From Eledone cirrhosa (taxonomy: Eukaryota), in the NCBI GenBank assembly GCA_964016885.1, contig OZ024742.1, forward strand, positions 276,210,001-276,274,000: DNA of 64,000 bases. The letters are read 5' to 3'. Positions 1 to 64,000 of the stretch are shown one piece after another. The position numbers and the translations under genes are program-made. Within the stretch, counting starts at the first letter, position 1, and each line of letters opens with the position of its first letter. The notes under the pieces were generated by a model. The model was not told where the DNA came from. It worked only from the letters and a program-made list of their open reading frames with translations, and made no database searches.

Positions 1-270
1 GTGCAGTCTGTGACTAACCCAGGTTCTGCTGCACGTCGGGCTGAGGAGCCCAAACTCTCCAAGTACCGATCGCTCTCTGATAGGTTCGCGGTCGTGCCTT
101 TGGCAGTGGAGACTTCTGGTATCCTTCGCCCTAGGGCTACCTCCCTACTCACCACGATAGGTGCTGAGTTGGCCAGCCGCAGGTGTGAGCCTTGCGAGCT
201 GGAATGGCTCTTCCAGCTCATCCCCCTTCATCCGGGGAAACGCCTTCTCCATTCTGTCCGCCGGGCTTGG
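1..270 (+). mobile_element. 3' end of a decayed REL-endonuclease non-LTR retrotransposon (CRE-like)
   Basis: Translation K..KY...VVPLAVETSG...WLFQ, then frameshifted IRGNAFSIL, resembles the CRE-type C-terminus. A weaker similar fragment lies at about 57510-57600. Confidence 0.6.
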
Positions 271-555
271 AGAGGCCAGCACATGGGACTCCATTTGCTC
301 ACCATATGGAGAGATGGGGAGGGCGAGAGAGATGGAGGTGATGACAGTGGGAGTTCGGCTCTTCCATGTTCAGACCATATCCTTGTGGTTGTGTTTATCA
401 AGCCCTAGTGCAGTAATGTGATTGAGTTAATCCTAGTTGGTTGTTTAAGATATTGTCTCTAACTTACATTTCCCCTCTTCGCTACAGTCCCTAATATTCT
501 CTTCTGTTTTATAAGTTCTCTTATTATTATTTGCATGTATAAATGTTCTCTCTGT

Positions 556-558
<3 letters not shown>

Positions 559-652
<94 letters not shown>
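559..652. repeat. (TG)n microsatellite
   Basis: Directly visible. Confidence 0.97.
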
Positions 653-653
<1 letters not shown>

Positions 654-1261
654 CTACAACCTCTTTGTATATGTGCGTGATATGTATGTATGTATGCTTA
701 TGTCGTGTTAGTATTTACGCGTATGTGTTTGTATGTGTGTGTTTTTAGATTTATAAATGAGAAAAGAAAGAAAAACAAACCACAAAGTACTCAATACATG
801 TAAAGTTTACTTCTTTATTTAAATTTCAGTCACTGTAGAACGATGGAAATAGGAAAACGGAGAGAGGCGCTATGGCAAGAAGTTTCAGCTTGAGATAAAA
901 GATTTCACGCACGCATACAGACATGCACATGCATACACTCAAAGGAAGTACATAAAAGAGAGATGTTTCTCAATTGAAGGCTACATTTTTAATGAAATTT
1001 TATTAGGGGATAAATTATTATTCATGACGTCTTACTGAGCATAATTGAATATTTCAAAAGTCGTAACCGAAATTAGTGCATCTAAAGGGAGGTAACTACT
1101 AAGAAAATGTTATATAGCAATTAGATATAGGTATCAAATATGTGTTTATCAATTCAAAAAGTGTTATACAGATACAATTAATAATTATGCAAGTTATACG
1201 TATATGGACTGATAGTAATTAAACTCCTACCTACACATTTATACAGATAGAAACAAACACC

Positions 1262-1307
1262 CATACATACATACATACATACATACATACATACATACAT
1301 ACATACA

Positions 1308-1335
<28 letters not shown>
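1262..1335. repeat. (CATA)n microsatellite; a second run lies at about 1790-1830 with a ~450 bp interspersed-repeat-like segment between them
   Basis: Directly visible. Confidence 0.9.
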
Positions 1336-1340
<5 letters not shown>

Positions 1341-1933
1341 GGTGGCTGCCAACTCGTTTTCGAGTACGGCCACTACTTTATATCCATGTAGGAGAACTCC
1401 TACCGATGCGCTGAACGAGTGTGACTTTTTAGTCCAGCCAGCGACTTGAAAACTCTGGTACAAACACTACACTTGTGACAATTATTGACACACAGTGCTG
1501 GGCCCATGGTACCATGTGACGACAAGTGCAGAGAGATCTCCAGATATAAAGCAATGCCTGTGCCGTGAAGCTTTTATAGTGAGCAAAGGCACTGCACAAA
1601 TCCAGTCCCACTCTCTTAACCAAGATGATATTTACCAAAAAGAAGAACACGTCAACATCATTTGATAGCATCAGGGTTGCAGGTGTTATATCAGAGTTTT
1701 CCTTCTCCTAGAATTCTGCCTTGACAAAGGCTAAGGGGTCATCTCTCCCGGTGATTTTGGATGGCCATTGACTCTTAAGAGCTCCTTTGCATACATATAT
1801 ACATACATACATACATACATACATACATACACACACACATATATGTGTGTGTGTAAAAGGTAAACAGAAATAACAAAACAAACGACACAGTACATGGAAG
1901 AAATATATTACTTTAAAGCTTGAAATAGCAGGA

Positions 1934-2016
<83 letters not shown>

Positions 2017-2023
2017 CATGTTA

Positions 2024-3280
2024 CAGGGTGCGGACGTTATTCGAGGACAGATTTATGGTTTTAAAAAAACGCTTATGTAACAGAAAAAAACTGTATTCTT
2101 ATAAAAATAACAAACATAAAGATAAATTATCAATTTAATAATTTCATTCAATAAAACTACCATAAGCATCAATAACTACCTCTACGTGTGGTTGAAATCG
2201 TTTACAAGCTCGGATTAAGTGGTCCTTGTTCATATCGGACAGACTCGAACTATTGCGGCTTTCAAAGAATATTTGGTGCTTTGGGGGTGTTCATTGAAAT
2301 TTTTTTCAAGGATGCTCCATACATAGTAGTCCAGTGGATTGAGATCTGGAGAATTAGGAGGCCAAATGTTGGGGTGATGTGATCATGCAAATTATCGGCC
2401 ATCCATTCTTGTGTCATTTGAGCATTGTGTGATGGTGCAGATCTTGTTAAAATACGTAAGGCCTTCCATTGCATACACTGTTGATCCAAGGCTTAACAAC
2501 TTTATCCAGAACCTCAATATACGCAGCAGCATTCACCCTAAGGCCTTGTGGAAAAAAGTGAGGAGGATCACATGTCCTTCATTGCTAACAACACCCAAAA
2601 CCATGACACTTGCAGGAAACTTTGTGTGCATTACTCTTGGAACCTCAGAAGGGTCTGCACATAGCCATCTGTCATTTCTTCTGTTAATTTTCTGGTCCTG
2701 GTCAAAGTTTTTCTCATCTGAGAAAAAGCAAATCACATCATCTTCTGATGGATTTTTAAGTTTGTTCAAAAGTCTTTTGGATCTGATTAAATGGTTTTCT
2801 TTTGTTTTTTCTGACATGAATTGACATCTCCTCACCACGTAAGATTTGTATATGATGTCTTCATGCACAACATTTCTGATTGTTTTTTCTGACACCAACA
2901 TTTTTTGCAATTGACCTCATTGATTTTCCTGGATTGTCATCAATGTTTTGCTTAACTTCCTGAATAAATTCAAGTGTCCTGATAGAATCAGAGCGTTTGG
3001 GATGTTTTTTTTACGTTTTGATACAGGTAATACACTTCCATCTTCTTTCTCTAACTCACACCGAATCTTGTGAACAAAAGATCTTGCAACTTTCAGAAAA
3101 CGAGAAATTTCTAAATCACTATGCTTAGCCTTCAAAGCAACAATCACAGCATGCCTTTTCATTTCATTAGTAAGCATAGTTATTTTCATTGTTATTTTCT
3201 GAAATAGAAGTTCAATAAAAATTAGCCAAATAAAATAATGACTAAAAATGCATGTGTCCTCAAATACCGTTCGCTCCCTG
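2024..3280 (-). mobile_element. Tc1/mariner superfamily transposon (maT/DD37D-like), complete but frameshifted
   Basis: Imperfect 26-bp TIRs (cagggtgcggacgttattcgaggaca / tgtcctcaaataccgttcgctccctg) and TA on both flanks. Transposase pieces FFSDEKNF, VMVLGVVSNEG and APSH in ORFs 2917-3306, 2533-2910 and 2262-2489. Confidence 0.9.
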
Positions 3281-3689
3281 TATAACAATAACAATAACAA
3301 AGGCAAGTTATTTTACATATTTCATTCATTATTTGTTCGATCATATCGTTTTATATATGGGAGTCTGTCTTCTAATCTTTTTGTCCGCTGTCTTTGTCTT
3401 GTGCGCTCCCTACTTTTGAATATATATATATATATATATATATACACGTATTTATAAATATACACATAGGATGGCAGCCACCCTGTGATCAGGTATGGCT
3501 ATCAAACATCAGCTTGAGTCCTGTGGGTCCTGCAAACGAATATGGCTTTTTTGCCTGCAAGTGTTTTGCACAGAGTTGGCAGATGTGCAACACTCTCGAT
3601 ATAACATTATTAGCCTCTTGAGGCTCATTATGTACTTTAATGTGCCTTTTTGGCCACCAGCAGACCTGCTTTCCTTGTCACAGGTTCTG

Positions 3690-3890
3690 CATATGTATGT
3701 TGTTTCGCTCTTAGTTTATGTACGCTTTGCCGTTTGTGTAAATTATTATTACACATCCATCGGAACATGCATGCTTCATTTCTTTCCAATCTTCGCAAGT
3801 CCTCTGCACACAGCGCCCAGGTTTCACTACCATACAACATTACATTGTAAATCTTCCCTTCATTTTTAGGGAAAGCCTTTTGTAGCAAGC
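3690..3890 (-). mobile_element. RTE LINE fragment
   Basis: [31 protein letters not shown] is nearly identical to the C-terminal part of the RTE at 53664-56807. Confidence 0.85.
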
Positions 3891-4396
3891 AGTAGAGAGA
3901 GGAGGGGAGGGGGAGATGTATGTATGGGTGTTTCTATCTGTATAAATATGAATGTAAGAGTTTAATTACCATTGGTTTATATACGTATAACTTGCATAAT
4001 TATTAATTGTATCCGTATTACACTTTTCGAATCGATAACTACATATTTGATACTTTCGCCAGGTGCTGCTATTAAGTTAGACGTGACCTGGGCCAACACT
4101 TATTGAAACCTAACAAAATCTAAACTATAATAAAGTAAGAAGCACGAGACTGCGTACGGTTTATAATTTTTTATCCCCTTAGTAAGATAAGTTGGATTAC
4201 TTTGAATAAATAATGAATGAATATTACATAATTTATCTACTAAATTTCGTGGCTGTTCCTTAAATATATTTTATTACTTATTTAAAGATTCACTTCTTTA
4301 AAATTTTCAAATGTCAACACTACTTGTTAGCGATCGTTTAAATAAATATTCATATATTTCTGTCACTAATTTTTTCCTAATGTAGTTTATATATAA

Positions 4397-4818
4397 CTAG
4401 CAGTGTGGCCCGGCGTTGCTCGGGATTCTAAACATAGATTGGCATGTTTATCCCTCCTTTCTGAAACAGTTTCGTCGTATGTTCACCAATTGATGCAGAA
4501 GTCCTAATAAAAAGTGAAGTCGCCTTCGCTGAATAGGCAAATCATTTTCCATTAAGATTTTTCAAAAACATGTAATTGCGTTCCCTGTCTTTTTTGTTGT
4601 TGTTTTTGCTGCTGTCGAGCCTCGTGAAATAAATACGTTTGTTTACATTTTGTTATTGTGTATGCAAAAATATCTGTACACGAATATATAATGATATATA
4701 TATATATATATTAAAATAACAGATTAAAGTTTAAGCAAAGAATCGCTGCTTTCACCCTGAACGGAATCTTCTGAAACTAAAAGTGAATGCAGAAGTAAAT
4801 ATTTCGAAAAACGTTACA

Positions 4819-4880
<62 letters not shown>

Positions 4881-5149
4881 TATATATACATATATACACA
4901 CACAGAGATAGCGTCATAAGGTCGTAATGCAGAGATACAGATAGATATTATAAGGGTGCGACGTCGTAGCTATGTATCTATCTAAAAAGACAGACTAAGA
5001 ATTATAGAGATCGCTAAATCGCCTAATGCGATTTGAAATTTTTTTGCTCAAAACACTCACACGACCATAAGTATTACATGTGTAAAGTTTGAAAACAATC
5101 GGTTGGGTGTTTCTCGAGTTTTAGGTAGTCAGACATTTTCTGTTTCAGA
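4397..5149 (-). mobile_element. Non-autonomous Helitron-like element
   Basis: Minus-strand 3' end is a GC hairpin (cccgagcaacgccggg, 4409-4424) followed 8 nt later by CTAG|T. There is an internal (TA)n and a 'aaagtttgaaaacaatcggttg' subterminal motif. The 5' A|TC boundary is tentative. Confidence 0.6.
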
Positions 5150-5596
5150 TATATATCGTCTTTTTTTAATGTATCATGGATTACGTTACTGATTACATAA
5201 TAGAGTGTAACACAGTCTTCGTTCGATTTCTGTGTATATTGTCAATTACGATTTTATTTAATGTATCATATCTACATGCATATATACTTGCGTATATCAA
5301 TATACACACTACACAAGCTAGCAAAAAACCACACGAGGGTGGTTTTTCTGCTAGTATATCGAATTGCTATAGAAAAGGTTCATAGTAGTTACCTCCCTTT
5401 ATATGCTATATTGATAGACAGTGCACCAATTTCGGTTACATTTCAATTATACGATACTGTTCAATATGACGTCATGAATAACGGTTCACCTCCTACTAAT
5501 ATTTCATCTGAAATGTATCGTTCAACCGAGAAACAGAGCTTTTCGTTAATTTTGGTTCTTATTGTTCTTCTGACGATCAATCATACTTGCTAGGTT

Positions 5597-5634
<38 letters not shown>

Positions 5635-5890
5635 GCAGAGAAAACACATATATATATATTTAAAAATAAGCATAGATACATATATGAGTGTGGATCAATG
5701 AATGAATGAATCAAATAAATAATCATTAATCGGAGCTATATAAAATTATAAGTTTGAAGAATAGACAGATAAAATTTACCTAGTTTTTCTTCTTAGTCCA
5801 GAGAAATTAACTAAAGAAATAATCAATTAAATGGAGCTAAGTTTAAAATGTAAGTTAGAAAAATAATAGATAAATGTTTACCAATATTCC

Positions 5891-6460
5891 TCTAGCCCCG
5901 ACTGCCGGCACTTTCGCTTGTGCTATATGGAAATGTATAAGATCGCTGCATTATCGATGAGGTGTCAAGCTTATCAAGAGACTTAGTTACTTCAGTTAGG
6001 AGCGATTTTTTTCGAAAGTGATCGTTGCCAGTAACAAAATCAAAAGGAGTGAAAATGATCACGTGGCTAACAGCCAAGATAGAAGTGTTGTGAAAGGTAG
6101 ACTGGTGGCCAGTAAGTTCATTGTTAAAAGAAGCAGTTAGTTACAGTCTAATTTTACTCAACCGTATGGGAGTTCTCTGACTTAGTTCTAACTCCCATAC
6201 GATTGAGTAAAATTAGGCTGTAACTAGCTGCTTCTTCTAGCAATGAAATTACTGGCTACCAGTCTACCCTTCACAATACTTCTATCTTGACCATTAGCCA
6301 TGTGATAATTTTCATTCCTTTTGAATGTTACAGGCGACGATCGCTTTGGAAAAAAAAATTGGTCCTAACTGAGGGAGTCCCTTGATAAGCTTGGTACATC
6401 ATGGATAATGCAGCCATCTTCCACATAGCACAAGCAAAACTGTCAGCAGTCGGGGCTAGA
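5891..6460. repeat. Long foldback inverted repeat (arms about 5891-6174 and 6190-6460, 15-nt loop), MITE-like
   Basis: Arms align as reverse complements from tctagccccgactg to cagtcggggctaga, with scattered mostly transition mismatches and small indels. Confidence 0.9.
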
Positions 6461-6479
6461 TCACTTCTGATGAGTTAAG

Positions 6480-7520
6480 TAATACCATGTAATCCACAAA
6501 TTCCAGCTGACTGATACTACATGTCAATCCTGATTATGAACCAGAGGTAACAGTATGCACTTTTGGCAGAGCCTGACACCCACATTGAATGGTTTCCCTG
6601 AAACAAATATTAGAGCATTCATACAGACAGCAGGGCAAGAAGAAGCTGTTCATCAATCCCATACTCATGCAGAACTTTCCACAACAGGCCCTGTGGAATG
6701 CAGTCATATGCCTTTTGACAATACTCCCATGATTTCTTAAAAGGTTTGTCGCAGTATGAATACTTGGTCATGTGGTGCTGTGTCGAGGGCATAATCCACA
6801 GTTCATCAGCTAGTCTGGACTCAACAATATTCCTACATCTCTTAGCCAGACACTTAGCATAGACTTTATTGGGGAGGCTTAACAAGGAGATCTCTCTATA
6901 ATTAGAACAATCTCTCGTCTCCCTTTTGTAAAATTGGGATGATCACTCCTAATTACCATAGCTTAGGTGCTTTTCCAGAGATTCAGGCCACCTGCTACAC
7001 GAGTCAAGTCAGCCAGAGAATACTTTTCGATTTAAGGCTTATAACATCTCTGGCCGAATTTCATCCTCCCCAGTGGCCTTGCCATATTTGAGCTCTTTAA
7101 CTGCTCATGTGACCTCAGTCTCTGAGAGGTTAGTTATTGCTCCCAGATGCACCTCGTGTACATCAGAAGATGCTGTTGTGATCGAGTTTAGATTAGCAAA
7201 GTATTTTCTCCAGCTCACAAGGATGCACTGCTTATGAAGTCAGCAGATCTGCCAGAACACTTTATTTGCTGATCTGAAGTCAGATTCCAGCTTAACCCCA
7301 AAGTTTCCCCATGTCTTAATTTTTCCACACCTGCAAGTCCTCCTTACACTTGCAGGTGTGGAAAAATTAAGACATGAAGAGACTTTGGGGGTTAAGCTGG
7401 AATCCGACCAAGCTTTGTAAACCTCTTACTTTGCTTGGATGAACACTTGATTGAATCAAGGGGACCTCCTGCCAACCCAAAGTGTGCCCACCAGCAGCAT
7501 TGAACAGCTGAAGCAGAAAC
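6480..7520 (-). mobile_element. Decayed RTE-clade LINE fragment (RT region)
   Basis: LSLPNKVYAKCL, ...YGIDEQLL remnants. It shares sequence (ctgccagaa..tttgctgatctgaagtc..gattccag) with the fragment at about 40680-40740. Confidence 0.75.
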
Positions 7521-8406
7521 TGCCATATATAATATATATATATATACGTTGATGCAATCTCAGTTACACACTCTTTATTTATACAGATATAACTTTATCA
7601 TATACATCAGCTGCTAGCACACCTCTTATATATATATATATATATATATGTTTCAAATCATTCTGCTTAGGGTGAAAGCAGAAATTCGCTTAAATACACC
7701 ACCACTTTTCCCCTAGCCCACACCTTCCCCACAAAAAAAAGTTAAACAAAAACACAACTTTATTTTATTTTTATTTTTTTTCCTAGATTTTATTTTATTT
7801 TATTTTATTTTTTGTCAATAATATAAGACAAATACTAGAGTCTGTCACCACTTCTTATTTTTTGTGTGTGTGTTAGCCTCATATGTCAAGGTGTTTGGTA
7901 TAGTTCAGAACTGTAAAGAAATCCTATGGATGCAATGATCAATATCTACTGCTGGGAGTGTTACAACTTTGGACTTATATCACTCTCAATACTATCAGCA
8001 GATGAAGCTATTTTTGGTAGCTCAACTTTTTAACAGCAAATATCAGCAGCTCTTGCACACATTGTCTCAGCATACATTAATTAACTAACATATTTATTTT
8101 TCAACTTAACACCACCTTAATTTTATATGTAGGATCATAAAACTGGAAAAAATTTGCTTTTATTTATCAAAACATTATAGCTGGGTCCGAAGGTTAACAC
8201 ATTATCTGCTATGTTTTCTTATTATTCTGAGGGAAAATTAAAATTTTTTCCCTTTTTTTTAACCCTATAAAGTTAACTCTAGTGAGAAGGAATACTTAAG
8301 AAGAAATGATTAATGGTTGTTATTTGCCAAGAATGTGACCAAAGCAAATATAAAGCCAGTGTCCTTGCAGTAGCACAACAGTGCTAACAAATGAACATTT
8401 GAAATA

Positions 8407-9682
8407 ATAGGTTGGATACAAAGTACTGTCACATTTTAGACATAATGACTTTGAAGAGTTTTTCAATGACTGCAATATAAACTTTTCATTTTTTTGTTAT
8501 AATGCTTTTGTTTTGTTATTTTTTTTAAATTAATTTAATGTTATATTGCTTAATATTATGCAATTTGACCCCTCCAGAATGCATGCTGATCAGACACATA
8601 TAAGACATTGTATGTTGTATGAATACAAAAAAGGTTTCTCAGCAACAGACACGGTAAGGAATATTCATTCAGCCTATAAAAATGAAGTCCAACTGTCCAT
8701 ACAGGCCAACGATGGTTTAAACAATTTCAATCAGGAAATTTTTCCCCTCAGTGATTCCTCTCGATCAGGGCGACCAAGTTCTCTCAATCTCCAGCTTTTA
8801 TGGAACATGGTGGAAGGAAATCCTCAGTAAACTGCACGCGAATTGGCAAAAGTGTTCAATACATATCACAGGATTATTTTAAAGCATCTGCACGAACTGG
8901 GAAAGGTGTCTAAACTTGGCCAGTGGGTGCCATATAATCTGACTGCTACTCAACTTGATCAAAGAGTTGCCCTTTACTTTTCATTAAAGAGTAGACTTGC
9001 TAATGACCCCTTTATAGGTCGAATAGTAACCAGTGATGAAAAGTGGGTACTGTACAATAATATCCAAAGAAAACAACAATGGTTATCACCCAATGAAAAG
9101 GGGGAAACCATACCCAAACAAGGACTACACCCAGAAAAAGTTATGCTGTGTTTGGTGAGATATGGAGGGTGTTGTCTATTGAGTAGTGTTGAATTCAGGT
9201 GAGACAATTAATGCTGATAAGTATTGTCACCAACTGGAATCATTACATCAACATTTGCAAAAACAGTGACTAGCATTAGCAAATTGTAATGGTGTGTTGC
9301 TCCTGCATGGTGATGCAAGACAACCTATTGCCCGAATTACACAGAACAAAATTCTTACACTTAATATGGAAGTATTGCTTCATCCTCCTGATGCACCAAA
9401 CCTTTCTTTATCGGATTATCATCTTTTCAAATCATTGTAACATTTTCTAAATAGAAAACAGTTTACCAATCAAGAAGAGGTAAAAATGGACATTGAATCC
9501 TTCTTTGTTTTGCAACCTGAAGAATTTTATTGCTAGAGGGATCAACAACTTGCCAGCCAGGTGGAATTATGTTATTAAAAATGAGGGAAAATATTATCTT
9601 GTTTGAATATATCCATCATAACCAAATAAACATCTTTTCATTTGCTTGTCCAAAATGTGACGGGACTTTGTATCCATCCTAA
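8407..9682 (+). mobile_element. mariner (DD34D-type) transposon, complete but inactivated
   Basis: Imperfect ~36-bp TIRs (taggttggatacaaagtactgtcacatttt / aaaatgtgacgggactttgtatccatccta) with TA flanks. RSGRP, WVPYNL and IVTSDEKWV motifs carry stops and frameshifts. Confidence 0.92.
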
Positions 9683-10068
9683 TATAAGCAACTAATCAGA
9701 GAAAAATGTGCTGAAAGCATATCTTCCAATATTAAATAAAGGATTACATATTTAATAAAAATAAAAAATAAAAAAAAAATAAAATAAGATGATATAAATA
9801 TCAACCTTTTAGTCATCTTATACTATTTTGACTTTAATTGCTTGATATTTGCATTTTTATGACACAAAGAAAAAAAGAACTTATATTAATGTGTTGCCTG
9901 GAACCATGAGTAGCAACAGAGCGAATCATGAGCTTGGAACAAATAAACTCTGCTAGAGGTATAGTATACTCTTTTGAGGTGATTAGCAGTTGTGTACAAA
10001 TGAAAAAAAAAAAAAGAGTACTCAATACAGGCAGGAGAGTTTCTTTGATTAAAACTGATAATTATAAT

Positions 10069-10143
<75 letters not shown>

Positions 10144-13100
10144 AATTTAGATCTGATGTCAAAGCAATTTTTCGATCTTGCTTCCTATAATGATGCCACG
10201 CATGTGGATAATTCATTTTGGAGCACATTTACAGTGATTTGTTCATAGGAAAGTGGCCATCGATATAGAACAAATAGGCTGATAATAATCGAAGAAATTT
10301 AAGAATTCCAACAATTATAAATATATATACATACATATAAATATATACAATTATATGTATACAATTATATATATATATATATATATATATGTGCATGTTT
10401 GTGCATGTATATATACAAGTTTTTTATGGAAGTAATTGAGCTAATTTTCATTTTCCTCACTGCGGTGTGATGCAGTTAAAATAAAAGGTTGTAAAAGAAA
10501 TCCAACTTTCATCAAAGAATCACCCATTACAGACTAACTCTTAAAAATGAGTGAGCTACTGATTTCTTTCTTTTATTTTAAATCAACTGTCTGCAACTAT
10601 TGTAGCTTACAGAAATTATAATGAGATGATTTTTTTTTATGTGAGAAGAATTTGCATATGATCAAATAAAGAGTCAGACTTCCAGATGAAAGGTTCATGA
10701 TTCATATTGATAAGCAAAATACTTCCCTCTCTTTGGCCTGGTACACCTAGTTGTAAACAGGTAGACTTTATTGTTGTAAAGAGAGGTTCATTAGACAGCA
10801 ATTGTGCATTCAGCTTCAATCTAGAGTCCCCAATCATCTTGGTCAGCCTTGACACTGGATCTGGATTATAAGTGTTGCATATGATGGTTGATATGCTAAC
10901 AGTTCATTCCATGAATCTTTCACATCGGAAAACAAAAATTGTTACATAACGATAACTGAGGAAAAGGTGAAAGATGTTTATATGAGATACAATAGATAGG
11001 ATAGTTGGAGATTGTTTCAGGTGGAAATCATTGTAACAAAAATAATATTTCTTCAGTTTGATTATCAGTAATAATATCAGTAATAACTTTCAAAATGAAA
11101 TTGAAATGCTTAAAACATTGTAATATACATGTATTAGTTTTTAAGAAAAAGATGTTTTCATAACATCCTATTATTAGTAATACAAAATAATGATTTCTTT
11201 TGATATTACATGATATTAATCAATTTTATTCATAAAATTTTCCCATAAGTCTAAATGATTAACAATTGTGAAACAAGGAAAAATAAAGAAAATTCCTATC
11301 AAAGAAATAAGGTTACAAAAAAAATGTACATCCATAACTGAAGTCTTTTATAATTAAGATATACTTTATAACAGAGACATGCCTTAAAAATAGCTTGTGT
11401 TCATTTGGGAATAAGATTATAAAGGAACATAAAAAGAGCAGGATCAGATAGAAAACATTTCATGGGATAGCCATTGCTCAATATAGACAAAATAGCACGG
11501 TTAATGATAAAAAATTGATGATTGTAATTAGTTAATTCTATTTGGGGGAATCAATGAGAAATCCTTAAATTACTGTAAAGTTGAAGTTCTAATTTACTGA
11601 CCAAATGGTTAGGAGTTCAAACCTTACTCCAGCCATTGTATTCTGCCCTAGGAAAAGAAGAATCCTGCCTTGATGAAAATAAGATTCATGCTCATTTTAT
11701 AGATGAGTGATTACCAATAAGAAGGGCACTGGATTGTATAAACAATTGTTCCAAATGTATGTAAATATTTACATTTGCAAAAAAAACGAAAACATTATGC
11801 ACTAAATGCTAGTAAAGAAAGAAAAAAAGGAAGGAAGGAGAAAGTGTAAATGAGTGAATGAATGAATGAAATGAAATGGGCATGTTTTAAGGCTTGATAT
11901 CTGAAATACAAAATATTGGAGAGTAAATCATTTGATACGGATTTTAAGGGTGTAATTTTGTAAATAATATACATGCCATGCAAGCACCAACATCTTTTAC
12001 AGTATAACTGCTGTGTTTCATCTGTTACAGAGAAACAGATATAGAGCAGATGCTGTTCTATTAATTTCACTGATATGTTGTTTTACTAGTGTTAAATAAT
12101 TCAAAAGTTACTAGCATTAGTCATGATATGTTTGACTGGGGAAATAGGCCATAAAAAACTGAATTCATTATAAAAACGAGGTAGGGAGCATATATTAAGC
12201 GCCGACACTCAAGGCAACTCAACTGATATGTCTAAGATATTCATACTACTGTTTGAAAAAAAGCAGCTACAATAATCTTGGCCCAGCTATTGATATGTCT
12301 TCATATATGCTTCATGATCTGTAATTACCACCTTAAGAAATACACATATACACTGTATAATCTAACATTATATTATATACATATATATTGTATGCTGTCT
12401 TATTGGATGCAAATATCATTATATACATGTATATGCGTAGGTATACACACACATAGATATATATGTTTTATATATTCTCTATATATGTATTATATACTCT
12501 CATTCACATTGTTGCCAATAGAGTAATCTCCCCTTAATACATAATGCAGTGTCAAGGGAAGCAATTCATTAAAAAAATTCAGCATGCTAAAGATTAATAT
12601 GGTTTTCATTTATAACCATCCACATTAGTTTGAGGTTTTACTATTTTTTTTTTATAATACATTTAATCAGTTTACTTACTACTTAGTTATTTTCAGGAAG
12701 GGTATCCTTTATATTCACAATGAATAAAATCTATAATAGTTAATTATATATTACTAAAATAAAATTACAGCGACTTGGAATTTCTACTGTCAATAAATAG
12801 AAATAAACAATAGTAATAAATAACTTCTTTCTTTAACCAAGAAATGTATGCATGCATGTGTTTAGAGTAAAGTACCTACAAATATGTGTGTAACTTTTAC
12901 TACCTAAACTAAATGTTTCTTAATTTTCCTTTTTGTAGTATTGTTCAAAAGTGTCTCTACTAATTGCTAGATATAGTTACATATTTCATATTGTTAGAGA
13001 GAGAGAGAGAGAGAGAGAGACGGTCACAGAAATCATGAGAGCTAACAAAAAATATTTTTAGAGTTAGAGAGAGAGAGTCACAGCATTCATGAGAGCTAAC

Positions 13101-13798
13101 AAAAAATATTTTTAATATTTTAAAAGATTTCAGATTCAAGCGTCATTAAACATTGCAGCAGAAGTAGAAGTGTTGGTTGTAAAACTACCTTCACGCTATT
13201 TATATATAAATTGATATTTTTGCAAATATAATATACTAACAATGTGATGAAATCCTATGGAATAATTCAAGATATTGTAAATTAAAATAAATTTTTTAAA
13301 TTTAAAATAATCATTTGTCATTACTAAATTCTGCTGATCCAAGCTGCATTAGTTGAAACAGGAGAATAAATAACTGTTTTCACGAAGAAAACTGAAGCAA
13401 TTAAATCATTGATTTATGTTGATTTTTCCATAAATAAAAATAAATACAATTATGATCCATATGGAATACATAATCATAGGGGACACACACACTCGCAGAC
13501 ACACAGACACAGACACACAATCTTGCTAATGTGGTTTATTTACTTTTCAAAATTTTATTTACAAGTCCAAAAGTGAACACAAGCAATCATTATACTGAGG
13601 CTGTAGACAGACCAACTTGCTGCAATGTTAAATCTATGCTCATAGGTTTAATTACAAAGGATGTCCTTCCAGTTAGTGTCTGGATCAATGACAAAACAAG
13701 TTTTCAACTTTCTGAAGTAATGACATGCTAGTTCAAGTCTGTTTTTTTTTTTATCCATTTGTATGCACATGTTCAAAATATAAAAGTCTCCCAGTTTA

Positions 13799-13829
<31 letters not shown>

Positions 13830-14159
13830 TAGAGAATGGGGTAAACAGAACAGGGATGTGCTGATCACATTATGGTCTGTTGGTTGTGAAGCAGATAATA
13901 CATATATATATATAAAAGAAACATCAGCAACAAGTCCCATTCCATCGCTATATCAGAGCTGAGAAAAACAGAAAACAACTCCTGCAAACACAAATTATGT
14001 ACACTACCATGTTTCAACTGATATTTAAGGTGCTAACAAGGGAACAGAGAAAACCTATCAGAGTCCCTATCCCAATGTTGACATTCTCTATGAAACCTTA
14101 GGAGAGGTAATAGGTTTGTTTTCATTTTGTTTGTTTTGTTTTTTGTTTTGTTTTTTCAT

Positions 14160-14381
14160 TGATTGGCAGTATCTGTAGAGCGTCGGATAACATGCTTTTG
14201 CAGCATAAAGTAACGTCCCTTTATGTTCTGAAATTAAATCGTGTCATGGTTACCTTTGCCTTTCATCCTTATGGAGTCAATAAAATAAAGTACCAGTAAC
14301 ACATTGGGGTCAATTTAATCAAATTTCCCATCCCCAAAAATTGTTGGCCTTGAATCTAAATCAGAAACTATTATTATTATT
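14160..14381 (+). mobile_element. tRNA-derived SINE (same family as 59181-59375)
   Basis: gattggcagtatc..., ctttgcctttcatcctt..g.gtc.ataaaataaagtaccag core and (TTA)n tail. Confidence 0.7.
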
Positions 14382-16333
14382 TTAAGTAGAGAAGCAGATA
14401 TAACCAATCAAATCATTTTCACCAGTATATTACTGGTATTTATTTCATTGACTGGGAAGTGGAGAGAAGGATGAGACAAAGTTGACCAATTCAGTTCAAC
14501 TCAGAATTTAGAGACATATTGTGAAGCATCTAATCAAACTCATCGTCCTTGTTTGCATGAAAATATTAACAATGTTTACATGAGAAATCTATGATTCAAT
14601 TTCTTTAAAAGAAAAAAAGAAAAAAAAAAACTTCAGCCAAACAACAAAATCAGAGAATAACTTGGTCCAGTGATTAAGGCATTGGTCTCAAACAAAACAT
14701 TTTATATTCACCCTCCCCCAACCTGACAATTTAATAAGTCATTGATTCATATACCAATTTAAAGTAACACTGACCATAGTTAGCACTGACATATATGCAT
14801 TTTTTAACCAAAATGAGAATTGCTGATGTTGTAAAAAAAATAATAATAGTAATTTCTAATGTTCATTGTTTCGGTAATAAAACATAACTATAAGAATAGC
14901 TATACATCAACCATTATTATGGTGCTGGAATATTCTGAGTGATGTTATGATCTGGTAATGATTAGAACAAAAGCTACCATATATTTAGTAAGTTAAAACA
15001 AATCAAAAGTTATTTAAGTTAATCAATGGTTTATATAAAGAAAAGGAAAAGAACAAAAAATGTCTGAAAGAATTAGCAGGAAATAATGAAATGATGTTAT
15101 GCTAAGAATAATGGGACATGATAATATATACAGAAATATAGACATTAAATGATTGACATGTAAAGGGTTCAAAAATGAGATGCTTGAAAATAACAGAGTT
15201 TTCTTTACTTACTGAGCCATGAAGCCAATAGCCAAATAAGTCACTATATCCATTCATCCACGAAGATAGGTCTGCTGAGTAAATAGTTGACAGAACAGTG
15301 AAGCAAAAACATTTTACAAGCCATTCTAGAACAAATATTTTTACTTCAGAAACTCTCCATACCAGCATTAACTAAAAGTAAAATCCGTAACCACATGCAT
15401 ACTATCTTCCACATCATCCAGACAATACATTATAAAGAGACAGTGGAAACAAAGAGACTAAAAAAGAAAAATAAACATAGTAAATAAAGCTATTTAATCT
15501 TATATGCTTTCAAATCAAATTAAACTTCAAGCTCATTCTTAAACTTCAGTATCTTCATTAACTATCTTCTCAAAAAAAAAAAAAAAAAATAGAATAGGCA
15601 ATTCATAAACATACATAACTAATACAACCTAATTTGTTTTGATCTTGTTTGTTTTGTTTTCTTCGTTTAATGTTATTACATGAAGACAGAAGAGAAACAG
15701 ATGTGGAAGAACATGAAACGAGGAAGAAAAATAATGGAAATGATGCTACAATTTCCCTAAAAAATTTATTTTAAAATTCTACAGAAATCATTCCTTTTAG
15801 AATTGAAATGTAATGAGAAAATGTTTTCTATTAAAGAGTAGCTTTTTACCTTAGAATATATGTTCTGTCTTTAGTATTCTCAAATTAAACTAATGGCAGA
15901 AAACTGTCAGTGTTGTTTATGATTTTGGATGATATGATCATCTATGTAGAGCATTGAGTCAAGTTATTTTTTGTGAAAATGTATTCAAATACATGGCCAC
16001 ATACACACTTACAAACATACTCAATCACATATGCACACATACATGACTATGAATTAAGGCAGGACTACAGCTTAATATGTATTCACAGTTATACTGTAAT
16101 TTCTTTTAATGTTTTATTTTACCAACTTTGGGAATTAAGGTAGCTCACAGCCAATGTAACCTTTAAAAAAATGACATTCTTACATCTAATTCAAGCACCA
16201 CACTAATCAAACTTGCCATCAAGAGACCAATAGGGGACCTTCTATACAAACACTTGAACTGCTCAAAATAACAGCAAAATATCCCTCAACAGACTATCAT
16301 CAATAAAATTAGGAATCACATGTTAAATTTTGA

Positions 16334-16572
16334 CCCTTTTGATACCAAACTACCTGAAACTGCTCTGGTTCCATGATATAGCTATTTATTTTAAAGTGTA
16401 TATAGTTGTTTAAAAATCTTTCATGATAATTTTATATAAGAACCTTTAAGTTATGCACCAAACACCAGCTTAATGATGTCAAAGTTCATTATATTACCAA
16501 ATCTCTCCATATCCTTCATTATTTTCAAAATTATAAGCAGTGACTTTCATAAAAAATGTGGTAAGGAAAGGG
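16334..16572. mobile_element. piggyBac-type MITE (decayed)
   Basis: CCCTTT...AAAGGG termini with a TTAA on the right and TTGA on the left. Related internal sequence lies at about 59483-59720 and 50740-50845. Confidence 0.5.
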
Positions 16573-17479
16573 TTAAATCTTAGAACATTCCCCACATTGA
16601 AGATATGATGGCTATGATTGAGCCTCTTTCATCAGATATGTTCATGTCATGGATATATCCATAATACTGACTGGGATTACTCAACAAAGTGTTTACTCTA
16701 TATTTACTATTGTGTTTTCATGGTAATGTAAATGCTAAAGGGTTAAATTGTCCTCTTGTTACACAAACAGCTGTCTATATATTCACTAGATGAGTATATA
16801 ACATACTAGCTACCTACACCTTTTTTCATATCTGTGTACAATAAATATATAATACTCTAGGCCAAAGTATTTAGGTTTTGTGTACACAGTACATGATGAA
16901 AGATTACAAAACATTTTTCTTAGAATAAAAAAAATGAATGAACAAAAAAGATTAATAATTTTAGCATGTGGCCTGTTGCCAGTATATTACTGAATAATGC
17001 CTGTCATCATCATCACCATCACCACCGCTGCCACCATCATCATCATCATCATCACCATCATCATTGTGGTTGTTATAGACATACTGTTGTTATCTTAAAG
17101 TAAATGAACTGAAATAAAGTGTGTGTGTGTGTAGAGTATTAAGGCAGAAATGCTTGAGTCTCACATTCTAAGTATGGCAATTGGAAAGAATTTCAATAAG
17201 CTGAAACTAACTTTGCAATTCCAAGACTGAACTCCCTTTGAGAATGTTGAAGTCCTTTTCTTTTTTTTAAATTCTTTTTCTTTGGTTGTTTGCTTTTATT
17301 GAAAAGGTTTCATATTACAGAATTCTGCATTACAGCAAGATTTTCTGTGCAATGCTTCCTTAACACAAGGCATACCTGTACATTCATAACCTAATGCCTA
17401 TTTTTGCAAACAAAAGATTAAAAGAAAAATATTTTTTACACAAAAGATATAAAATAGTAATGATGATGATGATGGCCAG

Positions 17480-17670
17480 CAATTTGTGAAGAGAGGAACA
17501 GTCAATTAAATTGGTTTCCTGCACTTGATAGCTATTTATTTAATCAACCCGAGAAGGATGAAGAGTAAAATTGATCTTATGAGATTTGAACTCAGAACAT
17601 TAAGAGCCAGAAGAAATATTACTAAGTATTTATCCAACACTCTAATGACTTTGTCAATCTAATGCTCTCA
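17480..17670 (-). mobile_element. tRNA-derived SINE, decayed
   Basis: Reverse-complement core (tcaacccgagaaggatgaa...gatttgaactcagaa) of the 59181 family. Confidence 0.55.
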
Positions 17671-17830
17671 ATAATAGTAGTAGTAGTAGTAAATTCAATA
17701 ATAGTTCATTATATTGGCAAACGACTATATATGTTGAGGAGGGGGTGTAGTTAATTTAATCAAGCATAAGAAAGAGGACCAGTTAAGTTGATCTGGCAGA
17801 ATGTCAACTCAAAAATTAAAGTGTCATTAA

Positions 17831-17927
17831 CCTTTAGCACACTAGTAATTCTTATGAGTTGTTTCTCTTGACACAGCATTATCTATTACTCATATGGCGC
17901 CCCGTGTCGCCCATAGCATGCTGAAGG
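17831..17927. mobile_element. Tiny piggyBac-type MITE (97 bp)
   Basis: TTAA|cctttagca ... tgctgaagg|TTAA. Confidence 0.6.
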
Positions 17928-18776
17928 TTAAAGGCATTATATCTAGTTCTCTGCCATTTGTTAATAATATCAGATCACTACACAAATGTTGCGCTATTCT
18001 AACTGTTATCTAAGCCTAAAGTTATTATTCATGAGAAATATATATATATATATATATATTGTATGCAAAGCTCAAACTTTGAAACTTATGAAGCACTGAG
18101 AGAATAAAGTTTATAGAAAATGTAGTATGCTCAGTCACAGAAAATAACTGTACATAGTCAGTTACTATAAAATAGCTGCACCTGAACATACTACATTTTC
18201 TCTCTCTCTCTCTATGTGTGTATGTATGTATGTATTATGTATGTATGTGTGCGTGTGTGTAAAAGATCCTTCTTACCGAGAATAGAAAGTAATATGAAAA
18301 CCACTGAGTTTCTTTGTCCAAGGCAGATGAAAACCCAATACATTTTTTTTAAAACAGCAGAAATAAACAGCTTTTACAAACATTTATCCACATTCTCGGA
18401 ATATTGGAAGGGCTGGGATGTTTACTGGAGGGGTGGGGCTTGATTATGATAAAAACAATGAAAAGAAATATATGTAGGTATATCATTAAAATGTGGTTTT
18501 GTATATATGTCTATGTTTTGTGGCCAAATTTAAGTATTTAACCAAAGCTTTAAAACAGAGGTAGATAAAATTAGTCCAATCCCAGTAAGAGAGGGGACTA
18601 TGTGATGATATACAGAACTTTAGCTAAATAAGAAAAGAAAGACCAACAAAAGACAAATTAATGGTGATATTAATAAACAAGTAAACAATTGTTACCAATG
18701 TAGAAGCAAATGATGGGCTTGCACCTTCTGGTAAAATGTTCCAGGAAAGAAAACAAAGATAAAAATATTGACACAC

Positions 18777-19330
<554 letters not shown>

Positions 19331-21864
19331 TCATTTGCTGTGAAGAACAGAAATGGGAAACATGAAGTAGCAACGGATTGAAGCCTCAGCTTTCAATAAC
19401 TGGATAAACTACATGCATTGATTACTTTATTCCCACATGAAAATAAACCAAAACACATATGTGGCGTGTGGGTGTATAAAGACAAACAGACAGACAGTCA
19501 GGTAGGCAGGAAGATAGAAATGAGAGGAAGAGAAATTAGCATATGAGGATCTTTGTTTATGCTCTCACATTATTTGTACACATGTAGAGAAAAAAATATT
19601 AACTTACTAGAGGCTACACAATTTAAAGAAGATATTTTTTGGTACTGTCATGAGTAAAAAAAATAATTTTGTTATTGTTAATTGTGGCTTTAAAAAAAGG
19701 GATGTGGGAGGTAAAATAATGATGTCTTAGTCTGGCTCTAAACCATATATTTGTAGTAGGGATTAGTTGAATGAAATAAGCCCAAGTTTATTATCAAAGC
19801 AGCACTGCACTATGTCCTCAGCAAAGACACTTATTAATTAGTGTACATAGCTGTGAATGGGGCATGTGGAACAACATATACCATAGGAGACATGTTGTTC
19901 GACATTCTAACTAGTAAAGGTAGTGTAATAATGTCAACTGGTTCATAAGTTTACATTGTTGATAGATCCAGCATGACTATTTCAGTAGTGAAATTTCTTT
20001 CACCCACTATGTCACTGAAACCAGGAGAAAAATTGTTCACTGTGATTTTGTTTTTAACACAAACTATATCTTAAAGGTAAGTGATATAGAGAATAACAAA
20101 ATATCCCACACAAATTTGATTCAGTTATTAACAGTTATTATATCAGCAATACACCACAGCTTTTTCTGCCCCTGTCTATAGGACTGTGCAAAGCTGACAA
20201 TAGGCACAGACCAGGCTTAAAATGTAGGTTTCCCAAATACTAGAGTAGGCCCAGGTCAGATGTGAAGTGGAGGCCTCATTTCAAACTGCTCATCAAATAT
20301 TTTAGTAATCAGTGTTAGATCCATAGTTACAAGTATATACATATTATGTAATGTATATGATATACAAGTAACAGAACAGTATAAAAGAAGTAGAACTTAA
20401 GAGGAGTAGGCCCCTCAAAATCACATGCCCATGCCAATTGGCCTACCTGCCTATCAGTATCCCAAATATTCTTCAATCGTAACAATATGTTGACTGAATC
20501 ATACAAATTAATGAATATTTCTGAATATGAAGTTGGAGATACAACAATTAATTCATGATTTATTGACTCAGAATGTTTAAGTTGGCTCCCTACACAATAT
20601 ATTGAGGGAGCAATTAGTGAATGACCCTATTGGAAAGTAAATAAATATATCTGACAACCAAGATGATTAATATTATACACTCTAACAACAACCAGTCCCC
20701 CACCCCCACCCAAATGGGGCTAATAGAGATAGGTTTATATGGTTTGCCTCTATATATGCTACTGAGTTCAAATAAAAGTCAAACTGTAAATGAAAAGAAA
20801 CAAAATAACAAAAGTGAATCACCAATATCTTATCACCATAACCTTTCTTTTCCACTTCTTTACCACTAAACAAACAAAAAATTATGATTAAACAAAACAA
20901 AAAAATAATAATCATAATAAAGCATCATAGCACCTGAATATATTTGTTACAAAGGCTATTGAACAATGCCATCTCTGAAGAGCAGATATGAAGTCAATAT
21001 AATACAAGGTCATTTCATCAATATTATTTTAGTTCTGTGTGTGTGTGTTTATGAGTGTATATACCGTGGTTGATACTTAGCCCAAAAGTAGCCCTGATAA
21101 TTAGACTAATATTGTGTATTTTTGTATACACCGTCCAGTATGTCCTTTCTTTTGTTAAGACAGTAGGGTGAGACTTGAGGGAGAATTGGCTGCAATTACT
21201 AGTATGTCGAGTGACCATAGATTTCTATGGTGTGATGTGCCTGGAAGTATGGGGATGTTGTTGTCACTTGTAGTAGAGGTTTTAAATGTTTGTAAATATG
21301 CAGCATAACAGGAAAAGGAGTTTAAGAATGGTAAGCAGTAAGAAAGAGAGTTATGGCATTTTAATGTCGCACTAGCATGGTTGCAACACCTGTGATCAGA
21401 ACACAGCTGCAACATCTAGCATTACAACAATGATGCAGTTTCGGGCACCACAGCATGGCTGCAATGTCCCGTATCATACTGCTGCACAACTGAAATGTCT
21501 AGCATCACAGAATGACTGCACTTTCTGGCAACCAGAACACGGCTGTGTTTCCTGGCTCCAGATTCTTGGTACAGGATGTGGCAAAAACATTGCAGTTAAC
21601 TCAGTGTTAAAACAACACAATGCTGATCAACAGAAGAAGATAAGATGTGTAGAGGAAGATCATACCCTGGCAATTAAGTTTGTGGTGTAACAATGTAGAC
21701 GCAGCTGAATGGCAACAAATTCACTGTGATAAGTACTTAATGGGGGAAAAAAGATTTTCACATTTCATTACTGTGATATTGTGAGGCTATATATATATAC
21801 ATATTAGAAAATAAGATTGGTGTTTATTTTATGAGTGTATGTGCACATGCACACACACATGCAT

Positions 21865-21878
21865 GAATATATACATAC

Positions 21879-21931
<53 letters not shown>

Positions 21932-22004
21932 CATATATATATATACATATATATACATATATATATATACATATATATACATATATATACATATATATAT
22001 ATAC

Positions 22005-22035
<31 letters not shown>

Positions 22036-22122
22036 CATACATATATATATATATACATACATATATATATACATACATACATATATATATATATGCATAT
22101 ATATATATATATATATATATAT
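21865..22122. repeat. Long (TA)n/(TACA) compound microsatellite
   Basis: Directly visible. Confidence 0.95.
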
Positions 22123-22189
22123 ACGTAGGTCCCGGGTTGAGTCGGGGATAACCACAGTAAGTAAGGTACTCAATACATGGCAGAGTAAA

Positions 22190-22327
22190 ATATATTTATT
22201 GTGTAGAAGGAGCTTCTACAGGACTAGAACTGTTTCATTCAGATGAAATCTTCAGGAAGCTCTGAAGATTTCATCTGAATGAAACAGTTCTAGTCCTGTA
22301 GAAGCTCCTTCTACACAATAAATATAT
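22190..22327. repeat. Perfect palindrome, 66-bp arms with a 6-nt spacer (Penelope-like inverted terminal piece)
   Basis: 22190-22255 is the exact reverse complement of 22262-22327; flanked by TA microsatellites. Confidence 0.93.
22210..22262 (-). ncRNA. Type I hammerhead ribozyme, Penelope-like (GAGCUUC CUGAAGA UUUCAUCUGAAU GAAAC AG UUCUAGUC CU GUA^ GAAGCUC)
   Basis: Core CUGANGA and GAAAC. Stem I is 7 bp (GAGCUUC/GAAGCUC), stem II is UUC(A)/(U)GAA with a U.U first pair, stem III is ACAG/CUGU, and the cleavage triplet is GUA. Activity is untested. Confidence 0.72.
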
Positions 22328-22588
22328 ATATATATATATACACACACATATAATTATATTTATATATATACATACATACATAAAACTGTCTATATCTATC
22401 TATCTATCTATCTCTATACATATATTTGTTTTATTATATATACATACATACATGCTTATATATATATACACATTATCATCCTCATCATTTTTACCTATGC
22501 TTTTCCATGCTTGCATGGGTTGGACATATGTGTGCATATATATATATATATGTATACATATATATATATATGTATGTGTATGTGTGTG

Positions 22589-22631
<43 letters not shown>

Positions 22632-22843
22632 TACATGGCTTTGGCCTCACCTAATAACAGATATCTTCTAATATTTTCCAATATTTTGGTAATTATTATT
22701 AATATTATTGTATTTAATAAGCATTGGGTTTTATGTTATTCTTATTATTAGTGTTACAGTTATTATTGCGACATGAAATCTATGATATTTATCAATACAT
22801 CAATCAATGTTACACTATTACACTGTAGAATTATTATTAAGTC

Positions 22844-22882
<39 letters not shown>

Positions 22883-24561
22883 CATGATGTGTGTCTTAAT
22901 AATATATGCATACACACCTGTCACTGTCAGTCAAACTATTTATCTATAAGACAATTTATTTAAAGTGAAATTTTGTAACAATTAACCTGGAACAATCTCC
23001 AACATTTTAAACAAGAGAGGATGAGAAAAAAACTGTTAAACTCAACTAAATTATTCACTAAAACAAGAACTTCTGTACACCCATCTAACCACCAAGGGTC
23101 TCATACATACATATAATATATATATATATCATTAAATGTCTACATTCCCTGCTAGCAAGGGCTGGACATGTCTACATAGACCAAGTCAGTACTGACACCG
23201 TGCTACTGACCTCCCAGGCAGAATGAGGGGTCTGCATCTCGCTTACGTATGTTCATACATTCTATTGAGTGCAGAGGATAAGCTGTCATGTCTTTTGACA
23301 CAAACAGAAGGGTCCTCCTAACCACTTGTTTGGCAAGCTTTCTAGAGCTGAATGTCCTTCCTAACACCAACCACTTTACAGTGTCTACTGTGTGCTTTTA
23401 TCGTGTAGATCACCAGCACTAGGGAGGCTGTCATGTCCATGATACGCACAAACTTCCATGCCCTCTAAAAATAGAAATACTTTGACTGTATTGCTTGATA
23501 AAATACACATGCATGGACGTATGCATGTGCCCACACACACTCACATATTCAAGTATGTATTCACACACTCATACATGTATATACATAAGTTTTAAAACCC
23601 CTTTTGTCATAAACCATCTTTCTGGATTCTCTTCACAAGTTATTTGTATGTGTGTGTGTGCATGAATGTGTAGACATGTTATATATTACCCAATTTTTCT
23701 CATTTAAAAACTTTCAGCCTATATTTTCATTTTACTTGAAAATCAAATGTGTTGATTTCCAACAGGCTATGGTAAATAAAGTATCACAAGGCTGTACATA
23801 CATGCACCCCAGTGGGAATTTCCTCATTTTCTTACCTAACACACTCACGCACAACCATGCAGAGATATATGTACATGCATATATGAATTTATGTATGTTA
23901 GCCATTGTGACTAACAATGTGTGTATGAGAGAGCACATAGGCTCACATAAATGCATACGCACACACCTATACACACGCATATATTTATATATACATACAT
24001 GCATACACTGAAACCAGTACAGATATGCATGCACGCACTCACACTAGGAGCCATCCACTTTTGTATTTATCTTTGTTTTAGATTTTTTATATACATATAT
24101 TTCTGTATTATTATCTTTTTTTCTTCTTTTTTTTTCTTTTTTACAAAATCCTCAAATATTTTAAGCAAGTGAAAAAAAAAGTCACATTCAGTTACATTTT
24201 GGGAGTGAAGATGGAGGGGGAAGGATTACCAATCTCAGAGTTACAAGCACTGAGCTTAGATTAGTTATTCATCTGTATGTTGGGTCTTGTTTTGTGTTGT
24301 TGCCAGTTAAGAAATGTTTTAAGTTGCCATTCTACATCTGCCTTCAAGAGCATTTCCCACACTCTTGCTGTTCTCACCAAACTTTACTCTCGACAGAGAC
24401 AAGCCGACAGATTAATTACAGCCAGAATTATTTTCTTTCATTCCGTGTTCTTATTATTATTATCATCACTATTCCTCTTATTCTTAAATCTTCTCCCTCT
24501 GATTTTGCGTTCTTGTAAGGTCATCTTTCCATCTCATACACTTCACTTTTCAATCTGTCTG

Positions 24562-24693
24562 TTACAGTTTAATTGTAGATTCTATGTCTATCTTGATTTT
24601 TCCTAATGTCTTTTTCACCCGAAGAGCTGTTAACCGTGCTGCGGGATGATGAAGCCAGCATTCACTCATTACTTTGGACATTTTACTCAAATA
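24562..24693 (-). CDS. BMPR1: BMPR1 last coding exon ([43 protein letters not shown])
   Basis: ttacag acceptor; NANDOR-box-like [11 protein letters not shown]; TAA at 24562-24564. Confidence 0.93.
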
Positions 24694-27600
24694 CTGTAAC
24701 AAAGAAAAAAATTAAAATACATTAATAAACATTTTAAAACCAAATTTACGCACACATACAATTTTTTTAAATAGAAATATGTATGTCTGTTGACAATAAA
24801 ACTGAGTGTGTGATCACCGTAAGAGATTCATAAATATGGATAATATGAACCTTGAGTAACATACCAGTATAAACTCCTCTCTACTGAATGCATATAAATC
24901 AAGTTAGAGTATTATATGCACAAACCTAATCTTTTTCTGAATCACAAACATCTATGGAACCAAAAGGTAACACTGATTTTTGTGAGAGACAAATACCCTA
25001 CTTGGATATGGCCACAGTTCCATTGAAGGTGACTTTTACATCACTGTACACTTCCACTCTACCTTCAATCCTTAGTAGTTATTTCTCACCATCGTTGTAC
25101 GTGCATCCCCTATTCATGCCTCACACTTAAGTAGTTACCCTCACATTGCTATATCACCCACCTCTAAAATCCTAATGCAATAGTCATAAAACAATAGCAG
25201 CTGCTATCCACAAACATTATTTGATGTCGACCCATCCTATCCTACTCATTGCCATGCCAAATCCCATCACACTTGTCATACACCATGATAACATATTTAT
25301 CGCCCTCTCTAGTGCTGGTGTCACGAAAAATGCACCCAGTACAATCTGTAAGGTAGCTGGCAATAGGAATGGCATCCCACTGCAGAAACAATTCCCAAAA
25401 GGTCGAGAGGATTCTTCAGTTGTGTTAACAGCACAACTTGTCTAATATTGGTTATCTACACAATAAACACACCCAGTACACACTGTAAAGTGGTTGGTGA
25501 TAGAAAGGGCATCCAGTCATAGAAGGCCAGCCAAATAAAGGGTCAGAAGGACACTTCAGTTGTGTCAAGGACATGACAACCTTCCTTGTGATGGTGCCAT
25601 GATAAAATGTATTCAGTAAAGTGCAGGAACGCATATAAGCAAGAAGTAGGGCCCCCACCCCAGCCTATCTTATAGCTCAGTAACTTCACTTGAGCACTGA
25701 CATGGTCTCTAAAGACCCATCTAATTATTGCTAGCAGGAAAGATGGCCACTAAATGATGGTGATGATGATGATGATGATATGCATGTCTGTAGACCTACC
25801 TATCTAATCCCCATCCTACACATGTGCACCTCCCTCACTCTCAGTCAAACTGTACAGTGGTCGTGTTGGTGACACAAAAAAGCACCTAATCTACACTGTA
25901 AAGTGGTCGTGCAGATGTCACAACAAAAGGCACCCAGACCACACTGTAAAGTGGTCGTGTTAGTGCCACGGTAAAAGGCACCCAGTCCACATTGTAAATG
26001 TGGTTGGCATTAGGAAGGGCATCCAGCCATAGAAACTACGCCAGATACAATTTTGTATGAGCAAGACATGGTCATCTGATTTGACTTGTCTCACAACTCG
26101 TCTAACCCATGTTAGCATGGAAAAAATGTACATTAAACTGTGCACGAGAAGGACGTGTTTTTTGCCTGCAGCATATCACAAAATCGGATTTTCATCTAAA
26201 GATACTGTTCCCATAACAACAACAAATGTATACGTTACATCATGGATTGCATAAGGGAAACGTTGAAATAATTATTATGAATAAACGATTTATGTAACAT
26301 CAGCATTTTTCTTAATGTTATTCATATATATATAAATGGAGAGAGAGAGAGAGAGAGAGAAGAATACTCACATGATCACTGACCCAGCGGTTAGGAATTA
26401 GAGGCCGTTTCTTCTCAATACACACAACCCTTTTAATATCTTCATAGCTGGGGTCAGGTGAGAGGTAATCATAATATGGAAGTTGAGCATCTTCAACAAT
26501 TCCTTGAGAAAAAAAAGATAAATATATAGATAAAAGAGATATACTTAATGCAGAGGAAGTGTATAGTTATGTGTTAGCTGAGATATATTGAATGAATGCA
26601 GGTGCATGGCCTGGTGGTTAGGGAATTGTCTCTACGATCATAATGTCATGGGTTCCCTGGACTGAGTGATGAGTTGTGTTCTTGAGCAAAACAATTACAT
26701 GTTGCTTCAATCAACTTAGCTGAAATTGAGTATTAACAGTAATTGAGTAATAACAGTAACTTGTGGATAAGTCTGAGATGGACCAGCATCCTGTACTCTC
26801 AGTTACTTAGTACGCAATGAGACCAAGATAAACTCCGAGTTGATGAGCCTCTGGGCCTGGGATAGACTTAAACTTAACATTTTTATGTGAAATGGAGTGG
26901 TAAATAGCTAAAGTGAAATAGTGTTCAGAAGACAACTCAGCTATGATTTGTAAGTACATGATCTTTGTTGTAGGTTACAGATAGAATTAAAAATTTGATC
27001 TCATTGTCAAGCAGGGAATATGTAAATGAGGTTGATAGATGTGCAGAATTCATACTACTAATACTGCAGCCAATGCTGGCAACAATAATGTATGGTACAT
27101 GGGTAATTAGTGAAATAACAAAATACAAGCCACAAAGCTTATGCTTCAGTTTATATTGTCTCCAATTAGTTCAGATTCACACTGCACGCTTCAATATGGA
27201 GTGGTTTATAAAATGCTGTTCCTCTGTGCATATCTCTGGTAGTAATTTTACTTAAAAACATAAACGATATTCACTCACAAGTGATCTGGGAGAAAAACTG
27301 AGTATAAGAGGAATTGAACGACAAGTAAGCTGAGTATACTCAGAATTAAATGTAGCATGCAAAAGAGATGATTGCACAGGTATTGTCATTTGATGCATAA
27401 GGAAAAAAAGAGTTGTATTAAAAAGGTGCAGAATGCTTGGAATTGATGGAACCTGTAAAAGAGGGAGAACAAGTAAGACATGGGTCAAAGTTGTGAAAAA
27501 TGACTTCAAGAAACTGAACCTCACAAAGAAGATAACACAGGCTCAAGCTGACTTTGGATGCATGTAACAACATCTCTAGTGCTGGTGCCATGATAAAATC

Positions 27601-30051
27601 CACCCAGTAGAGATTGTAAAGTGGTAGTGATGGTGCCACAAAAAACACACCCAGTAAGATGATTGTTGTTGTTAAGAAGGTTACCCAGCCACAGGAACCC
27701 TGCCAAATATGGAATATGTGATCAAAATGGTCAGTCCAATCCATTTAATAACCTGTTCAACCAATGCCAGTGTGGAAAGAGGATGTATGATGACGATGAC
27801 AGTAGTGGTGGTACTGAGGTTTATCCATCAAGTCATTGAAGTGATTTAATTCAATTTTAAGTGTGTAAACCCTCAATCAAACCAAGTTAATACTTTATTG
27901 TTTTGTATATTATCTCTCAAACATTATTTCTTTCAGATGCAAGAAGTAAAGAGGTGTAAATATTTATTGCCTCACCATTAGCACTAATAACACTGATACA
28001 ATATATAAATGCAAGATGTCACAGCTGAATATCTACTGCATTATCCATTAAGACAAGGTATTTCCATATAATACATCACTAAGAGTTAAAATTTAAGAAT
28101 TATACAATAAACTAACTGCTAATACACTGGCAGTATTGTTTTACTATGAGAATACACAAATGTTTTATACATAAACAGTAAACTAACTGCCTAATCTGAT
28201 AATACAACAAAAGAAACCTCTATCTATAAATATGCCATTGTAACAGACAGTCTACAAGCTTGTTTTGATGTGACCCATTTTTGCTTTTGTTTGTTTATAG
28301 ATCACGCATATACAATTATAGCTAAAACCCTTTAAACAAATAATTGTTTCTACTTTAGGCACAAGGCCAGCAATTACCCAGTGCATTACTGGTACTTTAT
28401 TTTATCAACCCCGTAAGGATGAAAGGCAAAGTCAACCTCGGCGGGATTTGAACTCAGATCGTAAAGGGATCTGAGTTCAAATCCCACCGAATGTGAATTA
28501 GCTGGTATTCACTGGTAAAAGAACAATTAAAAACTGTTCAAACTGTCCATTTGGAATTGAATTACACATCTGTTGTATGTATACCAAAGAAGGGCTATAT
28601 TATTTTATTGAAGCAGGGTAAAAGGTAGGCCACTTCACAACAATACATCAAGTATTCCTTATTATGTTTTTAGTTTGCTTGTCTTTACTATTTTCCATCC
28701 ACTTCTCCATTCAAGTATAGGTGGGATGATTTTCTTTATAAACTGGGACAGTTACATACTGCTAGAGCTATTATTTTTCGATCTGAATGCCCTTTCTACT
28801 AGCAACTATTTAAGCATGAAGAACAGGTGGAATAGATTAAGTCAGCAGAGTTACGTCCTTTGCCATTTTTTTTAAATTTAATTTCTTTCATTGAAGTGCT
28901 TCAGCTGAAAGAAAAATATTTATGCTCTGTATCCCAATAAGAAATGGGTGATAAGTCTAATGCCAGGTTTACTATATACTTTGATCTATGTATGATATCA
29001 TTTGAAACACTCTTCTAAGGAACAGATTTAGTCTGGTTAAGATGTTCACTTTGCAACCATGTGATTCTGGGTTCAATTTCACTTGAGTCTCTTTCTACCG
29101 TAGACTCAGATTGACTAATCAATGACTTGCAAGACAGTATCTGCATGGCAAAAGATATATGCATTATTGATAAAAGCAGTACAACATACAGATTGCCAAT
29201 AAAATACCTATGTCACTCTTACTAACAGAAATGCAGCGAACCAGTCCTTAGCCCATTGGAAACATTATAGCCTACAAAAAAATGCTTGATGTATATAAAA
29301 AATGTACAGAAAGTAAAAAAAAAATCTTTGTTATTCCTCCAGCTTAATGAAATAAGCTAGTGTCATTAATCAATTTTGTTGCTAAAACATCTAAAATATA
29401 TGGTCTGAAAAACAGATCAATCTAACAGAGCATATATACAAGCTACTAACTATAGTGGATAAGGTATTGAACTACCAGAAGATAAATCATGAATATAAGC
29501 TAACTGTAGATGCTTCATTCTGTGTCTGTGAATCAGAACCCAATTTTCTACACTGCTACTGTTTAAACAGATTCTGGAAATAGGTAACCAGATCAACTAA
29601 GAATGTTGTAATTGGAGATGGTTGTTTCTGAAAGGACCTGCTGGAAGGTGTACTTGAGGACTCTTTCCTCACGACCCACCACCAAGCAGACAATGACGAC
29701 CACAACCCTAGAAATGCTAGATCTGATGTTTTCTAGAGATAAACACATACACACGACATAGCTGACAAAAATGAGGAGGAAAACAGGAAAAGGAAAATGA
29801 AAGAAAACCATGGTTATATATAACTTCTAGAAAAAGTACAATATATAAGCAATACCTTTATGAACACACCGACGTGCAATTTCCCATAGAACTAAACCAA
29901 GGGCATACACATCTGCTTGTTTGAACGATTCAAAATGTTTCCTATTTATAGTGTCATCCAATATTTCTGGGCTCATATACAATTTGGTACCCTGTCGAGA
30001 ATTTGGTGCAATATCCACTTCATTAGTTTCACTGCAAAAGAAAACAAAAGA

Positions 30052-30088
<37 letters not shown>

Positions 30089-33000
30089 AACACACATAAA
30101 TATAAGTAAAAAGATAGACTATCAGCAAAAATTAGAGTTAGGTTTCTATAAGGTACATAACTCTATTTGTTAAGTTGACAAGTTCCACAAAAATTTATGC
30201 CCATTACCCAAATTTAAAAAAGCAATTCTACAAATGCTGATATGGTTGGCAAAAAGGTTAGTAGCCTTCTCACTCCCTTAAATAATAATAAAGCGTTTTT
30301 TCTAAAATTAATCATTTTAAATCAATTATACATGCATTGTGATATGCTTTTTTTTTTTTGTTTCCACCAGTCCCCATTCTCCCAAATTCTGAACACTAGC
30401 ATGTGTTGGAGCAAGTATTTGTACGGCTAAATTATCTAGCTACAGCTATCAAGCAAACTATGCATCACTAAAACATGTCAAGAGCAGTCACCATGCTGCT
30501 AAAGAACAGACACTGCATTTCATGTCTAATAACTTTTAATTTATTAAAATTTGGGAGTTATCTCCCCTTGTCGCCATGACTAGAATTAGTCATTTAGATT
30601 AAATGCACTGGGTAATTACTGGCCTTGTGCCTAAAGTAGAAACAATTATTTTAAGTGTAATTTTAATTAAATTTTTTTGGAATAGTTGTTACTTCCCTTT
30701 TAGGTGGACAGACAGTGCCTAACAAATCATTGTGTATATAAAAAATGTGATGTAACAGTATAACATTAGAGTTATGGCCCTTTACTTTCTGAGTTCAAAT
30801 CCCGCTGAGGTTAACTTTGCCTTTCATCCTAACGGGGTCGATAAAATAAAGCACCGGTAACGTACTGGGATAATTGCTGGCCTTGTGCGAAAAGTAAAAA
30901 CAATTATTTATAAATGTAGTGTGAATTAGGAGAAATACTATAACATTATTTATCAATAAATACTAGCAGGATTCATGAAAATTCCACATTATATAAATTT
31001 TCTTATTTCTATTTTGATGCAAAAATTTATGGATCTACATAGCACAAATTCAATATGTTAAAGAATTAGATTTTGTTCCATATTCAAGGTTTAAAGCACA
31101 ACACTTGGACTCATAAATGCAGAATAGTATTATAGATAAAGACTCTCTATTCTTTTTCACCTTCTTTGCCCACTTATTCCTGCGAGAGTTGTGGGGGCAG
31201 AGTCCCTCAAGCACACCTGCCAGTGTGTTGTGACAGAAGCAATCAGATCCCCAAGCAAGACCAGCTAAGTTCATGGATGTCATCCAACCATCTTGCTCAT
31301 GGTCTACCCTTGGGTCTCCTGGTGGTTAGTTTTGCCTGTAATTCTTTCTTTAGACATTCTCACCAATATACTAATTCTCTAATTTATTTAGCAGATTAAA
31401 ATTCAGGGAACATAACTGCAATTTATTTTAAACAAAGGCATTAAAGTTGATAGCTATATTTTCATTAACAATTTCAGATGCATTAAGAGAATGAGTATCT
31501 AATCTAATGCTAGTAAAGATACTTGACATATATTTTCAGTTAACATCGTTTTTAGTATCTGCAAATATAATAAACAAGCAGAGATTACAATCCAAGTGAC
31601 AAAATTATTATGAGGGAGGAATAAGAAAATTTATAAACAAATTATATATTTCCCTGCCAATTTTTCATTAAATTCCCAAGTTTATGTTGGTTTTTCAGAT
31701 TTTGGTGGAAAGTCTTTATACAGCCATACATCTTGATAGAACAGCTAAATCTCCATCAAATAACACACTAGAGTATTTTTTAAATTAAATGATACATAGG
31801 ATATTCTAGTCATAAATATACCATATTTGAAAAATGACATAATGATCAAGAGAAGAATACCTAATTTTGATTCAAAGCTGACATGGTACTAAGCAATAAT
31901 ACAAACCAGGTGTATCCACACAAAATTTGTTATTTTTATCAGTAATGTAATACTGCTATAATTATAATTGGCACAATTGAATCAACAAAACTTTTAAAAA
32001 AAGCTGTTTACCTATATGATCACAGAAATATTAGAATCAGCTGGTAGACCACTATCTTAATCATTAACCACCCTTTCATAGCTACAGGTATTTCACAAAA
32101 GAGAATTGCCTCTGGTTGGTTGAGTGAAATTTGGTAGGCAAAAATGCAGAAAACCATTGTGTGTGCATGTATGTGTGTATGTAGGTGTACTCCCAATAAT
32201 GTCTGTGTTTATGGGTCAGCCCTTTTTCAGGCATCCATTTTGAAATGTCTGACAGAGACTTAGAAATCAAGTCCCATGGGAAGAGACAAGTTAATCAGAA
32301 AATTCCTTTTTTTTTTTTTTTTTTAAAGAATCAAAGCAAAGCAACACTATAAATTTACTGTGTACATAGAGGAAGTGAGAATGGATACACTTTGGCGATG
32401 GTAAGTTTTGTATAGATAAGTGTGTATATGTCCTATTGCTCTTGAGTATATCAAGTCCCATATGAGGGAGGGGAAAAATAGATGTTAAGAAGAGAGTATC
32501 GGTATGTATGGTAATTATTAAGGTGGGTGTAGTACTTCTATCAGGGTAGACAGTGTATATATATATATATATGTATATATATGTGTATATACATATGTGT
32601 GGGTGGGGGAGAAAACAATGAAAAACACTGGAGAACAATATAACGATGAGATATATCAGTTTAATGCTTGATACAGTGGGAAAAGAATCCTTGTTTCAGA
32701 TGTTATTGGAAGACAGAATGAGAGAGAGAAGAAATAGAAAGCTACACAAGAATAAGAATAGAAAGAAAAAAAGAAAATGAATTTTCATGTGAAATTAGTC
32801 AGCTATTTTGGATACACACACACACACACATTAGGTGAAACATAATTACTATACCTAATATATTTGACACAAAGCCCAAGGTCTGCTATACAACATGTAA
32901 GGTTCTTCTTCACCAAAATATTCTTACTTTTTATGTCTCGATGGGCTAATGCAGGTTTACCTTGAAGAGAATGGAGTTAATAGTGTATCAATAACAATAC

Positions 33001-36000
33001 CAAGACAAGCAATAACAGAAGCAGAAGGAAAATAGTAATGAATTAACAAGTTAGTAACATATAAAATTATTATCCCTCCCATCTAATACAGGCTGATACA
33101 GGTAAAGAGTCTTCTCAATCCTTTTGGCATGGTTTCTACAGCAAGATGCCCTTCCTATCACCACCACAGGGTGCACTTACCTTACACTAAAATAATAATA
33201 ATAAAGTCGTAGCAGTACCAATAATAGTTGGAGCTTTAGGAACAGTAAGTAAAGATCTTGATATGTACATTTCACAAATAGGGGTTGCAATATGATAACA
33301 GCTATGTATGATTACAGATAGGGGTTGCAATATGATAACAACTATGTATGATTACAAATGACAGCACTGCTTGGAACAGCTATAATACTCCAGAGGGTAC
33401 TTGACAACATAATACACCTCTGGTATTAGAAGATGAACAAAGAAAACAATAATAATACTAATAGAGTCATCAAAGAAAATTTAAAAAAATGAATAAGTAC
33501 TCACCTTTTGCTCCATATATTTCTGCATGAAGGAATGCAAGACCTGCTACCGTTGAGTGTGCTAAACGCATCATGTCAACAGCATGCAATGTGTTTGCTC
33601 TAAGGAAATCATATAGAGACCCATGATCATGGTAGTCTGTTATGAGATATAGCTGTGTACCTTTGATATCAGCAGCTAGAAAACCTGAAAGACAAAACAG
33701 AAAAGAAATTATCTTACTTCTAATCTAAACCACTAGCTACACTACATAACAAAGCTGGCAAATCTGTGGTGTGTGCACCCAACATGGCCCATGGAAACCT
33801 TTTTATTGGCATGCAGGAGACATACAACTTAGCTATTTAACGGCAAACTATAATTTATCAGCTTTCATCTCAAGAATGGATACATTGACTCTCTGATACA
33901 TTGCTTCAAGATGAAAAATAAAGAAAGTAAATATGTTCTTCAGTAAAAAGTAATCATCTTGCTCTAAATGACAATATCTGTATTACTTAAATTTCTCAGT
34001 ATTTTTTGCAAGACTACTGTAAAGAGAAAGGTGTACAGACAACAGAAGCATCTCCAGTATATGAAAGACCACCACCACCACCACTATATAATGGTTATTT
34101 CCCATGCTTGCATGGGTTAGACTTATTTTTATCAATTTATGAGATGAATGTCAAAATCAAAACTAGCATTAATTGAATGCAGAAACACAAGGCATCAAGT
34201 TTAAAATTTTGCCATATCTATTCAGGTATTTTACTGTTTACAGTAACACGAAAATGATATATTATTAATGATTAATTCTCCATTTACAATATTTATTTAC
34301 TTCATATTACAATTTGTGAATGTTGTCAGTTAAAGGTTTCCAATGGTCAATCAGTTTCCCTGTATTTCTGATGGTGAAAGTGACAAGTTAGCATTTACAA
34401 TTCAATATAAAATAAATATGCAATCACACACACACTTGATAGGCTTCAGTTCAATTTCCAACTACCATATTCCTATCACAAGTTATTAGTCAACTCAATG
34501 TTAAGGCTGAAGTCATTTCCTCAAGGCACCACATGGTGGGATTGAACTTGGAACAGCATGGTTGTGAAAGGAATCTCTTAACTGCAGTCATATCTGCACC
34601 CTTTATTAATATAATGTCTGTGAAATACTATCTTTGTAATAATTAGATTTGCAGTCTTACAACATATTTTCTTTAAAATATTCACATAAAATTAAATTTT
34701 ATGCAGCTATTATTATAATACAAATAATTAATAAAATCCCAAACTATATATTAGTATTTTGCAAGCATACATTTCATATTACAAGCATACATACAAGTGA
34801 GTGATAGGAAAACATTTTCCTTCTATGCATGTGACCAGTGCCACGATGAAGTTCTTTCCTCCGGCTCACTCTGTCCAGCATTGCCATGTGAAGTTCCCTT
34901 GCTTCCAATCCAATGTGATCATCTTCAACGACATCTTTCAGTATGACGTTTGATCGCTCAACTCGTTTGCATATATTTGGTTTCCAGAGAAGAACTCTGC
35001 CAGCAAGTTCATTGTAATAATTCACATGTCCAGCTCATGCAAACCTCCGTCACTTTATAATGTCAGAAATGTTAGGAACCTTCTACATACTATTAACTAG
35101 ATTTATTTGTATTTCATTTTCTGGTTCTATGTTTCAGTGTCTTAAAATTATCTTACAGCTCTTTATTTCTACATATGTACATATATCTTGCCTAAATTTG
35201 ATAGGAGTTTGATTATTTCTATTATTAAATAGCACATTAAATGATGATGATGATGATGATGATGATGATAAGAGTGGGGTAAGATATCTGAAGAAATCAT
35301 GAAAAATAAAGTTCATTTTCTGAAAAACAATATTCAGTTTCCAAAAATATAATCCCAAAATTAGATTTAAAAAGAAAAGAAAACCCTGACTTTTTCAACT
35401 GATATTGTTTTAACAGTGTAAAGAATATTTTATTGGCTCGTTTTCTTCAACTTTCCATCACTTACAAGCGTGTATGCAGTACATGGCTAGATTTATATTT
35501 TAGAAAATTACGGAGAGATGTTTAAGTCTTCCAAACTACTAATATAATTTTTTTTATTTTTTTGTATTTATAATGATGCATTGTTCATCATCTCGACAAA
35601 CACTTCTAAGGGAAATAACTCAATCAAATCAACTGATAATTAAGTAAACGAAAAATGAGTCACTTGAAATTGGAGTAGAACTTAGAGAACAGTCGTCTCC
35701 AAATGACATTAACTCTTCGAAGTGTTTGGGGCATCGAAAACAGCCATCCTCAATCACTTGCATGCAATAATGAAGGTGTCCAATCTGCACCAATGGGTAC
35801 TCCACGCTCTGATTGCCCATAATCATGAATATCAAGCAGTAGCTGTGACTTCTCTGCTCTCCTACCATCACACAACCAACTGGATACATTCAATTGTCAT
35901 TGGTAACGAAAAATGGTGTCTCTACATTAATGTCAAGTGCAAGCAATCGTGGGTTGATAAAGAGTGTGGCACAATGGCAAGCAAAGGCTGGCCTTCACTT

Positions 36001-36527
36001 TTGCAAGGCCCTACTGAGTGTCTGGTGTGACTAGAAAGGTCTCATCCACTATGAGCAGCTTCCACCAAACAGCAGAATAACCACTGACATAATTGCTAAC
36101 AATTTAACAGATTAGTAGCAAAAATCGCACAGGTGTGCCTACACTATAGTTTTGTCCTATTCCTTCATGATAACACTTGGCTGCATACATCAAGGACGAC
36201 CCATGAGAAGCTGCTGGAGCTGGTTGGAAGGTTCTGCCCCACCCATCATTTCTACTTGATCTTATGCCTACAGACTATCACCTTTTTCTCTCAATGAGCA
36301 ATGCAATGCAGTCAAAGACCTTCACCAATGAAGGTCAATTAAATCAGTGGCTGATGGAATTCTTTGCATCAAAGCCAGAAAAATTCTACAGGGATTGAAT
36401 TATGTGCCTTCCTTAACGATGGCAGACGGTAATCACAAATGATGGCGACTATTTTGACTTTCTTTCCTATGATAAAAATGCTAAAATCAATAAAAATTGG
36501 AAAAACGGCAAGAACTTGCTGTCCAAC

Positions 36528-36600
<73 letters not shown>

Positions 36601-39600
36601 GAAGTGTGTCAGAAAAGTTCCAGGACTGATGTCACAAAAGATTTATTTCAAACCCAAACTTCACACTAAGAGTTTTCTTTTTCAAAGTAATCCCCCTGGA
36701 GTATGTAACTGTAATCTTAGCTCTTTGCAGCGATCAAACTTTTTTCTTCATAATTTTATATACATGTCCTGACGCTGATAAGAAGGTAGCTTGGAAGTGT
36801 CACTATAAAAGGCTACTAAATGAGGAGAATAAATGGGAGAAAGACAGTCTCCCCCACATCGATCCAATAGAGGGACCAGCAGTGTTAGTCGAAGGTAGTA
36901 TAAGGCAATCAAAGATATGAAGACGGGTAAGGCGGCTGGGCCTTCGGAAATAGTTGCTGAAATGCTGAAAGCTTCTGGAACGGTGGGACACACCATGGTC
37001 ACTCGGATAGTAAACCAAGTCATACAGAATGGGGTTGTTCCGAAGGACTGGCGTAGCAGCATCATCATTAACTGTTACAAGGGTAAAGGAGATGCCCTAG
37101 ATAGAGGTAACTATAGAGGCATTAAATTAATCGACCAGGTCATGAAGGTCACAGAAAAAGTAATAGCGCAACTAATCAGAGAGCGAATTGATCTAGATGA
37201 AATGCAGTTTGGGTTTGTGTCAGGTAAAAGTACCACAGACACTCTTTTCATTGTACGACAACTACAGGAGAAGTACCAAGCTAAAAGTAAACCCCTATAC
37301 TTAGCTTTTGTCGACTTGGAGAAAGCCTTTGACAGAGTCCCCCGTTCCATTAACTGGTGGGCTCTTAGAAAACTAGGTGTTGATGAATGGCTTGTGAGAG
37401 CTATACAAGCCATGTATAAAGAAACAGTCAGCAAGGTTAGAATTAACAACGAATATAGTGAAGAGTTTAGCGTAAAAGTTGGTGTTCATCAGGGCTCCAT
37501 TCTTAGCCCCCTACTATTTATTATTGCCCTTCAGGCTATAACAGTGGAGTTCAAGACCGGCTGCCCATGGGAACTCTTATACGCAGATGATCTAACACTC
37601 ATAGCTGAATAAATGGCCGAACTAGAGAAGAAATTCCAAACATGGAAGCATGGCCTAGAATCAAAAGGCCTTAAAATTAACCTGTCTAAGACTAAAGTTC
37701 TAGTTTGTAGGAAGGAAAATAGGGCACCGGTCCCATCCGGGAAATGGCCATGCTCAGTGTGTAGGAAAGGAGTAGGTAGAAACTCCATTTTATGTCCCAA
37801 ATGCAAAGAATGGGTGCATAAAAGATGTAGTGGGATCACAGGTAAGCTAACAAAGAGCATAGATTTTATATGTGGCCGGTGCTCTGGTGCAATAAGTAGC
37901 AGCAAGTGCCCAGATACTAGCTCATTCCATTGCACAGATGGTTCTATAGAAATAATGGACAGCTTCCATTACCTGGGTGACAAAATCAGCAGTGGGGGAG
38001 GGTGCTCTAAAAGTACAGTAGCTAGAGTCAGAACTGGATGGAAAAAGTTCAGAGAGCTTATATCACTATTAGCCGCTAAAGGGTTCTCTCTAAAAATGAA
38101 AGGCAGGCTGTATGATGCCTGCATATGAACAGCAATGTTACATGGCAGTGAGACCTGGGCATTGTGTGCAGAGGATATACGCAGACTGGAGAGGAACGAA
38201 GCTTGCATGCTCCGCTGGATGTGTAATAGTAATATACGTGAACAGCAAAGCATAAACGAACTAAGGGAAAAATTAGAAATAAGAGGGATCAGATGTTGTT
38301 TACTCGAGAGAAGACTACGTTGGTATGGTCACGTGATGCGCATGAAAGACGACTGCTGTATAAAAAAGTGCAGGGCAATAAAAATAGGCGGTAGCCACGG
38401 AGTAGGCAGACCCAGAAAAACCTGGGACGACTTGATAAATTGCGACCTCACACACTTACACCTCTCCAAGACAATGTCACTGGACCGAGATCTTTGGCAC
38501 TACACAGTAATACAGAAGACCCGCCTTACCTAAGTACAAAGTGAAACCTCATCACTCGTCGACTACTGTCGAGATGATGGATCTCACTCTCATGCCCCAG
38601 AATCCCCTGTCCCCCCCATCGCTGCTGATTCCCGTATCCCTAGAGATAACATCAGGGAATGGCAGCTTCCTACTCCTAGTCAGGCTGGAGTCAGGGTTCC
38701 AGAGCAAGAGAGCGGATATGATTTCATTGCTGGCACGGTGACAGTGGCCAGCAAATTGAGCTCTCCGGGATTTTAGAAGGGCAGAGGCTCGAGGGAGTTT
38801 GCCATAGATTTTAGACAAGGTGGGATGTCATTTCCAGTCAGTAGGCACCTCTAACAAAAATACACCCCCCGTCCCACTACCCCCACCCCATCCACACCAC
38901 CCCTTTCAATGTAAAGTTATGTTGGTACCACAACATCCAGTCCAAAACAAATGAGGTCGTGTAGGTGTCACGACAAAAAAACACACACTCCACGCTGTAA
39001 TGTGGCCGTGTAGGTGTCACGACAAAAAAAACACACACTCCACGGTGTAATGTGGCCGTGTAGGTAACACGGTACAAACCTCCCAGACCACACTGTAAAT
39101 GTGGTTGGTGTTAGGAAGGGCATCCAGCCGTAGAAAACCCACCAGACAGTCCTATGCGAGCAAGACAACCACTCTTGCCTCAAGTGGGAAACTCCCGTCC
39201 AAACCCATGCAAGCATGGAATATGGACGTTAAACGATGATGATGATGATGATGATGTCCTCTGTTTCAGGTCGTCAAGCAATGAGCACAGAGCAACGAAC
39301 AAACTCGAAGTTTCTGGTACGGTTGGGGAAAACTCCGTCAGAATCACTGGGATTGCTGCAGCAAGTGTATGGAGATGAGATGATGTCACGCTCACATGTT
39401 TTTGAGTGGTACAAGAGGTTTAAAGAAGGACACGAGGACGTGGAAGATGACCCCAGGAGCGGAAGACCCTCAACAACCAGGACTGAGTCAACTTTGAGCG
39501 CATCAGGCAGATGGTGCATAGCGATCGTCGGCTGACTGTTCGACTGATGGCAAATGAGCTGGGCATGAATCAGGACAGCACCTGGAAGATTCTCACTGAA

Positions 39601-42149
39601 GATTTGGACATGCGGAAAGTCTGCGCGAAGATGGTGCCAAAACTGCTGAACAATGACCAGAAGGGTCGACGCATGCAAGTGTGCCAGGACATCCTTGAGC
39701 GTCTTGAAACCGAACCAGACTTGCTAGGGACAGTCATCACCGGTGATGAGTCATGGATCTTCGAGTACGACCCGGAAACCAAACGCCAGAGCCTTCAGTG
39801 GAAGAGTCCGTCGTCGCCAAGGCCGAAGAAAGCACGACAGTCGAAGTCCAAAGTCAAGGTCATGTTGATCACATTCTTTGATGTGAGGGGGATCATCCAC
39901 TGCAAGTTCTTGCCACAGGGCCAGACGATCAACCAACATGTCTACAAAGAGATACTGCAGCGTTTGCTTCGTTCAGTGCGTGAGAAGAGGCGAGAGTTGT
40001 GACAGGACAACTCATGGCTGCTTCACCATGTCAACGCGCCTGCTCACAATGCCCTGAGCATCCGACAGTTCCTGGCCGAGAAGAACATCGCCGTGCTGGA
40101 GCAACCTCCCTACTCCCCCGACCTGGCTCCATGTGATTTTTTCCTATTCCCCAAGCTCAAGGGGGTCATCAAGGGGACCTGTTTTAAAGACGTGGATGAC
40201 ATCAAAAAGTCTGTGACGACAGAACTGCAGAGGATCCCAGAAGAATCCTTCCAGGAGTGCATGCAAGCGTGGCAGAAAAGGATGGAAAATTGCATTAGAC
40301 TCCAGAGGGATTGCTTTGAAGGAGAAAACTCTTAGTGTGAAGTTTGGGTTTGAAATAAATCTTTTGTGACATCAGTCCTGGAACTTTTCTGACACACCTC
40401 GTATATATGTAGGGTTGTTGAGTTCTTTGAGGACATTTACATGAATTTAGTAAAAGGCACATGTCATGTAAGACGAGACTTATTTGAGAAAAAATTAGCA
40501 TGAATAATCTTGAGACTTTTCTTGGTGCATTTATTCAACGGATCTGCCATTAGCATTGATGACTGCTTCAATACAAGGTCTGAAACATTGACATACCCAA
40601 ACCAGATGATCTTTATCTATTTTGGGCATTGTGTTATTATGGTGAATAGGCATAGAAGGGGACTTTTATTATAAAGTCGGCAGATGGTCTGCCAGAATAC
40701 TTCATTTGCTGATCTGAAGTCGGATTCCAGTTTAACCCCCATGACACAGATTACAGATAACTAGATGGTGATCAGTTGACAGCTTAAACTCTCTCTTAAC
40801 ACGATCATCCAACATAGAATCGAAGAAACCAGAGACAATAACAAAATCAATTACTGATCTCTGTTCTCAATTACCTTACTCCATGTGTATTTATGGATAT
40901 TTTTGTGTAGGAAGGTGTCCATAATAGAGAGACGATTACTTAAACGGTAATCTAATAAGGCTTCTCCATTTTTATTTAGATTAGGATCGCCATTCCTTCC
41001 AATCACTCCTTTCCATGTCAGGTGGTCAGTGCACTGAAGTCTCCCATTAGGATATATGACTCATTTTTAACTACATCTAATGCTGCAGTGACTTCATCAA
41101 GGAAGGATCTATATTTGAACTTTCTGTTTGGTGCATAAACTTGCACCACTCACAGAGACCTTTCTTTCAGCCCACGTTTCAAAGGACAAATCCTCTCACC
41201 TTAAGGGATCCAGTCCATAACACATTCCAATAGATGGGGACTTGTGAGTATCCCCATTGCCACCTATGCAGTCATTTCTGGCACCACACCTGAATAGTGG
41301 AGTTTCCATCCTCCACCTACAGTACCAGAACCATGGAACTTTGTTGAGGAAACCATGGCTACATCTAGCCAGTAGCATCTGACCTTATCCACTAGTTCCT
41401 GATCCTTACCTGTAAAAGTTGTAATGTTCCAGTTTCCAATTGTTACGATTTTCTCCCTTCTAGACCTCTGGGGTCTCAGAATATGAAACCTTTGTGTGTC
41501 ATTCTCATGCCTCCCAGGACAAGTTGCAGGCTCGTCGCCAATTAATAGTGTTGGATGGAGACTGCAATATATTTTCCAAACAGGCCCCTCTACCTAAAGC
41601 CAGAACATGTTCCTTGTTACTTCATGTAAAGGCTGATGTGGTATGAATGCTTTTATTCTAACCATATTGTTTTGGTAGTTTTATTCATGCCAGTCACTAA
41701 TTTGCTACTTTTCTCAGACCTGCAAAGACTAGCCTTTTTTAGAGACAGCCTTTACTTGCCTCGTCATAGCTACATCATTGGGTAGCAAGAATTTTCTCAG
41801 GAGCTAACAGTGTCACCCATTGCGCCATCTCCTCTAGAGTGCTCTGCTAGAGAATGGGTCACAGTTGGTAGATAGCAATATGGTCCCCAGGTGGTAAGTT
41901 GCGATATATGCAGGCTCCAGACGAACAACAGTAAGCTACTTGGGGAAGAAAGAGCAATGAATGACACTGTTAGCTACAATGATGTAGCTACAACAAGGCA
42001 AGTACAGGCCATTTCTAAAAAAAAATCGTCTTCACAGGTCTGAGAAAATTACCAAATTGGTGACAGGTACAAATAAGACCACCAAAATATAGCAAAGTTG
42101 AACATGGAAAAAAAAATAGATGAGATGGATAAACAAAAGCACCCAGCTC

Positions 42150-42201
<52 letters not shown>

Positions 42202-43625
42202 GGTAGAAATCCCATTTCATATATTTGTCCGCGTGCCCGAATGAAGGACCAGTTTTAAAAGTGTCTCCTCCAATACACAGTGGTGGCCAGAACTGGACCC
42301 TGAAACTAATGATAGCATATACATGTTAAGTGTATGAAACTTTGTTTATACTGTGTGTGTGTGTGTGTGTGTGTGCATATACAAAAGGCAAACAGAAATA
42401 ACAAAGCAGACGACACAATACAATGGTGAAATATATTAGTTTTATGCTTGATAGTGTGTGTGTGTGTGTGTGTGTGTGTTGCGTGCATGCACTAAAAGTT
42501 GTTTGTTTTCCTTACCTAATATATTATCATGTCTAAGCAGCACTGTTTGGTAAAGTTCAGTTTCTCTGAACCAACTATCTTCTTCTGTAGTAAAAAATAT
42601 CTTCACTGCAACATTTTCACCTCTCCACTTGCCTTTCCATACCTCACCATACCGGCCTTTTCCTATACTCTTAATCAAATATATTTGCTTAGCTATTGTG
42701 CGCTGAACCTAGAAAATGAAGGAAAAGGCATTTATCCAGGAAGTTTTTATAAAAATGATCAGTGATTATCAATTCATTTGTTGTTGATATTGTTTTTTTT
42801 TTATTTTCGTTCTCGGTTTGAAATTTTTCATGAGGTTTTTATAAACCAAAGTAAGCTGTTTTATTATAAAATAAAACAAAAAAAACAACGGTAATTTAAA
42901 CTTAAAGAGATACTACGAAAATTAGCAATGATGAGAATTTTCTTTTCTTTTTCTCTTTGTAGTTTTTAAATTTCAATTTGATATTTTTTAATGAATTAAA
43001 ATTGCTAGGTAGTGAATTCTATCATAATTGCATTCACATCTGGGATAATTTATAGGAATAATAAATATACCCTAGTACTTGTACTTGATAGATATTTCGT
43101 TTATTTTATTGATGGAAGAATAAAAACAATGTTGAATTCAGAACATAAAGGCCATAACTAAATACTGCAAGGCATTTTACATGATGCTCTAATGATTCTC
43201 TCTCTCTCGGGTAATCAAACTGTGTGTACATTTTGGGGGGGATACCCTCTGTCCGTGTGTGTTTGTGTGTGTGTGCATGCACACACGTATGTAATCATCT
43301 CTGTTTAATGTCTATTTTCCATGCTTGCATGAGTTAGCTGGCTGTCACTACATGCTATAGCCAAACCTGTCAAGTGACTAGGTCCTGCTCACATGCTTTA
43401 TTTTGGATTGGTTTCTATGGCTGGATGCCTTTCCTAACACCAAACAGATATCATCATCATGATTTTATATATATGCTTTTAAGCAGAAATTTAGATTTAT
43501 ACTCAAAAGTCAATAAAAATGCACACACATATAAATAAGTGCAGGCATGTGTGCACATACACACTCACAAATAAGTGTGCATGCACACATACATACAAAT
43601 AAGCATGCATGCACACCCACACCCA

Positions 43626-43659
<34 letters not shown>

Positions 43660-46600
43660 AAGGAAATTGAATATGGATCATGATTTCATTTTTTTTTAAT
43701 TCACATTACAATTTTTATTTTTTTATTTCTCTCTCTTTCCCCTCTGCATATTTTGATTTATGAAAACATCTTTGTTCAACCAATTTGAAATTTAAAAATA
43801 AAAATAAAATTGAAAACTGGAAAAGCAAAGTGAAAATAAAATAAAATAAAATGATAATTAGTAATCGTAAATTATACAATACAATTCTCAAATCAAATGA
43901 ATAATTATTGCTTAACTGTAATATTTATTGTAGTTAATATCATTTTGTTGTTTTGCTCAATTTTTAATTTCCTAAGACCAGATCTAAGAGGTTGGCTTGT
44001 TTTCAACTAGTCACAGTAATACAGTCAGTATAAAATACATACATGTGTGTGTGTGTGTGTGAGAATGAGTAAGTGTGCGTATGCACACGTGTGTGTGTTT
44101 AACTGGTTAACATGATGCAATATGCAATGCGATGCAGTTAATTAGCTTTGCTAGTCCTAGATGTAATTGTTTATAAATGTAGAAACAACTAGAGTCAGTT
44201 TGACAGCTGTGGTAAAGATTTGCTTTCTTTTGGTCAGTCATTAATTATGCACTCGGTTCTATTGATAGCTAATTAAATCCAAGGTGGGTTTTTTTTTAAA
44301 GAACAGACATGCAGAAATGATACTGAACTGCTGCAACCTAGGCGAGGTGCTTACGGGTGAGTGGATGTGTGGGTGTGTAAGTGAGAGAGAGAGAGCATGT
44401 GTATATGAATGTACTATATTGTGTGTATGGGGGGGGGGGGGGGGGAGCATGCAAATACAAGTGTGCTATAGTATATAGTGTGTGTGTGTATGTGTGTGTG
44501 TGTGTGTGTGTGAGAATGTGTATATAAGTGAACTATATAGTACATGAGTGTATGTGAGAGGAAGAGAGAGAGCATGTGTATATGAATGTACTATATGGGT
44601 AGTGGCTATGTATCTGAGTGCATATGTGAGAAAGAGAGAATGCATATGTATATGAGTGTACTATACTATATAATGTATGTGTGTGTGTATGAGTGTACTA
44701 TAGTATATGATGTCTGTGTGTGAAAGAGAGAGCATGTATAGTGTGTATAATGTGACGTTCATGACACCCAGGGCAAACTTTATAAAGGAAACCTGCTTTT
44801 ATTTATTAGGTTGCCGAAGATCCAGCATTGCTCATTGCCTTTCCAAGTTTTCCCCCGAAAGCTAAATGTGTGCAGCGTGATGTGTACATGAATATAGCAT
44901 GTGATGAATATGAGTATGTTTGTGAGTCTATGTGAATATGTGCAGAGACACACTGTGTGTTTGGTATTTGTGAGTTATTAAGTACTTGATGTAGTGTGCA
45001 TCTGTGTGTGTACACATGCAATGTATGGAAGCCACCATTATCTCCATTATTTAATGCCCGCTTTCCCTACTGGCAAAGGGTGGACATGTATTGTTGTTCA
45101 AATAAACTTAGAGTATATGACGACTGTGTGTACATGTGATGTGAATGTGTGTGTGTGCACATATGTGAAAAGGTATGTGATTTGTGTGTCTGTGTGTGTG
45201 TATGCATATGTGTGCGAGGTGAGACAAATAATTGTATATGTGTGTTTTCGGATATGTATATAACATGGTTTTATCTATAATTTGTTTAATTAGCTCTATT
45301 CATATAGAAGTATAGTAATTAAGATATTTCCTTCTATGTATATCAAGATAGTGAGAACATTTAAAAGGTGTATCATATATTTCTGAAAAATTGTCAACTT
45401 AACGCTTTCATGACCATATTTCTAATGAATTACACTCTATTTCAATTAATTAATGAAGAATTTTGAGTGATTTACTAAAATTATTAATGTAGAGGTCAAT
45501 TGAAGATTCTTTCAAGACAACCTTTTGCAGACTACTGATAAGACTTGTGGCTGGAATAAAGCACTAGCCAGGCAGAGGGTGACTTGGTAGTAGAACAGCG
45601 CAGTGGGTAGAGCCATTAAAGCCAAGAGGCAGGTATGGAAGGACTGGAAAAATGGGGGTAGCAGAGACTGGTACAAGGTAGCTAAGAGAGGCGGAAAAAA
45701 GTTTGCCAATGTCTTGGATTGTGAGGAACTAGAGACGTGAACTGTTCCACATTGCAAGACAGTGTGACAATGTGAATCGGGATGTTGTTGGGGAAAAGTG
45801 TCAGGAATGACACTGGTGCACAAAAGAAAGAGACCTGGAAATGTTACTATGAGAGGCTGATGAATGTAGAGAATGAATGGAAGGACCATCTATTGAAATT
45901 GACAATTATAGGGTTAAAGAAGCAATTAAGCAGATGAAGAATGGTAAAATTGCGGGACCGTCAGAGATAGTTGCCAAGATACTAAAAGCATCGGGAGATG
46001 TAGGAGTTCAACTAATAACACACATAGTCAATCAGATAATAGAGGACAGGGTCATACCCAATGACTGGCACAGCAGTACAATCATAAATTACAAGGTTAA
46101 AGGTGATGCTCTAGAAAGAAGCAACTAACTATAGAGGAATAAAAAGTTATGAAAGTGATGGAAAGAGTTATAGCACAGCTAATTAGAGAAAGAGACAAAT
46201 TACATGAGATGTGGCTTGATTTCATGCTGAGGAAAAGTACTGCAGATGCTCTCTTCTTAGTGAGGCAACTAGAAGAAAAGTTCCTAGCCAAAAATAAGCT
46301 GCTATATTTAGCTTTTGTTGATCTAAAAAAAACTTTTGACAGAATACCTCAATCTATTATCTGGTGGTCCTTAAGGAAATTAGGTATAGAAGAATGGCTT
46401 GTGAGAGCAGTGCAAGACATGTACAGAGGAGTTGTCAGTAACGTGAGAGTAGGAAGTGAGTGAAGTGAGGAATTCAAGTTATAGGTAGGAGTTCATCAGA
46501 GCTTGGATGAACTTAGGGAGAAAAGTGGTGTGCAAGAGAGAAGACTGCATTGGTATGGGCATCTGATGCACATGGTTGATGATCACTGGGTGAAGAAGTT

Positions 46601-49600
46601 CCAGGGAATCCCAGTAGGAGGAGGCCACAGTAGAGGTAAATCAAGACGGGGGATGATGAAGGAACATGACGAGAGGAGAAATGCTTGTGCTAATGAGGAC
46701 CCATTCAACCCATGCAAATATGGAAAAGCGAACACAATGATGATGATGATTTAATTACTAAGATAGTTAATTAACATGTACTTTTTATATATAATTATGT
46801 TGGGAGATTTTTATTTAACTGGGAACCTTTTACATTGGGTGGTTTTGGTCAGTTTGATAACAAAAAGGTTAAGAAGAGTTTAGCTTTAAATGTCATGCCT
46901 AATAATATAGCATGAAATTTGTCAAAATAATTCAATAGATAAAAGTGTCAAATGTGTGTTCATTATGTGGATATAAATATAATTAATACCAAAACAACTA
47001 GAAAGAAGAGAATACTGATTTCTTTTTGAAAAGATACAAAGGGCTTATATTTTTTTAAAAAGGAATACATTTAAAAAGGTTGTGTCATTCATACCTTTTT
47101 CTTAGAGTATTACTGGGATAAAGGAATTGAGACAAAGCTGCCTGGAGTTTATCTCTTGCTCAACAGCAATCAATAATTATCAAATAGTGGTTTCTTGTGA
47201 TTAAACAGAAAACTAAATTTTTCAGAAGAGTGGGCAGTTTGTGCACACCTGTATTTCTTTTGTCACTTGTACTTATTTTATTTACTCCAGAATGAGAAAT
47301 GAAAGGCAAAGTTGACATCAAGCAAAATTTGAAATCAGGGTTGCAGTCTAATAGAAGAGATAATGAAACTGATAATATCAACAACAAAAATACATGTCTA
47401 TATGGAATACAAATCTATCATTGCCACACAGTGAAGAAACTATAAATTCTAGCAGCATAAGTATTAACTCTGGTATTTTCCAAGGTGATTCATTTTCTCC
47501 TCTGATATTTTGCATTGCACTCACACTGCTCTCTTTGACACTCAACAAAACAAAACATGGCTACAAAATAGAGAGCAAAACCATAAATCACCTATTTAAA
47601 TGGATGACTTGAAGCTGTATGCCAAAAATGACAACGAATTGGAAGAACTGCTGAAGATAGTTAAGGTGTTCAACGATGATGTAGGGATGGAGTTTGGACT
47701 GGAAAAATGCAGCAAAGCAACATTCAAGAAAGGCAGAATAACAAGTATCAACTCAATGGAAATCGATATGCATATAGTAATTAGAGAACAAGAACAAGCC
47801 TACAGATATCTAGGGATCAATGAAGACCAAGATATTCACCACGTCAGCATGAAAGACAGAATCAGGAAGGAATGCTACCGGAGAGTATGTGCTGTTTTGA
47901 AAACTGAGCTTAACTCGAGAAATAAATTATCTGCCATAAATGCACTTACAGCCCCAGTTGTGTCACCTATAGCTTCAATATTATAAATTGGAACATAAAC
48001 AAAATTAAGAGAATGGAAGCCAAAATCAGGAAATGTTTGACCTGTAACAGAATACATCACTCAAAAGCAGATGTGAATCACCTCTATCTCTAGACAAAAT
48101 GGAGGTAGAGGAATAATCCAACTTGAGCTGTCATACAAAATATCAACCGTTGGACTCAATCAGGACCTTAAAACCAGATGACTGGATAATGAAAATGGTT
48201 GCAGACCACAAAAAGAAGAAGTGGTTACATCCAGCCAAAAGTAGGAAGTTTGCAGAAGAATTTGGAATATAGTTTGAAAATGATGGCGATTCTACAATTA
48301 AAGCTGCAAAGAATATCAAAATGTTGGCAAAACATGAAAGCCAACAGAGACTGTGCACTAAATGGGAGCAGAAACCACTGCATGGGCAGTATGTTCTCTG
48401 TAGCAAAGAAACTGATGTACATGAAACCCTCACCTATCAATGGCTGTGGAGTTCTGGGCTAAAGGCGAAGAATGAGGGTTTAATTTTGGCTACACAAGAC
48501 CAGGGTCTCTCAGCGTGCAACTTTCAAGCCAATGTGATCAGAAATGGAATTGACCCAAAATGTCAATTCTGTGATGACCATGTTGAGACCATTGACGAAC
48601 TGGTTTCTGAATGCAAAGTATTAGCTCCCCAATACTTACAGTGGGTAATGTGTAGGTTTTATGCCTGAAAACTGAGGGTAAGTGGTACAACCATCACCCA
48701 AATGCAGTAACAGGAGGCGAGATCGTAACAATTCTCTGGGAGTTCCTGTGAATACTGACAGATCAATCAAGGCCAACAGACCTGATATAATTGTGAAGGA
48801 CCATAAAGAGAAAATATGTTTCTTAATTGACACGAGAATTCCATCAGATCATAACAGCTCCTCAAAAGAGTTCAGAAAGCACAGTAAATACAAAGATCTA
48901 TTAAATGAAATGGAGAAAATCTCGCATTTTAAGTCCTGTACAATAGCAGTGATAGTCGGCGCACTTAGAATGATAAAAATGGGAACTAAAAAATATTTGG
49001 ACCAGATAGATACCTAGAAAACCATCTCTGAAAGAAATACAGAAAATAGTGCTGACTGAAACTGTCCATATCCTGAGATGGGCATTATCAATTTAAAAAC
49101 CTTGCAAAAACATTTTCTGATGTTTGTGCCCTTGTGGCATTATTTGTATGACAATTGATTGTAAAATGTGTGTATTATCAATTTTGCCTTGGGTGTCAGG
49201 TTGACATTCGGCATGATTTGGGATAGAAGCAGAATTCAAACTTTCAAGAAATAATAATAATGATAATAATAATAATTTCTTTTATTTGCTACAGAAACTT
49301 TGTATGAAGAAAAAATTCAAAGACATGACAACCTCCCAAGTGCTGGCACCACAATAAATTGCACCCAGTTAACCCTGAAAAATTGTTGGCATTAGTAAGA
49401 GTATCCAACTGCTGAAATCATGTCAAAAAGGAATGTATTAAGATGTGTTCCTCCAATCAGCTTAAGAATGTTGCTTAGGAGGACAGTAGTTTCAAGTAAG
49501 TACTGGCTTGGTCTGTAATGACCCATCCAACCCATGCCAGCACAGAAAAGCTGCCATAAAATTATCATCATCATCATCACCATCTTCATCATTGTTTAAC

Positions 49601-52600
49601 ATCTATTCTCCATGCTTGCATGAGTTACATGGGCTGTCATGATGCTAGGTGAATCAGATGACCACATCTTTCTCATACAATCTATTATTGACTTAGTTTT
49701 CTATGGATGGATGCCCTTCCTAATGTCAATCACATTTCAATGTGAAGTGGGAACATTTTTCATGGCCCCAGCATTATCATCTTACAATTATTATTATTTC
49801 CTTTGATTAGTAACAAGGCCTTAGAATTTCTGTGTAGTATGAAGGGAAGATATGACATATGTGCTTCTACAAGTTATATTTAGTGTTGTACGTGAAGTAA
49901 AATGGTTTCAACCAGGATTGAGATCATGTCACAGCAGCAGCAATTTTAACTCACCAAAAGTGGTAATCCTGATCCACTGCCAGAACTGTGGTTTATTAAG
50001 TCTTTAATACATTCTCCAGGATGTATTTGACTTTCTTCTTCCATATATTCAGATCTTAATAACCCTGTTCGACAAAATCTGAAATAAATTTTGAAAAGGA
50101 TTTGAAAAAAGGAAACAGGATAACCAACTTAATATATTTATGAAAAAAAAATGTTTTCAAACTACAATATAAGTTAAACAATTATTATTAACTGTGTTAA
50201 ATAGAAACTATATTTGTTCAACAAAATTAGTGGTTAATGGCATATTGGTGGCTGGTCAAACACTCGGTAAAGGGCACATTTGAAGACTGCCATGGGTGGC
50301 ACACACTCAAGCTGTGCTACTCAAGCAGTCTAGTCCATCATGGTAAAGTAAAGTGTCATTAAATCCTAGGTGTGTTTTGCTCATTTTAAACCTCAGGAAG
50401 AAAAACAAAGAGAGAAAAAGAGGAAAATTTTACCCTATACTGAACTGGTACATTATATACCTCAAAAGGATGAAAAGTGAAGTTTGAACTCAGAGTGCAG
50501 TGAGCCAAAACAAATATTATTAATCTAGTGCTCTAACAACTCTGCCAAATTGCCACCTTAGAGTTCATCATAATGATGGTTAAATTGTGTATGGAAGGCA
50601 GGATTTATTATTTTTATTTTGCTGTTCAGTACGTTTTGGTATAATCAAAAGCATTTGTAATGGCTCGGGAAGCAGGCAATGATGACTTAGTATACATTTC
50701 AGTTCCTTGGAGATTTATAAATAATTAATCCATTGTAATTTTATGTAAGAACCTTTGTTATATGATGTTCCAAATACCAGTTTAATAATGAGGAAGTTGG
50801 TTATATTACTAAATTCCTCCATATCCTCAATTATTTTCAAAATGATTTAGTTTGGGTTATCTGCCCTCTGAGTTTAAATCCCACTAAGATCAACTATCAG
50901 GGTCAATAGGATCAACTATCAGTCCAGGATAGTTGATTGGCAGAATTATTAAAGCATTGGATGTGATGGCTTGTGATATCTCATTCAGCCCTTTGTGTTT
51001 CAAGCTCCCCTGCAATGTTACTGCTAAGCTGTTTTGACCTTTATCATTCTCTTGGACTACATTGCAGACAGAAAGAGGGGTGACTGCATGTATTGGCACA
51101 TGTTGGTCTTACATGAAAAACCAAGCTCAGGCCTCACCTTAGGCAAGAACTTTCCAAGTGAAGATCCATGGTCTCACGAGACAAACAAAGGACTGAGATT
51201 AGTTGGCAACATAGCCCAGAGTTTGGATTTAATCCTTTAGCATTTAAACTGACCATATCCGTCTAGTATTCTCTTGCCCCTTTCTGTTTAAACCAGCTGC
51301 TCATACTTATGTTTAGGTATTGTTCTCAAAATAAAAAATATCAAAATCACACAGATTCGATATTATGTGAGATAAAGTGTTTACCATCAAAATACAATAG
51401 TAAATATAGAGTAATGTGAATGCTAAAGAGTTAAAACAACAAACAGTAGCAGCTAATTTAATATTCTAAGCATTTTTTTTTTTAAATCTGAATGAGGTGG
51501 AAAATTTGATGGTAGTAATATTATTAATGGTGTGTGTGTGCGCGTGTGTGTGTGGAGAGGGGAGTGTGTGGTATATGTAGATAGTTTAGCAGTCAGTTTG
51601 CAAGGTCTAAGTGGCTCAAGCAGACAGGCAGCAACTGGTATTTAAGTGAATGTATTGGTTTAGCCCCAGTTTTTAGTTTATGTGGTTGTTCTGATAAGTC
51701 TAACTATCTCAGTTTTCACACTTGATAGTCACAAATGAGATAATGTCTGTCAAGTGGAGTCATTGAAGTTCAAGATGACAAGGAAAATGCACTCATATTT
51801 TTAAGTAGAAAGAGAACAGATAAAACAGGTTATAAAAAACCAAATTCATAATAGAAATCAAAACAAATAAAGAACTCTGAGAAACTATATTTATATCTAT
51901 ATTTTTAACTGTTGGTCAATCAATGATAAACATTGATTGCCAGATGAATTAATTATAAAAATATTTTATAAATATATATATATATATATACACAGTAGTT
52001 TTATTTTTTAAGATATATTTATCAAACTTGGGTCAGTTTGTCTTCATGACTTGTTCTTTCGATCTCACTCGATAAACCCGCCATTGGCTTTGATGACAGC
52101 CTCAAGGCGGCCTCGGAACCAGCTACAGGCCTTCGTCACTGTCCCCCGACTTAGGCCCCTAAAGGCACTTGTGATCCTGGCCTTCAGATCGTCTTTCATA
52201 TTGCAGCTAGATCTGATGGTGTCTCATTCCACTGCGGCCCACACAAAGAAGTCGAGGGGGTTGCAGTCAGGCGAGCCGGGAGGCCAGATATCAGGTGAAG
52301 TGTGGTCGACGAAGTTCTCTGACAGCCAGGCTTGGGTCTTTCGGCTGGTATGGCAGGGCGCTGAGTCTTGCTGCCACACGTACGGCCTACCTGCAGCTAC
52401 CCGGTCGATCCAGGGCTTTACTACCTCGCTCAGAATGCGGATATAGCCATCGGTGTTCAGCTTGAGGCCCTCAGGGAAGAAGTGAAGTGGCATTACGTCA
52501 CCTTGACTGTTGACAACACCTAAGACCAATGTTGTCGCTGGAAATTTGTCTGCATGACTCTGGGCACGTCTTTGGATGAGACAGCGAGCCACCTGTTGTT

Positions 52601-53235
52601 CTGGGTGTTTGATCTTCTGGTCTTGGCAGAAGTTTTCCTCGTCGGAGAAAAACCACAGCATGTCTGGCTCCAGTGGGTGTTTCAACTTGTTGATCAGCTT
52701 CTTTGCGTGCTTCAGTCGCTTTTCTTGCATCGCCTTTGACAGAAATTGTCCTTTCCTCATCTTGTATGAAACGTAGCGAATGTCTTCATGTACCACCAGC
52801 CTAATGAGCTTTTCATCCACGCCTTTCTCCCTTGCAATGGCACGCATCGACTTGCTAGGTTCATTGTTGATGATATCCTGAACTTCAGCGACGAAGTCGG
52901 GCGTTCTAAAGGCGTCAGATCGTCGATCATGTGTTTTCCTCTTTGATGTTGCTTCGTAGTCAAATCCTGAATCTTCCAATTCCTTTGTGACCTTTTCCAC
53001 CATTTTCCTGCTGATGCTGAGAAAGTCTGAAATTGTCCTCCCAGCGTGGATTCCAAGAAGAACTCCGTGTCTCTTCCCCAAATTTGGAGGTTCAAAATTA
53101 TTCATAATCAATTATTCTGAAAATAAATAATGGAAATATAGTCACTGTTTTTATGAAGACAAGAGAGACAACGGAAGTAAAAAAAATTTGCATCAAATTA
53201 CCAGTTGAAAATTGCGAACAACAAATATCGTCCAC

Positions 53236-53272
<37 letters not shown>

Positions 53273-56200
53273 TCATCATCATCATCATCATCAACGTTTA
53301 ACGTCCGTGTTCCACGCTTGCATGGGTTTGGACGGGGGTAGTCCCACTTGAGGCAAGAGTGATTGTCTTGCTCGCATAGGACTGTCTGGCAGGTTTTCTA
53401 CAGTTGGATGCCCTTCCTAACACCAACCACATTTACAGTGTGGGTCTGGGAGGTTTTTACCGTGTTGCCTACACGGCCACATTACAGCGTGGACTGTGTG
53501 TTTTTTTGTCGTGACACCTACACGATCTCATTTGTTTCGGCCTCGATGGCGCGGCACCAACATAACTTTACATAGAACGGGGTGGTGTGGATCGGGTGGG
53601 GGTGGTGGGACGGGGTGTATTTGTTAGAGATGCCTACTGGCTGGAGTAGGTTTTACTATATATTTAGGTAAGGCGGGTCTTCTCTGTTACTGAGTACCGC
53701 CAAAGGTCTCGGTCCAGTGACATTGTCTTGGAGAGGTGTAAGTGTGTGATGTCGGAGTTTATCAGCTCGTCCCAGGTTTTTCTAGGTCTGCCTATTCCGT
53801 GACTACCGTCTATCTTTATTGCCCTGCACTTTGTTATACAGCTATCGACTTTCATGCGCATCACGTGTCCATACCAACGTAGCCTTCTCTCGAGTAAACA
53901 ACATCTGATCCCTCTTATCTCTAATTTATTCCTTAGTTCGTTTATGCTTTGCCGTTCACGTATATTACTGTTACACATCCAGCGGAGCATGCAAGCTTCG
54001 TTCCTCTCTAGTCTGCGTATATCCTCTGCACACAATGCCCAGGTCTCACTGCCATGCAGCATTGCTGTTCGTATGCAGGCATCGTACAACCTGCCTTTCA
54101 TTTTTAGTGAGAACCCTTTAGCAGCTAATAGTGGTATAAGCTCTCTGAACTTTTTCCAACCAGTTCTGACTCTAGCTACAGTACTTTCAGAGCACCCTCC
54201 CCCACTGCTGATTTTATCGCCCAGGTAACGGAAGCTGTCCACTATTTCTATAGAACCCTCTGCGCAATTGAAAGAGCTAGTAGTTTGTGGGCACTTGCTG
54301 CTACTTATTGCACCAGAGCACCGGCCACATGTAAAATCTATGTTCTTAGTTAGCCTACCTGTGATCCCACTACATCTTTTATGCACCCATACTTTGCATT
54401 TAGGACATAAAATGGAGTTTCTACCTACGCCTTTCCTACACACCGAGCACGACCATTTCCCAGAAGGGACCGCCGCCTTGTTTTCTTTCCTACAAACTAG
54501 TACTTTGGTCTTAGCCAGGTTAATTTTAAGTCCTTTTGACTCTAGGCCGTGCTTCCATGTTTGGAATTTCTTCTCTAGCTCGGCCATTGATTCCGCTATG
54601 AGTGTCAGGTCGTCTGCGTATAGGAGTTCCCATGGGCAGCCTGTCTTGAACTCCTCTGTTATGGCCTGAAGGGCAATAATAAATAGTAGTGGACTGAGAA
54701 CAGAGCCCTGATGGACGCCGACTTTTACGCTAAACTCTTCACTATATTCGTTGTTAATTCTAACCTTGCTGACTGTTTCTTTATACATGGCTTGTATAGC
54801 CCTCACAAGCCATTCGTCAACGCCTAGTTTTCTAAGAGCCCACCAGATAATGGAGCGGGGGACTCTGTCGAAGGCTTTCTCCAAGTCGACAAAAGCTAAG
54901 TAGAGGGGTTTACCCTTAGCTAGGTACTTCTCTTGTAGTTGTCGTACTATGAAAAGAGCGTCTGTGGTACTTTTGCCTGACACAAACCCGAACTGCATTT
55001 CATCTAGGTCAATTCTCTCTCTGATTAGTTGCGCTATTACTCTTTCCGTGACCTTCATGACCTGGTCGATTAATTTAATGCCTCTATAGTTACTCCTATC
55101 TAGGGCGTCTCCTTTACCCTTATAACAGTTAACGATGATGCTGCTATGCCAGTCCTTCGGAACAACCCCGTTTTGTACGACTTGGTTAACTATGCGGGTG
55201 ACCATGGTGTGTCCCACCGTGCCAGATGCCTTCAGCATCTCAGCAACTATTTCCGAAGGCCCAGCCGCCTTACCGGTCTTCATATCCTTGATTGCCTTAC
55301 TTATTATACTCCCCTCGACTAACACTGCTGGTCCCTCTATTGGGTCGATATGGGGGAGACTGCCTTTCTCCCAATTATTCTCCTCATTTAGAAGCCTTTC
55401 ATAGTGACACTTCCAAGCTACCTTCTTATCAGCGTCGGTGATGGCAAGTGTGCCATCGTCGTTTAGTACACACTTCTCCCCGACAATATCACGGTTTTCC
55501 TTGACGCATTGCCTAGCAATCCTGAACACCTCACGTTTTTGGTCATCGCGTTGTAGAACATGCTTGAACTTTCTTTCCTCAGCTTCCCTTCTTGCTAAGT
55601 ACACTTGTCTCCTAGCTTCCCTCCTGGCCACTTGATAGTCCTCTCTACTTCCCCCATCCCGCCATACTTTCCAAGCCTGCTTTTTGGCCTTAATTGACCC
55701 CTCCACCTTACTGTTCCACCACCATGTTACTCTCCTCCTGCCTACAGGCCTGCTCCAGCCACAGACCTCGTCTGTCGCCAACAGCAGGTTTGCTTTCAGA
55801 AATTCCCACTCTCCCTCTATATTGTCCGACTCTAAATGTTCTTCCTTACTGTCGAAAGCATCAAGTAATATGCTTTGAAATTTATTCCTGGCTGTGGGGT
55901 CCTTTAACTTCCATATTTTCCTCCTGAGGATAGTCCTCTTCTGTTGTCGAGTACGTCTCGTCCTGACTATGAGGTCGCTAATTATCAGTCTATGTTGGGA
56001 GGTGCATTCTTCATGGGGGAGGGATTTAGTGTTAACAACAGACACTCTGTCACGTCTTCTGGTAAGGATATAATCTACCTGGCTTGTGTGTTCCCCGGAT
56101 CTATAGGTGATCAGGTGATTGTCACGTTTTTTGAAGTTAGTGTTACAGATAGTTAGGTTATTTGCATCACAGAATTCCAGGATTCTGGAGCCTTCCTCAT

Positions 56201-56805
56201 TTCTAGTACCAAACCCATAGCCTCCATGGATTTCGTCGTAGCCGTCACAATGTTGTCCAACGTGACCATTTAGGTCGCCTGCGATAATTATATAGTCACT
56301 GTCGGATATTTGGGAGGTAGTTAGCATCAGTGTCTCATAGAATCTGTCTTTTATAGTGCCGGGCAGTCCGGATTGGGGTGCGTACGCAGATATTACTGTC
56401 ACCGTAGTTCTATTGAGGACAAGTCGTATTTTAATTATTCTGTCGTTCACTCTATTTACGTCTATTATCTTATCTGCCCACTTTTCTGCTACCATGATTC
56501 CTACTCCACCCAGCCCATCGTCGTTTCCCACCCAGAAAAGCTTATAACAACGTTTTTTACCCTCAATGAACCTAGCAGACCCACCCCTCCACCTGGTCTC
56601 TTGAATACAACAAACATCGACCTCCTTACGTTCAAGCATTTCTACAACCTCGTTAGCGCGACCCTTTAGGGTGCCTACATTTATGGTACCAACTCTGAAG
56701 TTTTGGATTGCGTTTGGGGGTTGGGGGCGGTGAGGGGCGGGGGGCGATGGGGTTATGTTAGCCGTCCGCGGTCGAAACAATGAGGAGTGCTCGCATTCTC
56801 GTCCA

Positions 56806-56857
<52 letters not shown>

Positions 56858-59800
56858 TGAAGTGAAAACCAACCCAAACCAAACAGTGAGTGTGTTTTAC
56901 TATATTTTTCTGGCAATATTATAAAAAATATAACAATTAAAGTACATTTTGTGAACAGAGATTGTTGTGACAATAGTATGTAGGGTTGGATGCTTTGTAG
57001 CAGGTATGGGTAACCTTTTACAAGCAGTGGATCACATGAGATAAGGCAATAAAATAATTCAAGGTAATTATTCATTAGACATGCGATTCAGAAAGCCAAA
57101 TGGGTTTTATTAGGATCTAGAATGTTAGGTTAATGTTTGATTTGAAATTTATTTTCAATAAACAAATTCTTAGATAAGCCAACTGACTTTTGTTTAACAA
57201 TAGATACCAACCTACTTAAGACCAACCATACTTAAGTATTTTATTTATATTAAGATTAAAACTTTGATTAAAATCTCATAATAATATGAGAAATAATGCA
57301 AGATTTCAATTATTCATGAGTCAAATAAGCCTTTATATGGCCATACAATCTGCTAGAAATAAGTCAAATTTTCCCCAAAATAACACTATCATACTAAAAT
57401 AGGAAAAACATTGGATAATGTAATTATAGACATATCCTAAAAAAGATAGGATGATAATGTATGGAAAACCTTCAATCACAAGAACAAACAATACATAAAG
57501 TTACAGAAAATAAATACCAAGCATCCATTTTGTGAAAGTTGCCATTGAAATGTCTGGTGTCTTGGTACCTGGGCTACTGTTTTCCGCTGCCAAATCAATA
57601 GAAGGGCATTTCACCTGAGAAATGAGCCACATGAAGTGGAATGAGTGATGCAGTGGATACCACTGACTGAGATCTCCACCACAATGCCTTCATCTTATCT
57701 GTGGGACGCAGCTGAAATTTACCACCCAGCCAAGGACGCAGAGATTTTCCTTCCACATTTCTCCCCTCTCTTTTATCTATTTCCTTTCCCTGAACTTCTC
57801 TTTCATCATTATCATCATCACCGTTTTACGTCCATTCTTCCACGCTAGCATGGGTTAAACGGGTTGTCCTGTTGTGGGCAGTGTCTGGTCGGCTGACCTT
57901 GTCTTGCTCATACAGGAACTGATTCTGGCTTGATTTCTACAGCTGCATGCCCTTCCTAACACCAACCTCATTTACAGTGAGTGCTGGGTGCTTTTTTTCA
58001 ATGGCGCCTACACGTCCACTTTTACAATGTGGGCTGGGTACTTTTTTGTCGTTGCACCTCCACGACCACTTTGCAGTGGAATGATAGGGACCCCAGTCCT
58101 ATCATCTCATTTCTACAGCTGAGTAAACTGGAGCAATGTGAAATAAAGTGTCTTGCTTAAGGAAACAACATATCACCCGGTCTCTTTCTGTTTGTAAATA
58201 TACACACTGTGTTCATGTTGGTTAATTTTCTATCTTAACTCCCCAAAATCTTAATTGTATTGAAAGTAAATTAAAATACTTGGCAGTCTATTCATTAGAA
58301 ATATATCTAGGGTCATTTTCAAACAAAAACAGAGGAAAAATAATAAAAACAACAAAGAGTGTAAAGACAATGTATTACAATGTGGAAGGAAGGAATATCG
58401 ATGTTTCAGACAGTTGTCCTTTATCAAGAGAGATGGAAGAAGAACAGATAAGAAATATATTATAATGATTACTTTTTTGGTCACTAAGTTCAATATAAAT
58501 TATGAGACAAAAATATGCATGTCGTTATCAAAGCGGAAGCATAATGAGTCTTTGATAACCACACACTTTTTTTTTCTTTTTCATCTTTATCGCTATTCCT
58601 TTTATCTTCTCGCTGTCATACTTCTTTGATAACCATACTCACACATGTCTCCCACACTGTTTACAATTTTTTTCTTCTCTCTTTCTGTCTATCTCAGCAA
58701 AGGATAATTGTCTGAAAAAATGTATGTTTCTTCCTTTCCTTCACAGCATAATACACTGAATTTTTCTCTTCCATTAATTGTTTTTGCTGTTACTTCCCAC
58801 TCACACCCTCATCTCTTTTTGCTCATAATTTACCCTGGACATTAAAATTTGTCATGTTGATACAAATCAAATCTAGATTCAGGGATGGATTAACCATTAA
58901 GCAAAATCAGCACATGCTTAAGGCTTCAAAGGAAATGGGTCCATCTTATTTAAATTAAATGTCATTCTCAAAAAAAGAAGATTCTATATGGAGGGGAGGA
59001 AGGAGCACCATAATCTTTTATGTGCTTAGGGCTTCAATAAGACTTAATCTGACCTTGCCTGGGTTACACAAAAAAAATTAAACAAGTTTTTAAAAGGAAA
59101 TAATGTTAGCCTTAATAATTTGCTCCCTTGAAAGAACCAATTTACTAGGTATATCTGAATGAGATTATTAATTTTTTTTACAGGCGGTGGATTGGCAGTA
59201 TCGGTAGAGGGTTGGACGCCATGCTTTGACGCAAAGAGTTACAGCCCTTTCCATTCTGAGTTCAAATCCCGCTGAGGTTAACTTTGCCTTTCATCCTTAC
59301 GGGGTCGATAAAATAAAGTACCAGTAATACACTGGGTATTTGCTGGCCTTGTGCCAAAAGTAGAAACAATTATTAATTTTTTTTACGTAATTATTCTAGT
59401 AGATAGCAGCATTTACTCAGGAAAATTTACTCAGTACTGTAGCCTATTGAAAGAATCGTTGTTTAGCTCAACTATCATGATGTTAACTCCTTTGATATCA
59501 ATCCACCTGAAACCACTCCTGATTTTATGGTACAAACTGCTTATTTTTAAATGTTCATACTTATATAAAATTATGATAGAAGGCTTTAATATAAGAAATG
59601 TTTCAGTAATACTCCAAACAACAGCTTACGAATAAGAAACTTGCTTATTTTATTAAATTCCTCCAAATTTGTTATTATTTTTGAAAATTAATTGAGATAT
59701 ATAGACAGTGTATTTCATTTATTGTGCAACCCAGTTACAAAGACCTGCATTGAACTTGAGCTCAAGATTTCTGTAGATGCACATTATCCAATTAGCCATT

Positions 59801-62341
59801 TTTGCCATTATTTATTTACAAATGACCATGCTAAATAAATACAGATATAATGCATTGATTGTTATAAAGTTTACACCTTGTACAGTAAAACTGAACACTA
59901 TTGTCAGGTGACATACACACATCTATATATATATAGACACCACATGACATTCACATCACAATGAAGAATGTTTCATATGCAGTGTCTGCAAACTAAGCAC
60001 AAATACCATCAATCCACAATAAAAATAATAATACTAATTAACTAATAAATAAAAAATATATCACATTGCTTATAAATTCTGTTATCAATGATAATTACAT
60101 TAGACTGACCAAGAAATACAGCTGGATGAATTAAGAACAAGATATGTTTTCAAGCTTATCTTCTATCAATCCCAAACTAACATACTTATCTTATTCCTTC
60201 AAAGAAAAGCTCCACACATTTTGGGAGCCAGTCCAATAAAGTCACATCACATATGTATAGACATAACAGAATAAAAGGTCATGATTGCATTGAATTAAAA
60301 TATACACAAGTTTCTTCAAACTGCAGGAGAGAGAAACTGAAGTGTGACAGTAAAAAATAGTATTTTGAATGCTCCACATGAAATTTGCAACATAAAGGTA
60401 AGAATGGGGTAAACAGCTGTTGTTATTGTACAACCTTTCAACAAAAGACTTGCAGCTGCTAATACCATAGGTGCTCCTTAAGTATCATGTGGTGAGCCTA
60501 ACATCTCTATTGCTATTTCAAAAGATGTCAATTAACAATATATCCCTCCCACAACAATCCCTCTAACACATTGTTGATAATGGCTTCTAAATACAGTGTT
60601 TACATGTGTGTACGCATGTGTGCTTGTGTACAAATTATAGAGACATTTTATATCATGAAAATAAAATGTTTTGGTCATAGTTTGTTAATCCACATGTTGA
60701 AAGGAACATTGTTTCCTGCATTAATAAGTGTCCATGTCACATATTTCACATTTCCTCTAGTTGTTGTTATATTTAGCAAACCCAGTAATTTACATGGAAT
60801 AAGGAAAGAGGGAAATATAAATATACACTTCCCTAATAAAGTCAAACTGATATAAAAAACATCCAGCTGGCTTAATCCTTTCATGACAATACTTCTAATG
60901 CCTCACCATTATCATCGCAGTCTAACTTCTATTTTCCATGCTTGCCTTGGTTTGATCAGATAGCACATGTTGAAGCTCAACTAGTCAGGTGACCACGTCC
61001 TGTTCGTATGATCCATTTTGGCATGGTTTCTACAGCTGGATGCCCTTCCTAATGCCAACTACTTTACAGCATGTAGTGGGAATAGTTTATCATGGCACTA
61101 GCACTACCACCTTACATGGTGGACTGACTGCTTTTCATCATAGCACCAGCGCTGCCACTTTACAAATCAGGCAGGGTGCATTTTATTACGGCACCAGCAC
61201 TACTACCTCATTACAACATTAGGGTGCTCAGTGTCCTTCGTCAATCTTGGAGGGAATTGATGTATGTGTGTGCGGTGGGGTTATCGATAGATATCCTATT
61301 CTTTATCCACAGGTGATTAAACTACTATTCATGTGCATTTGGCACAATTAGTGAAGATATGAAATAACTAGTTCATCATATTTGATACAATTAGTAAGTT
61401 ATTGTTTTTATATCTATTTTTCCATGCTGGCATGGGTTGAATGAAGCCAGAAGCTTATTCTATTTTTATGGGCATTAAGTGACTGTATACTGAGAGTATA
61501 AGACTAAACAGGGTGCCAGTCTGTTTCAGGGCTAACCCCTAGTTGCTGCTGCTGACCCTCATTTTCAGCTGACTGGACTGGGGCAATGTGAAATGAAGTG
61601 CCTTTTTCAAGAACACAATGTATTACTCAGTCTAGGAATAAACTAACTATGCCCCACATCTTCACTTTCATGCAATGATCCACAGTAATCTCCTGAAGCA
61701 GAGCCACTTCATACAAAGACCAACTTCTGATCCCATTGCAAAACAATTTTTACAACAGGTGAAATGGGTTTCATTGAAGTTATTTTTGCATATAGATAGA
61801 CTACACTAAATAAAGGGGTACAGCAATTCATGAACTAAATCCAGCATCATATTAATCAAGTGATTACAACTCTACATTCAACATAAATACTTATTTTATA
61901 AAAGTAAATTAATCTAGGGAATATCTAGATTCTTTTTTTTCGTTTTTGCTATATGTTTTCCAGCAATCTGTTTCTGTAGCTGCATGGTGCTCCTACTATT
62001 ACCTATATAATTGTGAAGTAAAAGCACATCTGAAAGACACAATACAACTGCTGCTGCAAAGTTCAGACTTTATACTAGCACCATATACTATGCCATATAG
62101 TCACTATACATTACAAAAAAAAATTAAAGAAAAAAGAAAATATAAAAATTTGTAGATAAATCTTTGCTAAAGAAATTTCATTATTAAATCTTAATTGAAA
62201 ATTGACAAAAACAAAGCCAATAAATAACTTACCTTTGATGACCCCAGTGCATTGCTATAATCAACAATATTACACAAAATAAGAGTGAAACTGCAACAAC
62301 AATTTTACAGGTATTGTTAAAGCTGGTATCAGTTTGAGGAC
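24562..62341 (-). CDS. BMPR1: BMP type I receptor Ser/Thr kinase (BMPR1/ALK3-6/Tkv class), 5'-partial, spliced: join complement(62233-62341, 49955-50078, 42516-42708, 33505-33684, 32855-32960, 29856-30031, 26372-26502, 24562-24693)
   Basis: Eight exons with GT..AG boundaries and matching phases translate to TM helix, GS box [52 protein letters not shown] (ALK3/6-type), [12 protein letters not shown], and [11 protein letters not shown] followed by a stop. Ectodomain exons were not found in the window. Confidence 0.93.
25840..26140 (+). mobile_element. RTE 3'-UTR-derived repeat (short LINE tail/SINE-like)
   Basis: cacactgtaaagtggtcgtg tandem units plus ggttggcattaggaagggcatccagccatagaaa, as in the RTE 3' UTR. 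Similar pieces lie at about 23330-23440, 25300-25530, 27570-27800, 43300-43450, 49340-49780, 57805-58080 and 60905-61220. Confidence 0.75.
26372..26502 (-). CDS. BMPR1: BMPR1 exon: subdomain X ([44 protein letters not shown])
   Basis: ttctcaag acceptor, gtgag donor, 131 nt. Confidence 0.93.
26600..26870 (+). mobile_element. tRNA-derived SINE of a second family
   Basis: A-box-like tggcctggtggttagg, then ttgtgttcttgagcaaaaca..., with reverse copies at about 58095-58180 and 61555-61640. Confidence 0.5.
27280..27560 (+). mobile_element. Decayed RTE C-terminal fragment
   Basis: Remnants of EKLSIRGI / [21 protein letters not shown], parallel to the RTE C-terminus. Confidence 0.6.
28342..28490 (-). 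mobile_element. 5'-truncated tRNA-SINE ending in a snap-back hairpin (28438-28490)
   Basis: Reverse complement of the 59181 family; 23-nt arms tcggcgggatttgaactcagatc / gatctgagttcaaatcccaccga. Confidence 0.75.
29856..30031 (-). CDS. BMPR1: BMPR1 exon: activation segment to subdomain IX ([25 protein letters not shown]...[20 protein letters not shown])
   Basis: ttgcag acceptor, gtattg donor, 176 nt; within ORF 29827..30093. Confidence 0.94.
30770..30910 (+). mobile_element. tRNA-derived SINE, 5'-truncated
   Basis: Near-identical to 59246-59375 (ctgagttcaaatcccgctgaggttaactttgcctttcatcct...). Confidence 0.8.
31165..31350 (-). mobile_element. LINE (RTE-like) 3' end fragment
   Basis: Remnant RPKGRP.ARWLDDI on the minus strand. 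Confidence 0.5.
32855..32960 (-). CDS. BMPR1: BMPR1 exon: catalytic loop and DLG ([35 protein letters not shown])
   Basis: tcttcaag acceptor, gtatag donor, 106 nt. Confidence 0.94.
33204..33460 (+). mobile_element. R4/Dong-like LINE 3' fragment with an internal 40-bp tandem duplication
   Basis: [19 protein letters not shown]...[16 protein letters not shown] remnants, (TAA)n on both sides, duplication at about 33274-33356. Confidence 0.7.
33505..33684 (-). CDS. BMPR1: BMPR1 exon: kinase subdomains IV-VIa ([28 protein letters not shown]...[12 protein letters not shown]), with shortened L45 loop
   Basis: tttcag acceptor, gtgag donor, 180 nt, in frame with both neighbouring exons. Confidence 0.93.
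34830..35090 (-). mobile_element. RTE-like LINE C-terminal fragment (second family)
   Basis: [22 protein letters not shown] remnants, similar to the insert at 38550-38832. Confidence 0.55.
35430..36531 (+). mobile_element. Decayed mariner transposon
   Basis: [17 protein letters not shown] and later HD / PTDYHLF remnants. Right TIR-like end aaacggcaagaacttgctgtccaacttaaTA; the left end is uncertain. Confidence 0.8.
36771..39253 (+). mobile_element. 5'-truncated RTE LINE copy (RT + PHD finger + 3' UTR + (GAT)n tail) with in-frame stops
   Basis: ORFs 36917-37612, 37613-38128 and 38135-38533 closely match the 53664-56807 protein. ATGTCCT target-site duplication at 36764-36770 and 39254-39260. 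Confidence 0.93.
38550..38832 (-). mobile_element. 3' fragment of a second RTE-like family inserted in the RTE 3' UTR
   Basis: [31 protein letters not shown]. The segment is absent at the equivalent position of the full-length copy (about 53630-53660). Confidence 0.8.
40420..41470 (-). mobile_element. Decayed RTE-clade LINE, endonuclease region
   Basis: [18 protein letters not shown] near 41390-41445, VVQVYAPN and later APE remnants; shares sequence with 7245-7300. Confidence 0.7.
41665..42090. repeat. Imperfect inverted repeat (about 41665-41823 vs 41954-42090), MITE-like
   Basis: ttttctcagacctg...tacttgcc..tagctacatcattg..agctaacagtgtca is mirrored on the right arm. Confidence 0.75.
42516..42708 (-). 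CDS. BMPR1: BMPR1 exon: kinase N-lobe (VQRTIAKQI...[11 protein letters not shown]...[32 protein letters not shown])
   Basis: ttctag acceptor, gtaag donor, 193 nt; overlaps ORF 42442..42678. Confidence 0.95.
45520..46752 (+). mobile_element. Old, internally deleted RTE copy
   Basis: [30 protein letters not shown] and ERRLHWYGH remnants with a (GAT)n tail; the sequence jumps from GVHQ to the C-terminus. Confidence 0.85.
47390..49275 (+). mobile_element. R4/Dong-clade non-LTR retrotransposon (RT + CCHC + REL endonuclease), 5'-truncated and decayed
   Basis: [62 protein letters not shown] and VIVGAL; ends in a (TAA)n run. Confidence 0.85.
49955..50078 (-). CDS. BMPR1: BMPR1 exon: juxtamembrane/GS domain ([42 protein letters not shown])
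   Basis: tttcag acceptor, gtgag donor, 124 nt, canonical GS box. Confidence 0.93.
51233..51430. mobile_element. piggyBac-type MITE
   Basis: TTAA|tcctttagcatt ... aatgctaaagag|TTAA. Confidence 0.6.
52050..53241 (-). mobile_element. maT/DD37D-like Tc1/mariner transposon; 5' TIR present, 3' TIR not seen
   Basis: ORF 52224-53111 has [18 protein letters not shown] and [16 protein letters not shown]. The end tagggtgtggacgatattt resembles the TIR of the element at 2024-3280. Confidence 0.88.
53269..56807 (-). mobile_element. Near-full-length RTE LINE with an uninterrupted ORF (APE endonuclease + RT + PHD finger), 3' UTR and (GAT)n tail
   Basis: More than 1040 codons are open, ending at 53664. Motifs: [57 protein letters not shown]. 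Flanked on both sides by (TA)n. Confidence 0.96.
58880..59057. mobile_element. hAT-like MITE (decayed)
   Basis: cagggatggattaa ... ttaatctgaccttg imperfect TIRs, with the subterminal motif tgctta(a/g)ggcttcaa repeated. Confidence 0.45.
59181..59375 (+). mobile_element. tRNA-derived SINE, near complete
   Basis: A-box-like tggcagtatcgg, B-box gagttcaaatcc, central domain gcctttcatccttacggggtcgataaaataaagtaccag, and multiple copies in the window. Confidence 0.8.
62233..62341 (-). CDS. BMPR1: BMPR1 exon: transmembrane segment ([36 protein letters not shown])
   Basis: tttcag acceptor, gtaag donor, 109 nt. Hydrophobic run; phase 2 end joins the next exon in frame. Confidence 0.8.
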
Positions 62342-62949
62342 CTGAAAATACAAGAATAACACAAATATATTAGAGCAATCTCAATCTTCAATTAAACGTA
62401 TGCAATTGTTGTCTAATTATATATAGGTGAAAAGATATAATCAGTTGAATTGACAGTAGTCAGTTATTCATTTATCTTTGGCATGGTGGTGATATAACTA
62501 CTGTGACTTACAATTTCTAACATAGACCAATACCTTGTGAACACAAACATCAACATAATAATTTGAAAATCATAGGTTCTATGTTTCAGTAGAAATATGG
62601 TAATACAACTAAACTTTTGGGCATGTCATCAGAACAATTGTCCTGCAAGATCTTATTTTAGCAGAGTCAATCAGATTTGTTTCAAAGAGCAGAGTAACCT
62701 TCTGAAAACCAACATGAAGGAAGTATAAGTCTTTGTTTATGGAGGATACCAATGGTAAGTGAAGTATGCGAAAAGATGATATCTAATCACGGAGTGAAAC
62801 AGCTTGAGGAAGTTGAGACTACAAGAAAAACAATTCCGACATCAGAAACATTATCTGCCATTCTATCATGCCTCTTGCAAAACTACCCATGTATGGGTTT
62901 CATCTACCTCTTATGCCTGGAATGGTGGTTTTCTATAAGATTGCACCCT

Positions 62950-63720
62950 TGCAGTGTGTGCTGATAGAGCTTTCTCTGACCCATACTCTACTGACTTGGG
63001 TGTTCCCCAAGCTTCAGTTCTGCCTCCTACACTCTTCAACAATCTATTTAGTGTCACCCCCAACAACACTCACTCCTATACCACTCTTCATTCTACTGTA
63101 ACCTTCCACAACCAAGTGTCATGCACATGCAGCATAGAGACCTCACATCAAATCTGCACTAACTTCATGATCAGAAAATTCAAAATTATCCCCCAATGAG
63201 TTATGCCAATCTTGTCTACTTCAACAGTACAAAGGCACATTCACTAAACATATCTAGAAAATATTATCACACACCTCAATCAGTAGCTCTAATTAAGTAC
63301 TGACTTAGTCTGTGATGACTTGGCTAACCCTTGCTAGCAGGATCAATGGATGTTAAGTGGTGGTGATGATAATCACTCTGTCTAAATATGGATGACATGC
63401 AATTAGAACCTACCAGGTCACCACAAATGCTAGACCTCACCATTTTTTTAGGATATCTCCTGGCAAACACACCACTTCAACATGGCCAAAACCGCATCAC
63501 AAAGTCAAGCTGCCCTCTTCAGCCCCTAACAACCATTAACTTTACAAAGCTCAAGTGAGACCTCAATGACACAGTGCTCCCACATCTGGGATGGTGCTAC
63601 TACTACTACACACACCAAACTTTGACTTCATTTTAAGAAAGGCTACTCAACTGACCGTCATGAAGTTGCTCACCAACACACTTCAATCTCTGGTCACAGT
63701 CCTGTTGTCTCTTCATATTG
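62950..63720 (+). mobile_element. Heavily decayed CR1/L2-group LINE RT fragment
   Basis: LGVPQASVLPPTLF, and later KAQVRP...CSHIWDGA remnants. Confidence 0.6.
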
Positions 63721-63824
63721 CTAACCTTGCAACTGTGAAATGATAATGGCACATGTAATTGACCAAATATACTGAAGTAAATGGAAGCACAATAGGATGG
63801 TTGTAAGAAATTTTGGAATCATGA

Positions 63825-63960
63825 CATAGCTGGATGGTTAAGAAGTCTGCTTCACAATCACATGGTTTTAGATTCGATCTCGCTGTATGGCACCTGAGCC
63901 TCCTGTTGACTCAGAGCCTTGTAAGTGAAATTTGGTAAACAGAAATTGTGTGGAAGCTGA
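63825..63960 (+). mobile_element. tRNA-derived SINE remnant ending in (GA)n/(GT)n
   Basis: tagctggatggttaagaag... and ttcgatc A/B-box-like motifs; similar pieces at about 29030-29130 and 34430-34600 (minus). Confidence 0.45.
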
Positions 63961-64000
63961 GAGAGAGAGTAAGAGAGAGAGAGTGTGTGTGTGTGTGTGT

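Follow-up and report, generated by a model that had tools for sequence, protein, structure and literature searches.

The only ALK3/6-type (BMPR1/Thickveins) receptor gene that we found in the genome of Eledone cirrhosa encodes a kinase whose L45 loop is four residues short. The change is real, transcribed, common to octopods, and located in the textbook specificity element of a single-copy receptor. Pairing of L45 with the L3 loop of the Smads is the standard explanation for how BMP and TGF-beta signaling are kept apart, and the length of the loop is nearly fixed across animals. The gene occupies the minus strand of the window, by which we mean the whole stretch of 64,000 nucleotides analyzed (contig OZ024742.1, positions 276,210,001 to 276,274,000), where 33673-33653 reads gct gat atc aaa ggt aca cag (ADIKGTQ). 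Our preferred explanation, held tentatively and with slightly less than even confidence, is that this sole BMPR1, with its old and common deletion of the L45 tip, acts as a ligand-catching partner, and that an intact ALK1/2 would phosphorylate Smad1/5.

Gene structure and the shortened loop

Seven coding exons, running from 50078 down to 24562 on the minus strand, join in frame to give 346 amino acids and a stop codon, with AG at every acceptor and GT at six of six internal donors. The spliced product differs from the O. vulgaris/O. sinensis protein (P0002) at 6 of 346 positions. In-frame splicing defines, all on the minus strand, a juxtamembrane and GS-box exon (49955..50078), a kinase N-lobe exon with the motifs AKQI, GKGRYG, VAVK, RETE and LRHDNIL (42516..42708), the exon spanning beta4, L45, beta5, the hinge and the next helices (33505..33684), a C-lobe exon (QLPYYD, DPSYED and RPLIPNRW; 26372..26502) and a final coding exon (ECW to RLTALRVKK, stop TAA; 24562..24693). 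Splicing and alignment together define the catalytic-loop exon (32855..32960, minus strand), in which the motif is followed by LC in place of LA (DLGLC versus DLGLA), and the activation-segment exon (29856..30031, minus strand), whose P+1 loop reads GTKLY in place of GTKRY (Leu382 in P0002 numbering). A profile search of the window combined with genome matches placed the transmembrane exon at 62233..62341 on the minus strand, and three exons for the signal peptide and ectodomain were located by searching the animal's own genome upstream, beyond the window (G000:C3, about 276276128-268, 276287127-360 and 276375298-405). These exons encode a Cys-rich type I ectodomain and a single transmembrane helix; PF01064 was detected on P0002, and a GS box with SGSGSG and an LP motif is present. 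Motif matches also mark intronic fragments at about 36800-38200 and 45800 on the plus strand and 54000-56200 and 52200-52300 on the minus strand, which resemble LINE reverse transcriptase and mariner-type transposase. A short, very high-copy repeat at 33120-33165, in the intron downstream of the L45 exon, is deep in all four sequencing runs examined.

The L45 exon is 180 nt long, phase 1-1, with AG/GT ends, and reads ADIKGTQL, the L codon occupying 33652-33650 (minus strand) directly after ADIKGTQ, where ALK3/6 receptors carry ADIKGTGSWTQL; the preliminary description of an in-frame exon with intact splice sites was therefore accurate, although it gave no strand. The shortened region (33653..33673, minus strand), defined by reading frame, alignment and structural model, has only four residues in place of the eight-residue loop I[KR]GTGSWT. 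Relative to human BMPR1B (PDB 3mdy) this is the sole gap in the kinase domain, and the missing residues can be placed between 33656 and 33655 (as GSWT) or just as well between 33659 and 33658 (as TGSW). Three (I, G and T) of the four loop residues that separate BMPR1B from ALK5 are retained, as is the Asp equivalent to ALK1 D263. No intron lies at the deletion point: the ALK3/6 intron precedes beta4, and the octopus ALK4/5/7 gene has one within L45. Intron sliding was rejected as the origin of the gap on the position of the ALK3/6 intron, and the repeat shared at the Thr codons, between which slippage had been proposed, would amount to only about one codon.

An artefactual origin, whether assembly error, rare allele, alternative exon or pseudogene, is practically refuted. 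The same gap recurs in four named species whose assemblies are independent, being common to P0001 (O. bimaculoides), P0002 (O. vulgaris/O. sinensis), and P0121 and P0122 (Argonauta hians), and it is found again in P0003, a relative with 80% identity and 512 residues that probably derives from transcripts because its 27 contigs are no longer than 2972 nt. Sequencing-run contigs were examined for 4 of the 23 listed runs over 32840-33760, a stretch that stops before the upstream splice joint, and in Logan contigs, which omit rare variants; all four runs are free of indels in the exon and GSWT appears in none. Contigs from X4, X8 and X18 are spliced over the 544-nt downstream intron, join the exon to the next one and contain the exon without a gap. 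X4, which has the same species label, shows 0 differences in its exon contig, X8 and X18 carry other species labels, and X5 is a genomic contig with gaps confined to the intron. Transcription of the receptor is read from the splicing of these contigs, as no listed run is recorded as RNA. When the two flanking introns were scanned for motifs, one irrelevant match came up, and searching the window with a profile returned only the eight known exons, so neither uncovered a second beta4-beta5 exon in the introns or the rest of the window, and the canonical-loop pattern has 0 matches in the genome. An alternative exon or micro-exon was rejected on these scans and on the absence of an intron at the deletion point. 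The open frame, intact splice sites and catalytic residues likewise confirm that the gene, with its GS box and DLG intact, is not a pseudogene. The O. bimaculoides RefSeq model (P0001) contains neither the GS-box exon nor the last exon, probably through a gene-model or assembly fault.

Shortening of this kind is rare. Among 391 receptor proteins compared, 7 were without coverage of the region, and of the remaining 384 the loop spacing is that of BMPR1B in 341, longer in 30 and shorter in 13. Apart from the 5 cephalopod records, the tsetse protein P0291 alone has lost four residues; the other short ones are P0266 and P0161 (minus three, the gap of P0161 lying upstream of a loop that is complete), three at minus one, and two (minus 5 and minus 12) that resemble gene-model errors. 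Every one of the 52 non-cephalopod ALK3/6 proteins has the T, G and W that are lost here, and the S is 92% conserved. P0291 (Glossina brevipalpis, UniRef A0A1A9WJF2) resembles the window protein in lacking four loop residues but, unlike it, is without a GS box, and P0266, from a 10-member cluster, is three residues short and, again unlike it, carries HCD for HRD and PNPR for GTKR. These two proteins, thickveins-like by a reading of sequence and not by tree placement, deviate in 16-18 of the 104 conserved columns, versus 4 in the window protein.

The tree described below places P0003 as sister to Octopus plus Argonauta and, with the gap common to all, indicates that the deletion is older than the Octopus/Argonauta split. 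The 120 listed of 2381 matches include no named ortholog from squid, cuttlefish or Nautilus, and the 120 listed of 202 short proteins include none above 70% identity. In metagenome contigs the deletion pattern had 0 matches, and 6 loci were detected by scanning with the protein; the 5 of these that cover the loop have it at full length.

A single ALK3/6 ortholog and its partners in the genome

Searching the animal's own genome with the L45 exon gave 8 candidates and 4 matches, and with P0002 gave 47 candidates and 30 matches. These resolve into three type I receptor genes, namely ALK3/6 (C3), ALK4/5/7 (C7) and ALK1/2 (C15), the remaining matches being type II receptors and unrelated kinases. 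The best PDB sequence match of the window protein is BMPR1B 3mdy (E 1e-157). In a quick tree search of 59 selected kinase rows, the window protein falls within a 32-row ALK3/6 clade (SH-aLRT 98) and its spiralian subclade (99), inside a cephalopod clade of four rows with support 100 and a stem of 0.28; the C15 gene groups with ALK1/2-type rows and the C7 gene with ALK4/5/7-type rows (99 each). The ALK3/6-class identity first proposed thus holds for an intact, transcribed receptor with a shortened L45. The description of the gene as a paralog does not, as sequence comparison identifies it as the only ALK3/6 ortholog found, beside one ALK1/2 and one ALK4/5/7. No second, canonical ALK3/6 gene appeared among the 8 and 47 scored candidates or by loop pattern, and a hidden canonical paralog was rejected accordingly. 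Because the eight-residue loop is missing, we file the gene as an ortholog by descent and not as a canonical L45-bearing receptor.

Nine matches represent the Smads, as one Smad1/5, one Smad2/3, one Smad4 and one Smad6/7-like gene, the last label resting on a reading of sequence. The L3 region of Smad1/5 equals human SMAD1 letter for letter and its C-terminus is SSVS, with a few differences from SMAD1 in the first MH2 exon. The suggestion that the receptor had co-evolved with a divergent Smad consequently fails at L3, and co-evolution there was rejected. The octopus ALK1/2 is intact, with the loop DMTSRNSCTQ, the commonest ALK1/2 loop among the matches. The 13 TGF-beta family matches include BMP2/4-like and BMP5-8-like ligands, labels taken from reading the sequences and not from a tree. 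An intact ALK1/2 and both ligand classes, which a co-receptor would need, are therefore present in the genome.

Several further features of these genes were observed. The ALK4/5/7 L45 (L045/L046, G000:C7, about 93640800-93642820) reads ADNKDDGTWTQ across its intron, with Asp for the ALK5 Asn. An intron-less piece of a BMPR2-like type II kinase (L020, G000:C1:120050694-120051038) contains two stops and matches exons of the gene on C8; it is likely a processed pseudogene. Near-identical BMP5-8-like mature-domain exons lie on C21 (L050) and C1589 (L051), one of the two being on a small contig, and represent either a haplotype duplicate or a recent duplication. A tandem repeat before the Smad6/7-like MH2 exon (L035, G000:C7:10678986-10679480) keeps one frame open for 3733 codons, and Smad4-like exons lie about 240 kb from it on the same contig.

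State of the kinase

The catalytic K (VAVK), E, HRD-K-N and DLG are all present, together with the kinase fold. An AlphaFold2 model of P0002 built on a 146-row alignment, which replaced an earlier 56-row fold with a low-confidence N-lobe, has a mean pLDDT of 88.4 and values of 95-98 over residues 261-290. In this model beta4 (271-277) and beta5 (280-286) are joined by a two-residue turn, G278-T279, and 297 of 301 residues superpose on ALK5 at 0.9 A (Z 45.5). The kinase is thus predicted to fold normally, with a two-residue turn replacing the protruding loop.

Sequence conservation is an argument for a continuing role of the domain. Octopus and Argonauta are 96.8% identical over the GS box and kinase and 90.7% over the ectodomain. 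Of the listed differences from X18 in the L45 exon, 6 are synonymous and 1 is non-synonymous, with omega about 0.05 and a binomial p of 0.0009; this count leaves out an eighth difference in the X18 contig. The exon is under purifying selection. Pan-type-I columns are changed at 4 of 104 positions in the window protein versus 3 in the octopus ALK1/2, and full-loop oyster ALK3/6 proteins deviate at as many ALK3/6 conserved columns (13-15 versus 14-17). General decay of the kinase was rejected on the GS-box and kinase identity, the 6:1 synonymous excess and the small number of changed columns.

The substrate side of the kinase has nonetheless changed. The P+1 Arg, found in 330 of 336 parsed proteins, is Leu in the window protein, Octopus and Argonauta, none of which has the canonical GTKRY loop; P0003 keeps the Arg (STKRY) but carries G379S and G226A at columns invariant in 52 others. 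ALK1 K229, D263, D330 and D348 (PMC10419700) map at offsets of 12, 12, 8 and 8, and since an offset of 8 also holds at the C-terminus, residue 382 corresponds to ALK1 R374. The ALK1 variant R374Q lowers pSmad1 and BRE-luciferase in a case report with cell assays (PMC10600850).

Functional readings of the deletion

L45 is reported to pair with Smad L3 and so to set specificity (PMC6953019, PMC2150897, PMC3341346, PMC10073696, PMC10376983, PMC11063908). The loss of a near-constant loop in the sole ortholog, with L3 unchanged and with separate changes of the substrate loop in two lineages, suggests a relaxed need to engage Smad1/5, and loss of direct Smad docking by the receptor is plausible. In the mechanism that we propose, the clipped hairpin would reach the Smad L3 surface poorly, a BMP2/4:BMP5-8 dimer would bring the window receptor and ALK1/2 together, and ALK1/2 would supply most Smad1/5 phosphorylation, while the kinase domain would be retained because it helps to assemble the complex or phosphorylates a different substrate, for example the GS box of the partner. 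A similar role as ligand-binding partner, with Smad phosphorylation by Acvr1, is described for zebrafish Bmpr1 in Bmp2/7 heterodimer complexes, where kinase-dead or GS-mutant Bmpr1 rescues Bmpr1 loss and the Acvr1 kinase is essential (Tajer et al. 2021, PMC8054026). Zebrafish Bmpr1 has a normal loop, whereas the octopod division of labor would, by this analogy, be fixed in sequence. TGFBR1 is also reported to activate ACVR1, which then phosphorylates SMAD1/5 (Ramachandran et al. 2018, PMC5832415); that relay is described there for ALK5 with a normal L45 and not for ALK3/6, but a type I kinase able to activate ACVR1 could explain why the kinase is retained. A stricter version, in which a Smad-blind sole ALK3/6 activates ALK1/2 through its kinase, ALK1/2 alone phosphorylates Smad1/5 and the arrangement is hard-wired in cephalopods, strikes us as unlikely.

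The co-receptor reading is favored by the rarity of the shortening beside an unchanged Smad1/5 L3 and an intact ALK1/2 loop, by the loss of the P+1 Arg, which would be further wear on the substrate side, by the decayed signaling motifs of the short-loop proteins P0291 and P0266, by the reduced signaling of ALK1 L45 point variants (PMC10419700), and by an ectodomain in which 14 of 14 conserved columns are kept, with both ligand classes available. Against it, the kinase is not decaying broadly and the GS box and kinase are more conserved than the ectodomain, the I, G, T and D263-equivalent Asp remain, full-loop oyster proteins deviate as much, P0003 keeps its P+1 Arg, and the short-loop precedents are distant and number two. 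The zebrafish result, moreover, comes from one tissue context, and Tkv serves as the principal Mad kinase in Drosophila. The zebrafish authors themselves regard Bmpr1 as a capable kinase elsewhere (PMC8054026).

In the main alternative, serious though still doubtful, the short loop continues to dock Smad1/5 and the protein is an ordinary, perhaps weaker, BMP kinase using I-K-G-T and the phosphorylated GS box. This alternative is favored by the gene being the sole ortholog, by catalytic residues that are all intact in a fold predicted to be undisturbed, by strong purifying selection, and by retention of three of the four BMP-type loop residues with the D263-equivalent Asp. Receptor-Smad pairing also has some slack, as Drosophila Babo is reported to phosphorylate Mad (PMC3341346), and L45 is described as an insertion peculiar to the family, part of which is disordered in ALK2 crystals (PMC3481300, PMC7911104), so that its tip, disordered in the ALK2 crystal (PMC7911104), may be tolerant of change. 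Modeled receptor-Smad complexes were reportedly insensitive to receptor variants (PMC10419700). Continued docking has to contend, however, with a loop length kept in 341 of 384 proteins, with the invariance of the lost T, G and W in 52 of 52, with the lack of a compensating change in the Smad1/5 L3, and with the additional loss of the P+1 Arg in Octopus and Argonauta.

Complete uncoupling from Smads, the receptor either signaling through non-Smad routes only (p38/JNK) or acting as a decoy that dampens the BMP signal carried by ALK1/2, is improbable. An intact kinase with a clipped L45 is what such a receptor would look like, and L45-mutant ALK5 keeps MAPK output. Overexpressed zebrafish Bmpr1 is dominant-negative (PMC8054026), but the octopod gene is not a spare paralog, nothing in our data points to MAPK output, and the decoy or dominant-negative role raised in the preliminary description is disfavored, given that the gene is the sole ortholog found and its kinase is strongly conserved. 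BMP2 is reported to bind Acvr1 poorly (PMC8054026), and a BMP2/4-like ligand would therefore lose its high-affinity receptor without a cooperating ALK3/6; yet cuttlefish limbs are patterned by BMP signaling, including Bmp2/4 (PMC6581508), which would count against a decoy if cuttlefish share the deletion. We regard as more improbable again a shift of partner, in which the receptor would escape the inhibitory Smad6/7 or discriminate less strictly between Smad1/5 and Smad2/3. In favor of such a shift, L45 possibly touches inhibitory Smads as well (PMC2150897), the genome has a Smad6/7-like gene and the kinase is conserved as if active. The L45 substitutions described in PMC10419700 reduce signaling, however, and the zebrafish study places Smad6 preference at residues near the ATP site, which are not known to belong to L45 (PMC8054026).

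Should the receptor in fact still phosphorylate Smad1/5, the L45 tip would be dispensable for docking and I-K-G-T would be a minimal determinant; should it not, octopods would be a natural and permanent version of the zebrafish result in which ALK2 phosphorylates the Smad. Either outcome is informative, as a lineage has deleted half of L45 in its only ALK3/6 gene and left the Smad L3 unchanged, and the answer would affect what to expect of BMP drugs and activated-receptor tools in cephalopod embryos. If P0003 comes from a squid or cuttlefish, the deletion would be common to all coleoids and would predate the BMP patterning of arms and suckers. Titles and opening parts of abstracts on molluscan or cephalopod receptors and L45 contained no report of this deletion, and databases label the gapped proteins simply BMPR1B or BMPR1B-like.

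Compared with BMPR1A/BMPR1B (ALK3/ALK6) and Drosophila Thickveins, the window protein is alike in ectodomain, transmembrane helix, GS box, LP motif and catalytic residues, and differs in an L45 four residues shorter, in the P+1 Leu that it shares with Octopus and Argonauta, and in DLGLC for DLGLA. BAMBI decoy pseudoreceptors have a type I-like ectodomain and no kinase domain; the window protein shares the former but has a complete and conserved kinase, and a pseudokinase or BAMBI-like decoy was rejected because the kinase domain and all catalytic residues are present. P0266 and its cluster members P0392-P0400 are probably transcribed and form a candidate pseudokinase receptor family.
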